NCBI GenBank assembly: GCA_021774575.1
Contig: JAJFIX010000023.1
Span: 4,166-68,165, forward strand
DNA length: 64,000 nucleotides
Origin: Alphaproteobacteria bacterium
GTDB taxonomy: Bacteria > Pseudomonadota > Alphaproteobacteria > UBA6615
Direction of reading: 5' to 3'
The notes under the pieces: generated by a model
What the model saw: only the letters and a program-made list of their open reading frames with translations
Database searches by the model: none
Told to the model about the DNA's origin: nothing
Shown here: in pieces, positions 1 through 64,000 of the stretch
How positions within the stretch are numbered: position 1 is the stretch's first letter
Layout of the letters: each line of letters opens with the position of its first letter
Made by a program: the position numbers and the translations under genes

Positions 1-751
1 AAAATGGGCCCGGTTTGCCACCTATGCTGTTGGTCTGCTGATTGGTGCTGGCATGTGGCAATATTTCGGTGCCCGTGGAAACCAGTTGGCTTCGGCGTCC
101 CTAACCGAGACATTTTCTCGCTTTATTCGCCTTATCGAAAACGGTGAATTACCGACGGCCGTCGCCAATTCCATGCAGCTTTATGTCGCCGGTTTTAGTG
201 CCGCGATTATAGCAGCCAGTGCGCTCGGATTGTTGATGTCTAGAATTCGGTTTTTGCGGGTCGGAATCGAAAACTACGTGATGCTTTTATACGCGACGCC
301 GATGGTTGCGGTTGTGCCGTTCATCTCGTCGCTGCTCGGCCCATTTTTCATGGCTAAGTTTGTAGTGGTGTTCCTGTTCGGGTTTTTCCCGGTGCTCTAC
401 AATACATTGGAAGGGGGGCGCAGCCTGCGCCCCGAATTGGTCGAGGTCGCAACGTCTTTTCGGTCGGGGGAGATGGCGCTCTGGCGTGATCTCTTAATCC
501 CATACACGCTGCCCTTTATTCTGACCGGTGTTCGACAGGGCGCGGGTCGCGCCCTGGTCGGCGTCGTTGCTTCCGAATTCCTCGTCAGTAGTAGCGGCAT
601 GGGCGGGATGATCCGGTATTATGATGGAAACTATATTATCGAGGGCGTCTTCGCGACGGTCATAGTATTGACGGCAATTGGCGTCTTGCTGATGTGGCTC
701 GGTCGTCTGCTCGAGGACCGATTCGCGGCGTGGCGGGGGCTCAATCGATGA
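1..751 (+). CDS. ABC transporter permease, NitT/TauT (binding-protein-dependent) family; 5' end runs off the window
   Basis: ORF is open to the window edge. Multi-TM hydrophobic profile. EAA-like loop region ('GVRQGAGRALVGVVASE') typical of TauC/SsuC-type permeases. Confidence 0.7.
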   Translation, partial: KWARFATYAVGLLIGAGMWQYFGARGNQLASASLTETFSRFIRLIENGELPTAVANSMQLYVAGFSAAIIAASALGLLMSRIRFLRVGIENYVMLLYATPMVAVVPFISSLLGPFFMAKFVVVFLFGFFPVLYNTLEGGRSLRPELVEVATSFRSGEMALWRDLLIPYTLPFILTGVRQGAGRALVGVVASEFLVSSSGMGGMIRYYDGNYIIEGVFATVIVLTAIGVLLMWLGRLLEDRFAAWRGLNR

Positions 752-1566
752 CAGCGGTTACTCAGCACTCTTCGATGCAGGAAGAAACAACATTAAGGCG
801 TATCCTTCGGTCGGCGGCTTTCGCCAAGATTATCGTCGGCATCGTAATATTGTTGGTTTGGCAGCTAAGTATGGATTTTTTTGCTGCCGACTACGTCGCT
901 AGGCCCCTTGGTATTATTGAGGCATTGCCGTCTGTAATTGAGCATCCGAGATTTTTCCCGGCGATTAAGAACACCCTCGGCGCTGTGTGTGTAGGGCTGG
1001 TCATTGCCCTTTTCTTCGGTGTCATCGTTGGTGTTCTTATGGGGCGCATCAAGGTGGTCGATCGGCTGCTGATATTCTACGTTGTTGGGTTTTATGCCAT
1101 GCCAATGGTGGCAATTGTGCCGGTGCTGACCCTCTGGTTCGGTTCGGGCGGCACGACCCGCATGGCAATCATTTTATTCGCCGGATTCTTTTCGATTGTC
1201 CTCAATATGAGCGATGGCGCGCGGGCGACGCCGCCGGAATTTATTGAGGTGGCTCGGGCCTATCGCGCCAAGCCGTGGCATGTCTGGTTCGGTATTGCCA
1301 TACCCTCGGCGATGCCCTACCTGCTCGCAGGCATAAGGCTGGCTGCCGGTCGTGCTTTGGTCGGGGCTATCGTTGCCGAGATGATTGTCGGCGTACCGAG
1401 AAGCATGGGTAATTTTATTCGGTTGGAGGCGGGCAATCTGCGCCATGATGAGGCCTTTGTTGCGGTGCTCGTACTGGCGTTATTTGGCGTTGGAATTGAG
1501 CTTTTACTCAACCAGTCGACCCGAATTTTCCTGCCGTGGTACCGGCGCGAAGGTCGAGGTGCCTAG
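748..1566 (+). CDS. ABC transporter permease, NitT/TauT family (second permease)
   Basis: ATG at 748 overlaps the upstream stop (ATGA). Paralogous TM architecture with a conserved 'AGRALVGAIVAEM' permease signature. Confidence 0.7.
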   Translation: MTAVTQHSSMQEETTLRRILRSAAFAKIIVGIVILLVWQLSMDFFAADYVARPLGIIEALPSVIEHPRFFPAIKNTLGAVCVGLVIALFFGVIVGVLMGRIKVVDRLLIFYVVGFYAMPMVAIVPVLTLWFGSGGTTRMAIILFAGFFSIVLNMSDGARATPPEFIEVARAYRAKPWHVWFGIAIPSAMPYLLAGIRLAAGRALVGAIVAEMIVGVPRSMGNFIRLEAGNLRHDEAFVAVLVLALFGVGIELLLNQSTRIFLPWYRREGRGA

Positions 1567-2749
1567 CCACACAGATGCGGTCGCAGGTCTGCTGGCAGCC
1601 GAGCACCCACGGTTTACCGATGCCGAATTTGCCCGTCGCCGGGCCGTTCTCGAAACACTCATGGAACAGAACGGCGTCACCCAACTTTTGGTTTATGGTG
1701 CAAGTCGAACGGGATCGGCAGTTCAATGGCTGACCGGTTGGCCGGTTACGGCTGAGGCTGCGATTGTTGTTGCGCCGGGCGAGCGCGACATCATGTTTGC
1801 TCAATATTTCAATCATCTGCCGCTGGCCCGAAAGATGGCGCGGGACGCCGAAATACGCTGGGGCGGGCCGTCGACAATTGGCGCCGTCGTTGCCGAACTT
1901 GGGCGTCGGCTCGGCGGCCCGACAGGTCGGCTCGGGATTTTGGGGCCAGTCGGATACAAAATGCATGGGGCCCTGGTTGATCTGGCCGGTTCGGTCGTAG
2001 ATCTCGGTCCCGCCTACGGTGCCGTGCGCCTAAACAAGTCCGATGAGGAAATTAATTGGCTGCGGGTAGGGGCGGCTTTCAGCGACCTCGGTGTGGCGGG
2101 GCTGCGCGAACAGGCGCGGGCAGGCCATACCGAACATCAGCTTGCCGATATTGTCGAGCGCTCTTATGTGCCCCTGGGTGGTGCCACTCACATCCATTAT
2201 CTTGGCGCGACATCAATGGATGCGCCCGGCGTCGCGGTCCCTCGGCAATTCACTTCCGGTCACAAAATCAGTAAAGGCGACGTCGTCACGGCAGAACTCA
2301 GCGCAGCTTTTTGGGGCTATGCCGGTCAGGTGTTACGAAGTTTTATCGTTGGTGCAGCGCCGACGCCGCTTTATCGAGATTTGATGGGTGTGGCGGAAAA
2401 CGCGTTTGAGGCCATCACCGGCAAAATACGGCCCGGGGTGCATGTGCAGGCGCTGGTCGACGCGGCGGGGCTGATCGGTGAGGCAGGTTTTACCACGATA
2501 GACGACGTAGTGCACGGCTATGGCGGCGGATATCTGCCGCCGGTTTTGAGTGCGCCGGGCCGGGCCGACAATACCGTGCCCGACATGAAACTTACCGAGG
2601 GAATGGTGCTGGTGGTTCAGCCCAATGTGGTTACCTTGGATGAGAAGGCGGGGGTACAGACCGGCGAACTCGGCATCGTCACCAAAACCGGTTTTGAGAG
2701 CCTGCATCATGCGCCCCGCGGCTTTTTGGAAATAGAGGGAGGAAATTGA
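1559..2749 (+). CDS. M24-family metallohydrolase (creatinase / Xaa-Pro dipeptidase-like)
   Basis: GTG at 1559 is in frame immediately after the permease stop. Creatinase-type N-domain followed by a pita-bread M24 C-domain. The six-frame ORF extends upstream only because no stop intervenes. Confidence 0.6.
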   Translation: MPSHTDAVAGLLAAEHPRFTDAEFARRRAVLETLMEQNGVTQLLVYGASRTGSAVQWLTGWPVTAEAAIVVAPGERDIMFAQYFNHLPLARKMARDAEIRWGGPSTIGAVVAELGRRLGGPTGRLGILGPVGYKMHGALVDLAGSVVDLGPAYGAVRLNKSDEEINWLRVGAAFSDLGVAGLREQARAGHTEHQLADIVERSYVPLGGATHIHYLGATSMDAPGVAVPRQFTSGHKISKGDVVTAELSAAFWGYAGQVLRSFIVGAAPTPLYRDLMGVAENAFEAITGKIRPGVHVQALVDAAGLIGEAGFTTIDDVVHGYGGGYLPPVLSAPGRADNTVPDMKLTEGMVLVVQPNVVTLDEKAGVQTGELGIVTKTGFESLHHAPRGFLEIEGGN

Positions 2750-2750
2750 C

Positions 2751-3809
2751 GTGGATGCACTGGTCCAGGCGGCGATCACCCATTGGGCGCCGCGCTTTGT
2801 CGCCAACGGCGTTCCGTTCACCGATTTTCAAGAGGTAACGGCCGGAATTGAGACGTGGGATCAATGGTGTGGTGCCTGGAGCGCGCGGGCGGCCATCCAT
2901 GAAGGAATTGGACGCGGCGAGCTCGATGATGGCCATAATTTGAGCGCGGCCCAGCATTTAAGCGCGGCGGCGGTTTGTTATCATTTCGGCAAATATCTTT
3001 GCGTTCATGATCGCGAAGAAATGCAGGTTGCTCATATGAAAGCAGTTGCGTGCCGAAATCTCGCCTTGCCGCATCTCGCCCCGCCAGGGGGGCGCGTTGA
3101 AATTCCCTACGAAGGCGGAACGCTTTTTGGCAATCTTCGCAAGCCGAGCGGTGCCCAATGCCCGCCCATTGTCGTCATGTGCATGGGGCTTGATTCGGCC
3201 AAAGAGGAAATGGATGCCTATGAGGTGAGCTTCCTCGAGCGTGGGTTGGCGACCCTGGCATTTGATGGGCCAGGGCAGGGCGAGGGGGAGTATGACTTCG
3301 TCATTCGCCACGATTATGAAAAGCCGGTGGCGGCGGTCCTGGATTGGCTGAGCGGATGCACCGATATCGATGCGAAGTCCGTGGCCATCTGGGGGGTCAG
3401 CTTGGGCGGTTATTACGCTGCCCGCGCGGCGGCTTTCGAGCCACGCATAAAGGCCGCCGTCACCCTTTCCGGGCCCTTCAATTGGGGGGCGATTTGGGAA
3501 AGTTTGCCGCCCATCACCCGCAAGGCATTCGAGGTACGTGCCGGCTGCGCCAACGAGGAAGAGGCGCACGCCAGGGCGAAGGACTTGGCGCTTGATGGGA
3601 TTGCCGAAAAAATTACCTGCCCTATATTCATTGTCGGCGGCAAGCGTGACCGGGTCATCCCGTGGCAGGATGCGGCGCGTTTGGCGGCCGAGGCCTCGGG
3701 CCCGGTAGTGCCCCTGATGATCGAGGATGGCGGACATGTGGCCAATAATCGAGGGTATCTATACCGCACCCAAACGGCGGATTGGCTGGCTGAACAGCTT
3801 CGCAATTGA
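2751..3809 (+). CDS. alpha/beta-fold hydrolase (FrsA / dienelactone-hydrolase-like esterase)
   Basis: GxSxG nucleophile elbow 'GVSLGG'. Overall 350 aa with an alpha/beta hydrolase layout and a C-terminal His. Confidence 0.6.
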   Translation: MDALVQAAITHWAPRFVANGVPFTDFQEVTAGIETWDQWCGAWSARAAIHEGIGRGELDDGHNLSAAQHLSAAAVCYHFGKYLCVHDREEMQVAHMKAVACRNLALPHLAPPGGRVEIPYEGGTLFGNLRKPSGAQCPPIVVMCMGLDSAKEEMDAYEVSFLERGLATLAFDGPGQGEGEYDFVIRHDYEKPVAAVLDWLSGCTDIDAKSVAIWGVSLGGYYAARAAAFEPRIKAAVTLSGPFNWGAIWESLPPITRKAFEVRAGCANEEEAHARAKDLALDGIAEKITCPIFIVGGKRDRVIPWQDAARLAAEASGPVVPLMIEDGGHVANNRGYLYRTQTADWLAEQLRN

Positions 3810-3845
3810 CAGGCGCGGCCCGAAATGGAATCCTAGGATAGTTTT

Positions 3846-5189
3846 ATGCAATCGTTTGCACAGCTTTCTAAGGCAGAGGAAAAATTTATGAATATTCAAC
3901 GGCCGGATCCGACCATCGTTACACCCGATCTCGATGACCCACGGTTTTTGTGGGGGCGGCCGATACCCGCGCCTGGTCATAGTGCCGTTGATTTTGAGGA
4001 ACGGGTGAGTTTCAGCCGGCTGCATAGTTACCGGCTGGCCCGCGCCAGGTCGGCGCTGAAAAAGTCCAATCTCGGCGCGTTCCTTTGCTTCGACAATAAT
4101 AACATCCGCTATATAACCTCGACCTGCATCGGCGAATGGTCTCGCGACAAGGTCGCGCGCTATTCTTTGCTGGCTGGCGATGATGAGCCCTATTTGTGGG
4201 ATTTTGGATCTGCGGCGGCCCATCATCGGCTCACCGCCCCGTGGCTGGAAACCGACCATTGCAAGGCCGGTTTGGTCGGTTTGCGGGGCTCGGTTACGCC
4301 AAAGGCAAATCTTTATAAAAAGGCGGCGGAGGAAATTCATGACCTGCTCAAGTCGGCCGGTGTTGCCGACCAGCCATTAGGTGTCGACATTGTCGAATTG
4401 CCGATGATTTTTGCCTTGCAAGAGTGCGGTATCGAGGTAGTCGACAGCCAGCAGATCTTGCTCAACGCCCGTGAAATTAAGAGCATGGACGAAATTACCC
4501 TGCTCAATATGGCGGCGACCATGGTCGATGGCGCCTACCAGGTCATTGCGGAAAATTTGAAGCCGGGAATGCGCGAAAATGACCTTGTCGCCCTGGCCAA
4601 CAAGTTTCTCTACGAGCATGGCTCAGATGATGTGGAAGCGATCAACGCGGTTTCGGGCGAACGCTGTAACCCCCACCCCCATAACTTTACCGATCGTATG
4701 TATCGTCCGGGGGACCAAGCCTTCTTCGATGTCATCCAATCCTATATGGGGTATCGGACATGTTATTACCGGACATTGAATGTCGGTAAGGCCTCGATGC
4801 CCCAGCGTGACGCCTATAAGCAGGCGCGCGAATGGCTGGACGCGGCAATCAACATGGTCAAGCCGGGTGTAACCACCGATCAAATTGCCGCCGTATGGCC
4901 TAAAGCCCAGGATTTTGGGTTCGAAAACGAGATGGAGGCCTTCGGCCTTCAGTTTGGGCACGGGCTTGGCATGGCACTGCATGAGCGTCCGGTGATCAGC
5001 CGCCTCATATCCTTCGACGATCCTATTGAGCTGAAGGAAGGCATGGTTTTTGCTCTGGAAACCTATTGCCCGGCGAGTGATGGCGTCTCGGCGGCCCGGA
5101 TCGAAGAAGAGGTCGTGGTCACCCCGAACGGCGCCCAGGTGATCACCCTGTTCCCGGCCGATGAGCTTTTCATCGCCAATCAGTATTAG
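3846..5189 (+). CDS. M24-family metallohydrolase (creatinase / DddP / ectoine-hydrolase-like, ~440 aa)
   Basis: M24 metal-ligand region 'GHGLGMALHE' with a conserved Glu-containing C-terminus. The alternative start at ATG 3888 has a better RBS (GAGGA). Confidence 0.6.
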   Translation: MQSFAQLSKAEEKFMNIQRPDPTIVTPDLDDPRFLWGRPIPAPGHSAVDFEERVSFSRLHSYRLARARSALKKSNLGAFLCFDNNNIRYITSTCIGEWSRDKVARYSLLAGDDEPYLWDFGSAAAHHRLTAPWLETDHCKAGLVGLRGSVTPKANLYKKAAEEIHDLLKSAGVADQPLGVDIVELPMIFALQECGIEVVDSQQILLNAREIKSMDEITLLNMAATMVDGAYQVIAENLKPGMRENDLVALANKFLYEHGSDDVEAINAVSGERCNPHPHNFTDRMYRPGDQAFFDVIQSYMGYRTCYYRTLNVGKASMPQRDAYKQAREWLDAAINMVKPGVTTDQIAAVWPKAQDFGFENEMEAFGLQFGHGLGMALHERPVISRLISFDDPIELKEGMVFALETYCPASDGVSAARIEEEVVVTPNGAQVITLFPADELFIANQY

Positions 5190-5272
5190 GCTTTTTTAAA
5201 TGCTTCACGCCCTCCGCGCCTTTATCGGTGCGGGGGGCGCTTCATTTCGTCTTGAGATAGGAATATCGAAAC

Positions 5273-6739
5273 ATGGCACCTGACAGTCTGCCGGCCCTCA
5301 AAACCGGACTTTTCATTGGCGGCGCATGGCGGGACGCTTCGGATGGCGGCACCATCGAGGTGATCAACCCGGCAACCGAAACGGCGATTGCGTCGGTTGC
5401 CAGCGCGACGGCCCAAGACGCCATGGCAGCGGTTGATGCGGCGGATTTGGCCGCGCCGGCTTGGGCGGCGACGAGCCCACGTGAGCGCTCCGAAATCCTA
5501 CGTCGGGCTTTCGATCTTATGACCGCTCGTAAGGATGAAATTGCTCGGCTGATTGTTTTAGAAAACGGCAAGGCGCTGCCCGACGCCCAGGGCGAGGCGG
5601 CCTATGCCGCCGAGTTCTTCCGTTGGTATGCCGAAGAGGCGGTGCGCAATATCGGCGATCTCTATACCGCGCCTTCGGGGGCAAATCGCATCATGGTGAC
5701 CCAGCAACCGGTCGGTATTGCGCTGTTGATTACGCCGTGGAATTTTCCTGCGGCAATGGGCACCCGCAAGATCGGCCCGGCGCTTGCCGCCGGATGCACG
5801 GTGATCTTAAAACCGGCATCGGAGACACCGCTGACTGCGTTACTGATTGCCGATATTTTGGCCGAGGCCGGTGTCCCCGACGGGGTGGTTAATGTCATTT
5901 CCGCGCGTGGGTCTTCGGGGGTGCTGGAACACATCCTTGACGATGATCGGGTGCGCAAACTGTCTTTCACCGGCTCGACGGAAGTGGGGCGAACCTTGCT
6001 GCGCCAGGCAGCGAACACAATCGTCAACTGCTCGATGGAGTTGGGCGGGAACGCACCTTTTCTGGTGTTTGCCGATGCCGATATCGATGCGGCGGTCGAG
6101 GGTGCCATGGTGGCAAAAATGCGCAATGGGGGCGAGGCCTGCACGGCGGCCAATCGGTTTTATGTCGAAGCCTCGGTGGCAGATATATTTGCCGAGAAAT
6201 TTGCCACCGCCATGTCGGCGTTGAAAGTCGGCCCCGGCCTGGATGCGGATGTGCAACTCGGGCCACTGGTTAATGCCGAGGCGCGCGAGACCGTGCAGGC
6301 CTTTGTCACCGATGCGCTGGACCGTGGGGCGAAGCTGGTTACCGGTGGGCTGGTCACCGGCGGCGCGGCTCCCGAGGGTACCGGTTATTTTTACCCGCCG
6401 ACGGTGCTCTCTAATGTCGATCCGAAATCGGATCTTTGCCATGATGAAATTTTTGGGCCGGTGGCGCCGATCATTCCGTTTACCTCCGAGGACGAGGCCG
6501 TCGCACAGGCCAACGACACCGAATATGGACTGATTTCATATATTTATACCGCCGACATCGCCAAGGGATTGCGCGTTGCCGAGCGGATAGACTCAGGAAT
6601 GGTCGGGCTCAACCGTGGTGTGATCTCGGATCCCGCCGCGCCGTTCGGCGGCATGAAGCAGAGCGGCATTGGGCGGGAGGGCGCCCATGACGGCATGCTC
6701 GAATTTTTAGAGAAAAAATATATTGCGCTCAGCTGGTAG
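5273..6739 (+). CDS. gabD: NAD(P)-dependent succinate-semialdehyde dehydrogenase (aldehyde dehydrogenase family)
   Basis: Full-length ALDH: 'ITPWNFP', catalytic 'ELGGNAP', Cys in 'GEACTAANR'. Strong GabD-like similarity over the whole length. Confidence 0.85.
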   Translation: MAPDSLPALKTGLFIGGAWRDASDGGTIEVINPATETAIASVASATAQDAMAAVDAADLAAPAWAATSPRERSEILRRAFDLMTARKDEIARLIVLENGKALPDAQGEAAYAAEFFRWYAEEAVRNIGDLYTAPSGANRIMVTQQPVGIALLITPWNFPAAMGTRKIGPALAAGCTVILKPASETPLTALLIADILAEAGVPDGVVNVISARGSSGVLEHILDDDRVRKLSFTGSTEVGRTLLRQAANTIVNCSMELGGNAPFLVFADADIDAAVEGAMVAKMRNGGEACTAANRFYVEASVADIFAEKFATAMSALKVGPGLDADVQLGPLVNAEARETVQAFVTDALDRGAKLVTGGLVTGGAAPEGTGYFYPPTVLSNVDPKSDLCHDEIFGPVAPIIPFTSEDEAVAQANDTEYGLISYIYTADIAKGLRVAERIDSGMVGLNRGVISDPAAPFGGMKQSGIGREGAHDGMLEFLEKKYIALSW

Positions 6740-7760
6740 GCGGAACTTGGCCCGTTGACCCGCGTACGACAAGGTGCGGGGTCAACTCCATTGTGCCTGT
6801 TTTTGGGTTTTCGCCTGACAGGCGCCCAAGCATTGCTTGGGCGGCAGCCGCCCCCATTTTCCTGAGAGGGACGCTGACGGTTGTCAATGGCGGAGCCAAG
6901 CGGTCGACGATCGGCATGTCATTGAAGCCGACGATGGAAATGTCGGCCGGGCAGTTTAAATTCAGCGCCTCACTCGCCGCGTAACATCCCAAGGCTTGCA
7001 TATCGTTCCCGGCGACAATTGCCGTTGGCGGTGACGGCTGGTCCATCAGCGCAATCAGGGCCCGCTGACCCTCGGCCTCGCTGAAGGCATCGCAGGCGGC
7101 GATATTGGCAGGGGGACAGTCGAGACCATGGGCGGCCATGGCATGGCGAAACCCGGCAATTCTGCGATGGCCGGTTGACAGTCTTTCCGGACCGGCGATA
7201 TGGGCAATGCGCCGGTGGCCGAGGGCCGCCAGATGATCGACGGCGACCCGAATGCCCGCAGCATCGTCGGTCAGGATACAGTCAATATTTTCGACCTGGG
7301 TGGCGCGGTTGATCAGCACCAAGGCAAGCTTGTCATCGATTATGTCGCGAACCAATTTATCGTCGCGCCGGGCGGTGGCGAGGATCAGGCCATCGACCTG
7401 ACGGCCACGCATGGCGGCGATTAATGTTTCTTCGCGCGCCGGGTCATTATCGGTGTTGGCCAGGATTACCGTGTAATTTGACTGACCGAGCACTTCCTCG
7501 ATGCCGCGTATGAGCGGGGGGAACACCGGATTGGTTAAGTCGGGAATGATCACCCCGATGGTAAAAGATCGACTGGTTCGAAGGGAATAAGCAAAAAGAT
7601 TGGGTCGGTAGCCAAGTTCCTTTGCCGCTGCGGCGACGGCGGTGGCAATTTCAGGGGAAACCATGCCGCGTGTCGCTGGATTAAGAACCCGCGACACCGT
7701 TGATGAATGGACGCCGACCTTGGCGGCCACGTCTTTTAAGGTTATGCGCTCGTTGCTCAT
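6729..7760 (-). CDS. LacI-family transcriptional regulator
   Basis: N-terminal HTH 'ITLKDVAAKVGVHSSTVSRVLN' and a periplasmic-binding-like sugar-binding domain. Start trimmed to the ATG at 7760 (MSNERITLKD). Confidence 0.85.
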   Translation of the reverse strand: MSNERITLKDVAAKVGVHSSTVSRVLNPATRGMVSPEIATAVAAAAKELGYRPNLFAYSLRTSRSFTIGVIIPDLTNPVFPPLIRGIEEVLGQSNYTVILANTDNDPAREETLIAAMRGRQVDGLILATARRDDKLVRDIIDDKLALVLINRATQVENIDCILTDDAAGIRVAVDHLAALGHRRIAHIAGPERLSTGHRRIAGFRHAMAAHGLDCPPANIAACDAFSEAEGQRALIALMDQPSPPTAIVAGNDMQALGCYAASEALNLNCPADISIVGFNDMPIVDRLAPPLTTVSVPLRKMGAAAAQAMLGRLSGENPKTGTMELTPHLVVRGSTGQVPPTS

Positions 7761-7891
7761 TTTCCCTGGGCTCGACTGCATCTTCATGTTTTGCCTTCGT
7801 AAGGCTCTTGGCGTATAAAATTTCACCATGTTCTGCAAACGATTGCACGAACATTCGTTCATGAGAGTTTTAAGCATTGAAGGGTGATCTA

Positions 7892-8827
7892 ATGGCCGAG
7901 ATAGATTTGAAAAAATATTCCATTGGCTGGATTGGTGCCGGACGTATGGGATATCCGATGGCCGAACGGTTAATCAAGGCTGGCTGTGATGTTACAGTCT
8001 ATAACCGGACCAAGGCCAAAGCAGAGCCCCTGGCCGCCCTGGGAGCCAAGCTCGCCGATAGTCCGGCCGATCTTGCGGATCGTGATATTGTCTTTACCAT
8101 GGTCTCCGGCCCAGCCGATTTGCTGCAGGTGACTGGCGGGGAGCAAGGTGTCTTGTCGGTTTCGGGAACAGTGCCGAAAATGCTCATCGATTGTTCGTCG
8201 GTATCTGAGGAAGCTTCGGCCGAAGTGCGTGCGGCGGCGGCAAAACTTGGAGTGGCGATGCTGGCCGCGCCGGTCAGCGGCAATGGCAAAGTCGTCAAAG
8301 CCGGCAAACTTTCCATCGTTGCATCGGGGCCGCAAGAGAGTTTCGAAATCGCTGAGCCCTATCTTGATGTGATTGGGGTCGGGGTCTCTTATGTCGGCGA
8401 CGGCGAACTCGCGCGGATGGTCAAGATTTGCCACAATGTCCTGCTTGGGGTGGTTATCCAGAATTTGGCGGAAATAACCGTATTGGCGGAAAAAGGCGGC
8501 GTTCCGCGCCATGCCTTCCTCGATTTTATCAATAAGAGTGTGATGGGATCGATGTTTACCAAATATAAGACACCGGGCATGGTTAATCTCGATTACGCGC
8601 CGACCTTCACCCCGCCGCTTCTACGCAAGGATTTAGAGCTCGGGCTGGCAGCAGCCAAGCGGCTTGGAGTGCCGATGCCGGTAACCGTGACCACGTCAGA
8701 GATTGTCCAAGCGGCCATCGGCCTCGGGCATAGCGAAAAGGATTTCTCCATACTGCTCGATATGCAAGCCAAGGCGTCGGGGATGGAGCTGAAATCCGAA
8801 GAGATGGAGGTCGATACCGGCCTCTAA
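7892..8827 (+). CDS. NAD-binding 3-hydroxyisobutyrate / 2-hydroxy-3-oxopropionate dehydrogenase-family oxidoreductase
   Basis: N-terminal Rossmann motif 'IGWIGAGRMG' and a HIBADH-type C-domain. Confidence 0.75.
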   Translation: MAEIDLKKYSIGWIGAGRMGYPMAERLIKAGCDVTVYNRTKAKAEPLAALGAKLADSPADLADRDIVFTMVSGPADLLQVTGGEQGVLSVSGTVPKMLIDCSSVSEEASAEVRAAAAKLGVAMLAAPVSGNGKVVKAGKLSIVASGPQESFEIAEPYLDVIGVGVSYVGDGELARMVKICHNVLLGVVIQNLAEITVLAEKGGVPRHAFLDFINKSVMGSMFTKYKTPGMVNLDYAPTFTPPLLRKDLELGLAAAKRLGVPMPVTVTTSEIVQAAIGLGHSEKDFSILLDMQAKASGMELKSEEMEVDTGL

Positions 8828-8848
8828 TTCCAGTAAGTAGGGAAAAAC

Positions 8849-9484
8849 CTAGTTAACAGTGGGCGTAATTTGCGCGATTAAATCCTCGATAGAGCCGCCG
8901 TTTCGGCGCAAAATCGTTGCAAATTCCGTCTTCTGGGACTGCAGAAAACTCTTATTATTGATCGCTAAATCCAGCACCTTCGGCTGGCCTTCAATAACGT
9001 CGATAGTCCAGATAATAGGCGACGAAAAATGATCGGTCACCAGGACCGTGTTGACTTCAAATCTCCGGTTCTCGGATTCAGGACTATCGATTTCATTTGT
9101 GGCAAATATCTCGAAATGCCCGGTTGTTGGGAGGTTATCAACAACTGTGCTCGCCACAAATTCGGTCAAGGCGACAATGAAATGTTCTTTTTCCTCGTCG
9201 CTTGCAGTGATCCAGTGGCGGCCGAGGGTCAGCCGGGCAATCGCTTCCGTGGCGAAGGACGTGGTAAATGTGTCGCGCATCGCGGCGCGGCGCTCCAGGG
9301 GCTCAAGGGACGCATCCGTCAGCGCTGTAACGCCCTGCGCAGTCAAAACCTGGATAAATTGAGGGGCAACTAGGCTATTTGAGCTGCCAGCCCCGTCGGG
9401 CATTGCTGTAACCGGCTGACTGATGGTGAGAAGCATCAACGCCCAGGCGGCGCACGCAATAAAATGCCTTGCGCCTGCGGTCAT
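8849..9484 (-). CDS. MlaC/Ttg2D-family periplasmic lipid-binding protein (paralogue 1)
   Basis: Signal peptide. Aligns by eye to E. coli MlaC ('LTLGRHWITASDEEKEHFIVALTEFV' ~ '[26 protein letters not shown]'). Confidence 0.7.
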   Translation of the reverse strand: MTAGARHFIACAAWALMLLTISQPVTAMPDGAGSSNSLVAPQFIQVLTAQGVTALTDASLEPLERRAAMRDTFTTSFATEAIARLTLGRHWITASDEEKEHFIVALTEFVASTVVDNLPTTGHFEIFATNEIDSPESENRRFEVNTVLVTDHFSSPIIWTIDVIEGQPKVLDLAINNKSFLQSQKTEFATILRRNGGSIEDLIAQITPTVN

Positions 9485-9778
9485 TATTTTACCACTTAGA
9501 GGTGAGTTGCCGTCATTGGTTTGTTTGTTCATCAGGCGGGTCACTTCGAATTTGTTATTATCACTGAGGTGACGAACTGATATTGGGTATCTGAAATAAC
9601 AGAATACCCAGCAAGGGCTGATCGATGGCAGCCAGCGAGAGCCGCCTCGGCACCAGGGGACATTACCCCATAATTTAGTTGCTGAGAAAGCGCAAATTAG
9701 GGAAAATCGTTGCTATTAGGTCACAAATGGACCTGAAGTGCTGTGGATAGATGTGCTCTGGTTTTCGGGAGGCGGCGG

Positions 9779-10576
9779 TTATCCTGCGATTTCATCGATT
9801 AAGGCCGGGATTGATCCTCCCACTTGCCGTAAGATTTCGGCAAATTCCGCGCGTTGGGTCAGCAGGAAACTGCGCCCAGCAAAGGTTGCATCAAGTATGC
9901 GCAATTTGCCGTCGGTGGTAACCACGGACCACAAGACCTCGCCCTGGACGTCTGCGGATGAAAACAAGGACCTTACTTCAATGAGCGTGTCGGTCCGCTC
10001 CACCGCATCGACCTGACGTGCCGAAACAACCTCGATTCGGCCGTTCGGCGGAAATCCCTCAATGAGTTGCTTGGCCAGAAAACCGCCCAGGATTGCTCTA
10101 AATTGATCGCGTTCTCCCTCGTCGGCCTTGTTCCAGGCGCGGCCGAGGACGATCCGACTAATTTCCTGGGTAGCGAACTTTTGGTCGAAGAGATCACTGA
10201 AAAATTGACGCAATAGAGCCGGGCTGTTGGTTTGGTCGTTAAGCGCCGTAATGCTCGTCTGGGCGAGGTCGTTGATAAATTCTGGGGCTAGAGCAATAGA
10301 ATCCTGGCCATTCTGCGCCAATTGCAAAGGGGTGGCGGAGTTGATGGATCGCATATGTTCGGGCGACGATGGTGGGCCGGCCGCTAAGGGGGGCGTTACC
10401 AATGCTGCAGTTATTGCGATTAAAATACCTGCTCCGGCCGCAGTCCTCACAGAACTTGCGAGCAGGGATACGAAATATTTAGCCAACAGATTATTAGGAT
10501 ATTTCACTGAGCACCTATTCGTTAATGTTTTCGATTTTGCCGAAACGGCGAAAATTTGGAATTTAAAAATATTCAT
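9779..10576 (-). CDS. MlaC/Ttg2D-family periplasmic lipid-binding protein (paralogue 2)
   Basis: Same domain signature ('IVLGRAWNKADEGERDQFRAILGGFL'). An alternative GTG start at 10450 gives a cleaner signal peptide. Confidence 0.65.
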   Translation of the reverse strand: MNIFKFQIFAVSAKSKTLTNRCSVKYPNNLLAKYFVSLLASSVRTAAGAGILIAITAALVTPPLAAGPPSSPEHMRSINSATPLQLAQNGQDSIALAPEFINDLAQTSITALNDQTNSPALLRQFFSDLFDQKFATQEISRIVLGRAWNKADEGERDQFRAILGGFLAKQLIEGFPPNGRIEVVSARQVDAVERTDTLIEVRSLFSSADVQGEVLWSVVTTDGKLRILDATFAGRSFLLTQRAEFAEILRQVGGSIPALIDEIAG

Positions 10577-10606
10577 GCTGGCGCGAATGGCGCAGCTGTT
10601 TTGCGG

Positions 10607-11341
10607 CTAACGCCCCAATGTTTCAATGAGTCCATCCAAAGATCCTCCATTGCGTTGGAGAATGCGGTCAAAATCTCCCTTTTGCCCGAGAAGAAAGCTC
10701 GTCCGGGCAAAGGTAATATCAAGTATTTTCATTTCACCATCGACCGTTGCCACGATCCATGGAACTCTGGCGGAAAAATTTTGGCCGACAAAAACGGTCA
10801 CTACTTCGGTCTGCGGTAAGCCGAGCTCCGATTGTCCGGCCAGGGAGGCGCCGCGTACCTGAAAGCGACCATCGGGCACCCGGTCAATGATGACGTCGGC
10901 CAAGTGGATCGCCAGCACATCAAGAAAGGCGTCGCGCTGCTCTATCGATGCCGTTGACCAGATGCGACCGAGGACCGCCTGGCCGATTTGCTCCGACGCA
11001 AAAGCCGAGGAAAAAATTTGGCGAAATATCTCATGGGCCAATTGCCGACTTGTCTGGGCTTGGGTCAACGCGGCAAGACCCGCATCGATCACGGTGTCGA
11101 CGAAAATTGACGCGACATTGGTCGGGTCATCTGGCGCCTGAAAAATCCAGCGCGGCCCAATCGGTGTCGCGTTTTGGTTCGCAATTGGGCGAGCGGTCTC
11201 GGCAAAGCCAATGCTTGAAGTGAAAATTGCCACAGCTAGGCAAAATGCCAAACTCGCACCCGCTGTCGCAACAGGGCCGAAGGACACGAGAATTGCCGCG
11301 CCTGCGCGCCTAATTGAGTTATGTATAAATACTGTATTCAC
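10607..11341 (-). CDS. MlaC/Ttg2D-family periplasmic lipid-binding protein (paralogue 3)
   Basis: Same domain signature ('AVLGRIWSTASIEQRDAFLDVLAIHL') with an N-terminal signal/anchor. Confidence 0.65.
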   Translation of the reverse strand: MNTVFIHNSIRRAGAAILVSFGPVATAGASLAFCLAVAIFTSSIGFAETARPIANQNATPIGPRWIFQAPDDPTNVASIFVDTVIDAGLAALTQAQTSRQLAHEIFRQIFSSAFASEQIGQAVLGRIWSTASIEQRDAFLDVLAIHLADVIIDRVPDGRFQVRGASLAGQSELGLPQTEVVTVFVGQNFSARVPWIVATVDGEMKILDITFARTSFLLGQKGDFDRILQRNGGSLDGLIETLGR

Positions 11342-11671
11342 TGTTCTTTACGTGGCCAGGATATGAATTTTACTAACACTGTCGTGCCGGTTACTCGCTC
11401 ATAGTATCCGTATGGGCATAGTATAGTGTTATATATGTCTTTGTCGCGAAAATTTTTATAAGTTGAGTGAAAGATATATTAAATTGATATTCCGGAAAAA
11501 CACAGAATATGCCCACTTATCGGCCGCCCGCACATGACCCGCACATAAATTGACCAGATCAACCTGCACAATCGCGCAACCGCGTGGTCAGGTGCCAATC
11601 GCTAAGTTACGGCATCATTTGTGTGCGATATCTGGAATGCTGTTCAGAGACCGAGAGCTGTGCACTCAAAA

Positions 11672-11685
11672 TTGACCTGGATCAA
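11672..11685. promoter_or_regulatory. FNR/FixK-type box TTGAC-CTGG-ATCAA (one mismatch to TTGAT-N4-ATCAA)
   Basis: Palindrome read directly. Lies in the 500 bp AT-rich divergent intergenic region ~165 bp upstream of the beta-propeller gene. Confidence 0.45.
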
Positions 11686-11742
11686 GTTTTTCTTCCAAAA
11701 TTCCAATAAAGACCATGATTAGGCGGAATAAACGGTAAAATG

Positions 11743-11756
11743 TTGATGCATGTCAA
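11743..11756. promoter_or_regulatory. FNR/FixK-type box TTGAT-GCAT-GTCAA (one mismatch)
   Basis: Second palindrome ~93 bp upstream of ATG 11843. An FNR-type regulator is encoded in the same cluster. Confidence 0.45.
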
Positions 11757-11842
11757 TGTTCCACCCGTATTCGGTCACTACTTTTCAATTATCAATATTG
11801 CCATTGTTCTCTGTTCGAGAGCGCTCCAAAAAGGAGATCCCA

Positions 11843-13240
11843 ATGACCCCTAAACTATCAAAACTTTTTCGACTCGTTATTGCCCCGGCGGCTCTGTCTG
11901 TTGCGCTCATGGTTCAGCCGGTGGCCGGATCGTTTGCGCAATCCGACGGCCCCGGCGATGGTTGGACAACGCCGCTTGCCGAGCAACTCGGTGTTCGATT
12001 GGTCCAACGGTTCGATTCCTCGGGTGAAGATGCCTGGGATCCGCTAGCCCATCCCAACGTCTTTATTACAACCGAGGGGCCCGGATATGGCGGCCTGTTA
12101 AGTGGTGTCACCCAGCCGGGTATCGCTATTATTGACTCCGATACCCGTGAAGTTGTGGCTCATCAGAGCTATGACGTTCTCGCCCTTGGCTGGGAAAATG
12201 TGTTCGAACCCCACGGGCTCGGCGTTTCTCCTGACGGGCAATGGATTTATCTGCCAAGTGGCGAGGGATCCTTTTCCTCGGTCGGCAAAGGTCGGTTGCT
12301 GGTCATTAACGCGCGCACACTGAAACTGGACAAAATTTTAGGACTGCGCGGTCAACCCCATCACGCCAAATCCTTCACGATGCCGGACGGAACGGGCCTT
12401 GCCTATGTTTATGGCTGGGGCCAACCGATGTTTGCGATGGACCCCAGTGATGATAATCGCGTTGTCGGGGGATTGGATTTCAATGCAATGGGTATCGAGG
12501 GATATCTATATTTTGCCTCCCCCGAGGGCGACGAGATCATTGCCAGTGGGCGTTTTCGACGCGGTGTAGCGAGAAATGAGTTACATGGCAATGTGATGGT
12601 TCGCATCGATACGTCTGACTGGAGCTTGATTGACTATGTTCCAGTTGCTGACAGCACCCCTGTCTGGGTCTCTTTTAGCGCAGACGGCGAGAATGCGTAT
12701 TTCAGCGGTGGTCACTCTAGCCTCGTATTCAAATACGACCGGATCGGGGACGAGGTGACGTCGCACGCACGCGCTGGCGTTGAAGGTCCGTACGGTGTGC
12801 ATTTAGGTTGGGATGACACCTTCCTTTATGCGGTTGGCAAGGGCGAAGGATCCCACAATCGCGGTAAAGTATTGGGGCTTATCAATACCGATCTGATGGA
12901 TAGGTCAACCCGGCCAATGGATCAGTTTACGACAAACTGCTTGCGTGGCGATCACGGCACGCTTCATCCTGATCCGGATGCGAATGAGTTGTGGATTACC
13001 TGCAATTCGAGCTTTGAAATTGTGGTTTTTGACCTCGACCGTAACGAAGTCTCAGCCAGAATTCCGATGCCGAACGGTGGTAGCACTCACTCCGGCTCTT
13101 TCCTTCAATATGCAGGCTGGAATGGCGAAGTCGTCGCCGACCAGAACGGGCTTCAAGGCAGCGCACTTACCCTGAAGCGCCAACTGCTCGGGTTGGAGGG
13201 TGCCGAAACGGTGCCCGCCGATGAGCTAGTGGGCGACTAA
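11843..13240 (+). CDS. secreted beta-propeller protein of unknown function (SBP56/MtoX-like or NosZ-propeller-like; unresolved)
   Basis: AAGGAG RBS 8 bp before ATG 11843 and a Sec-type signal peptide. Blade-like repeats ('AYFSGGHSSLVFKYD', 'ELWITCNSSFEIVVFD'), an HH pair, no Cys-rich site. Confidence 0.5.
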   Translation: MTPKLSKLFRLVIAPAALSVALMVQPVAGSFAQSDGPGDGWTTPLAEQLGVRLVQRFDSSGEDAWDPLAHPNVFITTEGPGYGGLLSGVTQPGIAIIDSDTREVVAHQSYDVLALGWENVFEPHGLGVSPDGQWIYLPSGEGSFSSVGKGRLLVINARTLKLDKILGLRGQPHHAKSFTMPDGTGLAYVYGWGQPMFAMDPSDDNRVVGGLDFNAMGIEGYLYFASPEGDEIIASGRFRRGVARNELHGNVMVRIDTSDWSLIDYVPVADSTPVWVSFSADGENAYFSGGHSSLVFKYDRIGDEVTSHARAGVEGPYGVHLGWDDTFLYAVGKGEGSHNRGKVLGLINTDLMDRSTRPMDQFTTNCLRGDHGTLHPDPDANELWITCNSSFEIVVFDLDRNEVSARIPMPNGGSTHSGSFLQYAGWNGEVVADQNGLQGSALTLKRQLLGLEGAETVPADELVGD

Positions 13241-13344
13241 CGGATCGGCGACGGTAGGAGATACCGTCACCAACACGTCAGAAGGGGGATAGCCCCGCTA
13301 TCCCCCGCCTCTTCAAACCACTGCCCAATTCAGAATTTAGCAAA

Positions 13345-14616
13345 ATGTTTGCGCGACGAATGACCAAGGAGATGGCTGTGCTGAACAAACTGAAATCGAA
13401 TGCCGGATTAGGTGTCATTGCCGGAGCGGCCATTTGCACCACTGCAATTTTCCTTGTTGTTTCAAGCAGCGCCCAATCCCAAGCGCCTGCGATCAGCGAC
13501 GCGTCGCCGCAAGTTGAAAACGGCCGGGACATATTTATGACAGCGGGGGGCGTTGGTTGTGCAGCCTGTCACGGAATTTTTGGTGAAGGCGATGTCGGCA
13601 TCGGCCCTTATGCGCGCGGTGTGAATAGGGCGTCGATCGACGCGGCGCTAGAATCCATTGCCGAAATGTCCTTCCTTCGAAGTTCGGTACGCGGCCAATC
13701 CATCGACGATATTGCTGCCTATACGGAGTGGCTCGGCAATCATCAACTGGTAAAGACCCTCGCCAAGCGCGGCCGTTTTATTCCCGACAGCGTATCCGTC
13801 CGTCCAAACACATTGATCCAGCTGGTTATATCTAATGCCAGCCGGTTTCCCCGCACCTTTGCCAGTGACGATATGGGTATCGGTGAGATTTCCGTGGATG
13901 GACGTGAGGTCGCAGAAATTATCTGGACGTCGCCTAGTGAGGAGGGAACTTTCACCCTACGTTGCTTGGATTGCCGGATTACCGATCAGCAACTTTCTAT
14001 CCAAATTTCGAATGACGCTGCGCCCTTCACCCCCGTTTCTGGGCCACCGGTTGAGGTGGCGAATACGCCTGCACCAGCCGTTCAGACAGCGGCGGATTTG
14101 GACTTGATCGACCGCGGTCGAGATATTTTTCTCAATGCCGGTGAGGTGGGGTGCACGGCCTGTCATGGCTCTTACGCCGAAGGCGATGTTGGAATTGGTC
14201 CTTATAATAGAGGCCTCGATGAAGACGATATTCGTCTGGCGTTGGCTAATGTCGATGCGATGCGTTTCCTGCAGCAACAACTAGACGATGAACAAATTCA
14301 TCAAGTCGCTGCCTATTACGGATGGCTGGGTGATCACCAGCTTTTCAAAACGCGCATGATCCGTGGGCAATTCTTTCCGAATAGAATTCGGGTGGCGCCG
14401 GGGGCGGCTATTCAGTTGGCGATTACCAATCGCGCTCGTTCCCCTGGTGCATTTTTTAGCGCCGACATGGGGATTGAACCCTTCGTTGTCCAAGGTTTGG
14501 AGACGGTCGATTTTTTCTGGACCGCGCCAAGGGTTGAAGCCGAATTCACCCTGCGCTGCGCCGATTGCGCGACATCAGATTGGCTGACCATCGAGACGAC
14601 GCAGGCTGCACGATAG
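13345..14616 (+). CDS. periplasmic di-heme c-type cytochrome with internally duplicated [cyt c + cupredoxin-like] modules
   Basis: Two CxxCH motifs ('CAACHG', 'CTACHG'), each followed by 'GEGDVGIGPY'. Two ~90 aa beta-sandwich-like modules sharing 'DMGI' and 'LRCxDC' but lacking His ligands. Start uncertain (13345, 13372 or 13378). Confidence 0.6.
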   Translation: MFARRMTKEMAVLNKLKSNAGLGVIAGAAICTTAIFLVVSSSAQSQAPAISDASPQVENGRDIFMTAGGVGCAACHGIFGEGDVGIGPYARGVNRASIDAALESIAEMSFLRSSVRGQSIDDIAAYTEWLGNHQLVKTLAKRGRFIPDSVSVRPNTLIQLVISNASRFPRTFASDDMGIGEISVDGREVAEIIWTSPSEEGTFTLRCLDCRITDQQLSIQISNDAAPFTPVSGPPVEVANTPAPAVQTAADLDLIDRGRDIFLNAGEVGCTACHGSYAEGDVGIGPYNRGLDEDDIRLALANVDAMRFLQQQLDDEQIHQVAAYYGWLGDHQLFKTRMIRGQFFPNRIRVAPGAAIQLAITNRARSPGAFFSADMGIEPFVVQGLETVDFFWTAPRVEAEFTLRCADCATSDWLTIETTQAAR

Positions 14617-14635
14617 GGCAGGAAAGGGAAAAGCT

Positions 14636-16063
14636 ATGACAAATTTGAATGTCGCCAACCGCCCGTCCTTCAAGCCCGTCCGAAGAACTTGGGCCGCTGT
14701 GGGCCGATCCTGGGGAGGGTCGCATCCCCGGCTGGTCGCAATTTTTTCCTTACTTGCCGCTCTCGTCGTCTCGTCTGCTTGGCTAGCATTTCCCTATATT
14801 CTTGAAGGCCGTGGGCTCATTGCCGATGTCGGCGACACGGTGCAGACCGAGCGCCGCGACCGCGCGACTACGGTCGGGCAGCTGCTCACCCGTTATGCCG
14901 ATGGGCTGGGCGGGGCGGAAATCGACATGCTCTACGCGACACCGCGTTTTTTCGAAATCGCGGGGCAAGCCTCAAGCTATGATCAATACCGGCCCGATCA
15001 ATACATTGTGTTTATGATTAATGAGACGACCCATATCGAGGACCTGCCGCAACAGTTGCCCGAGGCGACCTTGATCGTCGATGGAAAGACGTATCAACCG
15101 GTCGATATTGAAGGGCCCATTGATGTCGTTCACCATCGATCCTCAACGGTTCGTTTTGCCGCGATTGACGCCAATGGCCAGCCGATTATTCCTGCCGATA
15201 CAAGCGAAATTGAACTCAGCCTTGTCGGCGATTGGGGCGACGCCGGGATGCCACGTACCGCATCATGGGATTTGCCGATCGATTATGCCGAGACCTATGA
15301 CGCAGGAATTTGGACACCTGTGATGGTTTTTGCCCTTGCGGCGGGCTTGTTGTCGGCAGTTTTGACCCCGTGTTTGCTGCAATTGCTGGCGGTTTATTTT
15401 GTCACCCTTGTTGGAGTTTCGGCTGAGAGTGGTGGTGGTAGTGGCAGTGCTTCTGCCTCCGGCCCTGGGGGCCGAAAAATGTTATATGCAGCGCTGGCGT
15501 TTGTGGCCGGTTTTACAGTTCTCTACACGGTTGCGGGTGCCGCGATCGGCTATGCCGGCAAGGAAATGCAGATATTGTCTGCCGAATGGAGCCGTCACGT
15601 TGGCATTGCGTCGGGACTTTTGATCATTGCAATGGCAATTTGGTTCGGTATCAGGTCGCGGGCACCGATGGTCTGTAAAATCCCGTTGCCCGGCGCGGTT
15701 GCTCGGTTTGACAAACGCGGCGTCATCGGCTCGGCGCTCGTCGCCGCCGGTTTTTCGCTGGGCTGCATGACATGCTTTAGCGGTGCGATTGTCGCGACCC
15801 TCCTCGTCTATGTCGGTGCGTTGGGGAGTGCCTCAATCGGAGCACTGGTTCTCTTCCTGTTCTCGATCGGTGTTGGAATTCCGTTCTTGGCCGGAGCGCT
15901 GTTCCTGTCCCGAGCCACTCGGGCAATGGCATGGGTGTCGAAATTTTCGCCCCAGATCGGTTTCGTTTCGATGGTGCTGATGGCTGGGTTCGGCGTGCTC
16001 CTGATTACCGATAATTTTCACGAAGTGAGCAATCTCATTTACCCATGGCTCGGTTTGGGGTGA
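14636..16063 (+). CDS. DsbD/CcdA-family transmembrane thiol-disulfide electron transporter with a Cys-free periplasmic N-terminal domain
   Basis: TM1 'AAGLLSAVLTPCLLQLL' matches the CcdA 'LSPCxLP' motif. A later 'GCMTCFSG' carries the second Cys pair. The ~230 aa N-domain has no Cys. Confidence 0.6.
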   Translation: MTNLNVANRPSFKPVRRTWAAVGRSWGGSHPRLVAIFSLLAALVVSSAWLAFPYILEGRGLIADVGDTVQTERRDRATTVGQLLTRYADGLGGAEIDMLYATPRFFEIAGQASSYDQYRPDQYIVFMINETTHIEDLPQQLPEATLIVDGKTYQPVDIEGPIDVVHHRSSTVRFAAIDANGQPIIPADTSEIELSLVGDWGDAGMPRTASWDLPIDYAETYDAGIWTPVMVFALAAGLLSAVLTPCLLQLLAVYFVTLVGVSAESGGGSGSASASGPGGRKMLYAALAFVAGFTVLYTVAGAAIGYAGKEMQILSAEWSRHVGIASGLLIIAMAIWFGIRSRAPMVCKIPLPGAVARFDKRGVIGSALVAAGFSLGCMTCFSGAIVATLLVYVGALGSASIGALVLFLFSIGVGIPFLAGALFLSRATRAMAWVSKFSPQIGFVSMVLMAGFGVLLITDNFHEVSNLIYPWLGLG

Positions 16064-16102
16064 ACCGGAATGCTGGTTGATTGGTTCCAATTTGGAGGTA
16101 GG

Positions 16103-16447
16103 AAAATGAAAAAACTTTTGATCCATGCGGCTTTGGCATTCTTTGTCCTGACGCCGGTTGTCCTGGCGTCAGGGGCAGCAAATGCGGCCGAGCGCGATAT
16201 CACGTTGACTGTTCTCATGACTTGCCCGACGTCCGAACCACCGTTGGTCCGAAAAACGCTGCTTGACGTCAATGGCGTGAGCGAGGTCGCGGTATCCTAT
16301 TCAGACAAAAATGCATATGTGATTTTCGATGATGCGGTGACGAATGAAATGGAACTGATTGCCGCGATTAATGAGATTGGGCTGCGGACGTCACGTGATG
16401 AGGATGGGGGGGATATGGAAGCCATGGATGATATGAGCGAAATGTAA
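16103..16447 (+). CDS. small periplasmic HMA-like (ferredoxin-fold) protein with degenerate 'MTCPTS' site and Met-rich C-terminal tail
   Basis: Signal peptide. 'ITLTVLMTCPTSEPPL..VSEVAVSY..AYVIFDD' mirrors the HMA 'GMTCxxC' layout but with a single Cys. C-terminus 'MEAMDDMSEM' is an MxxMxxMxxM motif. Confidence 0.5.
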   Translation, partial: KMKKLLIHAALAFFVLTPVVLASGAANAAERDITLTVLMTCPTSEPPLVRKTLLDVNGVSEVAVSYSDKNAYVIFDDAVTNEMELIAAINEIGLRTSRDEDGGDMEAMDDMSEM

Positions 16448-16490
16448 AAATTGATCGCTCGGGCTTGAGCAAGAGACACGAGGGCAGAAA

Positions 16491-17660
16491 ATGACAAGTT
16501 TCAAATCAATGATGGTCTTAAGCGCCGGATTTCTCCTTTTGGGTACGGCGGTTGCATTCGCTGTGCGAGAACCAAATGTGTCGCTCGCCGTTAGTGATAT
16601 TGAAAAATATGTGTTCGTTCCCAGTTTGGGGTCGGCCGACATTACGGTGATTGACAGTCGGAATAATTCTGTTGTCGGGACGATTGATCTTGACGAAATC
16701 CCGGACCGGTTGGTCGTGTCTTCCGCCGTCGGCCAGCTTATTGTCAGCAATCTAGAAAGTCGCACCGTTACATTGATCGATATAGAGACCGGCGATGAGA
16801 CTGCCGAGATCGCCCTAGATATAACGCCGCAATCCCTGGTCATGAGCCCCGAGGGGTATCTGGTCGCTGTGAGCGATGTTGATGCCGGCGTCGTCGCCGT
16901 GATTTCGTTGCACCGTGGCGTTGAAGTTTCGAGGATAGACAATCTTTCGGCGCCCTCTGGGTTAACTTTCAGCGATGATGGGTCGTTACTTTATGTTCCA
17001 GATGGTGCGTCAAATTCGATCAAACTTATCGATATCGTCCAAGGTAGGGCGTTTGGGGAGTTACCACTATCTGCTGGCAACCCTGATGGAGTAGGCGACC
17101 CGGAAATGCTCAGCGCCGTCACCAGAAGTGCCAATGGTCGCTTTGGCTTTTGCGCCATCGGTCATGCCGAGGAGCTTGCCATATTTGATTTTGGAACCGA
17201 GCAACGGGTCAAGACGCTCAAATTGGGTAACCAGCCTTCGCGGCCTTTCGGCACCGCGGATGGGCGATATATTATGGTGGCAAACAACGGTGATCGCACC
17301 GTGTCGATTATTGATACGCAGACCTTTGATATTGCCGCAACGCTGCCCGGGGCCGCCGATGTTACAGCAATTAACACCGGTTGGTTTGAGACCGTGGCCT
17401 TCGTCATCAGCGAAAGTGAGGACAAAGCGATCATCCTCGACCTCATGGATTTACGTAAATCTGGTGAGATTGAATTACCGAGTTCTCCCGGTCCAGGTGT
17501 CGTGACTCCCGACGCAGCGACACTTTATGTTGCGCTTAGCGATACCGATAGCGTCGCGGTGATCGATACACGGTCACGCCGGGTGACGGCAATTATCGAT
17601 AATGTAGGAACCCAGCCGCGAGGCGCGACAATGGCGCGAACGAATAATTATTGCCATTAG
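16491..17660 (+). CDS. YVTN-family beta-propeller repeat protein (NirF / cytochrome-d1-domain-like, no heme c motif), periplasmic
   Basis: Signal peptide. Roughly 40-residue repeats ('LYVPDGASNSIKLIDI', 'YIMVANNGDRTVSIIDT', 'LYVALSDTDSVAVIDT'). Confidence 0.6.
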   Translation: MTSFKSMMVLSAGFLLLGTAVAFAVREPNVSLAVSDIEKYVFVPSLGSADITVIDSRNNSVVGTIDLDEIPDRLVVSSAVGQLIVSNLESRTVTLIDIETGDETAEIALDITPQSLVMSPEGYLVAVSDVDAGVVAVISLHRGVEVSRIDNLSAPSGLTFSDDGSLLYVPDGASNSIKLIDIVQGRAFGELPLSAGNPDGVGDPEMLSAVTRSANGRFGFCAIGHAEELAIFDFGTEQRVKTLKLGNQPSRPFGTADGRYIMVANNGDRTVSIIDTQTFDIAATLPGAADVTAINTGWFETVAFVISESEDKAIILDLMDLRKSGEIELPSSPGPGVVTPDAATLYVALSDTDSVAVIDTRSRRVTAIIDNVGTQPRGATMARTNNYCH

Positions 17661-17704
17661 GCCCGACACCCTAGGTCAGCAACAAACTCGGGAGGTTGTG
17701 CAAA

Positions 17705-18361
17705 ATGAAAGAAAATTTTCGCCTTGGAATATATGGCAGCCTGGGACTGCTGCTTTGCGCCGCTACCGTAGCCGCCCTGTTGCTGATTAATAATCGCTTG
17801 GCGCCTGAAATCTCGGATCCGCCGCTTGAAATTGATGCGGCAATTATCGACCCAGGGGGACCATTTGCACTGGTCGATCATCAAGGAAAATCGGTAACCG
17901 ACCGTGATTTTCTCGGTCGATATCTACTGGTTAATTTTGGTTATACATTCTGTCCCGACATTTGCCCCACGACGCTCGGCCAAATTACCGTCGCGATGGA
18001 CCTGCTCGGTGAGAATGCGAACAAGGTTCAACCCGTGTTTATCACCGTCGATCCGGAGCGGGACTCAATTGAAGTTTTGGCCCGCTATATGAATTTTTTT
18101 CACCCTCAATTGATCGGCTTGACCGGCTCATCCGACCAGATCGCCAATGTCGCCCGGGTCTATATGGTTCACTACGCCCAGGCCGAGAGGGTCGAAGAGG
18201 CAAGCTATTATTCGGTCGATCACAGTAGCTTCATATACCTCATGGGGCCGGAAGGAGAATTTAGGGACGTCATTGCTTATGGAACTCTACCGCAGGAAAT
18301 GGCGTCGCTCATTGAGCGCCATATTTCAAACGATAGCTCGGCGTCCGGGGACGGCCAGTAA
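17705..18361 (+). CDS. SCO1/SenC-family copper chaperone (thioredoxin-like)
   Basis: GGGAGG RBS then ATG 17705. N-terminal TM anchor, 'FGYTFCPDICP' CxxxC motif and a downstream conserved His ('VDHSSF'). Confidence 0.85.
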   Translation: MKENFRLGIYGSLGLLLCAATVAALLLINNRLAPEISDPPLEIDAAIIDPGGPFALVDHQGKSVTDRDFLGRYLLVNFGYTFCPDICPTTLGQITVAMDLLGENANKVQPVFITVDPERDSIEVLARYMNFFHPQLIGLTGSSDQIANVARVYMVHYAQAERVEEASYYSVDHSSFIYLMGPEGEFRDVIAYGTLPQEMASLIERHISNDSSASGDGQ

Positions 18362-18414
18362 GGGGAAAGCCAGATAGCCGGATAACCGGGGTAACGAAGA
18401 TTGGAGGTAAATCC

Positions 18415-19194
18415 ATGCCAATGAAAAAGCAAAAAGATCCACTTTGCGGCATGATACTTCATGCAGAGCGTGGCAAATGCGCTTCCTGCGAAGTTCGGGC
18501 ACTCTCAATCTGCGCGCCTCTGGATCGGTCCGCTCTGGAAGTGCTGGCTGACTTGTCGGAGGTGGTAAATTTTAGGAAGGGTGACAGTATCTGCGCCGAA
18601 GGCGATCCGGTGGATTATTTTTTTACCGTGCAGTCCGGGGCACTGAAGACGTGTCGGTTACAGTCGGGGCGCCGTGACCTTGTGACCGGCTTTTTGTTTG
18701 GCGGAGATTTCCTCGGCCTGGCATTCTTTGCCGGGCAAATTGAGGCGGATACTCATTACCCATATGCCGTCAGGGCCTTAAGCAAGGGCCGCCTGTGTCG
18801 GCTGCCAAGACAGGCATTTTCCAAATTCATTGCCGATTATCCGCTTATTGAGAAACAAATTTTGGCAAAAATTTCGTTGAAACTGGAGCAGGCGGAAAAT
18901 CATATCCTGTTGCTTGGCAGAAAGAATGCGCGAGAAAAAATCTCTTCTTTCATTTTGCAACTTGATGACGCGCAGAGATTTGCTCGTCAAAATCTGGAGA
19001 GTGATTTTCAAGGTGTCGATACCGTTGATTTTCCTTTGGCGCGCCATGATATTGCCGATTACCTGGGAATGACTCCCGAAACAGTCAGCCGTGCCTTAAC
19101 TCAGCTGAAGGAAGACGGCTTGATCCGGCAACTCAGCTCACGCTGTGTTGCGCTCGTCCAGCGACAAATGTTGGAAGAGATAGCCGCAGGGTAG
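18415..19194 (+). CDS. Crp/Fnr-family transcriptional regulator, FnrN-like (N-terminal Cys cluster)
   Basis: N-terminal 'C..CASCEVRALSIC' (C-x2-C-x7-C plus an upstream Cys). cNMP-like beta-roll and a C-terminal HTH 'ETVSRAL' with the E--SR FNR-specificity residues. Confidence 0.8.
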   Translation: MPMKKQKDPLCGMILHAERGKCASCEVRALSICAPLDRSALEVLADLSEVVNFRKGDSICAEGDPVDYFFTVQSGALKTCRLQSGRRDLVTGFLFGGDFLGLAFFAGQIEADTHYPYAVRALSKGRLCRLPRQAFSKFIADYPLIEKQILAKISLKLEQAENHILLLGRKNAREKISSFILQLDDAQRFARQNLESDFQGVDTVDFPLARHDIADYLGMTPETVSRALTQLKEDGLIRQLSSRCVALVQRQMLEEIAAG

Positions 19195-19220
19195 ACGGGG
19201 GGTTAGGTGTTCAAAAAGAA

Positions 19221-19260
19221 GCCCCGCCAGCTGGATGAAGCTGACGGGGCCTGTATTTTT
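19221..19260. terminator. bidirectional rho-independent terminator between the convergent fnr-like and cytochrome c genes
   Basis: Stem 'gccccgccagc' / 'gctgacggggc' (~10 bp, one G-T pair), 8 nt loop. Flanked by an A-tract 5' and 'ctgtattttt' 3'. Confidence 0.6.
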
Positions 19261-19275
19261 GTGATCGATACGGGT

Positions 19276-19641
19276 TTATTGAGTGGCTAGAAATTCAACA
19301 ATGTCGGCGGCGTCTTGGGCATCTCCGACGCCGGGAAAGGCCATGCTGGTGTCGGGTACGAGTACTTGAGCCTCGGCAATGTACAGCAATAGCGTCTCTT
19401 CATCCCAGGTGAGACCAGATCCTTTCATCGCGTCGGAATATTCGAAATCGGCGAGGTCGGCCGCGGGTCGTCCGATAACACCGGCCAGGCTCGGCCCGAT
19501 GATATTTTCGCCAGCCGTCAAAGAATGGCACGCAGCGCAGACCTGAAACAGGTCTTCACCCCGCGCGGCGTCTTGGGCCAGTATAGGCGTTCCGCTCGCC
19601 AGCACTATTGCGGTCGCCATTATTGATATTGTTGCTTTCAT
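19276..19641 (-). CDS. class I c-type cytochrome (c2/c550-like), periplasmic
   Basis: Signal peptide, single 'CAACHS' heme motif and a Met sixth-ligand region. 121 aa. Confidence 0.85.
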   Translation of the reverse strand: MKATISIMATAIVLASGTPILAQDAARGEDLFQVCAACHSLTAGENIIGPSLAGVIGRPAADLADFEYSDAMKGSGLTWDEETLLLYIAEAQVLVPDTSMAFPGVGDAQDAADIVEFLATQ

Positions 19642-20073
19642 AGCCGATTCCTTCCGTCATTCAGTCATTCAGTTGAGTAAGAACGAATAATCGGCATAAA
19701 AGCCGCCGACTTGGCATGCGACCGATTGTATGCAAGGTAGCTAATTGGTGCTGATTTTCCATGATCTATGTCAGCATTCCAGTTGATTAGGAAGCTAAGG
19801 CAGCTCCTTTAGTGGCCGTCTCGATGGATCTATCGCGGGAAAACGATGGTCCGAATCGACTAGATGGCGTGGTTTTGGAAAAACGACTCTAACCGCCCCT
19901 CCCTATCCACAGATTTAGGGGCTCGATAAGTAAATTATCCATAGGGACGGTGACCCGGTATTTGGATCGTATCTATTTTTACGTACCGCGTGGAGATGCC
20001 GCTGTTCAAATTCGGGAAATTGCCCCTGTGGACAAATACGAATTTGTGTACAGGTTTTGGTAGTCATGTCGGG

Positions 20074-20082
20074 TTATCCACA
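20074..20082 (+). promoter_or_regulatory. perfect DnaA-box 9-mer TTATCCACA (a second 8/9 copy, CTATCCACA, at 19903-19911)
   Basis: Read directly. Both copies share orientation and lie in the ~890 bp intergenic region upstream of the giant surface-protein gene. Confidence 0.3.
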
Positions 20083-20531
20083 GAGGTGGCGCCTATTTGC
20101 AACACCCAAATGAACTATTCCATATAATTCGGTCGAGCTATAGATTTGTTGGGCCCGTGAGTTGGTGCAACTACAAGACCGACTGAACTGTCCTAAGACC
20201 GTTGTGCAGTCTGAACTTTATGAAGGTTTTTCAATTCAATTTACGTCGCTGGAACGGCTCAAAAGTGGCCCAATTTGGGGGTCGGTTATCGAGCCGATTG
20301 CCTGTGGAAAAAACATGGTTTCATCCACAGGGCTGTGTACTGTTCTGAGTTGTGGCGAGACCGTGGCTTGGACATCGGGGGAATCAATGAATATCGAAAC
20401 ACTGCCTTCAGCGGCAGTGTGCTGCTCTTGGCAAGGTATAACCTGTCGGGGTTGCGCAAATGTGGGGGCGTGCTTTGGACGATAACCGTTTTCGATCGCG
20501 GTTATTTGGCCGGCCGTTTTCTTGCCGATTA

Positions 20532-23500
20532 ATGCAATACAGAAATGACGGGCCTTCGAGGTCATTTCTGCATTTGGCTGCAGTCGCGCTCTTTTCTGCG
20601 TCACTTTTGGGCTTTGGCGGAGATGCTGTTGCGCAGAGCGTGGATTGGGTGCTCAACCTCAACGACACCGGCTCCGATCCGACCGCCGCCGGTGGAACCA
20701 TCACCTACAATATCAACGTTTCCAATAACGGGGCCGACCCAGCACCAGTGACGACGATCGATCTCGACGTGCCCGCAGGGACAACGCTCGCGGCGACGAG
20801 CGGGACGATCACCGGGTGCGCACCGGTCCCGACTGCCGGGCCTGCCACCGTTACCTGTACGATTCCGGCATTGGCGGCGGGGGGGGCTGTCGATCTGTCA
20901 GCCGATGTCGTTCCGGTCGCTTCGGGAACTGTGACCATCGGCGCGCACGTGCCGACCACCGTGGGCGCAGTAACCGATTTCGATACGGCTAACAACGATC
21001 AAACTGAAAACACGACGATTACCGCAGGGGCGGATGTCGAATTGCTGATTTCCGGGCCAGCCACAGCGGCTTCGGGCAGCCAGATTAGTTACAGCTTTGA
21101 TGCAACCAATAACGGCCCCGATCCGGCGTCAAACCTGACCCTGAGTTTTCCTATACCGACGGGGGTTTCCAACATCACCGAACCGCCGGGCTGTTCCCTG
21201 TCTGCGAGCACCTATACTTGTGCGGTCTCAGGGCCTCTCGCGCCGGGTGCCAGTGTCTCGCTGGTTTTTGACGTTCAGATTTCCGCTGCCTCCGGGTCGA
21301 CGGTGACGCCGGTCGCAACTATCTCCGTCGGCTCGCCAGTTGATCCGCTGGCCAGCAACAACACCGACAGTCTCGACACAGATATCACAGCGGGAACCGA
21401 TCTTCGTATCACCAAATCGCGGAGCCCATCGGGCACGCTTCTGGTTGGCGATACCGTAACCTTCACCCTTGCTGGAAGCTACACCGGTGACGACCCCAGC
21501 GGGATCACAATAACCGACACCATCCCGGCAATCTACGCCATCCAATCGGTTACGCCGTCTGCCGGTAGCGGGTTTGCCTGCACCGTGACCTTGCAGGATA
21601 TTTCCTGCTTGCGGGCGACAGGTGCTGGTCCGGGGGGCAATGTTTCCTTGGGCTCTATCTCCATTGTGGCAACAGCCATAACGGCAGGATCGGCTGTTAA
21701 TACAGCGACCATCGTCGCGACAGGCCCTGTTGATTCAAACCTCTCAAACAATAGCGACACCGACGGCGGTGCGACAATCCAAGATCCAACTGTCGATCTG
21801 CGGGCGAACAAGTCCGGTCCAAATCCGCCGCTCATTGTTGACGGCAATAGTTATGATTTTTCGATCAGCGCTACCAATATCGGCAATGCAGATTTTTTCG
21901 GTACGATCGTTCTAACCGATAGTCTGCCGGCGGGGTTGACGGCGACCGGATTTGTCTTGAACGGATGGACTTGCGCGCCGGTTCCCGCAGCAGTGTTGCC
22001 CATTGCGGGCCCAGCGGTGATTGAATGCACGCAAATTTTTACCTCCGGAAGTCCACTCGCCTCCGGTGCGACGACTTCGAGTGCCGTTATACAGACGACG
22101 GCCACTGCGTCGGGAACCATCACCAACAGTGTCACGGTCTCTTCCCCCGATGCAAATATTGCAGACAGCAATTCTGGCAATGACGTTGCGACCACGACCG
22201 TTACCGGCAGCACACTCGGCGCCTCGGCCGATATTCTCGTCGAGAAGACGGCTAGCCTTGCCACACTGCCGGCAGGCGATGTGCAGACCTTTACCCTTCG
22301 TGTGGTCAATAACGGTCCCATCGCTTCAGCCAACATTACTCTCACCGACAGTCTGTCCGGATTGATCAACAATTCGGTGGGGCCGACCGGTGCTGGGTTG
22401 ATCAGCGTCGACGACACTTCGTCGGTAGGGTTGGCTACGGGGCTGACATGTTCCACCGCCTCGTCGGGGGGCAGCTCTCGCCTCTTGACCTGTACCATCG
22501 TGAATTTGCCGGTCTGTGTGGGCGCCGACTGCCCGATCATCACTGTGCAAGTTCGCCCCGGCGGCAATGGCGGTTCGCGGACCAACACAGCCGACGCTAT
22601 TTCTTCGGTCACCGTCGATTCCGATCTGACGAATAATTCGGCCAGCGCTACTTTCACAGTAGAGCCCCGCGCCGATATGACCGTGACCAAGGTCTCGTCG
22701 CCGTCTCCGGCTACCGCCGGGCAAGATCTGACCTATGTTCTCACCGCGCGAAATATCAGCAATGGTCTCAGTGCTGCAGCGAGTGTGACGATAACCGATA
22801 CGCTGCCGAACAATGTAACTTTTGTCTCCGCATCGCCCTCGGCTGGGAGCTGCACGACCACGCCGATACTCAATTCGACGACCGGTGCTGGCAACAATAC
22901 GGTGAGCTGTTCTCTTGGCACGATCAATAACGGCGCCCAGCGGACGGTGACGATTGTCACGCGGCCGAACTTCGTGACCCGCGGCACCACTCTTTCCAAC
23001 AATGTGACCGTTGCCACGACGACGATCGAGACCGATGGCACCAACAATTCGGCGATCAATCTGACCCCGGTTGTGGTTCCTGTGCTCGACCTTCTGGTAA
23101 ACAAGACCGATAGCGTCGACCCTGTCGCGGTTGGGGATGACACGGTCTTTTCTATTTCGGTGCAGAATATTGGCCCATCGGCGGCTGAAAACGTCGTTTT
23201 TACCGATGTTATGCCGCCGTCTCGGCTGAGCTTCCAATCTGTCATCGTCTCAGCGGGGGGGAGCTGCCTAACGGTTCCTGCGGTCGACAGCTTCGGGCAA
23301 ACCCTTGAATGCGACTTTCCGCGGCTTCTTGCGGGCACCTCGGAGACAATAACGGTCACCATGCGGGGCACCGAAAAGGGTACAGTATTCAACACAGCCG
23401 ATGTGACGTCCGATGAGGTTGTCGCCGGATTTGATACCAACACCACCAACAATAATGTAATGGAGCAGACGACGGTCCGTTCCAAGGCAGACCCCGAAGT

Positions 23501-26500
23501 AGTGAGCAAAGTGGCTTCGGTTAATCCGGTCAATTTGCGCGACAATTTCAATTTTGTCATTACGGTTCGCAACAATTCCGGTGCGGGTCTGGCTGAAGCT
23601 GATGATGTCCTGGTTTCCGACACGCTACCGACGGGTATGGTTTTGACGGGGCCGCCAACCGTCACAGCCGGGCTGGCCAATGTCACAGGCTCAACCTGTA
23701 CTGGGCTTGCCGGTGAGACGTCGTTTACGTGCGACCTTGGGACATTTACCGGAGGAGGAACGGCGGAAATCACCGTGCCGGTCGAAATTACCTCGGTGAG
23801 CTCTAACCCGCAGACTATTGTTAACACGGCGTCGATCACGACCTCATCGCTTGATGTCAATTCGGCGAACAATACGAACTCGGGTTCGGTCGATGTGAAC
23901 TCTTCGTCAATCTCTGGCAGCCTCTTTCGCGATTTTACGGACGACGGTGCGATCACGGCTGGAGACACCGGGATCGGCGCTGTGACGATGACGCTCACCG
24001 GTACCAGTGCCGATGGCGCCGCAATTTCGCGGACCGTTGCGACGGCAGCCGATGGGACATTCACATTTGCCCTGCTGCCCGAGGGCAACTATACGATTAC
24101 ACGCGGCACACCTTCGGAGCCTAATCTGGTAGACGGGACCGACACGCCGGGGACTGCCGGCGGAACAGTCAGCGCGCCGATCACGATCGCCGGTATCTCG
24201 CTGGGCGGGAATACGGCCGCAGCGAATTATCTCTTTGCGCTGATCCCCCAGGCCTCTATCGGCATTGCCAAGACAGTGCAGTCGGGGCCGACACCCAATG
24301 CAGACGGGTCTTACAATGTTACTTTCCGGCTGACCGTCGAAAATTTGAGCCTTGAGGCCTTGGAGAACATTGTAGTGGACGACGCCCTTGCCGGCGCGTC
24401 CCCTTTGTTTGGGGCCTTCAGTGCCCTGGCAACCCCGGCGACGGATCCGCTGGCGCGCGGGAGTTACACCATCCTGGCGGCACCTTCGGGAAGTTGCGGC
24501 GGTTTGCAAGCTGGGTTCGACGGTAACGCCGCACAAACAGTGGCCACCGGTTTTGGGCTAGCCATCGGCGCCACCTGCACCATCGACCTGATACTTCGTG
24601 TGCAACCCAGTGTTCCGTTCCCGCCGGTTCTGGCCTCGGGCGGGCGGTACGAGAACCAAGCCACCGTCGATGGGCAAGGCGCTGTCACCGGCCAAACTTC
24701 GGCCACCAACGCGCAACTTGCCGACAGTTCAGATAATGGCGTCAACCCCGATCCAAACAGTAATAGCCAGGCCAACGAAGCGGGCGAGAACGATCCGACG
24801 CCGGTTGATCCGGTCTATGTGCGGTCCGTCGGATTGGTGAAGACGGTCGATACCGGCGCCCTTTCAACACCGGCGGTCGCAGGCGATATTTTGACCTTTG
24901 GCTTCACGGTGACCAATACCGGTGACGTGACGTTAACCGGTCTGACACTAGCGGATCCGCTGCCCGGCATTTCGGTCTCGGGCGGGCCGATTGCGAGCCT
25001 GACACCGGGCGCGTCGGACAGCCTAACCTTTACCGCGACCTATACGCTCACCCAGGCCGATGTCGACGCCGGGCAGGTGGTGAACCAGGCCACGGTTTCC
25101 GGTATTGATCCATTTGACGGGACGGTGACCGATCCATCGGGTACGACGACCACCAATGACACGCCCCTGACGACGACGCTTACGCCGGGACCGGCGATTG
25201 GGCTGGTTAAGACCGCCAATGCTTCGGGGCTTTCAAGCCCGTCGGTTGTTGGAGAGCGGATCACCTATTCGTTCGCCGTCACCAATACGGGCAATGTGAC
25301 GCTGTCGAATGTAACGCTAACCGATATCCTGCCGGGGATCGTAATCTCGGGCGGTCCAATCGCAACGCTGGCGCCGGGTGCGACCGACGCTACGACTTTC
25401 ACCGCGACCTACGACATCCTGCAATCGGATATCGACGCGGGCCAAGTATCGAACCAAGCAACCGCGACCGGCTCGCCTCCATTTGGCGCGGATGTAAACG
25501 ATTTATCGGGCACGACGACAGGCAACGATACGCCAACCGTCTCGTCGGTCACCCAGGCCCCGGCGATTGATCTTCAAAAGACGGCCGATGACAGCGCCTT
25601 TCTGGTGACCAGCGCGGTACCCGGCGACACCTTGCCCTTTACTTTCCAGGTTACCAATATCGGCAACACGACTCTAACCGGTATCACGATAACAGATCCG
25701 TTGCCGGGGATTGTCATCACCGGTGGACCGATTGCAAGTCTCGCGCCCGGGGCGACGGATAGCACTACGATTTCTGGCAGTTACTCGATCACTGCCGCCG
25801 ACATCCTCGCGGGGCAAATAGATAATACGGCGACAACGACCGGCACCTACACAGACTCCGGCGGTAGTCCCCAGACCGTGACCGACACCGATAGTGCGAC
25901 AGGTATTGTCGTTGCCATCGACGCCAACCCGGAAATCTTTCCGCCATTCACCACCGATGGCGGCACGACGACATCAATGCTTGCCTCCGATAGCGTGGCC
26001 AACCAGCCGGCGACCCTGGCGAATGTGACGATTTCGGTCGTCACCACTGACCCGGAATTGACCCTTGATCCGGCAACGGGACTGATCACGCTCGCTCCTG
26101 GAAATCCGGCAGGTGAGTATTTCGTGACGTATCAGATTTGCTCGACTGCCAGTCCAGCGGTTTGCGACACGGCGATCGAAACCGTGACCCAGAGTGCGAT
26201 CCCCTCGATTGAAGCCACGAAAACGCAAGTCTTGACCGACAATGGCGATGGAATCGACGGCGTTGGCGACACGCTCACCTATACGATCACCGTGGAGAAT
26301 ACCGGCAATGTTCCGGTCGAAAACATTGCCCTGACCGACACGCTCACCACGCTCAACACCGGCTTTGGATTAACGCTCGACGGCGGTCCGACTTTCGTCT
26401 CCGCAAGTTCCGGGTCCCTCGAAGGTGATCTGGCGATTGGCGAAACGGCCACCTATACGGCAAGTTTCACGCTGACTATTGATGCCTTAATCGGTGGTGG

Positions 26501-29500
26501 CACGTCGAACACAATAACTGTCGACGCCTTGCCGGTTTTTGGCCCGGCCGTGCCGGGCACGCCGGCGCCGATCCTCGATGTTTCCGATGACGGCGACGAT
26601 GGCGATGGAAATACGACCGAAGATCCCACCCAATTCCCGATCGCGTCTTCACTGGCCGCGAGCGGGCTCACGGTGACAAAGACCACCCCACGAGGGATCG
26701 TCGAACGGGGGCAGATCGTGCCGTATACGATTGCCATCCGGAACGACAATCCGGTCGTTTCGGGCCAGCTCGATATCGTTGATGTTTTGCCGCCGGGGTT
26801 CCTCTACTTGGATGGATCGGCAACCCTAGACGGCACGCCATTCTCGGTCGATGTTGCTGGACGGGTCGTCACTTGGCCCGACGTGCCGGTGCCGCCCCTT
26901 ACCACCGTCACGGCGACCTTATCGGCCCGCATCACCACCGGTGCGCCGTCCGGCGAATTGGTCAACCGGGCGAGTGCGCGCAATCCGAACGACAATACCC
27001 CCCTCGCGCCGGTCGCCACCGCGACGGTCCGCATTCTTCCCGAGGCGGTCTTTGATTGTGGCGACGTGATCGGCAAAGTGTTCGATGATCGTGATCGCGA
27101 CGGTTATCAGAACCCGGATAGGTCGGAGCCGGGTATCCCGGGTGTTCGGTTGGTGGGGATTGACGGCACGACAATTGTGACCGATGAGTTCGGCCGGTTT
27201 CACGTGCCCTGTGCGATGCTGCCGGATGATCGCGGCACAAATTTCATTTTGAAAATCGACCCCCATTCATTGCCCGCCGGTTATGGGATGACGTCGGAAA
27301 ATCCGCGGATCGTCCGGTTGACTCGCGGCAAACTGACGGAAATGAACTTTGGCGCGACGGCCGAAAACATTGTGCGCATCGATCAGAACGCCCGTGTTTT
27401 TGTGCCCCAATTTGGTGGGCAATTCGACCTCATTGCGGCGCGCCCAGTCGGGCTTTCGGCCTTGGTCGACCAGATCGCGCTGGACCCACAACGCCCGACC
27501 GAAATTCGCGCGATGGCGGCCGGTATTGATATTCGGTTCGACACCCTGGACGAACGCCGCTTCCTGAATGTCACGACTATGGGTCTTCGCGCCGCCTACC
27601 GGGCCGGCGAGACGGTCATATTTCGGACCTCGTCCAATTATCCGCGCTTTATTGTTCGATCTGAAATCCGCATCCGCGATCGGTCCCACCGACGGCTGAT
27701 TGCCGTATTGCCGGTACTGCCGAATGGCCAAATGCCATGGATGGTCCCCCAAAGTGGGACGGGCGAATTCGATTATGTGTTGCGGGTCTATGACGGGCGG
27801 GGGCGTTACGATGAAACCGAGCCGCTTTCCCTGGTGCGCACGGCCCGTTCTTTTAACACCCATGAAACGGTGCGTGGTGCCGCCATAGCGCCGGGCGAGG
27901 GCGAGGATCGTACTGCCATTCGCAACATACCGATCCGGGGTGGTCTGGTGACGGCGGCGGGAGAAGGTTTGGCCCCGGGCACCCGCGTCTTGGTTATGAG
28001 TGAGGAAGTGACCGTCGATCTTTCCGGTCGATTTGTGGTCAGCCGGATCTTGCCGGTTGGGGAGCATGAGGTCGCCGTCGATGTTGCCCATGCCGGTCAG
28101 GTATCGCGGGTCGTGCGCAACATCGAAGTTCCGGCGCTGACAGCATTCAGTGTCGGGATCGTCGATTTGACCATCGGCAAGCAGCTTGAGAACGACCTGG
28201 CCGATGCGGATCCAGATTATGATGATACCTATGCTGAAGGAAGGCTGGGCTATTACGGCACTGCGATTCTTCCCGACGGCACCCGTGTCACCATGTCGGT
28301 CGATACCGGGAACGGCTCGCTCAAAGACGCGTTCCGCCGTCTCGACGACCGGGATCCGCGTGACGTTCTCCAACGGCTCGACGAGGACGATCTCTATCCG
28401 ACATATGGTGACGATAGCACCGCATATGACGATGCGCCGACGTCGGGACGGGCATATTTTCAGATCGAACGTGGCGGGGCCAGATTAACCTGGGGCGATT
28501 TCCAATCGGCGATTGCCGGGCCGGAATTTCTGGCCGGAAAGCGAAATTTATACGGCGTGGACCTGAATTATACGTCACCCGTGGTCACGACCCGTGGCGA
28601 TGCCCGCGCTCAATTATCCGCTTACTTCGCCCAACCCGATACGTTGCCGGCACGGGACATAATGCGGGGCACCGGCGGTTCGGTGTATTTTTTATCACGC
28701 CAAGATATCAATAATGGTTCGGAAACGGTGACAGTGCAGATCCGGGATCCGCAAACAGGGCGCATCATTTCGACGACAACATTGGTGGCGGACCTCGATT
28801 ATGACATCAATAATATTCAAGGCGTCATTGTCCTGGCGGCGCCACTGGCTTCGTCGACGACTGACGGCGGATTGATATCGTCGGGTGTCGTTGGAGAATT
28901 CGACGTCAACCTGGTGGTTCAATATGAATATACGCCGACGGCTGGCGACTTGGATGGCGCCTCGGGTGCCGGACGGGTCGAGTTATGGGCGCGGAACAAT
29001 TTGCGCCTGGGCATTACCGGCATGCGCGAGAATACCGGCGTGGCCGATCAAGATATGTTCGGTGCCGATCTGCGCTGGAACCTTGGCGAGACAAGCTATG
29101 TTGAGACAGAGTTTGCGCAGACGGTTGGCCCCGGCTTTGGGCGCACGCTCTCGGCCAATGGCGGGCTGACCCTGGATATGACGGGGCCGGGAACCGGCAC
29201 GCGCGCCGACGCGCTCCGGGTCGATGGTCATCTCAATTTCGCCGAATTAAATTTCGGGCTGGAAGGGCATCTGGATTTCTACTACGAGCGCAAGGACGCT
29301 GGATTTGCCACGTTAAACGAGGATATTGCCGAAGACCGAGAGTTGGTCGGCCTCTCTTCGGAGTTGGCGCTTTCACCCCGATTGCGACTTGGCATCGATG
29401 TCGAAGATTTCCAGAAGCAAGGGCGCGAGCATACGCAGACGAGCGAAGTGCGGGCGTCTTATAGTCTAAACAGAGTTTTGACCCTGTCCGGCGCCGTCGA

Positions 29501-30791
29501 ATATCTGGATCAGCGGGTGGCGGGTGACCCGAATGAAACCGGCCAACGGACTGATGCAGCGGTGCGGCTAGACTATGTGCCTAGCCCGGATTTGCGGCTC
29601 TATGGTTTTGGACAGTCGACGGTTGATGTCTCCGGCCAACTTCAAGACTATGACCGTGGCGGCTTTGGCTTCAATGCGCGGGTCAGCGAGAAGGTTGATC
29701 TGGCGCTGGAGGCCTCCGACGGCTCAACCGGTCTTGGTGGTAACGCCAGACTGACCTACCGGCCGACCCCGGATGACGAGGTTTATCTTGGCTATGTCCT
29801 CGATCCAAACCGCACGGCGCCGACTAACAATCTGAGCGGTGCGGCGGATAACGGCACCTTTGTAATGGGTCGGCGGGTCCAGCAAACGGACTCAATGTCC
29901 TATTATGGTGAGCATAAATGGGATCTCTGGGGCGACCGGCGATCGATCGCGCGGACATTTGGTGTGTCCTATACGCCGGATGCGCGCTGGTCTGTTTCCG
30001 GTGCGATTGAAAACGGCGAGGTACGCGATGAAATCAACGGTGACTTTGACAGGACCGCTGTCTCTCTGGGCCTCGGTTATGGGGGCGAGGGTCGCGTAGA
30101 CGCAAGGTTGCGAATTGAATACCGGGTGGAAGATGGCGAAACGATCACCCAAGATCGGGAGACCTGGGCGCTGCTCGGCGGGCTCAATTACCGCGTCAGT
30201 GATGACTGGCGCGCGCTTGCCAGTGTCGACACGCATATCTCGCAAAGTGACCAGAGCGCATTTCTCGATGGCGAATTTGTTGAAGCGATCATTGGCTACG
30301 CCTACCGGCCGGTCGACAATGAACGACTGAACGTCCTTTTCAGATATCGCTACCTCTATGATTTGCCCGGACCCGATCAGGTGACGGCCGACGGATCGAC
30401 CGACGGGCCGTCGCAGGTCAGTCATGTGCTGTCGGTTGACGGTAACTATGACTTGACGCGGAAGCTAACCGTCGGCGCCAAGTATGGGTACCGCCTGTCC
30501 CAAACCGCTCCGCGCGGCACCCAGGTGTTTAGTGATGCAACGGCGCAACTGGCCGTCCTACGAGCTGACTGGCACGTCGTACATAAATGGGACATTCTTG
30601 CCGAGGGACGAACCCTGATTTCCGAGGAAATCGACACCACGGAATACGGAGCCCTGACCGGCGTCTATCGCCATCTTGGGAACAGTCTGAAGATTGGGCT
30701 GGGATACGAGTGGGGGCAAGTTTCCGACGACATGGCGAATATCGACTATCAGGGCCAGGGTGTTTTTCTCAACTTGCTGGGTAAATTTTAA
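20532..30791 (+). CDS. giant (~3,420 aa) surface protein: signal peptide, many DUF11 repeats, Cna-B/SdrD-B-like domains, C-terminal ~900 aa outer-membrane beta-barrel-like domain
   Basis: Start set at ATG 20532 (MQYRNDG.. then a hydrophobic signal). Recurrent DUF11 motif '..TD.LP.GL..'. Cna-B-like 'GSLFRDFTDDGAITAGDTGIGAVTMTL'. C-terminus ends '...FLNLLGKF' (terminal Phe) with alternating amphipathic strands. Confidence 0.75.
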   Translation: MQYRNDGPSRSFLHLAAVALFSASLLGFGGDAVAQSVDWVLNLNDTGSDPTAAGGTITYNINVSNNGADPAPVTTIDLDVPAGTTLAATSGTITGCAPVPTAGPATVTCTIPALAAGGAVDLSADVVPVASGTVTIGAHVPTTVGAVTDFDTANNDQTENTTITAGADVELLISGPATAASGSQISYSFDATNNGPDPASNLTLSFPIPTGVSNITEPPGCSLSASTYTCAVSGPLAPGASVSLVFDVQISAASGSTVTPVATISVGSPVDPLASNNTDSLDTDITAGTDLRITKSRSPSGTLLVGDTVTFTLAGSYTGDDPSGITITDTIPAIYAIQSVTPSAGSGFACTVTLQDISCLRATGAGPGGNVSLGSISIVATAITAGSAVNTATIVATGPVDSNLSNNSDTDGGATIQDPTVDLRANKSGPNPPLIVDGNSYDFSISATNIGNADFFGTIVLTDSLPAGLTATGFVLNGWTCAPVPAAVLPIAGPAVIECTQIFTSGSPLASGATTSSAVIQTTATASGTITNSVTVSSPDANIADSNSGNDVATTTVTGSTLGASADILVEKTASLATLPAGDVQTFTLRVVNNGPIASANITLTDSLSGLINNSVGPTGAGLISVDDTSSVGLATGLTCSTASSGGSSRLLTCTIVNLPVCVGADCPIITVQVRPGGNGGSRTNTADAISSVTVDSDLTNNSASATFTVEPRADMTVTKVSSPSPATAGQDLTYVLTARNISNGLSAAASVTITDTLPNNVTFVSASPSAGSCTTTPILNSTTGAGNNTVSCSLGTINNGAQRTVTIVTRPNFVTRGTTLSNNVTVATTTIETDGTNNSAINLTPVVVPVLDLLVNKTDSVDPVAVGDDTVFSISVQNIGPSAAENVVFTDVMPPSRLSFQSVIVSAGGSCLTVPAVDSFGQTLECDFPRLLAGTSETITVTMRGTEKGTVFNTADVTSDEVVAGFDTNTTNNNVMEQTTVRSKADPEVVSKVASVNPVNLRDNFNFVITVRNNSGAGLAEADDVLVSDTLPTGMVLTGPPTVTAGLANVTGSTCTGLAGETSFTCDLGTFTGGGTAEITVPVEITSVSSNPQTIVNTASITTSSLDVNSANNTNSGSVDVNSSSISGSLFRDFTDDGAITAGDTGIGAVTMTLTGTSADGAAISRTVATAADGTFTFALLPEGNYTITRGTPSEPNLVDGTDTPGTAGGTVSAPITIAGISLGGNTAAANYLFALIPQASIGIAKTVQSGPTPNADGSYNVTFRLTVENLSLEALENIVVDDALAGASPLFGAFSALATPATDPLARGSYTILAAPSGSCGGLQAGFDGNAAQTVATGFGLAIGATCTIDLILRVQPSVPFPPVLASGGRYENQATVDGQGAVTGQTSATNAQLADSSDNGVNPDPNSNSQANEAGENDPTPVDPVYVRSVGLVKTVDTGALSTPAVAGDILTFGFTVTNTGDVTLTGLTLADPLPGISVSGGPIASLTPGASDSLTFTATYTLTQADVDAGQVVNQATVSGIDPFDGTVTDPSGTTTTNDTPLTTTLTPGPAIGLVKTANASGLSSPSVVGERITYSFAVTNTGNVTLSNVTLTDILPGIVISGGPIATLAPGATDATTFTATYDILQSDIDAGQVSNQATATGSPPFGADVNDLSGTTTGNDTPTVSSVTQAPAIDLQKTADDSAFLVTSAVPGDTLPFTFQVTNIGNTTLTGITITDPLPGIVITGGPIASLAPGATDSTTISGSYSITAADILAGQIDNTATTTGTYTDSGGSPQTVTDTDSATGIVVAIDANPEIFPPFTTDGGTTTSMLASDSVANQPATLANVTISVVTTDPELTLDPATGLITLAPGNPAGEYFVTYQICSTASPAVCDTAIETVTQSAIPSIEATKTQVLTDNGDGIDGVGDTLTYTITVENTGNVPVENIALTDTLTTLNTGFGLTLDGGPTFVSASSGSLEGDLAIGETATYTASFTLTIDALIGGGTSNTITVDALPVFGPAVPGTPAPILDVSDDGDDGDGNTTEDPTQFPIASSLAASGLTVTKTTPRGIVERGQIVPYTIAIRNDNPVVSGQLDIVDVLPPGFLYLDGSATLDGTPFSVDVAGRVVTWPDVPVPPLTTVTATLSARITTGAPSGELVNRASARNPNDNTPLAPVATATVRILPEAVFDCGDVIGKVFDDRDRDGYQNPDRSEPGIPGVRLVGIDGTTIVTDEFGRFHVPCAMLPDDRGTNFILKIDPHSLPAGYGMTSENPRIVRLTRGKLTEMNFGATAENIVRIDQNARVFVPQFGGQFDLIAARPVGLSALVDQIALDPQRPTEIRAMAAGIDIRFDTLDERRFLNVTTMGLRAAYRAGETVIFRTSSNYPRFIVRSEIRIRDRSHRRLIAVLPVLPNGQMPWMVPQSGTGEFDYVLRVYDGRGRYDETEPLSLVRTARSFNTHETVRGAAIAPGEGEDRTAIRNIPIRGGLVTAAGEGLAPGTRVLVMSEEVTVDLSGRFVVSRILPVGEHEVAVDVAHAGQVSRVVRNIEVPALTAFSVGIVDLTIGKQLENDLADADPDYDDTYAEGRLGYYGTAILPDGTRVTMSVDTGNGSLKDAFRRLDDRDPRDVLQRLDEDDLYPTYGDDSTAYDDAPTSGRAYFQIERGGARLTWGDFQSAIAGPEFLAGKRNLYGVDLNYTSPVVTTRGDARAQLSAYFAQPDTLPARDIMRGTGGSVYFLSRQDINNGSETVTVQIRDPQTGRIISTTTLVADLDYDINNIQGVIVLAAPLASSTTDGGLISSGVVGEFDVNLVVQYEYTPTAGDLDGASGAGRVELWARNNLRLGITGMRENTGVADQDMFGADLRWNLGETSYVETEFAQTVGPGFGRTLSANGGLTLDMTGPGTGTRADALRVDGHLNFAELNFGLEGHLDFYYERKDAGFATLNEDIAEDRELVGLSSELALSPRLRLGIDVEDFQKQGREHTQTSEVRASYSLNRVLTLSGAVEYLDQRVAGDPNETGQRTDAAVRLDYVPSPDLRLYGFGQSTVDVSGQLQDYDRGGFGFNARVSEKVDLALEASDGSTGLGGNARLTYRPTPDDEVYLGYVLDPNRTAPTNNLSGAADNGTFVMGRRVQQTDSMSYYGEHKWDLWGDRRSIARTFGVSYTPDARWSVSGAIENGEVRDEINGDFDRTAVSLGLGYGGEGRVDARLRIEYRVEDGETITQDRETWALLGGLNYRVSDDWRALASVDTHISQSDQSAFLDGEFVEAIIGYAYRPVDNERLNVLFRYRYLYDLPGPDQVTADGSTDGPSQVSHVLSVDGNYDLTRKLTVGAKYGYRLSQTAPRGTQVFSDATAQLAVLRADWHVVHKWDILAEGRTLISEEIDTTEYGALTGVYRHLGNSLKIGLGYEWGQVSDDMANIDYQGQGVFLNLLGKF
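24831..25930 (+). repeat. three tandem ~370 bp (~123 aa) near-identical DUF11 repeat units inside the giant gene
   Basis: Protein repeats 'GLVKT..LS.P.V.G..T..F.VTNTG.VTL....L.D.LPGI..SGGPIA.L.PGA.D..TF.A.Y'. The matching DNA periodicity is visible. Confidence 0.7.
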
Positions 30792-30966
30792 TACTCGACG
30801 GAATTGGGGGTGGTGCCCAAATTAGGAGCAAAAGCCATATTGTGGTTAATTATTAGTCATTAATAGGTAGGCTTCACATCAAAATTTCGTTGCAATTTTG
30901 AGTGTAATATAAAATATATAATAAGAACAATGAGTTATATGATTTCTCCCGGGGCAAGAGAAAACC

Positions 30967-30982
30967 TGGCACGGCACATGCA
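30967..30982 (+). promoter_or_regulatory. candidate sigma-54 (-24/-12) promoter TGGCAC-GGCAC-ATGCA upstream of urtA
   Basis: GG and GC elements are 12 nt apart, with one mismatch to TGGCAC-N5-TTGCA. About 65 bp upstream of the urtA ATG (31044) in an AT-rich leader. Confidence 0.4.
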
Positions 30983-31043
30983 TACCTGACGGTGACAGGC
31001 CAAAGAGGCCAATGTTGCTGTTTTACCGATGGAGAAATCAAAA

Positions 31044-32317
31044 TGAATAATTTATTGCGCACAGCCGCGCTCGCCGGCGTCATCGCTGGGTCTGCCGCTT
31101 TTTCAGGCGGCGCACAGGCCGCCGATACGATCAAAGTCGGCGTGCTTCATTCACTCTCGGGCACCATGGCGATTAGCGAAACAACGCTGAAAGATACGGT
31201 GTTGATGCTTGTCGACAGTTTGAATGCCAATGGTGGTCTGCTCGGCCAACAGGTTGAGGCGGTTGTCGTCGATCCGGCATCGGACTGGCCGCTGTTTGCC
31301 GAAAAAGCCCGCGAACTCCTGGAAGTTGAGGAGGTCGACGTCATTTTCGGCAACTGGACATCGGTTTCGCGAAAATCGGTTTTGCCGGTGGTCGAAGAGC
31401 TGAATGGATTGTTGTTTTATCCGGTTCAGTATGAGGGCGAAGAAAGCTCCCGCAACGTTTTCTATACCGGTGCGGCACCCAACCAGCAGGCGATACCGGC
31501 AGTCGAGTATCTGATGAGCGATGCCGGAGGTGCGGCCGAGCGTTGGGTTTTGCTGGGCACCGATTACGTCTATCCGCGTACGACCAACAAAATTCTTCGG
31601 GCTTTCCTGCATGAAAATGGCGTCGATGACGCAGATATTATCGAGAGCTACACCCCGTTCGGACACTCTGATTGGCAAAATATCATTGCCGAAGTCGGTG
31701 ATTTTGCTTCTCAGGGCAAGCGCACGGCGGTCATTTCGACGATCAATGGTGATGCCAATGTGCCGTTCTATAAGGAGCTTGGAAACCAAGGCATTTCTGC
31801 CGAGGACGTTCCCGTCGTTGCATTCTCGGTCGGAGAGGAAGAGCTTTCCGGTCTCGATACGAGCAATTTGATTGGGCATCTGGCCGCGTGGAACTATTTC
31901 CAGAGTGTCGATACGCCGGCAAACCGGGCATTCATCGATCAGTGGCACGCCTATATTGGCGACGATAGCCGGGTCACCAACGATCCGATGGAAGCACATT
32001 ATATCGGCTTTAATATGTGGGTTCAGGCGGTAGAGCTTGCCGGAACAACCGATGTCGATGCGGTGCGAACGGCAATGTATGGCCAAGAGGTGGCGAACCT
32101 GACCGGCGGAACCGCGGTCATGAACACCAATCATCATCTGTCCAAGCCTGTGCTGATCGGTGAGATTCTTGATGACGGTCAGTTTGATGTTGTCTGGCAG
32201 ACCGACGGTCTCGTCCGTGGCGACGCCTGGTCGGATTTCCTGCCGGAAAGTCAAAATCTAGTCTCTGACTGGTCGGCACCGTTTAGCTGTGGCAACTGCC
32301 CGCGGCCGGCAAACTAG
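31044..32317 (+). CDS. urtA: urea ABC transporter substrate-binding protein
   Basis: Signal peptide 'MNNLLRTAALAGVIAGSAAFSGGAQA'. Full-length type I PBP with strong UrtA-like conservation ('IKVGVLHSLSGTMAISE'). Confidence 0.9.
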
Positions 32318-32342
32318 TCTGTCGACGAATTGATTGGACGGT

Positions 32343-32383
32343 CGGAGCGCTAAGTCACTGGCGCTCCGGCCTCTGGTTTTTCC
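32343..32383 (+). terminator. intra-operon rho-independent terminator/attenuator between urtA and urtB
   Basis: Stem 'cggagcgc' / 'gcgctccg' (8 bp), loop ~10 nt, followed by 'ggtttttcc'. Confidence 0.55.
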
Positions 32384-32405
32384 AAAACCATCATGAGAAC
32401 ACCGG

Positions 32406-34034
32406 GTGCCTATGTCCCTCCTCAACCGTTTTGCCGTTCTCCTTTTTTGCTTGGTTGCCGTTGGTGCGCTTGTGCCGTCAAATGGGTCGGCGGCTGATCT
32501 CGATACGATCATCGCGCTCGGGTCGGATGGTTTTGCGGAGAAAGTTGCGGCGATTGAAGCGGTCGCGTCGCAAGGTGGTGAAAATGCAATTCCGGTTCTC
32601 GAAGCTTTTCTCGAAGGCAATCTCTATGTGGTTAAGGCGGATCTAAAAACCGTCATAGCCCGAGAGGAGGGCACGGCCTTTATCCTTATCGATCCGGTCA
32701 CGCTCGATGAAATCGGCCAGGTCGACAGCGATGCCATTAGAAAAATTCGGACCAATAATCGGTTGCGCGGCATCATCCGGGGCGCGATTGGCGGCTTGCA
32801 GCTCTTTAGTAGCGACCGGGGTGAACGCATCGTCGCCGCCGAGGCGGTATTTAAATCGCGAAAGATCGAGATGATCCCACGTCTGGAGTTGGCTCTAGCC
32901 AGGGAAGAAGACGAAAGAGCTCGCACGCAATTAGAGTTGGCGTTGGCGGCCACCCAGCTCACGGTATCTGGAAATAAGGCGCTGCAACTTGCGGCTATCG
33001 AGACATTGTCAGGGCATACCAGCCAGGACATCCGGTCACTACTCGCGGCGAAAATTTCTAACACCAGCGATAATGAGGTGCGGGATTCCGCCCAGCTCGC
33101 CGTTGAGGAGATCGAGGCACGACTGGCATTCCGGGGAAATATTGCCAATATTTTTCGCGGCGTCAGCCTTGGTTCTGTTCTTCTGTTAGCTGCTGTTGGA
33201 TTGGCGATCACCTTCGGCGTGATGGGGGTGATCAATATGGCGCATGGCGAATTGATCATGATTGGCGCTTACACAACTTTTGTCGTGCAAGATTTGTTTC
33301 GGTCCTATCTGCCCGATTGGTTTGGCTATTCACTTTTTGTCGCCGTGCCCGCTGCATTCATGGTTGGCGGTTTGATCGGTATTCTCATCGAGCGATTTAT
33401 GATCCGCTTTCTTTATGGGCGGCCCCTCGAAACGCTTCTGGCGACATGGGGCCTTAGTCTCATTTTGCAGCAGGCGGTGCGCACGATTTTCGGCCCGACC
33501 AATCGTGAGGTCGGCAACCCGAGTTGGATGAGCGGCAGTCTGGAGGTCGCCGGTGGGCTCGCGCTGACTTATAATCGGATCTATATCATCCTCTTTTCAA
33601 TATTGGTTGTCGGGCTACTGGCGCTCCTAATGCGCAAGACCAGTTTTGGCCTGCAAATGCGTGCGGTAACCCAGAACCGGCGCATGGCCGGGTCAATGGG
33701 CATTCGTTCCGGTCGGGTGGATGCACTGACCTTCGGTCTTGGTTCGGCGATTGCCGGTATTGCCGGCGTTGCTCTCAGCCAAATAGACAATGTCAGCCCC
33801 AATCTAGGCCAAGCCTATATCATCGATAGCTTCCTTGTCGTCGTTTTGGGCGGGGTCGGTAATTTGTGGGGGACGGTTGTCGGAGCGCTTACCCTAGGCA
33901 TGACCAACAAATTTCTGGAGCCATATGCAGGCGCCGTACTGGCCAAAATTTTCGTGTTGGTGGCAATAATTTTATTCATCCAAAAAAGACCCCGAGGCAT
34001 GTTCGCCCTCAAAGGTCGTGCGGTGGAGGGGTAG
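32406..34034 (+). CDS. urtB: urea ABC transporter permease with extended N-terminal periplasmic domain
   Basis: HEAT-like N-domain followed by a branched-chain-type permease core ('GVINMAHGELIMIGAY'). Confidence 0.85.
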   Translation: MPMSLLNRFAVLLFCLVAVGALVPSNGSAADLDTIIALGSDGFAEKVAAIEAVASQGGENAIPVLEAFLEGNLYVVKADLKTVIAREEGTAFILIDPVTLDEIGQVDSDAIRKIRTNNRLRGIIRGAIGGLQLFSSDRGERIVAAEAVFKSRKIEMIPRLELALAREEDERARTQLELALAATQLTVSGNKALQLAAIETLSGHTSQDIRSLLAAKISNTSDNEVRDSAQLAVEEIEARLAFRGNIANIFRGVSLGSVLLLAAVGLAITFGVMGVINMAHGELIMIGAYTTFVVQDLFRSYLPDWFGYSLFVAVPAAFMVGGLIGILIERFMIRFLYGRPLETLLATWGLSLILQQAVRTIFGPTNREVGNPSWMSGSLEVAGGLALTYNRIYIILFSILVVGLLALLMRKTSFGLQMRAVTQNRRMAGSMGIRSGRVDALTFGLGSAIAGIAGVALSQIDNVSPNLGQAYIIDSFLVVVLGGVGNLWGTVVGALTLGMTNKFLEPYAGAVLAKIFVLVAIILFIQKRPRGMFALKGRAVEG

Positions 34035-34037
34035 GGG

Positions 34038-35153
34038 ATGGCGCGAAAATCGATCTTTTTCTTTCTCCTCGGAGATCGCGGCGGGCAAATTCTTCTGGGT
34101 TTGCTGATGGTTTCTGCCGTGGCTATCCCAGTGCTCAATCTCTTGGTTCCCCCGACCTCGTTTTTTCATGTCCCGACCTTCATGGTCAGCTTGTTTGGGA
34201 AATATCTGACATTTGCGCTACTGGCTTTAAGTGTCGATTTGATCTGGGGTTTCTCGGGCATCCTATCCCTGGGCCATGGTGCATTTTTTGCCCTTGGTGG
34301 CTATGCGATGGGCATGCATCTGATGCGCCAGATCGGTGATCGCGGGGTCTATTCAAATCCGATCTTGCCCGATTTCATGGTGTTTCTTGATTGGCAGGAA
34401 TTGCCTTGGTTTTGGCTTGGGTTTGATAATTTTGCCTTCGCTGCTCTGATGGTGGTCGTTGCACCGGGGGCGCTGGCCTTCGTATTTGGCTGGTTTGCGT
34501 TTCGCTCCCGGGTGACCGGGGTCTATTTTTCAATCATCACCCAGGCCATGACATTTGCCTTGATGTTGGCATTTTTTCGCAATGATATGGGGTTTGGCGG
34601 CAATAACGGCCTTACCGATTTCAAGGATATTCTGGGTTTCAGCCTGCAGGCCGATGGGACACGCGCCGCGCTCTTTTCCGCATCCGCCATCGCGTTGGCG
34701 CTGGGTTATCTATTATGTCGTTTCATTGTGACCTCACGTTTCGGTCAAGTCTTGGTGGCGATCAGGGATGCAGAGAGTAGGGCGCGGTTTCTCGGCTATC
34801 GCGTCGAGCATTACAAACTCTTTGCCTTTGTCGTTTCGGGGGTTTTGGCCGGGGTAGCTGGAGCTCTTTATGTCCCGCAAGTCGGTATCATTAATCCCAG
34901 CGAATTTACCCCGGCCCGCTCGATAGAAATCATAATCTGGGTGGCGGTTGGTGGGCGCGGCACCCTCTATGGTGCCGTACTCGGGGCAATCATAATTAAT
35001 TATGCGAGAAGCTATTTCACCGGCGCCTTGCCCGAGGCTTGGTTGTTTATTCTCGGTGGATTATTCATCCTCACAACGATTTTTCTACCCAGGGGCATTA
35101 CCGGTTCCATTCCAAGTTTTTCGTTTGGTGGGAAAAAGGAGGCCGCGAAATGA
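34038..35153 (+). CDS. urtC: urea ABC transporter permease
   Basis: LivM-type permease that overlaps urtD by ATGA. Confidence 0.85.
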   Translation: MARKSIFFFLLGDRGGQILLGLLMVSAVAIPVLNLLVPPTSFFHVPTFMVSLFGKYLTFALLALSVDLIWGFSGILSLGHGAFFALGGYAMGMHLMRQIGDRGVYSNPILPDFMVFLDWQELPWFWLGFDNFAFAALMVVVAPGALAFVFGWFAFRSRVTGVYFSIITQAMTFALMLAFFRNDMGFGGNNGLTDFKDILGFSLQADGTRAALFSASAIALALGYLLCRFIVTSRFGQVLVAIRDAESRARFLGYRVEHYKLFAFVVSGVLAGVAGALYVPQVGIINPSEFTPARSIEIIIWVAVGGRGTLYGAVLGAIIINYARSYFTGALPEAWLFILGGLFILTTIFLPRGITGSIPSFSFGGKKEAAK

Positions 35154-35896
35154 GCGCCACGGGCAATGTCCTCTATCTCGATAATGTGTCGGTGAGCTTC
35201 GATGGATTCAAAGCATTGAACGGCTTGAATTTATATCTCTCGACAGGGGAATTGCGGGCGATCATCGGGCCCAACGGTGCCGGAAAAACGACAATGATGG
35301 ATGTTGTGACGGGCAAGACCAAACCGGATTCGGGCAAAATATTTTTCAAAGGTGATCTTGAATTAACCAGATTTGATGAGGCACAAATCGCCAATTTGGG
35401 GGTCGGCCGAAAATTCCAGAAGCCAACGGTATTCGAAAACCAAACGGTGTTTGAAAACCTCGAATTAGCCTTGAAGGGAACGCGCGGGCTGTTGCCCGCC
35501 CTGTTTCATCGACGGACAAGAGCACAGGACGCGCGGATTGAAGAGGTCTTCGATATAATAAACCTCAACTCTGAGCCCGACAAATTGGCTGGCTCCTTGT
35601 CGCACGGTCAAAAGCAATGGCTTGAGATCGGAATGTTGTTGATGCAGGACCCGGAATTACTGCTGGTCGATGAGCCTGCGGCGGGCATGACCGACAGGGA
35701 AACCGAGCAAACGGCGGAGCTCTTAAAAGAAATCGCGAAATCTCATTCGGTTGTTGTCGTCGAGCATGACATGGAATTCGTGCGGGCCCTTGATTGCCGG
35801 GTCACGGTTTTGCACGAAGGCAGCACAATTGCCGAGGGCTCCTTGGCACATGTGCAAAATGATGAGCGTGTCATCGAAATATATCTGGGGCGATAG
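35150..35896 (+). CDS. urtD: urea ABC transporter ATP-binding protein
   Basis: Walker A 'GPNGAGKTT', signature 'LSHGQKQWLEIG', Walker B 'LLLVDEP'. Start trimmed to the ATG at 35150. Confidence 0.9.
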   Translation: MSATGNVLYLDNVSVSFDGFKALNGLNLYLSTGELRAIIGPNGAGKTTMMDVVTGKTKPDSGKIFFKGDLELTRFDEAQIANLGVGRKFQKPTVFENQTVFENLELALKGTRGLLPALFHRRTRAQDARIEEVFDIINLNSEPDKLAGSLSHGQKQWLEIGMLLMQDPELLLVDEPAAGMTDRETEQTAELLKEIAKSHSVVVVEHDMEFVRALDCRVTVLHEGSTIAEGSLAHVQNDERVIEIYLGR

Positions 35897-35899
35897 ATC

Positions 35900-36595
35900 A
35901 TGCTCAAAATCCAGGAGGTCGATCTTTTTTACGGCGCCAGCCAGGCTTTGCGCGGCGTCAATTTGCAGGCGGAAAAAGGCCAGGTCACATGCGTCATGGG
36001 CCGCAATGGCGTCGGAAAAACCAGTTTGATGAATGCGGTTGTTGGCCAGCAAGCGATTGCCGGTGGCAAAATATTATGGGAGGGCGAAAATATTGGCGCA
36101 TTCTCTACCTCCAAGCGCGCGGCAAAGGGAATAGCTTATGTGCCTCAAGGCCGGGAGATATTTCCGTTGCTTAATGTGAAGGAAAACCTGCAAACCGGTT
36201 ATGCGGCGCTGCCGCGTAGCTTGCGCCATGTTCCCGATGAGATATTCCATTTGTTTCCGGTCTTGAAAGATATGCTGGGGCGTCGCGGCGGTGACCTTTC
36301 CGGCGGTCAACAGCAGCAGCTCGCGATTGCCCGTGCCTTGGTAACTCGCCCCCGGTTGCTGGTTTTGGACGAGCCGACCGAGGGCATACAGCCGTCGATC
36401 ATCAAGGATATTGCACGAGTCATTCGGATGCTGCGCGATGGTGGTGATATAGCGATATTGCTGGTCGAACAATATTTCGAATTCGCTCGCGATTTGGCCG
36501 ATGCCTTTGTCGTAATGGAGCGGGGAGAAATTGTGCTGTCGGGGACCGGTCAGGATATGGTTGAATCGGAGGTGCGGCGCCACCTGACCGTATAG
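35900..36595 (+). CDS. urtE: urea ABC transporter ATP-binding protein
   Basis: Walker A 'GRNGVGKTS', signature 'LSGGQQQQLAIA', Walker B 'LLVLDEP'. Confidence 0.9.
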   Translation: MLKIQEVDLFYGASQALRGVNLQAEKGQVTCVMGRNGVGKTSLMNAVVGQQAIAGGKILWEGENIGAFSTSKRAAKGIAYVPQGREIFPLLNVKENLQTGYAALPRSLRHVPDEIFHLFPVLKDMLGRRGGDLSGGQQQQLAIARALVTRPRLLVLDEPTEGIQPSIIKDIARVIRMLRDGGDIAILLVEQYFEFARDLADAFVVMERGEIVLSGTGQDMVESEVRRHLTV

Positions 36596-36597
36596 GC

Positions 36598-37479
36598 ATG
36601 ACCGATGAGAGCTCTCAAATGGCAACTACCCTTCAAGAATCCAGACCCACAGCGCTGACTAAATTACAGCGCGGTGACGGTGCTGTGGAGTTGGGGCTCT
36701 CCCACACCGATGGCCGCACTCGGTTGAGCCATCTTTATCAGCGCGCCCCGGCAAAACTCTTGATGCCCGATCCGGCGCCGGGTGATCCGCTCACCGCCGT
36801 GATTGCGACGATCTCGGGTGGGCTAACCGGTGGTGATCGGTTGTCGGTCTCAGTCAAAGCTGGTCAGGAGACGGAGGCGTTAGTGACAACGCAAGCGGCG
36901 GAGAGAATTTATCGCTCGGTGGGGCCGGACGTTGAAATGGAGATTGAGATTGAGGTGGATCGTGGGCGCTTGGAATGGTTGCCTCAGGAGACAATTTTGT
37001 TTGATGGGGCAAAGTTGCGGCGACGAACGCATATACGGGCTGAAGCCGGCGCGACGATTTTGGCTGGTGATATGGTTACGTTTGGGCGGCGCGCGCGGGG
37101 CGAACGTTTTCACACCGGTGCGCTGCTTGATAGTTGGCGGGTGACGCGGGCGGGAAAACTCATTTGGGCGGACGGGTTATGCCTCGGCCCGGAACCTGCT
37201 TCCATGCTTGAACATCCGGCCGGGTTGGCTGGTGCCGCCGCGTTCGCCAGCATGGTTGTCGTTGCCGACAATGTTCAACCCTTTAAAGAAGTCGCGCAAA
37301 AAATCTTGTCCGACGTGTCGGTTTTTGCCGGTGTCACCGAGGTGAATTCGGTATTATTACTGCGCATGTTGGATGAAGATGCGACGGTTTTGCGCGACAC
37401 CTTCGGCGGAGTTTGGTGCCGGATGAGACATGAAATGTTTGGCTTTCCGGCGCGCCTGCCGCGACTTTGGTATTGTTGA
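36598..37479 (+). CDS. ureD: urease accessory protein UreD (UreH)
   Basis: UreD-family conservation and its position immediately 5' of ureABC. Confidence 0.8.
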
Positions 37480-37501
37480 TCGCCGATATAGAAAAGAGAG
37501 G

Positions 37502-37813
37502 GTGGCAAAATTGCTCCTGACACCACGCGAAAAAGATAAACTCCTAATTTCGATGGCCGCCATCGTGGCCCGGCGCCGTCTTGAGCGGGGCGTCAAGCTG
37601 AACCATCCCGAAGCGATTGCCCTGATTTCAGATTTCGTCGTCGAGGGCGCGCGCGATGGACGCGCGGTTGCCGAATTGATGCGTGACGGCGCCACGGTAT
37701 TGACCAGGGACCAGGTCATGGAGGGGGTTGCCGAAATGATACGCGACATTCAAGTCGAAGCGACCTTTCCCGACGGGACCAAATTGGTCACCGTTCATGA
37801 ACCAATTCGTTGA
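37502..37813 (+). CDS. ureA: urease gamma subunit
   Basis: '[43 protein letters not shown]'. The true start is GTG 37502 or TTG 37511 (the 100 aa form). The six-frame ORF start at 37430 is too far upstream. Confidence 0.85.
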
Positions 37814-37826
37814 GTGAGGTGAGCCA

Positions 37827-38150
37827 ATGATACCGGGGGAATTAATCATCGCCGGCGGCGAAATAACGCTGAATGAAGGTCGCCCGACCTCTGTTTTAAC
37901 TGTCACCAATATGGGAGATCGACCAGTTCAAGTCGGATCGCATTATCATTTTTTTGAGGTCAATGCTGGGTTGGAATTTGACCGCGATAGAGCGCGTGGC
38001 ATGCGCCTGGATATTCCTGCCGGAACGGCGGTCCGGTTCGAACCGGGTCAGACCCGAGACGTTCAACTCGTCGCTATCGGCGGGACGCGGATCATTCATG
38101 GGTTTAACAATCTCGTCGGTGGCCCATTGGAGGGTAAGGACCGTGGCTAA
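37827..38150 (+). CDS. ureB: urease beta subunit
   Basis: '[29 protein letters not shown]' is a canonical UreB. Confidence 0.9.
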
Positions 38151-39855
38151 TAAAATCGATCGCGCTGCCTATGCCCGCATGTTCGGCCCGACGGTCGGCG
38201 ACAAGGTTCGACTGGCCGACACCGAGCTGTTTATTGAAGTTGAAGAAGACCGAACGCTCTATGGCGAAGAAGTAAAATTTGGCGGTGGCAAAGTCATTCG
38301 TGACGGTATGGGCCAAAGCCAGGTCTCGCGCGCCGACGGTGCGATGGATACGGTTATTACCAACGCCCTCATTCTCGATCATTGGGGGATCGTCAAGGCG
38401 GATATTGGATTGCGTGACGGGCGAATCGCGGCAATTGGCAAAGCCGGAAATCCCGATACCCAGGACGCGGTCGATATTATTATCGGACCCGGCACGGAAA
38501 TAATCGCTGGCGAAGGCAAAATCGTTACGGCGGGTGGGCTTGATGTCCACATTCATTTCATTTCCCCCCAGCAAATAGACGAAGCCCTCTATTCGGGGAT
38601 TACCACGATGTTGGGCGGCGGCACGGGGCCGGCTGCGGGGACCAATGCGACCACCTGCACACCAGGCGCCTGGCATATCGGGCGGATGCTGCAAGCCGGC
38701 GAGGCCTTCCCGATGAATTTGGGGTTTTACGGTAAGGGCAATGCGTCGCAACCGACCGCCCTTGAGGAGCAGGTACTCGCCGGTGCCTGTGGCCTCAAAC
38801 TTCACGAGGATTGGGGCACGACACCGGCGGCGATCAGCCAGTGTCTTGATGTTGCCGACGCGATGGATGTGCAGGTCCTGATTCACACCGACACGCTGAA
38901 CGAATCCGGTTTCGTCGAAAATACCTTGGCCGCTTTTGAGGGGCGAACCATCCACACCTTCCACACCGAAGGCGCCGGGGGCGGTCATGCGCCCGATATC
39001 ATCAAAGTTTGCGGCGAACAGCATGTTCTACCATCCTCGACAAATCCAACTCGGCCCTTCACCGTCAATACCCTTGAAGAGCATCTCGATATGCTGATGG
39101 TTTGCCACCATCTCGATCCCCGTATTCCCGAGGATGTGGCCTTTGCCGAGAGCCGCATTCGTAAAGAAACGATTGCGGCTGAAGATATTCTCCACGACCT
39201 TGGCGCTTTTTCCATGATCGCGTCGGACAGTCAGGCGATGGGCCGGGTCGGCGAAGTTATCATTCGCACCTGGCAGACAGCCGACAAAATGAAGCGTCAG
39301 CGCGGCCCATTGCCCGGGGAAACCGGCGAAAACGACAATCTTCGGGCCAAGCGCTATGTCGCCAAATATACGATCAACCCGGCGATCGCCCAGGGTATCG
39401 ACCGCCATGTCGGTTCGGTAGAAGTTGGCAAATTGGCCGACTTGGTTATTTGGGCTCCGGAATTTTTCGGTGTCAAACCCGAGGCTGTATTGAAATGTGG
39501 GAGCATTGCCGCCGCGCCGATGGGCGATCCGAACGCGTCGATACCGACCCCTCAGCCGGTTCATTATCGACCGATGTTTGCCGCCTTCGGCCGGTCGAAT
39601 ATTGCCAGCTCCGTTACCTTCGTCAGTGCCGCGTCGATGAATGAGGGCTTGGATAAACGCCTCGGCTTAACCCGCGAACTTCTACCGGTCGCCAATACCC
39701 GTGGCGGGATTTCCAAGGCGTCGATGATCCATAATGACGCGACACCGCAGATTGAGGTCGACCCGGAAACATACGAAGTTCGGGCCGATGGCGAGTTGCT
39801 GACCTGCGAACCGGCAGAGATATTGCCAATGGCGCAACGCTATTTCCTCTTTTAA
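38143..39855 (+). CDS. ureC: urease alpha subunit
   Basis: GTG 38143 overlaps the ureB stop. '[19 protein letters not shown]', the nickel-ligand His cluster and 'MVCHHLD'. The six-frame ORF start at 37954 is spurious. Confidence 0.9.
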
Positions 39856-39866
39856 TTGATGGATTT

Positions 39867-41072
39867 TTGATGACCGGAATGGAACGCGCACTTCGATATT
39901 ATCCACCCGGTGACTGGCCCGCCGATCAGGCGTTGGAACATGTCACCCTCGATTTCGATCGACGTCATCGACGCCGGATCCGCCTGGTTTCAGATCGGGA
40001 CAAGCCCTATTTATTAGACCTGGAGAAGGCGGTGGCGATGACCAATGGCGGTGGGTTGGCGCTTGAGGGCGGCGGTTGGTTAGCCGTTCGCTCGGCGGCC
40101 GAACCGTTGCTTGAAATTAGAGCGCGTGACGATGCGCACCGCACCCGCATCGCATGGCATCTTGGTAATCGGCATTTACCGGTGCAAATTTGCGGTGACG
40201 CCTTGCGAATACGCGACGATCATGTGATCGCCGATATGGTGCGCAAACTGGACGGCGACGTTACCGCCTTGGACGCTGCCTTTGATCCCGAGGGCGGCGC
40301 CTATGGGGTCGGTCAGGTGCAAGGTCACAGTCATGGGAATGGGAATGGGAAAGGCCACGACCATTCAGCTGCGGCGGCGCCGACGACTGATGTCCTTTAC
40401 AAGCTTCTGACTTGGGTATCGCCATCCTATCCCATTGGGGCCTACACCTACTCCCATGGGCTCGAATATGCGGTCGAAACCGGCCGCGTGTCTGATTTGA
40501 CCAGTTTGTTTTCCTGGCTCGAGGCGCTTATCGGAAATGGCGGTGCCTGGATCGACGCCGTCATGCTGGCCCGCGCATGGGTTGCTACTAACAGAAGTGA
40601 CGAGCCGAAATTGCTCGAAATTGCCATTTGGGCCGCCGCCTTTCGCGCCACTTCCGAGACGTCACTGGAAGCTATAGCCCAGGGGCGCGCCTTTGCCGAT
40701 GTGACCTGCTCGGTGTGGGATACGCCCGTACTTGGCGCGCTCTGCGAACGCCATGATGGGGCTGTTACCCATCCCGTGGCGATGGGGATCGCCTGCGCAG
40801 AGCATAAGATTGGTCTTGGCGAGGCGTTGAACGCCTATCTTCATGGGTTCCTTGCCAACCTTGTTTCGGCGTCAATCAGGCTGGGAGTTATCGGGCAGAG
40901 TGACGGGCAGATGGCAATTAAAATGGGAGAAAATGTGGTTGCCGAAACAGTGAAGCGAGCCAAAGAAATGTCGGATGGTGAAAATTTTGAAGCTTTGGGG
41001 ACAGGGACGGTAATGGCCGATTGGACATCGATGATGCATGAAAACCAATATTCAAGGCTGTTCCGGTCATGA
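39867..41072 (+). CDS. ureEF: fused urease accessory protein UreE-UreF (single 401 aa ORF)
   Basis: The N-terminal ~170 aa is UreE-like and ends in a His-rich '[15 protein letters not shown]'. The C-terminal ~220 aa is UreF-like ('[25 protein letters not shown]'). No stop codon between them in this sequence. Confidence 0.7.
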
Positions 41073-41704
41073 CTGGCGGATCGAATGGCTTCTCAGGTCC
41101 GCTGCGCGTTGGTATTGGCGGCCCGGTGGGTACGGGAAAGACGGCGCTGGTCGATGCATTATGTAAAGGCTTGCGTGACCGCTATGATATCGCCGCAATC
41201 ACCAACGATATCTACACCCGTGAAGATGCCGAGTTTCTGACCCGGTCCGGTGCGCTTTCCCCCGATCGGATTGCCGGGGTCGAGACCGGCGGGTGTCCCC
41301 ATACGGCAATCCGCGAGGATGCGTCGATCAATCTCCTTGCCATCGCCGATATGAATAAGCGATTTCCCGATTTGGAACTAATTTTTATCGAGTCCGGTGG
41401 CGATAATTTAGCTGCTACTTTTTCGCCCGAACTGGCTGATTTGACGATTTATGTGATCGATGTTTCAGCCGGCGACAAAATTCCGCGTAAAGGCGGACCG
41501 GGTATTACCCGGTCCGACCTGTTGGTCATCAATAAGATCGACCTTGCCCCCCATGTTGGCGCCGACTTAGGTGTCATGGAGAGGGACGCCAAGAAAATGC
41601 GCGGCGACCGTCCCACCCTTTTTGCCAATATCAAAGCGGGCGCCGGGGTTGAAGAAATCGCCGATTTTATCTCAACGACCGGCGGGTTGGGTAATCAAGT
41701 CTGA
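41069..41704 (+). CDS. ureG: urease accessory GTPase UreG
   Basis: P-loop '[11 protein letters not shown]', 'ESGGDNL', 'NKIDL'. ATGA overlap with the upstream gene. Confidence 0.9.
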
Positions 41705-41705
41705 G

Positions 41706-42596
41706 TCATGACCCTGAACCCGCACCTTCGATCTTGTCTTGGGTTTTTGTCGCAAAGTCGTCGGCGTCATGGCGTTCGCGAAGCTGTTCTTCGAGTGGGC
41801 CGTTGGCGCGGTTAACCATCCGTCCACGTTGCACGGCTTCCCGCTGCCAAATTTCATCGGCCCATCTGCCCAGGTTTTTGTAAGATGGTGCGTCCAGAAA
41901 TTCTGCCGCGCTGTAAACTTTGTTCAAAATGAGCGCGCCGTACCACGGCCAGATGGCGATGTCGGCAATGGTGTATTCATCACCGCACATATATTGATTG
42001 CCGGCCAAACGACGGTCGAGCAGGTCTAGTTGGCGCTTTACTTCCATGGTAAAACGGTCGATGCAATATTCGATCTTTACCGGGGCGTAGGTATAGAAAT
42101 GGCCAAACCCACCACCAAGATACGGGGTGGCCCCCATTTGCCAGAAAAGCCATGACAAACATTCGGCGCGCAGAGCCGGGTCACTGGGCAAGAACGCGCC
42201 ATGTTTTTCGGCAAGATAAAGCAAGATAGAGCCGGATTCAAAGACACGGGTGGGTGTTGGCGTGCTGTGATCCATCAGTGCCGGAATTTTGGAATTTGGG
42301 TTAATATCGACAAACCCGCTGCCAAATTGCTCGCCATCATCGATGCTGATCCGCCAGGCATCATATTCGGCCTCGCCAATGCCTAACGCCAGCAGCTCTT
42401 CAAGCATTATCGTGACCTTCACGCCGTTCGGCGTTGACAGCGAGTAAAGTTGCAAAGGGTGTTTGCCGACAGGTAGCTCCTGATCGTGAGTAGCACCGGC
42501 AACCGGGCGGTTGATTTTTGCAAACTTACCCCCGTTCTCAGTCCCCATCTCCCATTTCCAGACCTTGGCCGGCTCGTAGGGTAAGTTCGTGTCCAT
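41706..42596 (-). CDS. yghU: Nu-class glutathione S-transferase, YghU-like
   Basis: Near-colinear similarity to E. coli YghU ('PAKVWKWE', 'HPLQLYSLSTPNGVKV', 'GHFYTYAPVKIEY'). Start trimmed to MDTNLPYEP. Confidence 0.85.
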   Translation of the reverse strand: MDTNLPYEPAKVWKWEMGTENGGKFAKINRPVAGATHDQELPVGKHPLQLYSLSTPNGVKVTIMLEELLALGIGEAEYDAWRISIDDGEQFGSGFVDINPNSKIPALMDHSTPTPTRVFESGSILLYLAEKHGAFLPSDPALRAECLSWLFWQMGATPYLGGGFGHFYTYAPVKIEYCIDRFTMEVKRQLDLLDRRLAGNQYMCGDEYTIADIAIWPWYGALILNKVYSAAEFLDAPSYKNLGRWADEIWQREAVQRGRMVNRANGPLEEQLRERHDADDFATKTQDKIEGAGSGS

Positions 42597-42819
42597 TTTT
42601 AACTCCATTCCGATTACGCTGGATCATTGTTTGCTCTAGGCGATCATTCTTCCGGGTGTTTTTTACCTGGTGTGATTGACCGAAGCTAGCCCGCAGTCAA
42701 ATTTCAATGACACGCGAGGGGCGGTGCAAGTAGCTTGAGCCGTGCGCGGATTTCGTTCAGGTTCAGGTCAGGTTTATGCGCTATGGATTCTGTCTCCCTA
42801 GGGCGAAAAGGAACGTTTG

Positions 42820-43479
42820 ATGCGGGTTCTGTTAATTGAGGATGACGAGATCCTAGGCCAAGCCGTGCGCGATCAAATTGCTGCCGACGGGCACGCAGTC
42901 GATTGGATGCAGCGATTGGATGATGCCGAAGTGAGCGCGCGCAGCGTGGCCTATGACCTAGTGCTGCTTGACCTATTGCTTCCCGACGGACTCGGGCTTG
43001 ATTTCTTGCAGCAGCGCAGAAAGGCCGGTGACGTGACACCGGTCATTATCCTTACGGCGCGCGACCAGATTTCCGACCGCATTGCCGGGTTGAACGCTGG
43101 GGCCGACGATTACCTGGTCAAACCGTTTGACCTTTCTGAATTGACGGCTCGGGTGGCCGCTGTGGCCAGACGCTACGCCGGCAACCCGAACCCACTTGTC
43201 CACCAGGGGGATCTTGAAATTGATCTGGCGGCCCGTGCGGTATATCGGGCGGGTCAGCTCGCCGATCTGACGGCGCGCGAATGGACGCTCTTGGAAGCCT
43301 TGCTTCAGCGACCGGGGACAATTTTATCCAAGAGCCAACTCGAAGATCGCCTGTATGAATTTGGCGGAGAGGTGGAGAGCAACACGATCGAGGTACATGT
43401 TAGCCGCCTCCGTAAGAAACTGGGACACGACCATATCGAGACTGTGCGCGGCATGGGTTACCGAATGGGGCAAACATGA
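42820..43479 (+). CDS. OmpR-family two-component response regulator
   Basis: Receiver domain ('LLIEDD', 'LVLLDLLLPDG') with a winged-helix C-terminus ('VEVHVSRLRKK'). Confidence 0.85.
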   Translation: MRVLLIEDDEILGQAVRDQIAADGHAVDWMQRLDDAEVSARSVAYDLVLLDLLLPDGLGLDFLQQRRKAGDVTPVIILTARDQISDRIAGLNAGADDYLVKPFDLSELTARVAAVARRYAGNPNPLVHQGDLEIDLAARAVYRAGQLADLTAREWTLLEALLQRPGTILSKSQLEDRLYEFGGEVESNTIEVHVSRLRKKLGHDHIETVRGMGYRMGQT

Positions 43480-44807
43480 CAAAGTCTCCAAGCCTGCGGC
43501 GCCAACTCAGCATTGGGATTGCTGCGGGGATCAGTTTCATCTGGATCATTGCGACCGTCGCTGCCGGCCTGATCATTCGCCATGAGCTAGACGAACTTTT
43601 TGACAGCGGTCTTCAGGAAACAGCACAACGCATCTTGCCCCTAGCCGTGGTTGATATCTCGAACCGGGAAGGCCCGATCTCGGCGCAGCGTAGCCCGACG
43701 GTCGGAGTGCATGACGAATATCTGACTTATTTGGTCCGCGATCAATCCGGCAATATCTTGTTACAGTCGCATGACTCAGATCCGGCGACCTATCTTGGGG
43801 AACCGGTTTTGGGATTTCGCGATACGGCGACCCATCGTATCTACGGTGAAGCAGCGGTAAGCGGAACGATTATCGTTGAGGTAGCCGAGCCACTGGCACA
43901 TCGACGTGAAGCGACATTTGAAGCGACCCTTGCGTTTGTTGGTCCCCTTCTGCTCCTTCTGCCGATTAGTCTTCTGGGTGTATGGCGGCTCGTTTGGCAG
44001 AGCATGCGCCCGGTGTTGGCATTCCGAACGGAGGTCGAGGCGCGCGGGGGTGGTGATTTGTCGCCTGTTTCTACGGATAAATTATTTTCCGAAATTCGCC
44101 CGATTGGCCAGGCCGTAAACCAACTGATGGATCGACTGCGCAAGTCGCTCGAATCCGAGCGCAGCTTTGCGGCAAACAGCGCCCACGAGCTGCGAACACC
44201 GATTGCAGCGTCCCTTGCCCAAACCCAGCGATTGATTGCTGAGGTTCCGGCGGGACCACTGCACGACCGAGCTGTCCGAATTGAGGCATCGCTACACCAT
44301 CTCGCCTCCTTGTCGGAAAAGCTCTTGCAGCTGGCAAGGGCCGAAGGCGGTGGCCTGCTGTCGGAATCGCGCCAGAATCTCGTATTGGCCCTCGAGCACC
44401 TTGTTGAAGATTTTCGGCAACAGCCGGAGAATCACAATCGTCTCAGCTTGACTGTTCCCATGTCTGGAGCGGCCATGTCGCGTATGGATTTAGACGCCTT
44501 TGCAATATTGGTCCGCAATATTATCGAGAACGCGCTGAAACATGGTAACCCCGACGAACCCATTGATATCAGTTTGTCCGACGATGGAGTGGTGCGTGTG
44601 GTTAACGCCGGTCCGGTGGTGGACGCTGGTTCGTTGGCGCAGCTAAAAAGCCGGTTCGAACGCGGTGGCACACAGGCCGGCGGGACAGGGCTTGGGCTGG
44701 CAATTGCCGACGCTATCGCGACGGGGGCAGGCGGCAGCCTTCTTCTCCTGTCGCCAGCCACGGACAGGCAGGAAGGATTTGAGGTCGTTCTGCAATTGCC
44801 ACAATGA
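43476..44807 (+). CDS. two-component sensor histidine kinase (HAMP-HisKA-HATPase)
   Basis: Two TM segments, an H-box 'SAHELRTP' and G-boxes 'GTGLGLAIA'. ATGA-coupled to the regulator. Confidence 0.85.
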   Translation: MTKSPSLRRQLSIGIAAGISFIWIIATVAAGLIIRHELDELFDSGLQETAQRILPLAVVDISNREGPISAQRSPTVGVHDEYLTYLVRDQSGNILLQSHDSDPATYLGEPVLGFRDTATHRIYGEAAVSGTIIVEVAEPLAHRREATFEATLAFVGPLLLLLPISLLGVWRLVWQSMRPVLAFRTEVEARGGGDLSPVSTDKLFSEIRPIGQAVNQLMDRLRKSLESERSFAANSAHELRTPIAASLAQTQRLIAEVPAGPLHDRAVRIEASLHHLASLSEKLLQLARAEGGGLLSESRQNLVLALEHLVEDFRQQPENHNRLSLTVPMSGAAMSRMDLDAFAILVRNIIENALKHGNPDEPIDISLSDDGVVRVVNAGPVVDAGSLAQLKSRFERGGTQAGGTGLGLAIADAIATGAGGSLLLLSPATDRQEGFEVVLQLPQ

Positions 44808-45088
44808 GGTAGCGCGCAAGTCGACGATAGTCGGTGTCTATCTGCGGTCAAATGTATTTATTTTGCTGCCTTAATTTGGAACGCCCTCGCCCCTGAGGGG
44901 GCTTCGCGTTCAAATTCATATCATCTCCAAAAACTAGATTGGCGTCGGGAATATCCCTGTGACCTTGCCGATATTCTACGGCTAACGAAGCAGTTTCGCA
45001 CCTGAATGAAAATAAATTTCTCCGTCAGGTTCCCTTCAGGAAGGGGTGCGATATTGCGGCATCATAATTCAAAATAGGAACTCGACAG

Positions 45089-45550
45089 ATGAAACTGAAA
45101 CTCACGATTGCCGCAATGCTGATGGGCCCTTTAGGGGCTGGCGCTGCTTACGCCGCCGATGATGATTGCTCCGTCCCGCTCGCCGATTGGCAGCCGACTG
45201 ACGCGGTGCAGCAGTTGGCCGATACACAAGGTTGGGACGTACAACAGATCCAGGTTGATTCCGGATGTTACGAAATTAGCGGATTGGACAGGCTAGGCCG
45301 AGCGATCGAGGTAACGTTGAACCCGGCGTCACTCGCGATCGTGGAGATTGGTCATGACGGAGATGACGGCCGTGGAAATGATGACCGTGACGACGATGGT
45401 CGTGACGACGATGGTCGTGACGATGATTTCGATCGCGATGATGATGACGACAACGACGACAATGACAATGATAATGACGACGACAATGACAATGACGACG
45501 ACAATGACAATGACAATGACAATGACGACGACGACGACGACGACGATTAA
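45089..45550 (+). CDS. secreted PepSY-domain protein with long poly-Asp/Asn low-complexity tail
   Basis: Signal peptide. PepSY-like core ('GWDVQQIQVDSGCYEISGLDRLGRAIEVTLNPASLAIVEI'). About 65 aa of D/N/R/G tail. Confidence 0.7.
   Translation: MKLKLTIAAMLMGPLGAGAAYAADDDCSVPLADWQPTDAVQQLADTQGWDVQQIQVDSGCYEISGLDRLGRAIEVTLNPASLAIVEIGHDGDDGRGNDDRDDDGRDDDGRDDDFDRDDDDDNDDNDNDNDDDNDNDDDNDNDNDNDDDDDDDD
45357..45547 (+). repeat. coding trinucleotide microsatellite (GAC/GAT/AAT)n encoding the D/N-rich tail
   Basis: 'gacgacaatgacaatgataatgacgacgacaatgacaatgac...gacgacgacgacgacgat' read directly. Imperfect (GAC GAC AAT)/(GAC AAT) units. Confidence 0.8.
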
Positions 45551-45803
45551 TGCCGTCGCGGTGGTCTGCGATTCGGCACAAAATAGGCATTATCGCATCA
45601 CCGTGTAGCGGTCTTTTCATCGAATGGTTTTGGTGCATTTCCGTTGCCTCGCTCACTCCGGAGCGAGGCAACACCGGACCTTAACGCCACCGGATTTGCA
45701 ACCTGAACAGACGAGCAAAGCAATTTTCAAATTCCTTTCGGCGTCGCACCGATCTTTAACGTCGAAATGCATCGACGAAACCGTTTTGACTGGAGACCAA
45801 GCC

Positions 45804-46274
45804 ATGAAATCGCCTTTGGCAGCGTTGACCATAGCCACCACACTTGCCTTGCCAAGCCTAGCCATGGCTGGCCCAGTGACCCTCAGCACTGAAATGAATA
45901 GTTACGGTGGTGATGGCGCTTATCTCGTACTTTATGTGACCGATGCGGAGGGTGCTTACATCGGCACGCTCTGGATGTCGGGTGGCAAGTCGAAATATTA
46001 CAGCCATCTCAGTGATTGGACACGTGCATCAGGTGGTAACTTACAGGAAATCAATGGCATTACCGGCGCGAGCGTTGGCGCTGGCGCGACATTGAACGTA
46101 ACGCTGGAACTTGCCGACGCCCTGTTCGAGGCGGGGTACGAGCTGCACATAGATAGCTCGGTTGAGGACATGCGAGACGTTCCGTCAGAGATCGTCGTGC
46201 CCTTAACCGTCGAAGGCGCCGGCCAAGCTGTTACCGGCAGCCGATACATCAAATCCTTCACCTATGACCGGTAG
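45804..46274 (+). CDS. periplasmic DUF2271-like protein with candidate ApbE flavinylation motif
   Basis: ATG 45804 with a signal peptide 'MKSPLAALTIATTLALPSLAMA'. 'EINGITGASVGAGATL' resembles the D-G-[LI]-[ST]-G-A-[TS] FMN-attachment motif of NqrC/RnfG. The six-frame ORF start at 45624 is likely spurious. Confidence 0.55.
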   Translation: MKSPLAALTIATTLALPSLAMAGPVTLSTEMNSYGGDGAYLVLYVTDAEGAYIGTLWMSGGKSKYYSHLSDWTRASGGNLQEINGITGASVGAGATLNVTLELADALFEAGYELHIDSSVEDMRDVPSEIVVPLTVEGAGQAVTGSRYIKSFTYDR

Positions 46275-46299
46275 GAATCTCTAACGAAGGACGGGTATC

Positions 46300-48510
46300 A
46301 TGCTCCGCCGACTTCACAATGTACCGGGTCTGTTTGCCGCCCTCTTTATCAGTGTTTTAGCTCTAAGCGGAGTTGTTCTTGCGATCTATCCGGCAGTGGA
46401 CAGGGCCGAGGCAGTGTCCGTTTCGACGAGCCAGATCAGCGCCCTCGATCTGGCCGTTCGGGTTGTTCAAAACCATCCCCAAGTTGAGCAAATCAGGCAC
46501 ACTGCGTCGGGCAAAGTCATTGTCTTTTATTTCGAGAACGGTCGCTCGGTCTCACTTATCGTTGACCCGGAAAATGGTCAATCCGTAACAGATTACGTGC
46601 CATCGGGGATCGAGCGATGGGTGACCAATTTACACCGCTCCCTCTTTCTGGGCGATGGAGGACGGATAGCGGTGGGAGCGGGAGCGCTGGCACTCTTGTT
46701 GCTGACAATATCGGGATTACAGATGACTGCGCGGCGCATGGGGGGCTGGCACAGGATTTTTCACAGGGCTCGTGGTACGGGGATGCAGCGATTGCATGTT
46801 GACCTGGGAAGGTCGGTGGTGTTCGGCCTTATGTTTTCTTCGGTTACCGCCCTTTATTTGGTGCTCGCGACATTCGAAGTGATCCCAGACGGTATGTCAC
46901 AAGGCCCGGTTTTCCCGAGCGAGGTAAATGGCGGCCCGACAATGCGGGTAGATCAGATCGGAGCCCTACATAGTGTCGGCTTGGCCGAACTGCGTGAGCT
47001 GACGTTTCCCTATCCAGGTGACCTTACCGATGTGTTCAGCATCAAAACGGCCAAGGGGGAGGGCTTTATTGACCAGGCCACGGGGCAGTTTTTGGTGTGG
47101 CAGGATCATGGTCTCGCACTTCGAATTTATGAATTTATTTATATGTTGCATACTGGACAGGGACTGTGGTGGTGGGGCCTAATCCTTGGGGCGACGGTTT
47201 TATTCATTCCAGTAATGGGGCTTACCGGGTTTTTCGTTTGGTGGCGGCGTCGCCATTCTTACCAGCGTCCGAAGCAAAACATTGCCGTGTGCGCGGCCGA
47301 CACAATCATCCTTATCGGCAGCGAAAGTGGAAGCAGTTGGGCCTTCGCTGGTACTCTACACAATGCTCTGACGGCAGCCGGGCATAAAGTGCATTGTGGC
47401 TCATTGAGCAGCTTTAAGTCGGACTATGCGTCGGCCGAACGCATGTTTATTTTGGCCGCGACCCATGGCGATGGCACCGTCCCAGAATCGGCCAAGGGAT
47501 TTCTTTCCCGTGTAAAATTGCTTGCTACACCGCCTCCATTTTCGGTGACCATACTTGGCTTTGGCGATCGTCAGTTCCCTAAATTTTGCCGGTATGCGAA
47601 AGATGTGAGCGAGACCCTGGCTAAAATGGGTTGGAAGACCTTGTTGCCTTTTGCCACCATCGATCGCCAGTCGGCGCAAGAATTCGCGCGCTGGGGGCGG
47701 AACCTGTCGCAGGTCATGGGCGAAAATTTTGCACTGGTGCATAAGCCTATACGCCCCAAATGCACGACCTTGACCCTTCATTCACGCAGTGATTATGGGG
47801 CTGAAACACAAGCGCCCACGGCCATCCTGCGGTTCTTATTGCCAGAGCGCGGACCGGCAGCGCGGCTCATTGGCCGTGCCCTGCCACGTTTTTCCGCCGG
47901 CGATTTGGTCAGTATCTTGCCGCCCAACAGCGATGTGCCGCGGGACTATTCTCTGGCCTCTTCGAGGAATGAAGGGATGCTGGAAATATGCGTGCGCAAG
48001 CATCCTGACGGGTTGTGCTCCACCCATCTGCATGATTTGCAGCCGGGTGATACGACCCAGGCTTTTATCAAACGCAATCTCGGATTTCGGCCAGCTCCGG
48101 GTCGGAAATCGGTGATCTTAATCGGCGCGGGCACGGGTGTGGGTCCGCTGGCGGGCTTTATCCGCGATAACACGTCGCTTCGCCCGATGCATCTATATTT
48201 TGGCGTGCGCGATCGGACTTCGGATTTTCTCTACGGCGACGACTTTGACAAATGGCTAGCCGACAAACGACTGACCAGTCTCAACACAGCCTCCTCGCGC
48301 GCTCCCGACCATAGCTATGTGCAGGACCGCTTGCTGCAAGATGCGGATCATTTGCGCGTCCTGATCGCGAAGGGGGCCCAGATCATGGTTTGCGGCGGGC
48401 GAGATATGGCCGCAGGCGTGTTGGAGGCGCTGAATGACGTTCTGGCTCCGATAGGTATGGAGCCGGCAACACTCAAAATTCAGGGAAGGTATCTTGAAGA
48501 TGTTTACTAA
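46300..48510 (+). CDS. PepSY-associated-TM protein fused to flavodoxin and FAD/NAD(P)-binding reductase (CysJ / sulfite-reductase-flavoprotein-like) domains
   Basis: N-terminal PepSY-TM helices ('LFAALFISVLALSGVVLAIYP'). Flavodoxin 'TIILIGSESGSSWAFAG' and an FNR-like C-terminus ('ILIGAGTGVGPLAGF'). Confidence 0.7.
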   Translation: MLRRLHNVPGLFAALFISVLALSGVVLAIYPAVDRAEAVSVSTSQISALDLAVRVVQNHPQVEQIRHTASGKVIVFYFENGRSVSLIVDPENGQSVTDYVPSGIERWVTNLHRSLFLGDGGRIAVGAGALALLLLTISGLQMTARRMGGWHRIFHRARGTGMQRLHVDLGRSVVFGLMFSSVTALYLVLATFEVIPDGMSQGPVFPSEVNGGPTMRVDQIGALHSVGLAELRELTFPYPGDLTDVFSIKTAKGEGFIDQATGQFLVWQDHGLALRIYEFIYMLHTGQGLWWWGLILGATVLFIPVMGLTGFFVWWRRRHSYQRPKQNIAVCAADTIILIGSESGSSWAFAGTLHNALTAAGHKVHCGSLSSFKSDYASAERMFILAATHGDGTVPESAKGFLSRVKLLATPPPFSVTILGFGDRQFPKFCRYAKDVSETLAKMGWKTLLPFATIDRQSAQEFARWGRNLSQVMGENFALVHKPIRPKCTTLTLHSRSDYGAETQAPTAILRFLLPERGPAARLIGRALPRFSAGDLVSILPPNSDVPRDYSLASSRNEGMLEICVRKHPDGLCSTHLHDLQPGDTTQAFIKRNLGFRPAPGRKSVILIGAGTGVGPLAGFIRDNTSLRPMHLYFGVRDRTSDFLYGDDFDKWLADKRLTSLNTASSRAPDHSYVQDRLLQDADHLRVLIAKGAQIMVCGGRDMAAGVLEALNDVLAPIGMEPATLKIQGRYLEDVY

Positions 48511-48511
48511 C

Positions 48512-49516
48512 ATGAAACGCCACGCATTGAACGGGGAGACGATGGGAACCCGTTGGTTCGTTCTGGTTTATGCCCCAGCGACGACGGATATTGAGGCTCT
48601 TGAGATCGCCCTCGCCGCCGCGGTGGGTCGGGTGGATAATCAAATGTCTACGTGGAAGCTCGATAGCGACCTGATGCGCCTAAACGCGACGCCTCCGGGC
48701 CAATGGATCTCGCTGCCGCCGGAATTGACCTTTGTGTTGGCCAAAGGATTGGAAATTGGACGAGCCTCGGGTGGCGCCTTCGATATTGGACTAGGTGATC
48801 TCGTCAATGCGTGGGGTTTTGGTCCCGCTAGGAATGCACCCGACCCGGCGGCAATTCAGTCCTGCCTTGGTCGGGTACGATCACCGACCCACGAACTTCT
48901 GGAACTCGATAGGGCATCGTGCCGAGCGCGTATGAGTGCGCCGGTGCAGATCGATTTGTCGGGCATTGCCAAAGGTTTCGGCGTGGATGAGATGGTACGG
49001 GTTTTAGAGAGCTTTTCCATTGAAAACGCATTGGTCGGTCTTGACGGCGAACTCAAAGCCTTAGGTGCAAAACCAGGCGGCACGCCTTGGGCGGTGGCGG
49101 TTGAAAAACCTGACTATGACCGTCGGAGTCCGATGGGGGTGGTCGCGCTGCAAAACTCAGCCATCGCAACCTCGGGTGACTATCGCCATTGGGTCGATGT
49201 CGGCGCGACACGTTTGTCCCACACAATGGTGCTGTCGCGCGGCGGTCCGGTAAATAACGCAATAGCCTCGGTGACGGTATTAACCGCGGACTGTGTTGAC
49301 GCCGATGCCTGGGCAACAGCGTTGCTTGTGCTGGGCGAGTCCGAGGGCGCCAAACTTGCCGAAAAAAACAAATTGGAGGCGCTGATCGTCTCTCGAACCA
49401 GCACCGGTCTGCATAAAGTATGTGTCGGCCCGGTATGGCAAGAATCACAGCCAAAGTTAGCTATGCTGGGTACCGTCGTGAGTTCAATGTTGAAGCTCGG
49501 ACGCGCCGAAATTTGA
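48512..49516 (+). CDS. apbE: ApbE-family FAD:protein FMN transferase
   Basis: ApbE-family conservation ('GDLVNAWGFGPA', 'GIAKGFGVDE', 'AIATSGDY'). No obvious signal peptide from either candidate start (48494 or 48512). Confidence 0.7.
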   Translation: MKRHALNGETMGTRWFVLVYAPATTDIEALEIALAAAVGRVDNQMSTWKLDSDLMRLNATPPGQWISLPPELTFVLAKGLEIGRASGGAFDIGLGDLVNAWGFGPARNAPDPAAIQSCLGRVRSPTHELLELDRASCRARMSAPVQIDLSGIAKGFGVDEMVRVLESFSIENALVGLDGELKALGAKPGGTPWAVAVEKPDYDRRSPMGVVALQNSAIATSGDYRHWVDVGATRLSHTMVLSRGGPVNNAIASVTVLTADCVDADAWATALLVLGESEGAKLAEKNKLEALIVSRTSTGLHKVCVGPVWQESQPKLAMLGTVVSSMLKLGRAEI

Positions 49517-49641
49517 GGCAATTTGGCCGAAAAAACTCAAAAGGCGCGCCGAATAAGAGGGCAATGTGAGGTATTGCTGTCGGGCAGATTGACGGGGGTT
49601 TGTTTATGGGAGTACATGAATAGCGTTTGAGGACTTAGGGT

Positions 49642-51018
49642 GTGTTCGTGAAGGAATTTTGGACCATACGAGGTTGGGGCTTCGTCGTCGGAGCCTGTGT
49701 TTTTATTTTTGCCGCCCACATGTTTTACGGTGCGAATACGAACGCTTTGTCGATGATATTTGCCGCCGCCGCTTATATCTTGTGCGGTCTCGCATTTGCG
49801 CTGACATTTCGGGTGGAAAGCAACGAATTTTTGGTGCGCCATCGCGTCTTGATGTTGCTGTTTCTATTCATTCTCGTTGCTGGTTTTTTGCAGCTTACGC
49901 CATTTGGAATCGGTGGTCCCCATCCGCTCTGGCTTAACCTTGATGGGCCTTCGGCGGTGACCCTTGACCGGGATGCAACTCAACGCGCGTTGCGCCATTT
50001 CGGCGCTGTGGGAGCGGTATTTCTATTCGGCGCGGCACTGGCTGCCGATTCTCGCCGTGCCCGTCTCTTCTTCCAGGTGCTGATGATAGCAATTGCCGCC
50101 TATTCGATCTGGGCGTTCGCGGCGTTTATGCTGGACACTGGGGCGTTATATGGTGTCGAGCGACCGTACCATCGTGGTCGGCTCGCTGCTAGTTTTCTAT
50201 CGGCCAATAGCGCGGCGACATTGTTTGGGACTTTCGGGGTGCTGGCAATGGCGGAAATTCTTCAAGCGCTTCGATATCGGGACGGGCGCGCCGCAACGCG
50301 CGCCGCAATAATCGAGATCCGCTTGCGTCGCGCGGCTTTGCCCGTAATCGCCCTGGCCTTTGCGATGACGTGCCTAGCATTGACCGCTTCGCGCGCGGGT
50401 ATTGCCGTTTCAGGCGCTGCATTGCTCATCCTCATCGGCTGGGAATTGCTTGGCAATAATCATCGTCGCTTGTCGTGGCGTGTTCCAGCGGCCGTTGCCG
50501 CTATCTCCGCCGGCGCTCTGCTTACTGTCACGATGCTCTCCGGCGAACTTGCGGTATCACGGTTTGGCGAAATCGAGACCACTTTGTCCGGGCGCACCCA
50601 ACTCTTTGAAGCTCATTGGGGGGCATTTAAGCAGGCACCGTGGTCCGGCCAGGGGCTGGGTACGTTTCACGTTATCAATCAATTAATCCAGACTTCAAAT
50701 AACTGGCAAAATCTAAATTTTAGCGGCGCAACCCACAACGTTTTCATCCAAGCGCTGGAGGAAGGCGGCGTTCTTATTGCACTACCGCTATTTGCCTTGG
50801 TCGGCCTCATACTGATCCAAATTTTTTACGGGATCGGGCGCCGTCGGCGCATGGCGGGCCGACTGCGCGCTATATTGATCTTCGGTTTTGTGGTGATTGG
50901 CCATGGGACCGTTGATTACGCACTTGAGGTGCCGTCGATTGCTTTGTATTGGGCTTTGCTGCTGGGAGTAGGGGCTGGTTTGGCCGTGGCACGATCAAAG
51001 TCTAGGTCGCCGCGCTAG
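49642..51018 (+). CDS. O-antigen ligase / Wzy-like polysaccharide polymerase-family membrane protein
   Basis: Roughly 12 TM segments and an O-antigen-ligase loop region ('LTASRAGIAVSGAALLILIGW'). GTG start. Confidence 0.6.
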   Translation: MFVKEFWTIRGWGFVVGACVFIFAAHMFYGANTNALSMIFAAAAYILCGLAFALTFRVESNEFLVRHRVLMLLFLFILVAGFLQLTPFGIGGPHPLWLNLDGPSAVTLDRDATQRALRHFGAVGAVFLFGAALAADSRRARLFFQVLMIAIAAYSIWAFAAFMLDTGALYGVERPYHRGRLAASFLSANSAATLFGTFGVLAMAEILQALRYRDGRAATRAAIIEIRLRRAALPVIALAFAMTCLALTASRAGIAVSGAALLILIGWELLGNNHRRLSWRVPAAVAAISAGALLTVTMLSGELAVSRFGEIETTLSGRTQLFEAHWGAFKQAPWSGQGLGTFHVINQLIQTSNNWQNLNFSGATHNVFIQALEEGGVLIALPLFALVGLILIQIFYGIGRRRRMAGRLRAILIFGFVVIGHGTVDYALEVPSIALYWALLLGVGAGLAVARSKSRSPR

Positions 51019-51693
51019 TTACCGGCGAGGGACAAAATTTGTTCCCAAAACTTGTTCGATGGCCTCAATCGCGCCGTCCTCGGCTCGCCGGTTTTCAAGG
51101 CGTGCTAGCAGCTCCGTCAGCCAATTGCGACCCCATGCCGTTGTGCCAAAATTACGCAGCGACCGACGTGCAGCTAATTGTAGGTTGTCGTCAAGGTCTT
51201 GCCACAAGCTTAAGGTAAATTCGATTCGCCATTGTTGAAAGGACAGGTTGCCGTAGGGGATGGTATCAAATGAGTGCCGTAATGCATCTTGGCCCATGGA
51301 GCCCAGTCGCCCGGCTTGGATCGTATTGACATAGGCGAGGCGAGCCCAGGCGTCACCTTGTGCAGGGTTGCGAGCTAGACCAGCATAGCTCTCTGTGCGT
51401 ATACGATCAAAATCCAGTGGACGTTCGGTGAGTGCCAGACGGGCGGCCTGATGATGTAATCTTCCGGTTTCGCGTCGGTCGACTAGTAATTCTCGAGCCT
51501 CGGTGAGCGCGGTGGCTCTGGCTATATCTGACGGGGCCTCTGTGGCCCGGGAAAGCGCTGCGTCAACCTTATCGGCCCGAAGATCCCACCGGCCATAGTT
51601 CGCGGTAGAAATTGCGGCGAGAAAACATAGCATGGGTAATACCCAATGCAGCAGGCCAATTAGTGGCCCATTAAATTTCAGTTGCCGCCTCAT
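51019..51693 (-). CDS. hypothetical membrane-anchored protein (EPS locus)
   Basis: ORF with an N-terminal TM segment. Translationally coupled to the upstream Wzc-like gene (ATGA overlap). No recognised domain. Confidence 0.4.
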   Translation of the reverse strand: MRRQLKFNGPLIGLLHWVLPMLCFLAAISTANYGRWDLRADKVDAALSRATEAPSDIARATALTEARELLVDRRETGRLHHQAARLALTERPLDFDRIRTESYAGLARNPAQGDAWARLAYVNTIQAGRLGSMGQDALRHSFDTIPYGNLSFQQWRIEFTLSLWQDLDDNLQLAARRSLRNFGTTAWGRNWLTELLARLENRRAEDGAIEAIEQVLGTNFVPRR

Positions 51694-53993
51694 CCTTCGG
51701 CATAATAGTTTTTATAACTATTGTAGAAATATCCGGTATCGCCATTTCCGTATCTTCCCTGTGCGTCCATATCGACAAGGCTCAAGGCAACGCCGGCAAT
51801 CGGAGCGTGGGCGGCGGTTAAGATGTCGACCGCCGATTTGACTGCTTTGCGGTGAGTCTTATTCCATCGCGCCAACATGATTACGGCGTCAGCGGTGGCG
51901 GCGAGAGTACGGGTTTCTGTGACCGCCAACAACGGCGCCGTATCGATGACAATAAAATCGTAGCGCGTTCGCAATTGCGCCTGCAGCGATTGCATTTGGT
52001 CGGATCCAAAGACATCCCGCGGCGTCTGATGCGCTGACGCAACCGGAAGAATATCAAGGCCGGTTTTTGGGTCGGTGATCAGGGCATTGTCCAATGGAAT
52101 TTCGCCGGCAAGGACTTCCAGCAGTCCAAACTTGCGTTGCTCACCTATATTTTGGGTGAGGATATGTCGACGTAAGTCGCAGTCGAGCAAGATGGTCTTT
52201 GCCCCGAGCAACTGAGATATCTGGGCCAAACAGTGTGCCGCAGCGGTCTTGCCCTCGTTCGGCAGAGCCGAGGTTACGATAACTGTTTTTGTTTCCCGGT
52301 CTAGATTGGAATAGGTGACTGAGGCGCGCAGCGCCCGGAATGCCTCTGCAAAACCCGAGAGTGGGACTTCAGCAATATAGTCGGCCGGTTGGCGTCCACT
52401 GGCACGCTCCTTCGGCAATTTGGGGATAGAGGTTAACAACGGCATGCCAAGTTCGCGTTCGACGTCTTCTGCTCCACGTAACCCTGTTTCCAGCATTTCG
52501 GCGATGAAAACGGCGCTCGTGCCCGCCATGCCAGCAAGCATGAGAGCCAGCAAACCGGCGAGACTCAAGCTCGGGAAACTCGGATTTATCGGAATTGATG
52601 CCCGAGAAATGATGCGGGCATCGGCTTGTTGGAGGCTCGCAGCCTCGTTGGTTTGCTTGAAACGGGTTAGGAAGGAATCATACAATGCGCGGTCGGTCTC
52701 TGCCTCGCGCTGCAGTTCACGCAACCTTACCATCGCCGTGTTGTTGCGAATTAACTCGCCGCGCTGGTTTTCAACGCTTGACTCAAGAGAGGATAATTGT
52801 TGACGGGCGACACTAACTTCACTTTCCAGCCCGGAGACGATCCGCCTGATTTCACGATTGAGCGCCGTTCCCAAGTCGGCAATTTCGCGCTGAACCCGTT
52901 GTATTTCCGGGTGTCGATCGCCATAACGGCTCGACAAATCTGCTTTTTCACGCAGAACTTCCGATTGCTGATTGCGCAAATCTCGAACGACGTCTGATGA
53001 CAGGACTTCAATGACCGCTTCGCCATTGCCGCCACCGCTGAGCTGGCGGCGCGCGGCGGCTAACCGTGCTTCGCGCTCGGTAAGGTCAGCCCGCAATATG
53101 ATCAATTGCCCGTTTAAATCGATGATTTGTTGTTGGGTTAGTGTGGTTCCATTGGCATCAAGCAGGCCTTCTTCGGCGCGATAGAGTTCAACGGCGCGTT
53201 CGCCAGCTTGAACGCGCTCAGCTAGGTTGCCGAGCCGGTCGCTAAGCCAATTATTGGCGAGTTCAGTCGCCTCGAATTGGGCCTCCAACTGGTCGACGAG
53301 ATAGAGATCCGCCAGCCCGTTGGCCAGCAGGGCAGCCTGTTCTGAACGTTCGCTTTTAACCGAGACCAGGATGACATGAGTGAGGCCTGATCGCCTGACC
53401 TCCACCGCATTGCGTAGCGTATTGATCGTTGATTCGCGCTCGGTCCGCAGCATATCTTCTGGTGTTTGGAGCTGTTGCGCTTCTGATGGCACCAGGGCGC
53501 GCAGCAATCCGAAAACGGCTGAGCCGGCGTTGCGAATCCAGGACAGGGGACCATTGCTCTCATCGCTAACTTGGCTATTCCATTCGCCATCTGCCATCAA
53601 ATCAAGGTCCTCAACCAACCGTGCGGCCAGGGCGTGGGACCCAATAATTTGAACTTCTGTATCGACCACCGCCGAGTCCGGTGGCAAGCCGGAAAGCACC
53701 GATTCGATATCGACAACCTGCTGCTGTCGCGGGTCAACGATGAGTTCGACGGTGCCCGTATATATCGGCGTCAACTGTAGAATGATCAATATGGCGAGTG
53801 AAAAGACTGCACCTGAAACGATCGCGGCCAGAGTTAAACGGCGACGCGCGATTGCTATGAGCTGGTGCAAATCGATGAAATTTGGAACAGCTGACGGCAT
53901 CGACGAGTAACTATTGGCCGGTTCGGTTGTGCCCGATACACCGGCGGCTTCTCGATTGACTGGCTGTTGGCTCATCGGGCGCCTATCTGTCAT
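51690..53993 (-). CDS. polysaccharide co-polymerase / tyrosine autokinase (Wzc / ExoP / GumC family)
   Basis: Wzz-like periplasmic coiled-coil region. C-terminal P-loop kinase 'SALPNEGKTAAAH' and a Tyr-rich tail 'GYFYNSYKNYYAEG'. Confidence 0.8.
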   Translation of the reverse strand: MTDRRPMSQQPVNREAAGVSGTTEPANSYSSMPSAVPNFIDLHQLIAIARRRLTLAAIVSGAVFSLAILIILQLTPIYTGTVELIVDPRQQQVVDIESVLSGLPPDSAVVDTEVQIIGSHALAARLVEDLDLMADGEWNSQVSDESNGPLSWIRNAGSAVFGLLRALVPSEAQQLQTPEDMLRTERESTINTLRNAVEVRRSGLTHVILVSVKSERSEQAALLANGLADLYLVDQLEAQFEATELANNWLSDRLGNLAERVQAGERAVELYRAEEGLLDANGTTLTQQQIIDLNGQLIILRADLTEREARLAAARRQLSGGGNGEAVIEVLSSDVVRDLRNQQSEVLREKADLSSRYGDRHPEIQRVQREIADLGTALNREIRRIVSGLESEVSVARQQLSSLESSVENQRGELIRNNTAMVRLRELQREAETDRALYDSFLTRFKQTNEAASLQQADARIISRASIPINPSFPSLSLAGLLALMLAGMAGTSAVFIAEMLETGLRGAEDVERELGMPLLTSIPKLPKERASGRQPADYIAEVPLSGFAEAFRALRASVTYSNLDRETKTVIVTSALPNEGKTAAAHCLAQISQLLGAKTILLDCDLRRHILTQNIGEQRKFGLLEVLAGEIPLDNALITDPKTGLDILPVASAHQTPRDVFGSDQMQSLQAQLRTRYDFIVIDTAPLLAVTETRTLAATADAVIMLARWNKTHRKAVKSAVDILTAAHAPIAGVALSLVDMDAQGRYGNGDTGYFYNSYKNYYAEG

Positions 53994-54047
53994 TCGACCG
54001 ACGCATGGCCGTAAAATTAGTGGGGGAGCTAATCAAATTAGTGGAAA

Positions 54048-55616
54048 TTATAGTTTTAAAATCACCGAAAGGAGCAGGCTGTTGACCTGATGATCGGCGC
54101 CGGATAGGGCTCCGGTGGAGTTGCGTTTGGAAAAATTATACGAGGCGCCGATTTCCGTATTGCGGTTTATTAGATACTTCACACCTGTGTTCAAATTGTA
54201 ATTTATATCGTCACGATCGACGGCATCGAATTCCTCGAGAGAATAGCCAATGCCGCCGCTTATAATGAGGTTGCGTAGTAGCTCATGATCGGCATTCAGG
54301 TTCGCGTTTGTAACAAAAATACCGCCCGAACCTGGAACGCCGGAATCGGAAATTTCGCGGGAGATATTAAACGCGACGGTCGTCAATCCGGTGGGAAACC
54401 ACTCGACACCGCCACGTGCCGTGAATCCGTTCATATTGCCCAGAGACGCGCCTTCGAAGCGCTGGCTGGTATAGCCAACGGACAACTCGCCCCGTACCAA
54501 ATTTGAAATATCGAAGGTCGATCCGACGAGGATTTCATAACCCCATGAATCACGATCAAGGGGAACCGTCGGTGGTTGCAAATCGTAAGACCGCTCGTTC
54601 CAACCCAAATCGACGAAAACGGATGTATCGGGACTGACCGCATATTCGTTGCGCAGTCCTGCGGAAAGGACATAACGATCTCGGTCGTCCTGGTCGACCG
54701 CCACACCGGTGCTTGTCACCCCATCGTCATAATTATAGGTCATGAATTCAAAACGCCCGGCAAAACGTAAGCGATTGAGTTCCTGGGATGCTGCGGCGTA
54801 GGCGGTAAGTGTGTCAAATTCGGTCGGTTCGATGGTGCCGCCAGCGGAACTCGATGACGATCGCGCTTCATGGGTGAGGTCATAGCGGATACCCGCGCCC
54901 ACTGCTGTGGTGCTTGATACGTCTACCTCTCCGTCGGCAAAAAACCCATAGTCCAAATGGCTTTCATCATCGAAATCAAAGAAATGAGCATAGTCGGTGT
55001 AGGCCCCAGCTTTGAGCGAATGGCGAGACCACATTGACGCAATATCGATTTTCGGGCTGATCGTCAGGATGACGTCCCCCTCTTCGCCAAAATCGGTGGC
55101 GAAGATATTGTCATTGAATTCAAGGTCGGTGGTCAGAGACGGGTCCAGCATGAAAGAGGAAATGCGAAGACCCTTTTGGTCGAAGGCGGGGCGAGTCCGT
55201 TCGGCAACACTAACGTTGCGCGACGGGTCGCTACCGTTTGATTCAGCCCCGCGCCTTGGCCCTGCACTCTGTGCGACAATATAATTTCTCGGCCTCGATG
55301 TTGGCACAGCAACGCCGCTGCCGAGAACATGGGTATCTGCGTCGGCGGATACGGTATTTGCACTATCTGCTGTGGCGGCTTCTGCTTCGATGGCAGTGTC
55401 AGCATCTGAAACGGGCACTGTACGGGGCTGCTCAGGGGATTCGATTGACGCTACAGTAGCGCCGTCCACTTCATGCATCGCCTTATATGCCGGGTGATCG
55501 TACCAGGTTCCGCGAAAAATTTCCGCAGAGGCGGAGGCCGACAGGCCAGATATTCCAACGGCAGCCACACAAAACCCGGTCGCTAAACCAAATCCAATCA
55601 AACATTTGTCACGCAT
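54048..55616 (-). CDS. putative outer-membrane beta-barrel protein associated with polysaccharide export
   Basis: Signal peptide and abundant alternating aromatic/hydrophilic strands with frequent Y/F/G/N/D typical of OM barrels. Family not determinable. Confidence 0.45.
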   Translation of the reverse strand: MRDKCLIGFGLATGFCVAAVGISGLSASASAEIFRGTWYDHPAYKAMHEVDGATVASIESPEQPRTVPVSDADTAIEAEAATADSANTVSADADTHVLGSGVAVPTSRPRNYIVAQSAGPRRGAESNGSDPSRNVSVAERTRPAFDQKGLRISSFMLDPSLTTDLEFNDNIFATDFGEEGDVILTISPKIDIASMWSRHSLKAGAYTDYAHFFDFDDESHLDYGFFADGEVDVSSTTAVGAGIRYDLTHEARSSSSSAGGTIEPTEFDTLTAYAAASQELNRLRFAGRFEFMTYNYDDGVTSTGVAVDQDDRDRYVLSAGLRNEYAVSPDTSVFVDLGWNERSYDLQPPTVPLDRDSWGYEILVGSTFDISNLVRGELSVGYTSQRFEGASLGNMNGFTARGGVEWFPTGLTTVAFNISREISDSGVPGSGGIFVTNANLNADHELLRNLIISGGIGYSLEEFDAVDRDDINYNLNTGVKYLINRNTEIGASYNFSKRNSTGALSGADHQVNSLLLSVILKL

Positions 55617-56264
55617 ATAATACGAACTCCACGAACTGCTACTGCTTCAAAATCAATTACGTAATGCCCAATGTGACACCATTTTGCCAGTAATTTTTTA
55701 AAATTTAGCTGGCTGGGAACAAGGAACTCTTGCGTATTTAACACAGGGTTGGAAGTTATTGCAACTTTTGGATTTAACGGAATTATTAGGTGTTACTAAT
55801 GCGGGAGTTAAGGGTGTCTTTGGAACTCTTCCGGCCTCGGCTATTTATCCGTTGCGGGTGGGTCTGTCCATTTTGGTCGGACTGATATAATTCAAGGTCG
55901 CATGCGTCCTTTACCGGTTGTATAAGATTCGATGTAGTCGAAGATTTGGCTCTTTGCTTGCTTCTGGTGGGCAAAGTTGCGGTGGAGAGGATAACCGCAT
56001 GCCTCAGAGGCTAGGTGTGTCCCGAGCAATTTAAAGCTTACCTCCAATGTCATCGGCGCGTAATTAAAGTTATGTTTTTTTCCACCATTGCCTATGCATA
56101 TTAATTTTCCGGATCAGTCCCGCAGGAAGCCTTTCGTGATTATTCCCTAGGTTGTAGCCCAAGTATTTCATACCGTTACGGATTATATAGGTGGGAAGCA
56201 AATGATAGGTCTTGTGTCCGTGTAGATAAAGTAATTCGGACTTCAAATACTGTATACCTTCCTC

Positions 56265-56600
56265 TTAGGGCTTTCCAAGGGGCGCCAATACCCAGTTTTC
56301 GTATTTGTGAAAGGCGCCGATGTCAAAATGTCGCTTGAAATCCTCCCAAATAGTATGGCTGTGTGAATGGTAGATTTTCGCTTCCGTTGAATGCGCCAGG
56401 GCGTATCCGGCTAAAATCAATTTTGCACCGGCGTAGGTATCCTCCCCCAGAATCAGATTCACCCGGAGTCCGCCGGTTTCTTCGCCGCGCAAGCCATCCA
56501 GCACAGTCCGGATTTTTTCTTCCGCCGAGTATTGTTTGCGGCGGATGTCCTTGATTGCCTTGGCTGCACCCGTCTGTCGGGTCTCCGATTTCTGCCTCAT
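56265..56600 (-). pseudogene. probable gene remnant in an AT-rich decayed segment (short N-terminal stretch resembles an IS3-type OrfA leader; rest unassignable)
   Basis: The 55.6-57.7 kb stretch has lower GC and only short, overlapping ORFs. 'RRKQYSAEEKIRTVLDGLRGEE' loosely resembles IS3-family OrfA N-termini. Confidence 0.25.
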
Positions 56601-57678
56601 CTGCGTTCCCTTCGGTCACTACGATGAGCCAGAATTCCTCTCTTATGCAATACCGCTAATCTGTTCCATAGGCGCTGACGTCAAACAGTATGTTTCCGGT
56701 CATGTATTTCAGCATAACAATATCTATCTGCAGATAGAGGCAAAAATTGATGCCAGGCCGAATGGCCATGATTCGTGCAGAACTGACCAAATTGAGGGTT
56801 TTGCCATCGAATTAGGTGCTGAAGTAGCAGCGGCATGGCCCTTAAGAGTAAAGCGGTTTGACGCCATGGACCGAATTTGCCAAATGCCGAATAACGCGAA
56901 GAACAAGCCGGTCAAAGCATAAACAACGTTACATCCAAAACATGGATTTGGGTATAAAGTCCAAAAAAATTGTTCCCAAAAATTAATAGACGGGAGAGGT
57001 TGGGTAATAGTTGCCACCAGCTCAAAGCTACGTAGCGCTCCTCCAGTTGAAATTTGGCGGAAACAAATTTTATGATTACTTGCCCAACTACAAATAATCC
57101 CATAATAAATAGCATAGTGCGGTTTGTGGCATCATGTGGCCCCCAAAATGCCCAAATATACATGACCGATAGGGCCAGAATTGGGGTAAAAAACAGCCAT
57201 TTAGGAGACGGGATTAACCATCGGCGGCCATCCCAACCCTCTCTTCCAAATGTTTTAAGCGAAAACTGTGCTATGCCAAAGCTGGCAGCTATGCTCACCA
57301 GCGTGGCCATGGCGTTTACTGAACCAAAACTCCAAAATCAGCCGCACCGAGTTTACGTGCCACTAGCATGTTGACAAAAAACATGGAACCGGAGCCGATG
57401 AGTGCCCCGCCCATAGAAGGGATATGTGCGGAAAGTGTCGTTGGGCGGATTGCCAAATAGGCAAGTTAGCAAAATAGGAGGGGTATATACGAACAGGTAT
57501 CCTATTGGCGGGGTTCCCGCTATCAACGGCCTGCAGCACGGCCTCTTTCTTGAGTTCATTCCTGAGCCAAATATGACTTTTTATTTTAATGCCTCCCATG
57601 GTTACAAAACTACCCAGCAAAGCGTATGCAAGCTAGGGACAGTCTAGCTGCGCCCGGTCCTATATCGCGCCAAATCTT

Positions 57679-59160
57679 CTAATACACATTTTCATTTTTC
57701 AACAAAGCCAGGCCGGTAAGCCAAAAAACAATCTTCAGGTCCAACCAGGCCGACCATCTGTCAATGTAATCTAGGTCGAATTTAATTCGGTTTTCCATCT
57801 TCGTTGGGTCGCCGGTTTCGCCGCGCCAGCCATTGACTTGGGCCCATCCAGTTATGCCGGGTTTAACCTTGTGACGGTTGGCGTACCGTTCGATGATTTT
57901 GCCGTATTTGCTGTTGTGAATCAGGGCGTGGGGGCGGGGGCCGACCAAGGACATTTCTCCGGTAAACACGTTCAGGAACTGGGGTAATTCGTCCAGGCTT
58001 GTCCTGCGTAGGAACCGACCGACACGGGTTATCCTTGTATCGTTTTTCGTTGCCTGTTTTAGGCGAGAGGAGGCACTGTCTTCAAGCACACTCATTGAGC
58101 GAAACTTTAGGACGTTGATGACTTGGTGATTTAGTCCATGCCGCTGTTGGCGGAAAATTACCGGCCCAGGACTACTCAGTTTGACGGCTAGGGCAATGAA
58201 ACCAAGAAGCGGAGCTAAAAGTATGAGCGCGGCGCCGGCGATAGAAATATCCATGACGCGCTTCACGCATAGATTCCAGCCGACGAGCGCCGATTTGCGG
58301 ATCTCGATGACATTGGTGCTGCCTAGGCGGCGAATATTAGCTTGCCGTAAATGTCGACCGACCAAGTCGGTGTAAAGGCAGACTTGGGTGGCCAGGGCGC
58401 CGAGTTCATCAAGGGCGCTGACGATCCTCTCTTGGGCAATCTCGGGTACCATAACCACAATGAAATCGACCGGATTCGAACGGCAATACTCGATTAGACC
58501 AGCAAGACCGACCTTCAGTTGGCTGGTCTCGTCCTGGTCGTTGGCGCCATCGAATATGCCTACAATTTCGTATCCGGTATAGCCCAAAGTATCGGCAAAA
58601 TCCCGGCAGTCCTGTCGGTCGCCCAGGATTGCAACTCGTTGCCGGAAATAGCCGCGTCGAACAAGCGCCGCCAGCGTTGCCGCCGCCAGAGTTCGGATAC
58701 CGATCACGCCAATCAGGCTGAAACCAGCCCAAACGATCATCCAGCCGCGCGAGTAATCTTGGCCAATTTTAAGCAAATAGCCGAGTGCGGTCAGAGAGAA
58801 GAACATCGTGGTAATGGCAACGAATATGGCGCTTGCACGCACCGGCATGCGGTGATGAAACGAATCGGTATCGTAAAGGTGACGCGTCCTAAACAGAATG
58901 CTAGCAAAAATCATTCCGACAATGCCGATGGCAAAATATTCACCGAGGCCATTCGCCGTTGCCAAATAGAGATCGAGATAAGCATACTTAGCCAAAATTG
59001 CGGCGGTTAGAATGGTTGCGGCGTCGCCGATCGCCAGGAGATCGGCAATCATCTTCGGCGTGACCGTTTTGACCAGGCCCCGGCGTCGCTTCTGCGCTGC
59101 CGACAGAGGCTGCGGCCTCAATTCGGGGAATTCTAGGGAAGTTGAATTTGTCAAAGACAT
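57679..59160 (-). CDS. undecaprenyl-phosphate hexose-1-phosphate transferase (WbaP/ExoY/CpsE 'bacterial sugar transferase' family)
   Basis: Five N-terminal TM segments then a conserved C-domain 'PGPVIFRQQRHG..KFRSM..DELPQFLNV..MSLVGPRP..PGITGWAQVNG'. Confidence 0.85.
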   Translation of the reverse strand: MSLTNSTSLEFPELRPQPLSAAQKRRRGLVKTVTPKMIADLLAIGDAATILTAAILAKYAYLDLYLATANGLGEYFAIGIVGMIFASILFRTRHLYDTDSFHHRMPVRASAIFVAITTMFFSLTALGYLLKIGQDYSRGWMIVWAGFSLIGVIGIRTLAAATLAALVRRGYFRQRVAILGDRQDCRDFADTLGYTGYEIVGIFDGANDQDETSQLKVGLAGLIEYCRSNPVDFIVVMVPEIAQERIVSALDELGALATQVCLYTDLVGRHLRQANIRRLGSTNVIEIRKSALVGWNLCVKRVMDISIAGAALILLAPLLGFIALAVKLSSPGPVIFRQQRHGLNHQVINVLKFRSMSVLEDSASSRLKQATKNDTRITRVGRFLRRTSLDELPQFLNVFTGEMSLVGPRPHALIHNSKYGKIIERYANRHKVKPGITGWAQVNGWRGETGDPTKMENRIKFDLDYIDRWSAWLDLKIVFWLTGLALLKNENVY

Positions 59161-59250
59161 AAATACTAATGCTAAAGTGCTATAATTGCGGGGGACTCTT
59201 AACTAGTCGAATACGAGTTAGCGCCAATAATGTCGTCAGGTCAATTCAAT

Positions 59251-59652
59251 TTAGTCTTGCCTTGCCGAGTGGTGCGAGAAAACCCAGCAAAAAAATCGGT
59301 TCGCAAGTCGCGCCAAAAAAGCACCGGCAACCACGCCAACTGTATTAACCAGAGCATCGGAGAAGGACACCATGCGACCGGGGGTTTGAGTTTGGGCAAG
59401 CTCAATACCTACTCCAACTAATATGAGATAAAGCAGGGCGGCCAAGATCGGCAATGGTTGACGCAGCGCAACAGCAATCCACCCCGCGAGAGCGAAATAA
59501 ACGGCAAAATGCAGAATCTTATCGTTTTGGTGATGCACAGGCGGCGCAAATTGCGGCATCAGTGATGTGATTGTAACCCCCAGGATCACTGCGAGCCAAA
59601 GACCTAAAATCCCGAACCGTATGCCGGTCCACTGTACGATACCTTGCTTCAT
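59251..59652 (-). CDS. VanZ-family membrane protein
   Basis: Roughly 130 aa with four TM segments and 'KILHFAVYFALAG'. The six-frame ORF extends further upstream, but its N-terminal extension has no TM or domain. Confidence 0.55.
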   Translation of the reverse strand: MKQGIVQWTGIRFGILGLWLAVILGVTITSLMPQFAPPVHHQNDKILHFAVYFALAGWIAVALRQPLPILAALLYLILVGVGIELAQTQTPGRMVSFSDALVNTVGVVAGAFLARLANRFFCWVFSHHSARQD

Positions 59653-59888
59653 ACGTCCTCTACTGACTGGCGCCGACCTATAAACCAACAAAGTTACCCT
59701 TGCAATATGTAGGGGCAAAATGTGGGGTTGTTGATCGGCTGTGTTGCTGCTGTTATCCTCGTGGATAACACGGTTGGCCTGGAGTGTTTCCTCGGCCCGT
59801 AGCGCTATGGGCGTCGTTGATTTTGCCAAAGACCCTGCTAAACAGATTTTTTCGGCGTCGTTCGGCCGTTCCCGCCGAGACAGCGCGC

Positions 59889-60635
59889 ATGCCTGACGGC
59901 CAAATTGTCTACGCAATTGGCGATATCCACGGGCGCGACGATTTACTGCAAGAGTTGGTTGCGAAAATTACCACGAATATTATCAGTGGAACTGGTACTG
60001 GAATGAGCGAGGGCTCGCTCAAACCGGTGCTGATATTTCTCGGCGATTACATCGACCGAGGGAGCGGGGCTAAGGCTGTTATCGATTTTCTCTTATCAAA
60101 TGTGATGGCACCGTTCGAGACGCGGTTCCTACGCGGTAATCACGAGGCCAGCTTGTTGGACTTTCTTCGCGACGGTGTAGGCGGCCCACAATGGGCGCAA
60201 TATGGTGGTTTAGATACTTTGCGGGCATACGGGGTCGTGCCGCCGGCTAGAATGTTTGACCCGAACGCCTGGGCGCGCGCCAGAGAGCAGCTGGCTGAGT
60301 GCCTGCCGCGGGCACATCTACGTTTTTTCGAGATGCTTGAACCTTATGCGATCTACGGTGGCTATTGTTTTGTGCATGCTGGCCTCCGTCCTGGGGTGCC
60401 AATCGCCGACCAGGCCGAAGAGGATTTGATGTGGATTCGTGATGAATTTTTGAACCATAACCGGCCTTTTGAACATATCGTAGTGCACGGTCACTCAGCG
60501 AGTATGGAGCCCGACCAAGGTAAATTCCGAATGGGTATAGATACCGGCGCCTATATTACAGGGCGGCTAACCTCTGCCCGTTTCGAAGCGGACCAAGTTT
60601 CGTTTATTCAGACTGGTCCAAATAGGGCGTCTTAG
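59889..60635 (+). CDS. PPP-family Ser/Thr phosphoprotein phosphatase / metallophosphoesterase (ApaH/PrpE-like)
   Basis: 'IYAIGDIHGR', 'LGDYIDRG', 'LRGNHE' metallophosphatase motifs. Start trimmed to ATG 59889. Confidence 0.8.
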   Translation: MPDGQIVYAIGDIHGRDDLLQELVAKITTNIISGTGTGMSEGSLKPVLIFLGDYIDRGSGAKAVIDFLLSNVMAPFETRFLRGNHEASLLDFLRDGVGGPQWAQYGGLDTLRAYGVVPPARMFDPNAWARAREQLAECLPRAHLRFFEMLEPYAIYGGYCFVHAGLRPGVPIADQAEEDLMWIRDEFLNHNRPFEHIVVHGHSASMEPDQGKFRMGIDTGAYITGRLTSARFEADQVSFIQTGPNRAS

Positions 60636-60790
60636 TTTATGTTGATAATGTTCATTTTCGAGCGTACAGGCTCGTAGTATCACCAGCGTGACAAGCAACC
60701 AACGAGCTGGCGCATAGGCAGGCAACGCCCTTGGCCGTCTCCTTGGAGTGTTGGAATTTGACAGTATATCGAATATTTGAGGTAGTTCGT

Positions 60791-61396
60791 ATGAAGCAAA
60801 TAATTATAGTTTTCATATGCTTGGCACTCATCGTCGGCCTTGCTGCGTGTGGCGGGGGGGATTTTTCCAATTTTCGTGACAGCGATCTCGGCACTGATGG
60901 TGAACATTCCGAAATCGGCCTCGGCACTGCAGCTAGCACCGAGTACGAGCTTGGGGCGGGCGACCAGCTGCGGCTGATCGTGTTCGGAGAGGAAGATTTG
61001 TCCGGGGAATTTCTGGTCGACGGCTCCGGGTATGTGTCGCTGCCGTTGATTGGCGAAGTTCAGGCGGAAAATCACACCGTGCGCGAATTTCAACAAGCGG
61101 TGGAAGAAGAGCTACGGGGAGGGTTCTTAAATGAACCCAGGGTTAGTGCCGAAGTTTTGAATTTTCGGCCGTTCTACATAATGGGTGAGGTCGAGACCCC
61201 TGGAGAATACCCCTATACCGACGGTTTGACCGTGCTCAAGGCCGTCGCCACCGCTGAGGGTTTTACCTTTCGAGCTAATACGCGCCGGGTTTTTATCAAG
61301 CGGGCAGGTGAGGAGGGCGAAATTGAGGCGCCGCTGACCACTGAAACGCAAGTGTTTCCCGGCGATACGGTTCGTATCGTCGAACGGTTTTTCTAG
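60791..61396 (+). CDS. polysaccharide export outer-membrane lipoprotein (Wza/ExoF Poly_export + SLBB)
   Basis: Lipoprotein signal 'LIVGLAACGG'. 'YELGAGDQLRLIVFGE...GEVQAEN' is a Poly_export motif. Short (~200 aa) form. Confidence 0.75.
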   Translation: MKQIIIVFICLALIVGLAACGGGDFSNFRDSDLGTDGEHSEIGLGTAASTEYELGAGDQLRLIVFGEEDLSGEFLVDGSGYVSLPLIGEVQAENHTVREFQQAVEEELRGGFLNEPRVSAEVLNFRPFYIMGEVETPGEYPYTDGLTVLKAVATAEGFTFRANTRRVFIKRAGEEGEIEAPLTTETQVFPGDTVRIVERFF

Positions 61397-61506
61397 AAGT
61401 TGACTTGAGGTTGCATAAATGCCCCTAAACGGGGTATGTTTTGTTGCTCGGCTTGGTGGTCGAGCGTTCTTAAGGTGCATGAGTCTTTGAATCAGGAATT
61501 ATAGTT

Positions 61507-61956
61507 ATGGCAGTATTTTTGAAGAGGGTTCTCGTTGCTGCAATGTTGGCAGTATTGCCGATGGCGGCGATCGGCATAACAAATTCGGTGGTTGCACAGA
61601 GCCTAACTCCTGCGGAGCAGCTCGCCCAGCAGATTGAGGCAGCGATAGCCGCGCTGGGGCCCGATGCGACGGAGGCCGATATATTGGCCGAGATATCCAG
61701 TGTGGTCGCCTCCAGCAATGTGTCGAACGCTGTTGCCTTAAGCGCCCTTGGAATTGTTCAAACGAACGCGAATAATTCAAATAGCCCGGTCGCGGCAACA
61801 ATTGGTGGTGCCGTGAGTTCAGCCATTACCACGCGGACAGCGAATAACACTGGTGGCAGCGGCGGTGGATCCGGAGGCAGCGGTGGCGGCCTTGGCGGCG
61901 GTCCAAATACCGGTGGCGGTGGTGGCGGCGGCGGTGGCTCGGATTACACGGGTTAA
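61507..61956 (+). CDS. secreted hypothetical protein with Gly-rich C-terminal tail
   Basis: Signal peptide, a helical Ala-rich core and '(GGS/GGG)n' low complexity at the C-terminus. Confidence 0.4.
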   Translation: MAVFLKRVLVAAMLAVLPMAAIGITNSVVAQSLTPAEQLAQQIEAAIAALGPDATEADILAEISSVVASSNVSNAVALSALGIVQTNANNSNSPVAATIGGAVSSAITTRTANNTGGSGGGSGGSGGGLGGGPNTGGGGGGGGGSDYTG

Positions 61957-62274
61957 TTCGCGACCCCCGTCTCGAACACAGAGCCTGGGGTATGGTGGGC
62001 GTCGCCACGAAAAGGCGCGCCCTCTTACCGCGAGTCTACTTCTGAAGCTATTTACGGTTGTTGCCGCGACGTGGTGGTTTGTCGACCTCTTGGCGACTCG
62101 CAATTTATATACCAAGGGCGGTCACGTTTGTTTCTAACGCCGTCGAAATTCTAGACTAGGCGCGTTAATCGATCGCATTGCAGCATTCGACAGGCACTGG
62201 CCTGTGTCCCGTTTTACACTTTTCAGTATTGCATTCGGGCGATTGAGAAAATAGTTCGAGAATTTTAAGCTGCC

Positions 62275-62619
62275 TCATTCGCCTACTTTTTTGAGTGCAA
62301 CAGGGTCGCCGTGGGGGGTCGATAAATATGCTTGCGTCCAGGCGTGTTTGAGATCGGCAAGGTCACTTGCATTCGCCAAGTCACGGGCAATAAGAAATTC
62401 CTCGAACGTGACCAGCCAAATATCATAATAGTCAGACCCGTCTTTGGGTGACCCGTTATTGTTGGCGAGCTTTAGCGCGATGGCGAATTGATCGGTCCAG
62501 TCTGACCATGAAAAATGGCCGCTGGCAGAGAGGGTATGTGTGACGGCGAAAAGCTCGGCGTGCCATGGTTCAGCGAATGCAGGTTCGGTTTTCTCGGTTC
62601 CGGCGTCATGCGGGGGCAA
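62275..62619 (-). CDS. nitrile hydratase accessory/activator protein (beta-subunit homologue, P14K-like)
   Basis: About 114 aa with similarity to the NHase beta C-region. Immediately 3' of the beta gene, with a short overlap. Confidence 0.55.
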   Translation of the reverse strand: MPPHDAGTEKTEPAFAEPWHAELFAVTHTLSASGHFSWSDWTDQFAIALKLANNNGSPKDGSDYYDIWLVTFEEFLIARDLANASDLADLKHAWTQAYLSTPHGDPVALKKVGE

Positions 62620-63277
62620 TGTAGCTCTCCCAAAGATCGACGGTTACCGTATCATGACCTGACGCCATTTCGCCCCAAAGTTCACGGGCGGTAAAGCGCA
62701 CGGTATAGAGATGTTGTGGGTCCTCCCCGGCAAGTTTTGCATTGGTATCGGGAAACACATGGGCGCCATGGCCGCTGATAATTTCTCCGATATGTCCACG
62801 AACATAGCGCGGCAACCGTGTATGACCGGAATGCATATGGCGCGCAGTTCGCACCGTGTCGCCAATACTAAACGCGGGCGGCGAAGAGGTTGCACGCGAG
62901 GAGGGGCGGCCGCGGGGAAGAAATTGCACTAACTCTGCAGTATCGACCGGCGGAGTGGCGACATCTGCGCCCGGACGTGGTTGCCCGGCAGAAATTTCTT
63001 CGGTGGTGACCAGGCCGGTGCTGACCATCAAATTGACTAGCCCGGCCAGCCATTTTTCGTAATAGGAAAAACCCAGATAATCTGCCGGAGGCAGGCATTC
63101 AATTGAATGGCGGCCACCGTCGATATTCCATTTGCGCCAGAATCCCATCAAAGATCGTATCGCCATAACCCGGGGTTCCCAGTCGGCATGAAAAACCGGC
63201 TCGTCACCTTCCCTGTCATCCTCTATGGGGATCGGTCCGAACCCTTCCACGCCGCCGAGATCGTGAACACCATCCAT
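62606..63277 (-). CDS. nthB: nitrile hydratase beta subunit
   Basis: N-terminus 'MDGVHDLGGVEGFGPI' is diagnostic. Confidence 0.85.
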   Translation of the reverse strand: MDGVHDLGGVEGFGPIPIEDDREGDEPVFHADWEPRVMAIRSLMGFWRKWNIDGGRHSIECLPPADYLGFSYYEKWLAGLVNLMVSTGLVTTEEISAGQPRPGADVATPPVDTAELVQFLPRGRPSSRATSSPPAFSIGDTVRTARHMHSGHTRLPRYVRGHIGEIISGHGAHVFPDTNAKLAGEDPQHLYTVRFTARELWGEMASGHDTVTVDLWESYIAPA

Positions 63278-63293
63278 GGGTTATGCCTCTACT

Positions 63294-63914
63294 CTAGCCC
63301 GCCTGAGGTTGAGCGGCGAGGCCAGTGCCGATCATGGAATTTCGCGTAACCAAAGATGCAAGCGTATCTAGCGAGAGAGCTTCGCTCCCTTCGGGACGTT
63401 GTGGAATGACCAGATAGCGAATTTCCGCGGTCGAATCCCAGACCCGGATTTCGGTATCGGCGGCCAGTGTAATGCCGAATTCGGCGAGTACGCCCCGCGG
63501 GTCGCGAACCACCCGGGCGCGATAAGTTGCGGATTTGTACCAGACCGGCGGTACGCCGAGCACCGGCCACGGGTAGCACGAACACAAGGTGCAGACGACG
63601 ACATTGTGGGTATGGGCCGTATTCTCGACCGCGACCATATGTTCGCCTTGCAGGCCGGAATAGCCGAGCTCGGAAATGGCTGCCGTGGCGTCGGCGAGCA
63701 ACCGGCTTCGATAGTCGGGGTCGCTCCAGGCGCGCGCAACCACGCGAGCGCCGTTTTGCGGGCCGATTTTATTTTGATAGGCGTCAATCATTGCGTCGAC
63801 GGCAGCTGGGTCGACAAGGCCCTTTTTGACCAGCAGGGTTTCGACTGCCTTCACCCGCAGGGCGGGGTCTGGCGGCAGTAACGCATGAGCATGCTGTTTG
63901 TGTGTGTCAGCCAT
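63294..63914 (-). CDS. nthA: nitrile hydratase alpha subunit, cobalt type
   Basis: Metal-binding '[15 protein letters not shown]' (Thr and Tyr indicate the Co type). Start trimmed to MADTHKQ. Confidence 0.85.
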
Positions 63915-64000
63915 AATCTGGAACCACAATGGGTAGGTCGAAAATTGAGATTTAGAATATGTCTTTGGCAAAGGATCTGGCAATGAGTAATTGGACCTGG

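Follow-up and report, generated by a model that had tools for sequence, protein, structure and literature searches.

The analysed window, a stretch of 64 kb of DNA from an uncultured alphaproteobacterium, carries three consecutive minus-strand ORFs of the MlaC family, designated here C, B and A in the order in which they would be transcribed. C, the first gene of this cassette (10607-11341), encodes a protein of 244 aa with the MlaC domain at approximately residues 73-244. The second gene, B (9779-10576), has a longest ORF of 265 aa with the domain at approximately residues 105-263, and the third gene, A (8849-9544), encodes 231 aa with the domain at approximately residues 59-226. Public gene calls place the start of B at 10507 (242 aa) and that of A at 9532 (227 aa), and B is identical to P0002. 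When compared with the Pfam MlaC model PF05494, A, B and C score 75.8, 68.7 and 57.8 bits, respectively (E 5e-21 to 2e-15), far above the curated gathering score of 26 bits, thus the matches are not a matter of chance. Pairwise identity among the three proteins is just 31-35%, indicating that they are old duplicates.

AlphaFold2 models were used for A (domain pLDDT 80-90) and C (domain pLDDT 90-97), and both are predicted to adopt an N-terminal helical subdomain followed by a four-stranded NTF2-like sheet, as in MlaC; for B, fold membership is taken from the Pfam match alone. In a Foldseek comparison against the PDB, the top 12 matches of model A and the top 11 of model C were exclusively MlaC/Ttg2D proteins, with a probability of 1.0 and target-normalised TM of 0.57-0.73. 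A sequence search of the PDB with the paralogue profile gave no match at E<=0.01, so the tie to solved MlaC structures came from fold comparison only, and identity to MlaC/Ttg2D in the structural alignments is 12-19%. Because similarity to experimentally characterised MlaC is very low, a phospholipid-carrier function of the three proteins is an extrapolation. They may bind lipid in an MlaC-type pocket. What the triplet shares with MlaC/Ttg2D (5UWA, 6HSY, 4FCZ/5UWB, 2QGU, 8DTE) is the Pfam family, the fold in the models of A and C, a domain of approximately 170 aa and, as judged by sequence, an N-terminus of the export type. It differs in being encoded without adjoining mlaFEDB or mlaA, in being kept as three distinct orthologues in one conserved cassette where MlaC/Ttg2D has a single gene, and in having a linker or extension of 20-50 aa between the predicted signal peptide and the domain. 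In the C group, this extension holds a conserved motif, GPRW[ILV]F[QR]xP[DE]DPT[NH]VAP, which lies directly before the MlaC domain and is specific to the group.

Each of the three N-termini contains a hydrophobic 15-mer with a Kyte-Doolittle mean >2.1, and small-residue, AxA-like motifs of the cleavage type can be read after the hydrophobic segment in A, B, C and their orthologues. These features fit Sec signal peptides, or the segment might conceivably be retained as an uncleaved N-terminal anchor. Lipoprotein anchoring was ruled out, since inspection found no lipobox in A, B, C or their orthologues, and Tat export of C, prompted by the residues SIRRAGAA, was rejected as the RR pair is not kept in C orthologues. 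The first-pass annotation had described three consecutive MlaC-family genes, anciently diverged rather than recently copied, each with its own export-type N-terminus, and had named a different fold as the finding that would speak against it; this description stands in full, with all three proteins above the Pfam cutoff and the models of A and C matching MlaC/Ttg2D.

The triplet was also described as lacking Mla partners nearby, and a Pfam scan of essentially every ORF of at least 150 aa agrees, as it revealed no MlaE (PF02405), MlaD/MCE (PF02470), MlaF, MlaA (PF04333) or MlaB-type STAS in the 64 kb window. The sole ABC systems found there are an importer of the NMT1/BPD_transp_1 type and the urea Urt system. 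In related genomes, MlaFEDB families were likewise not found within 10 kb of the cassette in L165, and MlaA was missing from the relatives' flanks. The annotation went on to take this orphan state as a sign of special function, a step which the wider class does not support. In a neighbour census of 42 alphaproteobacterial MlaC loci/genomes, covering two genes on either side, MlaA was present in 7 and squalene/phytoene synthase (SQS_PSY) in 4, and neither MlaE nor MlaD was a recurrent neighbour, indicating that separation of MlaC from mlaFEDB is the norm for the class. A lone MlaC without mla neighbours is thus the rule in Alphaproteobacteria, and orphan status by itself is no hint of new biology. 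The locus holds no canonical Mla system, yet action in trans is compatible with it, because most alphaproteobacterial MlaC genes are separate in the same way.

What sets the triplet apart is its arrangement and its divergence. Generic alphaproteobacterial MlaC (Rhodospirillales, Stellaceae, Thalassospira and others; L002-L161) belongs to the same family at 25-33% identity, and does not adjoin mlaFED either. However, the 160 generic loci consist of 155 singles and 5 doublets with no triplet among them, the triplet subclade falls in a clearly separate score tier of the HMMER search, and the occasional MlaA neighbour of generic MlaC counted above has no counterpart beside the triplet or in the relatives' flanks. 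Word-indexed protein searches with A, with the alignment of the three paralogues and with a 17-sequence subfamily alignment returned nearly all self-matches, so an exhaustive HMMER search, here over 1.84 billion representative proteins, was required to find relatives. It gave 3638 family matches with a close tier of approximately 14 clusters (E 1e-62 to 1e-41). In locus scans, GTDB genomes and JGI metagenomes yielded only generic MlaC, at 21-33% identity, and no close orthologues.

Genes orthologous one-to-one to C, B and A, and arranged in that order, were found in at least two other lineages. In L162/L169, two MAGs of one species with 98.7% DNA identity, the C-like, B-like and A-like genes are 51, 43-45 and 46% identical to those of the window, and the corresponding values in L165/L166 are 59, 44 and 48%. 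Pieces of the cassette lie on three further contigs (L163, L164 and L171). Orthologues of C (P0010, P0151, P0003, L165_C) are 51-61% identical to it, those of B (L162_B/P0005, P0009) 43-45% and those of A (P0004, P0006, P0007, P0008) 46-59%. The triplet is therefore a conserved cassette in a few related uncultured alphaproteobacteria, a new result that the first-pass annotation had not noticed, and its best explanation is a triplication older than the split of several of these lineages. Identity is 47-56% within the orthologue groups versus 37-38% between them, and a neighbour-joining tree recovers groups A, B and C with bootstrap values of 42, 51 and 96 of 100, those of A and B being no more than moderate, and the whole subclade as monophyletic in 29 of 100. 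There are 20 invariant columns over 13 sequences and 6-8 group-specific invariant residues per group, those of the B group including RxVxGS where RRNGGS is otherwise found. That other lineages have preserved the gene order together with one counterpart of each gene is what speaks for different roles of the three copies.

The rate at which these genes change could be read differently. The cassette diverges faster than its surroundings (44-59% identity to relatives versus 71-88% for the flank), and its GC3 is below that of the flanks in two genomes, which could mean weak constraint and would suit redundant or decaying duplicates without distinct roles. We consider such decay extremely improbable, since all three ORFs are intact, both in the window and in the other lineages, the gene order and the one-to-one correspondence of orthologues have survived roughly 50% protein divergence, and both the shared and the group-specific invariant residues have been preserved.

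Another possibility is that A, B and C form an obligate hetero-oligomer, for instance of 1:1:1 composition, acting as one carrier or scaffold instead of three independent shuttles. This would account for the strict co-occurrence, as every lineage with a sufficiently long contig has one member per orthologue group in fixed order, and MlaC homologues can oligomerise, a monomer-dimer equilibrium being reported for Campylobacter MlaC in a preprint (bioRxiv 10.64898/2026.08.28.747810). However, solo members of the subclade (P0011, P0013 and P0153) occur on contigs from the same samples, and the long spacer between B and A (9545..9778, minus strand, 234-246 bp) suggests that A could be expressed separately, so the obligate complex appears unlikely to us. 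For L167, a contig with a solo paralogue, assignment to the same genome was not adopted at a tetranucleotide correlation of r = 0.86.

Downstream of the cassette, a 3-hydroxyisobutyrate-dehydrogenase-like gene (7877..8827, plus strand; Pfam NAD_binding_2 and NAD_binding_11) is convergent with A, and the genes that follow A in L165, L171 and L169 are 83-86% identical to it. It is a conserved syntenic anchor in four lineages, from which we draw no functional partnership. On the other side, the triplet and an FnrL-linked copper/cytochrome c operon (11.8-19.2 kb) are divergent across an intergenic region of 400-500 bp that contains two perfect TTGA-N6-TCAA boxes of the FNR type at 11672 and 11743, and the GC3 of both triplet and operon is below that of the left flank. 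On this evidence the triplet might serve the operon, for example as a quinone/lipid shuttle to a membrane redox complex, a tie that the first-pass annotation had also suspected. Comparison with relatives makes it very unlikely. Their cassettes keep the dehydrogenase/M24/FrsA flank at the 71-88% identity mentioned above, but the genes upstream of C are Lon+Usp in L165 and L164 and PAS_5+MFS in L169, in place of the redox operon, and no homologues of these genes were found in the window, so synteny breaks exactly upstream of C. The two boxes of the window lie approximately 100 and 170 bp from the probable start of the operon (11843) and 330-400 bp from the C start, and an FNR-type box upstream of C is absent in every relative examined, and FNR control of the triplet was rejected on this ground. 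The place beside the copper/cytochrome c operon is thus lineage-specific and looks accidental, with no evidence of common function.

The annotation had further drawn an analogy with HpnM, a subset of the MlaC family proposed to shuttle hopanoids together with the MlaA-like HpnS (PMC12324291). HpnM resembles the triplet in being a paralogue within the MlaC family that lies apart from mlaFEDB, and it provides a precedent for an MlaC fold specialised on non-phospholipid cargo (PMC12324291). According to the summary of Tripathi et al. (2025) in PMC12324291, extra mlaC copies in other Pseudomonadota also lie near hopanoid genes. It could be supposed, therefore, that A, B and C are HpnM-type carriers of hopanoids or other polycyclic isoprenoid lipids, and HpnM (TIGR03481) is indeed the sole NCBIfam match of all three paralogues. 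The scores, however, are 41.0, 30.5 and 28.0 bits versus a curated cutoff of 160.1, and neither the 64 kb window nor the flanks of L165, L169 and L171 contain shc, hpnN, squalene synthase or MlaA/HpnS-like genes, so the analogy falls away and hopanoid carriage by the triplet is highly improbable. HpnM is moreover a single gene paired with HpnS, whereas the triplet is a tandem array with no such neighbour. The multi-copy mlaC of Pseudomonadota (Tripathi, Ayekpam & Kanaujia 2025, Arch Microbiol 207:107) resembles the triplet in having more than one copy away from the mla operon; as far as the summary in PMC12324291 describes them, those copies are dispersed and beside hopanoid genes, whereas the copies of the triplet are tandem and ordered with no lipid-biosynthesis neighbours, and the data sets may overlap.

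Taken together, we lean towards the explanation that the conserved cassette encodes three sub-functionalised, exported lipid shuttles of the MlaC/Ttg2D fold whose partners lie elsewhere in the genome, and consider it probable, if not firmly so. Each copy has remained a distinct orthologue with invariant residues particular to its group, which points to sub-functionalisation. The products would be three anciently diverged, Sec-exported and soluble periplasmic proteins of the lipid-carrier fold, which may differ in the amphipathic or hydrophobic envelope lipids that they carry, or else in the membrane partners on which they dock. The genes for these partners, such as an MlaFED-type MCE/ABC complex and an MlaA-type lipoprotein, would lie at other sites in the genome, as is usual in Alphaproteobacteria. 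We infer the binding of lipid, the difference in specificity and the distant partners alike. A further reading, in our opinion rather unlikely, is that C, B and A make up a self-contained three-component periplasmic lipid module of a poorly sampled alphaproteobacterial lineage, either a hetero-complex or a relay in which three specialised carriers hand lipid on, with partners other than MlaFEDB/MlaA and with the conserved extension of C as a docking peptide.

MlaC is usually treated as one shuttle in one pathway. The cassette offers a natural experiment on how proteins of the MlaC carrier fold come to differ in the cargo or the partners they accept, and its compact protein set would lend itself to comparative studies of structure and lipid binding. 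The stakes are moderate. The cassette is a modest variant of a known family and does not call into question how lipid transport in the periplasm is currently understood.

As for the non-coding parts of the cassette, the spacer between C and B is short in the window (30-99 bp), and that between B and A is long in relatives too, at 280 bp in L162 and roughly 300 bp in L165. The B-A spacer gave an RNA fold z of -3.1, no Rfam match and no robustly conserved sequence block when compared with relatives; an internal promoter or a 5′ leader for A may lie in it. A shared DnaA-box-like motif (T[TA]TCCACA) in this spacer was discarded, being a single match within chance expectation. Upstream of C, a sigma-70-like promoter candidate (GCGACA-16-TATACT; 11420..11447, minus strand) lies approximately 80 bp before the start codon. 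It is a weak match to the consensus, and the number of such matches is not above that expected from shuffled sequence; L162 and L163 likewise have a TATAGT/TATACT element ahead of C.

Three MlaC-family genes lie in tandem on the minus strand, paralogue A at 8849-9544 (ORF of 231 aa), paralogue B at 9779-10576 (265 aa) and paralogue C at 10607-11341 (244 aa), and are transcribed from C through B to A. On L001, a contig 100% identical to window 6545-14137, public gene calls place the starts slightly later (A at 9532, B at 10507). Their assignment to the MlaC family in the first-pass annotation was borne out, as Pfam PF05494 (MlaC) matched A, B and C with 75.8, 68.7 and 57.8 bits against a gathering score of 26; pairwise identity among the three is 31-35%. 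A hydrophobic N-terminal segment followed by small-residue cleavage-type motifs is found in A, B, C and every orthologue, and a lipobox is absent from the N-termini of all three and of all orthologues found, a pattern that fits predicted Sec export as soluble periplasmic proteins. AlphaFold2 models of A and C (domain pLDDT 80-90 and 90-97, respectively) consist of a helical subdomain and a four-stranded sheet, and their best 11-12 PDB matches were MlaC/Ttg2D structures only (5UWA, 7VR6, 6HSY, 4FCZ/5UWB, 2QGU, 8DTE and MlaC in the MlaCD complex), with probability 1.0, target-normalised TM 0.57-0.73 and just 12-19% identity; the PDB searched with a sequence profile of A, B and C gave no match at E<=0.01. 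Judged from these models and matches, the predicted MlaC fold of the cassette proteins can be considered secure, but despite the common fold they are remote from every characterised MlaC.

Word-indexed protein searches returned little beyond the A, B and C proteins themselves. When a three-paralogue profile was run exhaustively with HMMER against 1.84 billion representative proteins, it gave 3638 family matches; about 14 clusters (P0003-P0016, E 1e-62 to 1e-41) stood out as a distinct top tier, below which scores blend into generic MlaC. By BLAST, this tier includes A-like (P0004, 59%; P0006, P0007, P0008 and P0011, 46-48%), B-like (P0005, 45%; P0009, 37%) and C-like members (P0003, 61%; P0010, 51%; P0015, 44%). 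C-like, B-like and A-like genes follow one another in the same order as in the window in L162 and L169, loci from a pair of MAGs belonging to a single species (GCA_027297525.1 and GCA_027296085.1; DNA identity 98.7%), and also in the contigs L165 and L166, where they are 59%, 44% and 48% identical to the window's C, B and A. Among further contigs, L164 carries a C orthologue at its end, L163 a C orthologue and then the start of another exported protein, and L171 at least two tandem copies at the syntenic position. Between C and B the spacer is short; that between B and A is long in each of the three lineages (about 246, 280 and 300 bp), which may point to a promoter or leader of A's own, and it has no Rfam match and no conserved block. 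A DnaA-box-like motif in this spacer was rejected as a signal, being at chance level.

In a neighbour-joining tree the A, B and C groups were each recovered (bootstrap 42, 51 and 96 of 100), with monophyly of the whole subclade at 29/100 and deeper branches unresolved. Identity is 47-56% inside groups versus 37-38% between them; 20 columns are invariant in all sequences, and each group has 6-8 invariant residues of its own. The C group further carries a conserved extension, GPRW[ILV]F[QR]xP[DE]DPT[NH]VAP, directly before the domain, placed with low confidence in the AlphaFold2 model. From the orthologue groups and their specific invariants, the triplication is old and each copy has been kept separately. 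This separate retention is the best available evidence for non-redundant copies, and redundant duplicates in decay are an extremely improbable explanation. Between the window and L165 the cassette diverges faster than its flank (44-59% versus 71-88% identity), and in both its GC3 is lower than that of the flank. The reading that we consider best supported, and rather probable as a whole, is that the three proteins are periplasmic lipid carriers of the MlaC fold that have become sub-functionalised; each copy would have its own role, and the membrane partners would be encoded elsewhere in the genome. That the proteins belong to this family, have its fold and form a conserved cassette is near certain; their specialisation in cargo and partner is inferred. 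The same cassette could instead form an obligate hetero-oligomer of the three paralogues, which we regard as unlikely.

Solo members of the subclade were also seen on other contigs of samples that yielded triplets, namely L167 (run SRR15505515), L168 and L170 (assembly ERZ26661914). The last two have about 7x coverage, as does L165, so that a single genome may hold five members of the subclade. P0011, adjoining sulfotransferase, sulfatase and glycan genes, and P0153, near cupin and amidohydrolase genes, come from the assembly that gave L165; P0013, from the same run as the window, has a TonB-dependent receptor on one side and formate-tetrahydrofolate ligase on the other.

When the subfamily profile was run on the ORFs of 160 generic MlaC loci from GTDB genomes and JGI metagenomes (mostly Rhodospirillales-type Alphaproteobacteria, 21-33% identity), a single MlaC gene was found in 155, a doublet in 5 and an intact triplet in none; the tandem triplet is therefore specific to this small clade. 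The doublets (L054, L071, L139, L144, L161) make up about 3% of the alphaproteobacterial loci fetched, so small local expansions of the family are not unique to the triplet clade. Extra mlaC-like copies have already been reported in Pseudomonadota (Tripathi et al. 2025, as cited in PMC12324291), and our literature searches found no account of a conserved tandem MlaC triplet. A Pfam scan of essentially all window ORFs of >=150 aa detected no MlaE, MlaF-type partner, MlaD/MCE, MlaB or MlaA in the 64 kb, in agreement with the earlier remark that Mla partners are missing nearby, but the significance attached to this "orphan" status is not supported. Among 106 genes lying no more than two positions from an MlaC gene in 42 alphaproteobacterial genomes, classified by Pfam, MlaA occurred in 7 and squalene/phytoene synthase in 4, the rest being unrelated housekeeping genes, and MlaE and MlaD fell outside the 25 commonest neighbour families (at most three occurrences each). 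MlaC without mla neighbours is thus the ordinary state, and what retains interest is the conserved, ordered three-paralogue cassette in a thinly sampled alphaproteobacterial clade. Squalene/phytoene synthase beside MlaC marks an HpnM-type hopanoid context; that A, B and C are themselves HpnM-type hopanoid carriers is very unlikely, as they score 28-41 for HpnM, where the cutoff is 160, and no hopanoid genes lie nearby.

Left of the triplet are two BPD_transp_1 permeases, two M24 peptidases, an FrsA-like hydrolase, an aldehyde dehydrogenase, a LacI regulator and a 3-hydroxyisobutyrate-dehydrogenase-like gene. This flank downstream of A is common to the window and L165 (dehydrogenase 83%, M24 peptidases 88% and 71%, FrsA-like hydrolase 78%, permeases 75-77%); the dehydrogenase is 83-86% identical in L171 and L169, and the LacI gene is also common to L171 (63%). 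Upstream of C, L165 and L164 have a Lon-like protease and a 270-aa Usp-like protein, L169 has PAS_5 and MFS genes, and the copper/cytochrome c operon is found in the window only, which holds no homologue of the Lon or Usp genes. The synteny break therefore falls exactly at the C-proximal cassette end, and adjacency to the redox operon is specific to this lineage. The divergent intergenic region contains two perfect TTGA-N6-TCAA (FNR/FixK-type) boxes, at 11672 and 11743, which account for 2 of the 4 whole-window matches to the stricter TTGAT-N4-ATCAA with one mismatch allowed. Since their distance is about 170 and 100 bp to the probable operon start (11843) and 330-400 bp to C, and no TTGA-N6-TCAA box occurs upstream of C in L162-L165, the two boxes were assigned to the operon, one of whose own products is an FnrL-like regulator. 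The functional tie between triplet and redox operon proposed in the first-pass annotation is thus not supported, and coupling of the two is very unlikely, the operon adjoining the cassette in the window alone and synteny breaking upstream of C.

In L165 (4809-8065) and L164 (1-1292), an 815-aa LonC/LonB-like AAA protease is translationally coupled to the Usp-like protein directly upstream of the cassette (70% and 53% identity between the two contigs). The FnrL-linked redox operon (11843-19194, plus strand, with 19276-19641 on the minus strand), absent beside the cassette in relatives, is of unusual composition: a 465-aa protein without Pfam match and with weak YVTN beta-propeller similarity to PDB 1l0q, a protein with two cytochrome c and cupredoxin modules, a DsbD_TM-type membrane protein with a large N-terminal domain, a MerP/UxxU-like single-Cys HMA protein, a YVTN beta-propeller, SCO1/SenC and the FnrL/FixK regulator. 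It looks like a putative low-oxygen copper-dependent periplasmic redox system.

To the right of this operon follow a 3443-aa DUF11/DUF7507 protein, urea transporter and urease genes, a two-component system, a PepSY/ApbE cluster, polysaccharide export genes and nitrile hydratase. The 3443-aa protein (20460-30791, plus strand), with 11 DUF11 repeats, 4 DUF7507 repeats, CARDB/SdrD_B-like domains and a long C-terminal region with the look of an outer-membrane beta-barrel, is probably a surface adhesin or autotransporter-like protein. DnaA-box-like matches (TTATCCACA, <=1 mismatch) number 18 in the window against a shuffled mean of 9.9 (18 was reached in 2/100 shuffles), and 6 of them, including one perfect match at 20074, cluster at 19903-20329 in the intergenic region of about 800 bp between a cytochrome c gene and the 3443-aa gene. 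No GC-skew switch was found at this cluster, which is therefore probably not oriC and could be a DnaA-titration or regulatory site. Downstream of the two-component system, 45089-49516 (plus strand) encodes PepSY_2, DUF2271, a PepSY_TM-flavodoxin-FNR-type reductase fusion (736 aa) and an ApbE flavin transferase, resembling a periplasm-facing flavin-dependent reductase module. Genes for both nitrile hydratase subunits, alpha and beta, occupy the right edge (62606-63983, minus strand).

What the first reader, a model, noticed from the sequence alone, without database searches (positions are those of the whole stretch)
11843..19641. Unassigned FNR-linked periplasmic copper/heme redox operon
Seven co-oriented genes followed by a convergent cytochrome c encode: a secreted beta-propeller, a novel di-heme protein, a CcdA/DsbD-type reductant conduit, a single-Cys HMA-like protein with a Met-rich tail, a YVTN/d1-like propeller, SCO1/SenC and an FnrN-type regulator. 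Every component is exported. Several are copper-trafficking hallmarks (SCO1 CxxxC, the MxxMxxMxxM tail, the CcdA Cys pair). The rest are electron-transfer hallmarks (three CxxCH hemes in total). The set does not match nos (no nosDFYL, no CuA motif), mau, sox, nir or cytochrome oxidase assembly clusters as I know them. One hypothesis is a methanethiol-oxidase-like (SBP56/MtoX) module, which is known to sit beside SCO1 genes. Another is a divergent NosZ-propeller-like enzyme served by a dedicated di-heme partner. Either would be a low-oxygen-induced periplasmic oxidoreductase system with its own maturation kit.
Basis: partly seen in the sequence, partly recalled or inferred. Interest (0 to 1): 0.78.

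Follow-up and report, generated by a model that had tools for sequence, protein, structure and literature searches.

The report
Uncharacterised periplasmic copper-type propeller oxidoreductase operon
This is a real, widely conserved gene cluster for an unstudied secreted enzyme, a histidine-lined propeller protein paired with a heme/cupredoxin electron carrier and copper-handling helpers, built on the same logic as nitrous-oxide reductase but unrelated to it in sequence, and its substrate is unknown.

Summary
All eight ORFs exist as described.

**Conserved core.** This is g1 (propeller), g2 (cytochrome c + cupredoxin-like module, duplicated here) and g3 (DsbD-type membrane protein with a His-bearing periplasmic domain). 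g5 (YVTN propeller ending in an invariant Cys-His) and g6 (SCO1) join them in Proteobacteria. The order is kept in about 17 proteobacterial loci. The g1/cytochrome c/g3 core recurs in several other phyla, and almost all carriers are uncultured.

**Not a known family.** g1 has no Pfam hit. It matches no NosZ, thiocyanate dehydrogenase or SBP56/MtoX sequence. The family scores at most 30 bits against the clade III L-NosZ model (cutoff 700).

**What points to a redox cuproenzyme.**
- The g1 model is a confident 7-bladed lactonase-type propeller.
- Six to seven histidines are conserved, at or next to inner-strand starts, in one same-face loop and before a C-terminal hairpin.
- Relatives are fused to cytochrome c, cupredoxin-like or canonical blue-copper domains.
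- Neighbours elsewhere include PCuAC, CopD/YtkA, SufS/SufU and rhodanese.

**Local features.** The FNR regulator (g7), cytochrome c550 (g8) and the HMA-like g4 are not conserved partners. Two near-consensus FNR boxes sit upstream of g1.

**Verdict.** An uncharacterised periplasmic, probably copper-dependent oxidoreductase with its own maturation kit. The substrate is unknown. The MtoX hypothesis is rejected. The NosZ resemblance is analogy, not membership.

The parts
11672..11685 (.). FNR/FixK-type box 1 (TTGACCTGGATCAA), about 165 nt upstream of the g1 start
   Evidence: one mismatch to TTGAT-N4-ATCAA. Only 4 such one-mismatch sites exist in the 64 kb window, and 2 of them fall in this 500-bp intergenic region.
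11743..11756 (.). FNR/FixK-type box 2 (TTGATGCATGTCAA). If it is centred at -41.5, the transcription start falls near 11791, about 52 nt before the ATG
   Evidence: The class II promoter geometry is inferred, not shown.
11843..13240 (+). g1: secreted (Sec-type signal) 465-aa lactonase/YVTN-type beta-propeller of an uncharacterised family. Proposed catalytic subunit with conserved His124, 173, 174, 338, 371, 375 and 416
13345..14616 (+). g2: tandem duplication of a [c-type cytochrome + cupredoxin-like] module. Proposed electron-transfer partner. The cupredoxin-like domains keep C-x2-C and Met but lack the classical His ligands
14636..16063 (+). g3: membrane protein with a periplasmic N-domain (invariant E130, H133, H166, H167, R168) and a DsbD/CcdA-type transmembrane domain (invariant C246, C347, C377-x2-C380)
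   Evidence: Conserved next to g1/g2 across phyla.
16106..16447 (+). g4: secreted HMA/MerP-like small protein with a single Cys (LMTCP) and an acidic Met-rich tail. Lineage-specific accessory (the ORF could start at 16070)
   Evidence: HMA at 21.3 bits, below the cutoff; MerP and UxxU models below their cutoffs; a homologue in L001 only.
16491..17660 (+). g5: secreted YVTN beta-propeller whose family ends in an invariant ...NN(Y/L)-Cys-His C-terminus. Proposed maturation factor or metallochaperone
   Evidence: TIGR02276 at 90.5 bits. C388 and H389 at least 90% conserved and present in 18 of 19 homologues; conserved position in proteobacterial loci.
17696..18361 (+). g6: membrane-anchored SCO1/SenC copper chaperone / thiol-disulfide oxidoreductase (CPDIC plus a conserved His)
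   Evidence: PF02630 at 169.7 bits. C86, C90 and H176 conserved; conserved position.
18415..19194 (+). g7: CRP/FNR-family regulator with the N-terminal Cys motif C22-x2-C25-x7-C33. Local regulator, not part of the conserved cluster
   Evidence: no tblastn match in any related locus. CRP/FNR-family genes lie near the cluster only in L034 and L058.
19219..19252 (.). Strong hairpin terminator (14-bp stem) at the convergent g7/g8 junction. No comparable terminator lies inside g1-g7
19276..19641 (-). g8: secreted monoheme cytochrome c (c550/CycA-like). Convergent and not conserved with the cluster. A possible but unproven redox partner
   Evidence: CycA model at 82 bits, cutoff 240; no match in related loci.

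Best explanation
**Proposed system.** g1 and g2 form a two-part periplasmic oxidoreductase of an uncharacterised family.
- g1 is exported unfolded through Sec and folds into a seven-bladed propeller.
- Its conserved histidines sit at or next to the starts of inner strands, in one same-face loop and just before a C-terminal hairpin. I propose they bind a multinuclear copper centre, possibly copper-sulfide, as in the CuZ site of nitrous-oxide reductase or the tri-copper site of thiocyanate dehydrogenase.
- g2 supplies c-type heme, plus a cupredoxin-like domain, to move electrons between the respiratory chain and g1.

**Maturation in the periplasm.**
- g3, a DsbD-type membrane protein, passes reducing power outward (or possibly copper).
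- g6 (SCO1) inserts copper and keeps the ligand thiols reduced.
- g4 (HMA-like) and g5 (a propeller with a Cys-His tail) act as further metal-handling factors.

**Regulation.** In this genome the operon is switched on at low oxygen by the adjacent FNR-type regulator acting through two FNR boxes.

**Shown versus inferred.**
- Shown: gene content, synteny, fold, residue conservation, domain fusions and the presence of the FNR boxes.
- Inferred: copper in g1, the role of each helper, the direction of electron flow and FNR control.
- The substrate is unknown. I lean slightly toward a small inorganic N or S compound handled at the oxic-anoxic interface.
For: **Conserved unit.** The order g1-g2-g3-g5-g6 is kept in about 17 proteobacterial loci. 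g1 + cytochrome c + g3 recurs in Chloroflexi, Acidobacteria and Ca. Acetothermia, and g1 + cytochrome c in Trueperaceae.

**Redox coupling.** Many homologues fuse g1 to the cytochrome c + cupredoxin-like module. More distant cousins fuse the propeller to a canonical H..C..H..M blue-copper domain or to cytochrome c.

**Metal site.**
- H124, H173, H174 and H338 are invariant in 69 sequences that go down to 29% identity. H371 and H416 are conserved in 68 of 69, and H375 in 93%.
- H124, H173/174 and H371 lie at or within the first residues of inner strands. H338 lies in the loop between strands 327-332 and 343-348. H416 lies two residues before a C-terminal hairpin (DSSP).

**Copper context.**
- SCO1 scores 169.7 bits.
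- PCuAC sits next to SCO1 in L005 and L028 and about 4 kb downstream in L015.
- YtkA-like and CopD-like genes lie in 8 and 6 loci, mostly Chloroflexi.

**Sulfur context.** SufS occurs in 7 loci, SufU in 4 and a rhodanese family in 5 (the representative read has a lipoprotein-type signal).

**Low-oxygen control.**
- Two of the four one-mismatch FNR boxes in the 64 kb window lie upstream of g1.
- There is no strong terminator inside g1-g7.
- A GAF-PAS-HisKA_3 kinase lies next to the cluster in 21 loci and a NarL-type regulator in 19.
Against: - Nothing here shows copper or any other metal in g1. I could not read the model coordinates, so spatial clustering of the histidines is inferred from strand register only.
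- The cupredoxin-like domains of this window's g2 lack the classical His ligands. They may not be electron-transfer copper sites.
- g4, g7 and g8 are not conserved with the cluster.
- Some gammaproteobacterial loci carry only g1-g2 with no maturation genes nearby (L009, L030, L031).
- The SufS/SufU and rhodanese neighbours could be coincidental or related to the substrate.
- No substrate can be assigned. No denitrification or sulfur-oxidation genes co-localise with the cluster.
Confidence: 0.55

Rival explanations
1. g1/g2 is a respiratory reductase for a nitrogen oxide, most attractively N2O. It would be a NosZ analogue in which heme c, with or without cupredoxin copper, feeds a His-ligated copper-sulfide cluster in the propeller.
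For: - NosZ-like modular logic: propeller + cupredoxin + cytochrome c, including single-chain fusions.
- Seven conserved His, the same number as the CuZ ligands.
- Sec export with periplasmic copper chaperones.
- Sulfur-donor genes (SufS/SufU, rhodanese) lie nearby.
- Hypoxia-type regulators: FNR boxes and the GAF-PAS kinase with NarL regulator.
- Many carriers are Woeseiaceae, which from my own knowledge often lack nosZ.
Against: - No sequence homology to NosZ of clade I, II or III.
- The His order differs from NosZ, and there is no CuA motif.
- No nosR/D/F/Y/L and no nir/nor genes in any of the 80 neighbourhoods.
- Published structure-guided surveys defined clade III without this family, as far as the NCBIfam model shows.
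Confidence: 0.17
2. g1/g2 is a dehydrogenase that oxidises a reduced sulfur or C1-sulfur compound and passes the electrons to cytochrome c. Candidate substrates are thiocyanate, methanethiol, DMS, sulfide and sulfite. It would be functionally like thiocyanate dehydrogenase or MtoX without being homologous to either.
For: - Known copper propeller enzymes TcDH and MtoX act on such substrates. TcDH also has about seven active-site His and copC/copD neighbours (PMC6504805).
- CopD/YtkA, rhodanese and thiol-handling genes lie nearby here.
- In 9 gammaproteobacterial loci and in this window the cluster sits within a few kb of a highly conserved (68-76% identical) DddP-architecture M24 enzyme. ALDH, HIBADH-like, LacI or TRAP genes accompany it in most of these.
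- The best PDB match for the cytochrome c domains of g2 is SorU, the sulfite dehydrogenase partner. The match is weak, E 0.011.
Against: - No homology to TcDH or SBP56.
- The signal peptide is Sec-type, not Tat as in TcDH.
- The M24 module is absent from the other phyla that carry the core.
- No sox, dsr or cyanase genes lie nearby.
- FNR-type control is more typical of reductases, although it is also compatible with electrons passing to a cbb3 oxidase.
Confidence: 0.2
3. The cluster is not an enzyme system. It is a copper-trafficking or cuproprotein-assembly module, for example serving cbb3- or aa3-type oxidases at low oxygen, with the propellers acting as periplasmic metallochaperones.
For: - SCO1, PCuAC, an HMA-like protein and a DsbD-type protein are all assembly or trafficking factors.
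- The g5 family ends in an invariant Cys-His.
- There is a precedent for a propeller metallochaperone: AztD, a weak NCBIfam hit for g5.
- The Cys/Met cupredoxin-like domain of g2 resembles the chaperone CupA in fold.
- FNR control fits cbb3 biogenesis.
Against: - g1 is fused to cytochrome c and to canonical blue-copper domains in relatives. That implies electron transfer rather than metal delivery.
- g1 is strongly conserved, with six to seven near-invariant His and an invariant K333/E335 loop.
- No oxidase genes are adjacent in any locus.
Confidence: 0.08

Closest known systems
Nitrous-oxide reductase NosZ (clades I/II) with the nos accessory genes
   Same: - A periplasmic seven-bladed propeller proposed to hold a His-ligated copper centre.
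- It works with a cupredoxin domain and, in some clade II enzymes, a fused cytochrome c.
- It needs dedicated periplasmic copper and sulfur maturation.
- It is regulated by hypoxia.
   Different: - No detectable sequence homology.
- The order of the histidines differs.
- There is no CuA C-x3-C-x3-H-x2-M motif.
- Domain order in the fusions is propeller, then cytochrome c, then cupredoxin.
- nosRDFYLX is absent. The accessory set here is DsbD-type + YVTN propeller + SCO1, with PCuAC, CopD or YtkA in some relatives.
Clade III lactonase-type N2O reductase (L-NosZ; He et al., Nature 2025, cited in PMC13477213; NCBIfam NF052460)
   Same: - A lactonase-type propeller of about 470-480 aa.
- No canonical nos accessory genes, with cytochrome genes nearby (PMC13477213).
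- Found mostly in uncultured lineages.
   Different: - g1 itself gives no hit to NF052460. Nine distant family members give at most 30 bits, and the cousins at most 69 bits, against a cutoff of 700. The matches are out of register.
- Host taxa differ: Woeseiaceae, Chloroflexi, Trueperaceae and Acidobacteria here, against Nitrospinota, Nitrospirota and Desulfobacterota for L-NosZ.
Thiocyanate dehydrogenase TcDH (PDB 5F75)
   Same: - A periplasmic seven-bladed propeller with a multi-copper site built from about seven His plus Lys, Glu and Asp.
- It donates electrons to a c-type cytochrome.
- copC/copD-type copper genes lie next to it (PMC6504805).
   Different: - TcDH is Tat-exported. g1 has a Sec-type signal.
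- TcDH has no dedicated cupredoxin/cytochrome subunit and no DsbD-SCO1 set.
Methanethiol oxidase MtoX (SBP56) with SCO1/MauG neighbours
   Same: A secreted copper-dependent propeller enzyme encoded next to SCO1/SenC.
   Different: - g1 has no SBP56 (Pfam) or MtoX (NCBIfam NF052453) match.
- There is no MauG.
- MtoX is an oxidase using O2. g1 is wired to heme c and a cupredoxin-like domain.
CcdA/ScsB-TlpA-ScoI-PCuAC copper-site maturation pathways
   Same: g3 (DsbD_TM with conserved Cys), g6 (SCO1) and, in relatives, PCuAC match the players that reduce and metallate CuA-type sites.
   Different: - Here they are embedded in an operon with a novel propeller enzyme, not with an oxidase.
- g3 carries an unusual His-bearing periplasmic domain with no Pfam match and no cysteines.

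Membership tests
NosZ clade I/II | Sequence membership: NosZ models TIGR04244/TIGR04246 and similarity to solved NosZ chains | tested here: not met
   - g1 has no hit in Pfam or NCBIfam.
- No NosZ chain appears with phmmer or with the A1 profile at E up to 10.
- hhalign against S. meliloti NosZ gives probability 0.44%.
NosZ clade I/II | CuA motif C-x3-C-x3-H-x2-M in a C-terminal cupredoxin domain | tested here: not met
   The g2 cupredoxin-like domains have C-x2-C, an invariant Met and no conserved His.
NosZ clade I/II | Seven His ligands lining the propeller centre (CuZ) | tested here: inconclusive
   Seven conserved His exist at or next to inner-strand starts, in one loop and before a C-terminal hairpin. 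Their order differs from NosZ, and the geometry could not be measured because no coordinates were available.
NosZ clade I/II | Adjacent nosR/nosD/nosF/nosY/nosL maturation genes | tested here: not met
   pSymA NosR, Z, D, Y and L find nothing in the ORFs of the 80 loci or the window. Only generic ABC ATPase and regulator hits appear.
L-NosZ (clade III) | NCBIfam NF052460 score at or above 700 bits | tested here: not met
   g1: no hit. Nine distant family members: at most 30 bits. Cousins: at most 69 bits. g5: 43 bits.
Thiocyanate dehydrogenase | Sequence similarity to TcDH and its active-site set K103, H135, H136, H206, E288, D314, H381, H437, H482, H528 | tested here: not met
   No TcDH chain was found by sequence or profile search of the PDB. 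The residue set is taken from PMC6504805 and cannot be aligned to g1.
Thiocyanate dehydrogenase | Tat signal peptide | tested here: not met
   The g1 N-terminus MTPKLSKLFRLVIAPAALSVALMVQPVAGSFA has no twin-arginine motif (read directly from the sequence).
SBP56 / methanethiol oxidase MtoX | Pfam PF05694 or NCBIfam NF052453 match | tested here: not met
   g1 returns no Pfam families and no MtoX hit.
SCO1/SenC (g6) | PF02630 above cutoff, with the CxxxC motif and the downstream His | tested here: met
   169.7 bits against a cutoff of 22.8. C86, C90 and H176 are at least 90% conserved among 15 homologues.
DsbD/CcdA transmembrane family (g3) | DsbD_TM above cutoff and conserved transmembrane cysteines | tested here: met
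   43.7 bits against a cutoff of 27.1. C246, C347, C377 and C380 are at least 90% conserved in 29 sequences. Actual electron transfer was not tested.
Cupredoxin, type 1 or CuA site (g2) | Cupredoxin fold | tested here: met
   [not shown]
Cupredoxin, type 1 or CuA site (g2) | His-Cys-His-Met ligand set (or the CuA set) | tested here: not met
   The window copies read SRFPRTF and RSPGAFF at the first-His position. Only Met and C-x2-C are invariant. Distant cousins do carry H..C..H..M.
FNR / FnrL / FixK regulators (g7) | cNMP-binding and Crp-type HTH domains, and an N-terminal Cys cluster for an oxygen-sensing [4Fe-4S] | tested here: met
   Pfam 62.6 and 60.5 bits. C22-x2-C25-x7-C33 is read from the sequence. 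The FnrL equivalog model scores 138 bits, below its 300 cutoff, so this is family-level membership only.
HMA / CopZ / MerP (g4) | HMA domain above cutoff with the GMxCxxC motif | tested here: not met
   HMA scores 21.3 bits, below the 24.8 cutoff. The MerP and UxxU models are also below their cutoffs. The motif is LMTCPTS, with one Cys.
Cytochrome cd1 / d1-heme propeller (g5) | Full-length Cytochrom_D1 match and heme d1 context (nirS, nirF, nirN, d1 biosynthesis genes) | tested here: not met
   PF02239 scores 29.2 bits over residues 212-378 only. The generic YVTN repeat model scores 90.5 bits. No nir genes occur in the window or the related loci.

The most novel reading that the evidence does not exclude
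The g1/g2 family is a fourth, sequence-unrelated type of nitrous-oxide reductase, or more broadly a new enzyme built on a His-ligated copper-sulfide cluster. It would be assembled by a DsbD/SCO1/propeller pathway instead of NosDFYL. It would operate in abundant uncultured groups, including marine-sediment Woeseiaceae, groundwater Chloroflexi and SAR202, that current gene surveys would not score for this function.
Probability: 0.12. Interest if true: 0.95.

Novelty: new variant of a known kind. Interest (0 to 1): 0.7.

Why it matters
Copper propeller enzymes are few: NosZ, thiocyanate dehydrogenase and methanethiol oxidase. Each turned out to control a step in the nitrogen or sulfur cycle.

This family is widespread.
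- It has 366 clusters at 90% identity.
- The profile search found 84 representatives at E ≤ 1e-30.
- It occurs in 80 species-level genomes spanning about ten phylum-level lineages.

It has no name, no Pfam model and no solved or characterised relative. Many carriers are abundant, mostly uncultured sediment and groundwater bacteria.

The conserved partner genes give a concrete, testable hypothesis. They predict a periplasmic redox cuproenzyme with a new maturation route: a DsbD-type protein with a His domain, a propeller with a Cys-His tail, and SCO1.

If the substrate proves to be N2O, NO or a volatile sulfur compound, gene-based budgets for those compounds would need revising. Even if the substrate is mundane, the maturation pathway and the Cys/Met cupredoxin-like domain would be new copper biochemistry.

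Tried and rejected
**Hypotheses tested and rejected**
- SBP56/MtoX identity for g1: no Pfam or NCBIfam hit.
- NosZ, TcDH or any solved relative by sequence: phmmer and the 38-sequence profile against PDB sequences found only a generic YVTN S-layer protein. hhalign against S. meliloti NosZ gave probability 0.44%.
- L-NosZ membership: at most 30 bits for the family against a cutoff of 700.
- nos accessory genes near any homologue: none.
- A d1-heme/NirS-like reading of g5: only a partial hit, explained by YVTN repeats.
- True DddP identity for the neighbouring M24 enzyme: 108 bits against a cutoff of 600.

**Searches that led nowhere**
- Foldseek against the PDB gave only generic propellers.
- The AFDB50 fold library was unavailable.
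- No homologue exists on any plasmid record.
- Look-ups of the source organism gave no name. Only a Logan run contig and an unnamed NCBI contig of 196,836 bases were returned.
- Literature searches found no description of this family. The Tenderiales Uet cluster has a cupredoxin and NHL propellers but is unrelated. The He et al. 2025 paper itself is not held.
- Rfam and tRNA scans found nothing in the operon region.

**Limits**
- Model coordinates could not be read, so His-His distances were not measured.
- I considered an eight-bladed reading from the strand count. I kept seven blades because about 290-300 residues superpose on 7-bladed lactonases at 2.4-2.9 Å.

Full report
**Observation.** ORF listing confirms seven co-oriented genes and a convergent eighth at 11843-19641.

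Profile scans give the following.
- g1 (465 aa): no Pfam family at all.
- g2 (423 aa): two cytochrome c domains (CAACH, CTACH), each followed by a Cupredoxin_1-like domain.
- g3 (475 aa): a DsbD_TM domain after an N-terminal region of about 220 aa with no match.
- g4: an HMA/MerP-like protein below all cutoffs, with one Cys and a DMEAMDDMSEM tail.
- g5: a YVTN-repeat propeller.
- g6: SCO1/SenC at 169.7 bits, with CPDIC.
- g7: a CRP/FNR-family regulator with an N-terminal C-x2-C-x7-C motif.
- g8: a c550-like monoheme cytochrome.

All products except g7 have signal peptides or membrane anchors. Gaps between the genes are 6-104 bp. The only strong terminator is the 14-bp-stem hairpin between g7 and g8. 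The description is therefore accurate, with three corrections. g2 is a duplicated cytochrome c + cupredoxin module. g7 is not exported. The HMA assignment is sub-threshold.

**Is it a conserved unit?** g1 has 366 homologous clusters in the large protein collection. They are 54-79% identical among the best 120, and all are named 'hypothetical' or 'YncE family'.

A scan of one genome per species returned 80 loci. Nearly all are MAGs, from these groups:
- Woeseiaceae, Porticoccaceae, Arenicellaceae and Halopseudomonas;
- alpha- and betaproteobacteria;
- Chloroflexi, including SAR202, Dehalococcoidia and Limnocylindria;
- Trueperaceae, Acidobacteria, Gemmatimonadetes, Symbiobacteriaceae, Ca. Acetothermia, Ca. 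Fraserbacteria and Acidimicrobiia.

The only isolate is Rhodobacteraceae bacterium Alg231_30.

tblastn with the window's proteins, together with an all-against-all clustering of locus ORFs, shows several things.
- The order g1-g2-g3-g5, usually followed by g6 where the contig extends far enough, recurs in about 17 proteobacterial loci.
- g1 + cytochrome c + g3 recurs in many Chloroflexi, Acidobacteria and Ca. Acetothermia loci, and g1 + cytochrome c in Trueperaceae.
- Some gammaproteobacterial loci carry g1-g2 alone.
- g4 recurs only in the closest locus, L001.
- g7 and g8 have no tblastn match in any locus.
- CRP/FNR-family genes lie near the cluster only in L034 and L058.

**What g1 is not.**
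- No SBP56/MtoX, NosZ or other named model matches it.
- Against all PDB sequences, g1 alone and a 38-sequence profile find only a generic YVTN S-layer protein. No NosZ or thiocyanate dehydrogenase chain appears.
- hhalign against S. meliloti NosZ, recovered from pSymA, gives probability 0.44%.
- The recently described clade III lactonase-type NosZ has an NCBIfam model, NF052460, with a cutoff of 700 bits. g1 gives no hit. Nine distant family members give at most 30 bits, in out-of-register repeat matches. Still more distant cousins give at most 69 bits.
- The literature I could reach describes L-NosZ in Nitrospinota, Nitrospirota and Desulfobacterota, without canonical nos genes and with cytochromes nearby (PMC13477213). 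It does not describe this family.

**What g1 looks like.** AlphaFold2 with the family alignment gives a confident model, with pLDDT 86.8 and pTM 0.86.
- The YVTN S-layer propeller follows.

In 69 family members down to 29% identity, conservation of the histidines is as follows.
- H124, H173, H174 and H338 are invariant.
- H371 and H416 are conserved in 68 of 69.
- H375 is 93% conserved and H70 is 91%.

By the DSSP register:
- H124 sits immediately before the inner strand of its blade, at the x of a P-x-G motif;
- H173/174 and H371 lie within the first residues of theirs;
- H338 lies in the GKGEGSHN loop between strands 327-332 and 343-348, on the same face;
- H416 lies two residues before a C-terminal hairpin.

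In propellers these positions surround the mouth of the central channel. That is where NosZ and thiocyanate dehydrogenase hold their copper clusters, and each of those also uses seven histidines (TcDH residue list from PMC6504805). The clustering here is inferred, because I could not read the coordinates.

**Evidence that it is a redox enzyme.** Many homologues are single chains of about 640-700 aa carrying propeller + cytochrome c + cupredoxin-like module.

A profile search of 1.84 billion representatives found 84 proteins at E ≤ 1e-30 and 252 at E ≤ 1e-10. Among the distant full-length members:
- P0163, P0165, P0171, P0177 and P0180 fuse the propeller to a canonical blue-copper domain (H..C..H..M);
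- P0192 and P0246 fuse it to cytochrome c.

Five histidines (124, 173, 174, 371, 416), K333, E335 and several aspartates are invariant even in these cousins.

**Evidence for copper and for maturation roles.**
- SCO1 follows the cluster in 14 loci.
- PCuAC sits next to SCO1 in L005 and L028, and about 4 kb downstream in L015.
- YtkA-like and CopD-like proteins replace them in eight and six loci, mostly Chloroflexi.
- The g3 family conserves E130, H133, H166, H167 and R168 in its periplasmic domain, and C246, C347 and C377-x2-C380 in the membrane.
- The g5 family ends in an invariant Cys-His.
- SufS (7 loci), SufU (4) and a rhodanese family (5; the representative has a lipoprotein-type signal) are further recurrent neighbours. 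They could supply sulfur to a cluster or relate to a sulfur substrate.
- A secreted alpha/beta-hydrolase family occurs in 11 loci across Chloroflexi and alpha/betaproteobacteria. I cannot explain it.

**Regulation.** Two of the only four one-mismatch matches to TTGAT-N4-ATCAA in the 64 kb window lie in the 500-bp region upstream of g1, at 11672 and 11743. The second is placed suitably for a class II FNR promoter, which is an inference. In Chloroflexi a GAF-PAS-HisKA_3 kinase lies next to the cluster in 21 loci and a NarL-type regulator in 19. Both arrangements point to control by oxygen or a related signal. Neither is proof.

**Function.** The most likely reading is a periplasmic, copper-dependent oxidoreductase (g1 + g2) with a dedicated maturation kit (g3-g6). 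In this genome it would be switched on at low oxygen.

The direction of electron flow and the substrate are open.
- A NosZ-like reductase is suggested by the modular logic, the histidine count, the sulfur-donor neighbours and the regulators. Against it are the lack of homology and the absence of any nir, nor or nos neighbour.
- A TcDH/MtoX-like dehydrogenase for a sulfur compound is suggested by analogy and by a striking neighbour. The window's M24 enzyme (3846-5189) is 68-76% identical to M24 genes lying beside the cluster in nine gammaproteobacterial loci, in most of them with ALDH, HIBADH-like, LacI or TRAP genes. Its nearest named relatives are DddP DMSP lyases, but far below the family cutoff. 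This module is missing from other phyla.
- A pure copper-trafficking role is less likely because of the redox-domain fusions.

**Novelty.** No characterised or named family covers g1, and the accessory set is unlike nos, TcDH or MtoX clusters. The kind of system, a copper propeller enzyme with a cytochrome/cupredoxin partner, is known. I therefore rate it a new variant of a known kind. There is a modest chance that it is a genuinely new N2O-reducing or copper-sulfide enzyme.

Noticed in passing
window 2751-8827 (with ABC permeases at 53-1566 and a second M24 gene at 1385-2749): A catabolic module: an alpha/beta-hydrolase, a DddP-architecture M24 enzyme (3846-5189), an SSADH-like aldehyde dehydrogenase, a LacI regulator and a HIBADH-like reductase. 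The M24 protein is 68-76% identical to M24 genes lying within a few kb of the g1 cluster in nine gammaproteobacterial loci, which is more conserved than g1 itself. The gene order around it varies. The module may produce the enzyme's substrate, or it may simply travel with the cluster as an island.
   Followed up: partly
window 8849-11341 (minus strand): Three tandem paralogous secreted MlaC-domain proteins (231, 265 and 244 aa) lie directly upstream of and divergent from g1. They are not found next to the cluster in other genomes.
   Followed up: partly
window 20460-30791 (+): A giant 3443-aa secreted protein with nine matched DUF11 stretches, four DUF7507, and CARDB and SdrD_B domains. Its C-terminal region of about 700 aa looks like an outer-membrane barrel. 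It is probably an adhesin or surface protein.
   Followed up: partly
window 30992-41704: A urea/branched-chain-type ABC transporter followed by a urease cluster. UreE and UreF appear to be fused in one 401-aa ORF (39867-41072).
   Followed up: no
window 38298-38582 (minus strand): An Rfam 5_ureB_sRNA match (114.5 bits) antisense to the urease alpha-subunit gene. It probably reflects conserved coding sequence rather than a real sRNA in this organism.
   Followed up: no
window 45089-49516: A cluster of PepSY, DUF2271, a PepSY_TM-flavodoxin-NAD-binding reductase fusion (736 aa) and the ApbE flavin transferase. It follows an OmpR-type two-component pair at 42817-44807.
   Followed up: no
window 62606-63983 (minus strand): Nitrile hydratase alpha and beta subunits lie at the window edge. 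Thiocyanate hydrolase belongs to this family, so the pair is worth a look given the sulfur and nitrogen hypotheses for g1.
   Followed up: no
L052 11315-13032, L055 10024-11815, L038 17171-18424 and other Chloroflexi loci: A cysteine desulfurase (Aminotran_5) and an IscU/SufU-type scaffold lie directly downstream of the g3 homologue. This could mean a dedicated sulfur supply, for example for a copper-sulfide cluster.
   Followed up: partly
L001 16220-16978, L005 10319-11116, L057 6485-7384, L061 11352-12368 and 7 further loci: A secreted alpha/beta-hydrolase-like protein (GxSNGG motif; no Pfam hit at E ≤ 0.001 for the one representative scanned) recurs next to the cluster in Chloroflexi and in alpha/betaproteobacteria. 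It is absent from this window. Its role is unexplained.
   Followed up: partly
L052 8825-11101, L061 12907-15174, L067 11578-13434: The g3 homologues are enlarged in other phyla. In Chloroflexi (L052, L061) they gain an extra N-terminal membrane segment and two copies of the His-bearing periplasmic domain. In the acidobacterial locus L067 a canonical cupredoxin (EHH...C..H) is fused in front.
   Followed up: partly
window 13345-14616 versus L015 11403-12044 and other gammaproteobacterial loci: g2 is a two-module tandem duplication in alpha- and betaproteobacterial versions (the window, L001, L005, L021). It is a single module in gammaproteobacteria. The first-His position of the cupredoxin is variable: H in many gammaproteobacterial copies, R or G here.
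   Followed up: yes

Follow-up and report, generated by a model that had tools for sequence, protein, structure and literature searches.

The gene described here encodes two tandem copies of a unit in which a class I cytochrome c domain is followed by a beta-sandwich that profile matches and a structure model identify as a cupredoxin fold; in each sandwich a pair of cysteines lies on positions that hold copper ligands in related proteins. Gene order and gene fusion tie this unit to a His-rich periplasmic beta-propeller. The reading that we favour, at about even weight, makes the product an electron-transfer partner for a so far uncharacterised metalloenzyme of the periplasm, its two-thiol site being held in the reduced state and probably occupied by Cu(I).

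Gene structure and cytochrome c domains

The open reading frame at 13345-14616 on the forward strand of the window (the whole stretch of DNA that was analysed, 64 kb) was confirmed and extends to a maximum of 423 aa from an ATG at 13345. A start at GTG 13378 gives a 412-aa product, and this start is the likelier one because AAGGAG (13366-13371) stands just 5' of it and the 412-aa product matches a database protein (P0001). The two-fold repeat described in the original prediction is far beyond chance: aligned with each other by BLASTP, the halves share 46% identity along 183 aa (E = 1e-57), and they agree at 47% of the 168 positions that we paired ourselves. The parts of the gene are as follows.

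13378..14616, forward strand: target gene, tandem double cytochrome c and two-Cys cupredoxin-like module (ORF, BLASTP repeat, homologues)
13378..13476, forward strand: N-terminal signal peptide or membrane anchor, …AGAAICTTAIFLVVSSSA/Q (sequence; AF2 pLDDT <50 at residues 19-49)
13507..13737, forward strand: cytochrome c domain 1 (Pfam, conservation, AF2)
13738..14016, forward strand: cupredoxin-like module 1 (Pfam, AF2, Foldseek, profile alignments)
14017..14094, forward strand: Pro/Ala-rich linker joining the halves (sequence; pLDDT ~52-62 at residues 231-250)
14095..14331, forward strand: cytochrome c domain 2 (Pfam, conservation, AF2)
14332..14607, forward strand: cupredoxin-like module 2 (Pfam, AF2, Foldseek, profile alignments)

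Each half carries a class I cytochrome c domain, as had been proposed. Both Cytochrom_C (PF00034; 34.6 bits, cut-off 21.3) and Cytochrome_CBB3 (PF13442; 32.9 bits, cut-off 27) are matched in Pfam, and the two heme motifs, C72-A-A-C75-H76 (CAACH, 13558-13572) and C270-T-A-C273-H274 (CTACH, 14152-14166), are invariant across 40 full-length homologues. The same set shows no variation at G77, E81, G82, G85, G87 and P88 and at least 90% conservation at D83 and I86. M108 and M306, also invariant in these homologues, are the likely sixth heme ligands of domains 1 and 2, respectively.

Operon and probable regulation

The gene lies in an operon with the following neighbors.

11672..11756, forward strand: FNR/FixK-box-like sites, TTGACCTGGATCAA at 11672-11685 and TTGATGCATGTCAA at 11743-11756 (one mismatch each to TTGAT-N4-ATCAA)
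11843..13240, forward strand: His-rich periplasmic beta-propeller, 465 aa from Met32 of ORF 11750-13240 (homologues, AF2)
14636..16063, forward strand: CcdA/DsbD-like membrane protein (Pfam PF02683, CcdA alignment)
16070..16447, forward strand: periplasmic HMA/MerP-like small protein with MTCPTS instead of MxCxxC (ORF, profile searches)
16491..17660, forward strand: YVTN/YncE-type beta-propeller accessory protein (profile searches, synteny)
17696..18361, forward strand: SCO1/SenC copper chaperone or thiol reductase (PF02630, E = 3.9e-50; synteny)
18415..19194, forward strand: FnrL/FixK-like Crp-family regulator, end of the operon (profile searches)

The two FNR-like boxes are half of the four such sites in the 64 kb, and both fall within the 500-bp gap that precedes the propeller gene; the operon is probably regulated by low oxygen through an FNR-type factor. 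Intrinsic terminators are no more numerous within the operon than in shuffled sequence, and the only strong hairpin is that of a convergent cytochrome c550 gene. A literature search for a cluster of propeller, cytochrome c-cupredoxin, SCO1, YncE and DsbD genes found no description of one.

The order propeller, module, CcdA-like gene recurs in the window and in eight other loci (L001-L004, L025-L027, L034), and at all the Cys-pair loci examined the module gene has the CcdA-like gene directly 3' of it. The trio is often followed by a YncE-like propeller, SCO1 and either PCuAC or an HMA protein; SCO1 is encoded in the operon together with PCuAC (PF04314) or an HMA-like protein. The CcdA-like protein matches DsbD_TM (PF02683) at 43.7 bits (cut-off 27.1) and has four invariant cysteines (C246, C347, C377 and C380), of which C246, in a 'TPC' motif, and C380 align with the two active cysteines of CcdA (5VKV) in a weak match (E = 0.05). 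Its periplasmic N-terminal domain contains His (ETTH, HHR) and is free of Cys.

The upstream propeller and its tie to the module

The propeller belongs to no Pfam family in a Pfam search, and it has more than 400 homologues at 90% clustering, with 55-79% identity. Across the family the mean column identity is about 60%, with seven to nine conserved His and two conserved Cys; H124, H173, H174, H338, H371, H416, C366 and C387 are invariant, and C366 and C387 are the only cysteines of the protein. The AF2 model has a pLDDT of 87. We presume that the propeller is the catalytic subunit of a metalloenzyme, and its invariant His residues point to a metal centre. The operon is found in groundwater MAGs of Alpha-, Beta-, Gamma- and Deltaproteobacteria and on many unassigned metagenome contigs, and MAGs of Woeseia and Halopseudomonas were among the matches; plasmid-borne annotated relatives of the propeller were searched for and none was found.

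Several known propeller enzymes were considered as candidates and rejected. For NosZ, hhalign of the propeller family against the P. denitrificans enzyme gave a probability of 0.3%, neither nos_propeller (PF18764) nor any NosZ NCBIfam was matched, and Foldseek placed NosZ at rank 8 among generic propellers. The clade III lactonase-type NosZ family (NCBIfam NF052460) was not matched by the 465-aa propeller, and the accessory YVTN propeller scores weakly on it (43 bits, cut-off 700). For thiocyanate dehydrogenase, the propeller gave no sequence or profile match in the PDB, and Foldseek returned only generic propellers. Methanethiol oxidase (SBP56), which we took to be a candidate for its SCO1 linkage, was set aside because the propeller has no Pfam match of any kind.

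The association with the module goes beyond gene order. Six propeller homologues carry one cytochrome c domain and one CxxC module fused at the C-terminus, which supports the 'redox partner' of the original prediction; the fused form at L024 has no accessory genes nearby. Where the module lineage has no Cys, the propeller lacks C366 and C387 and no CcdA-like gene is adjacent, a co-variation of module, propeller and CcdA-like gene that rests on a single lineage.

Fold and ligand positions of the sandwich

Profile and model evidence indicates that both sandwiches are true cupredoxin folds. Cupredoxin_1 (PF13473) matches the protein in two stretches at 36.7 bits (cut-off 27). The AF2 model has a pLDDT of 83.8 and a pTM of 0.75, with block-mean pLDDT values of ~90-97 in the sandwich regions, and Foldseek aligns it with FtrB (8VUK; TM normalised to the target 0.84, rmsd 1.9 Å) and with Cupredoxin_1 proteins of B. 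anthracis (4HCF/4HCG/4HCI; TM normalised to the target 0.78-0.83, rmsd 1.9-2.1 Å). Profile searches with the module match 4HCF (E = 4e-5), nitrosocyanin (4e-4) and pseudoazurin (0.07). The cupredoxin-like sandwich of the original prediction is borne out; the contrary case that it named, a non-metal Ig- or SoxZ-like fold with no conserved Cys pair, was checked, and a cupredoxin with a conserved pair was found.

In profile alignments the first Cys of each pair (C207, C405) falls on Cys78 of pseudoazurin and Cys95 of nitrosocyanin, and in the AF2 model C207 closes strand E201-207. The second Cys (C210, C408), at i+3 from the first, occupies the histidine position of C-x-x-H. The pairs read C207-L-D-C210 (CLDC, 13963-13974) and C405-A-D-C408 (CADC, 14557-14568). 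The position of the N-terminal His ligand is R170 in module 1, which aligns with Glu60 of nitrosocyanin and the His of 4HCF, and G368 in module 2, so that neither type-1 His position is occupied by His, as had been read from the letters alone. The axial-ligand position is Q215 in module 1, has no equivalent in module 2, and is not conserved. The sandwich strands of the mature protein contain no His except for the non-conserved H133 and H331 at the starts of the modules. The CuA ligand set H-x(n)-C-x3-C-x3-H-x2-M is also absent: the two Cys are spaced C-x2-C, with no His upstream and neither His nor Met after them. Because neither His ligand is present and no axial ligand is conserved, one would not expect a mononuclear copper centre of the blue or red type. 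The best explanation is that the sandwich descends from copper-binding Cupredoxin_1 proteins and that the type-1 site has been rebuilt as a two-thiol site.

Conservation of the Cys pair

All 40 full-length homologues have C207, C210 and C408, and 39 have C405; the one that does not has a garbled C-terminus. Of the RCxDC motif that had been singled out, the Cys pair is conserved, and its Arg and Asp are majority residues only. The DMGI segment, which was to be examined for invariance, is variable: M177 is <90% conserved, and the variants include GIGI, NLGL and ENGI. Position 170 may be R, H, A, Y, Q or G across the family, Met177 and Gln215 are majority residues only, and no further ligand is conserved besides the two Cys.

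Two arrangements of the pair occur. C207 is joined by C210 in about 20 clusters and by C170 in all 12 of the sequences of Group B, a sister subgroup (50%-identity representatives), where the second Cys has moved to the position of the N-terminal His ligand and CxxC is absent. One Cys without the other was never seen among the 50%-identity representatives examined. The P0200/P0201 lineage and a 'GGYGCxxCHG' group have related sandwiches with no Cys at all. The usual form of the family is a single module of ~210 aa, and the tandem double is one derived, rare branch of it. The operon context, the derived nature of the double architecture and the location of the Cys pair on two former copper-ligand positions had escaped the earlier reader.

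Alternative explanations of the Cys pair

A metal-free thiol/disulfide relay seems to us possible, though on the unlikely side. The sandwich would then act in the manner of nDsbD, the Ig-like N-terminal domain of DsbD, passing reductant from the CcdA-like protein to C366/C387 of the propeller or to a substrate, and the one-electron traffic of the heme would be a separate matter. This is what the constant presence of a CcdA-like gene next to the module gene would suggest, as would the alignment of its canonical cysteines with those of CcdA; because the periplasmic domain of the CcdA-like protein has no Cys, its acceptor must be external. The Cys pairs of propeller and module and the CcdA-like gene are moreover present or absent jointly, the module cysteines come as a pair or not at all, and their CxxC spacing is typical of redox-active disulfides. 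Against this, the pair coincides exactly with positions that once held copper ligands in a copper-binding fold and shifts between two such positions, so that retention of a metal site explains it better than disulfide geometry does. Copper chaperones (SCO1, PCuAC, HMA-like) are co-encoded, a thioredoxin-like context (cis-Pro loop, helix N-cap) is lacking, and a thiol relay has no clear role inside a heme-based electron carrier.

It is improbable that the pair forms a permanent disulfide that rigidifies the former ligand loop, in which case the sandwich would be a domain without copper that serves for docking or spacing and places the cytochrome on the propeller, with the CcdA-like protein, SCO1 and PCuAC serving heme attachment and the propeller metal site. 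Periplasmic Cys pairs are normally oxidised by DsbA, and the protein is periplasmic; no other ligand is conserved, the cysteines are paired or absent altogether, and many Cupredoxin_1/EfeO-type domains are without copper ligands. However, disulfides between i and i+3 are strained and seldom structural, and neither a strict link to a reductant transporter nor a joint loss with the propeller cysteines would be expected. Of the two alternatives in the original prediction, a stabilising disulfide and a C-x2-C metal site, a disulfide that does nothing but stabilise is the weaker, since related sandwiches, those of the P0200/P0201 lineage and of the 'GGYGCxxCHG' group, fold with no Cys at all.

A four-Cys Fe/Zn centre across the modules (rubredoxin- or zinc-ribbon-like), or use of CxxC as an unusual heme-attachment site, deserves hardly any credence: the protein does have exactly two CxxC besides its two CxxCH, and a Pfam zinc-finger match at residues 202-212 (19.6 bits) falls below its cut-off of 27, but both variants were rejected because single-module forms with a single pair predominate and Group B has no CxxC, and in addition the His or Lys that heme attachment would require does not follow the CxxC and the halves are separated by a long linker that AF2 models with low confidence.

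Proposed mechanism and significance

In the two-thiol reading, the target gene product would be the periplasmic electron-transfer partner of the upstream His-rich propeller enzyme, and its tandem duplication would let one polypeptide serve two propeller subunits, a 2:1 stoichiometry. The canonical copper Cys (C207, C405) has been kept, and the second Cys stands in for one of the two His ligands. The co-encoded CcdA-like reductant transporter and SCO1 would hold the thiols reduced, and the pair would bind Cu(I), by analogy with CupA and with CuA sites, whose cysteines Sco and PCuAC reduce and then metallate; in Thermus, PCuAC provides COX II with its copper once Sco has reduced the cysteines (PMC6696091). 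The copper-thiolate site would pass copper, electrons or both between the heme and the His/Cys metal centre of the propeller. Copper binding and the direction of electron flow are what we infer from this arrangement.

Several observations count against the copper model. A two-coordinate Cu(I) would be a poor one-electron redox centre, and no ligand other than the two Cys is conserved. The metal of the propeller is itself deduced from invariant His residues, the fused form at L024 stands apart from any accessory genes, and the co-variation comes from one lineage. SCO1, PCuAC and the CcdA-like protein may instead serve the metal site of the propeller or cytochrome c maturation, and a periplasmic CxxC beside a CcdA-type transporter suits a metal-free redox disulfide equally well.

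A more far-reaching proposal, which we hold as speculative and rather doubtful, is that propeller, module and CcdA-like protein make up an unrecognised, widespread, FNR-controlled periplasmic respiratory metalloenzyme, with the layout of NosZ built from parts that have no detectable homology to it. The Cys2 copper-thiolate site in a cupredoxin fold would then be a new kind of copper site, standing in for type-1 copper or CuA between the heme and a His/Cys multinuclear centre, and nitrogen oxides, sulfur compounds and other small molecules are conceivable substrates.

Cupredoxins are a textbook case of a rigid, conserved metal site, and here the Cys is kept while either His can be swapped for a second Cys, in a module family that is linked by fusion and synteny to a so far uncharacterised family of propeller enzymes. 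Should copper bind at the two thiols, they would form a new type of copper site in an electron-transfer context, and the assembly logic of Sco, PCuAC and thiol reductant would extend beyond CuA; if the site is metal-free, a cupredoxin would have been turned into a thiol relay of the DsbD type. In both cases the operon indicates a redox activity in the periplasm that is probably expressed when oxygen is low, and is a target for biochemistry.

Comparison with known systems

The formal family of the modules is Cupredoxin_1 (PF13473), which includes 4HCF, EfeO-N and FtrB (8VUK). The N-terminal His of 4HCF corresponds to Arg or Gly in the target, the alignment ends at the common Cys, and the target module, unlike these proteins, is fused to cytochrome c. 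Canonical cupredoxins have a C-terminal His and a Met after the Cys ligand; in the target these are replaced by Cys and by Gln or a gap. Pseudoazurin and nitrosocyanin have in common with the target the sandwich, the register of the ligand loop and the C-x-x-(H/C) spacing, whereas the target has neither His ligand and no conserved axial ligand.

CupA and the N-terminal domain of CopA of Streptococcus pneumoniae (PDB 4F2E) likewise have a Cys pair that binds copper in a cupredoxin fold, and in CupA the cysteines C74 and C111 (site 1) hold Cu(I) (PMC5646241). They can also reduce Cu(II), in which case an external reductant is needed to reset the site (PMC5646241). In CupA and in Group B alike, one Cys precedes the ligand loop and the other lies inside it, whereas the target pair is a C-x-x-C within the loop. 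There is no detectable sequence relationship, and CupA is not among the PDB profile matches up to E = 10. CupA has a second, C-x-M-x-M site, whereas the target has no Met after its Cys, and it is a membrane-anchored chaperone for intracellular copper in a Gram-positive organism, with no heme domain, whereas the target is heme-fused.

The nDsbD domain with tmDsbD/CcdA (PMC2631958) resembles the target system as a beta-sandwich with one Cys pair that is genetically coupled to a transmembrane conductor of reductant. The fold of nDsbD is Ig-like, whereas the target sandwich is a cupredoxin on a separate polypeptide, fused to a heme domain, and the core trio, unlike DsbD, is without a thioredoxin-like cDsbD partner.

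The target system follows the modular logic of NosZ, and of cNosZ, in which a c-type cytochrome is fused to NosZ. The parts show no detectable homology, the CuA motif H…C-x3-C-x3-H-x2-M is absent from the target, the operon has no nosDFYL genes, and the domain order in the target, cytochrome c and then sandwich, is different. What they share is a periplasmic His-rich propeller with a metal centre (presumed in the target), a cupredoxin-fold domain with two Cys (in NosZ, the electron-entry domain with the essential Cys of CuA) and, in cNosZ, a cytochrome c, together with regulation by low oxygen, which is likely for the target operon, and the operon encodes Sco/PCuAC-type chaperones of the kind established for the CuA of cytochrome oxidase (PMC6696091).

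Target gene and fold

The open reading frame at 13345-14616 (+) is present and encodes 423 aa as the maximal frame from its ATG. The true start is probably the GTG at 13378, 11 codons downstream of the ATG used in the original prediction, because this GTG lies six bases past a strong Shine-Dalgarno sequence (AAGGAG, 13366-13371) and the resulting 412-aa product matches P0001, the sole identical database protein. The two-fold repeat claimed for the protein was confirmed by BLASTP of its two halves (46% identity over 183 residues, E = 1e-57); our own pairing gave 47% identity over 168 positions. Pfam matched cytochrome c twice and Cupredoxin_1 in two stretches, all above curated cut-offs.

Motifs read from the sequence of the target gene
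13558-13572 (+), heme motif 1
13963-13974 (+), Cys pair 1
14152-14166 (+), heme motif 2
14557-14568 (+), Cys pair 2

An AlphaFold2 model built on an alignment of 40 homologues (mean pLDDT 83.8, pTM 0.75) gives each half a helical cytochrome domain followed by a sandwich of eight to nine strands, with strand 201-207 ending at C207 and C210 in the loop preceding the last strand. The top single-domain Foldseek match in the PDB was Brucella FtrB (8VUK; TM normalised to target 0.84, rmsd 1.9 Å), a Bacillus anthracis Cupredoxin_1 protein (4HCF/4HCG/4HCI; TM ~0.8) was also among the best, and multicopper oxidases and NirK aligned with both sandwiches simultaneously. Pfam, the model, and Foldseek thus agree with the cupredoxin-like sandwich first proposed, and since the Foldseek matches have the cupredoxin fold, the Ig-like or SoxZ-like non-metal fold considered as its alternative did not emerge from that search.

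A profile of 41 modules searched against PDB sequences matched 4HCF (E = 4e-5), nitrosocyanin (4e-4), and pseudoazurin (0.07), and each of these alignments matches the first Cys of the pair to the copper-ligand Cys (Cys78 of pseudoazurin, Cys95 of nitrosocyanin, as numbered from the alignments; both are established copper ligands). Where the matched proteins run on as C-x-x-H, the target has a second Cys at i+3 instead, and at the N-terminal ligand position (His in 4HCF, Glu60 in nitrosocyanin) module 1 has R170 and module 2 has G368. The original description of the modules as "His-less" is therefore apt, the His-ligand positions being Arg or Gly and Cys. Of the three positions that hold equatorial ligands in a type-1 copper site, the Cys pair takes up two.

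Conservation and family classes

Among 40 full-length homologues (41-64% identity), CxxCH is invariant at both sites, conservation across E-G-D-x-G-I-G-P is 90% or higher, and M108, M306, Q159/Q357, and N164/N362 are invariant, as are C207, C210, and C408; C405 is present in 39/40. Of the R-C-x-D-C motif reported as conserved, the Cys pair stands, whereas the Arg preceding the first Cys and the Asp inside the pair are majority residues only. The same is true of DMGI, which proved not to be invariant.

An exhaustive HMMER search over 1.84 billion representatives returned 194 clusters at E <= 1e-10, 36 of them at E <= 1e-30. The doubled family in its entirety is one 50%-identity cluster, relatives are mostly single modules of 200-230 aa, and the double is a minor, derived form. 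Aligned relatives fall into three classes by their sandwich Cys: Group A has the C207 and C210 pair of the target protein; Group B (12/12 sequences) keeps C207, is without C210, and has a Cys exactly at position 170, the N-terminal His-ligand position, as confirmed by invariant columns; and more distant groups have a sandwich without any Cys. Because the second Cys differs in placement between Groups A and B, one sequence has C-D-C, and no lone Cys was seen in the sandwich among the aligned relatives, what is conserved is a pair of thiols at the former copper site and not CxxC as such. A permuted relative, P0197 (315 aa), has two CxxC cupredoxin modules, in both of which the N-terminal ligand position is a His ("EVTHT", "EVTHS"), and then a single cytochrome c domain.

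The propeller and its gene neighborhood

Upstream of the target, the gene at 11843-13240 (+) codes for a 465-aa beta-propeller that is Sec-exported, has no family in Pfam or NCBIfam, and has more than 400 close relatives (55-79% identity). Invariant residues include H124, H173, H174, H338, H371, and H416, together with C366 and C387, the only two Cys of the mature protein. Six propeller relatives (~650-700 aa) carry a C-terminal fusion to one cytochrome c plus CxxC-sandwich module, a gene fusion that ties propeller and module together in function. Three identities for the propeller were rejected: NosZ (hhalign probability 0.3%, no NosZ match in Pfam/NCBIfam, generic Foldseek matches), thiocyanate dehydrogenase (by sequence), and the recently described lactonase-type NosZ (PMC13477213; by NCBIfam search).

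The order propeller, module, CcdA/DsbD-like membrane protein (465-475 aa) is found in the window and in homologous loci L001-L004, L025, L026, L027, and L034, L027 and L034 being Group B; L022 shows the module and CcdA-like genes at a contig edge. A YncE/YVTN propeller and SCO1 lie downstream in five loci, window included, with PCuAC (PF04314) between them in L025 and L026 whereas the window and L003 have an HMA/MerP-like protein instead. In the HMA/MerP-like periplasmic protein at 16070-16447 the metal motif reads MTCPTS and so contains one Cys, versus the usual MxCxxC, and the protein's top NCBIfam match is the "UxxU metal-binding (seleno)protein" model.

The CcdA-like protein retains the two canonical transmembrane Cys, in weak alignment with the Cys of CcdA 5VKV, and has two more invariant Cys. 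Its N-terminal periplasmic domain (14636-15300, ~190 aa) is Cys-free, has no Pfam match, and contains invariant ETxH and HH, with Arg/Lys after HH; this domain may bind metal.

The window operon genes are arranged head to tail, and no terminator-like sites within the operon exceeded shuffled controls. FNR/FixK-box-like sites number four in the whole 64 kb, two of them upstream of the propeller gene.

Regulatory features and neighboring genes
8849-9544, 9779-10576, 10607-11341 (-), three tandem paralogous MlaC/HpnM-like periplasmic lipid-binding proteins, divergent from the operon
11672-11685, FNR/FixK-box-like palindrome, one mismatch, in the 500-bp gap upstream of the propeller gene
11743-11756, FNR/FixK-box-like palindrome, one mismatch, in the same gap
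18415-19194, FnrL/FixK-like regulator gene, closing the cluster
19276-19641 (-), cytochrome c550-like gene, next to the cluster
20460-30791, 3443-aa ORF with nine DUF11 and four DUF7507 repeats and CARDB-like segments

The 3443-aa product is predicted to be a giant surface or adhesin-type protein. In L026 too, an MlaC-like gene lies ~3.4 kb upstream of the propeller. In the Group B locus L027, the trio has as its neighbors, within 1-4391 and 10879-11772, a type II DMSO-reductase-family enzyme (molybdopterin, 4Fe-4S, and EB_dh heme subunits), a rhodanese, and a small protein of the Cu-oxidase_2 family.

A lineage without the Cys pair

One lineage (proteins P0200 and P0201; loci L028 and L032) has modules that lack the Cys pair. 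Its propeller (37% identity) keeps all conserved His and has Ala and Asn at the C366 and C387 positions, no CcdA-like gene lies downstream, and extra His-rich cupredoxin-like proteins are found instead, with a TlpA-like redoxin too in L028. As this is a single lineage, the co-variation is only suggestive of a tie among module thiols, propeller thiols, and reductant transporter. The extra L028 proteins (3562-4515 and 6284-6847) both have "EHHF", and one is fused to cytochrome c and has a long His/Asp-rich insert (DEHDHHHGHGDHGDHD…); they look like His-based metal sites replacing the thiol pair.

Possible roles of the thiol pair

It is established that the target is a periplasmic di-heme, two-module protein, that the module is the dedicated partner of the propeller, that the former copper site bears two conserved thiols, and that genes for a reductant transporter and for copper chaperones accompany it. 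The heme would move electrons between the respiratory chain and a His/Cys metal centre of the propeller, and the tandem double would serve two propeller subunits.

We favor, at about an even chance, a Cu(I)-thiolate site kept reduced, because the two Cys keep to the positions of copper ligands in a fold that binds copper, because CupA provides a precedent in which a Cys pair holds Cu(I) in a cupredoxin fold (PMC5646241), and because CuA, itself a two-Cys site, is known to be reduced and metallated by this same combination of reductant supply, Sco, and PCuAC (PMC6696091). The main rival, in which the pair is a metal-free, redox-active disulfide that the CcdA-like protein feeds in the manner of nDsbD, is possible though somewhat unlikely. 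A purely structural disulfide is less likely still, and we think it improbable, because related sandwiches do without Cys and Cys-pair modules are linked to the reductant transporter. The existence of single-module and Group B forms essentially excludes a four-Cys centre or an extra heme.

Comparison with known systems

A literature search found no published description of this gene cluster. The finding holds up, and its context makes it more interesting than it would be alone: a copper site has been rebuilt with its second Cys in two alternative placements, and it is coupled to a large uncharacterised enzyme family. The modules, placed by their sequence in Pfam Cupredoxin_1, have the ligand set of neither type-1 copper proteins nor CuA. 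The accompanying Sco and PCuAC-type chaperones are of the kind that assembles CuA in cytochrome oxidase. Although the propeller is no detectable homologue of NosZ (hhalign 0.3%), the system is laid out like NosZ and cNosZ, combining a propeller with a cytochrome c and a cupredoxin domain that has two Cys.
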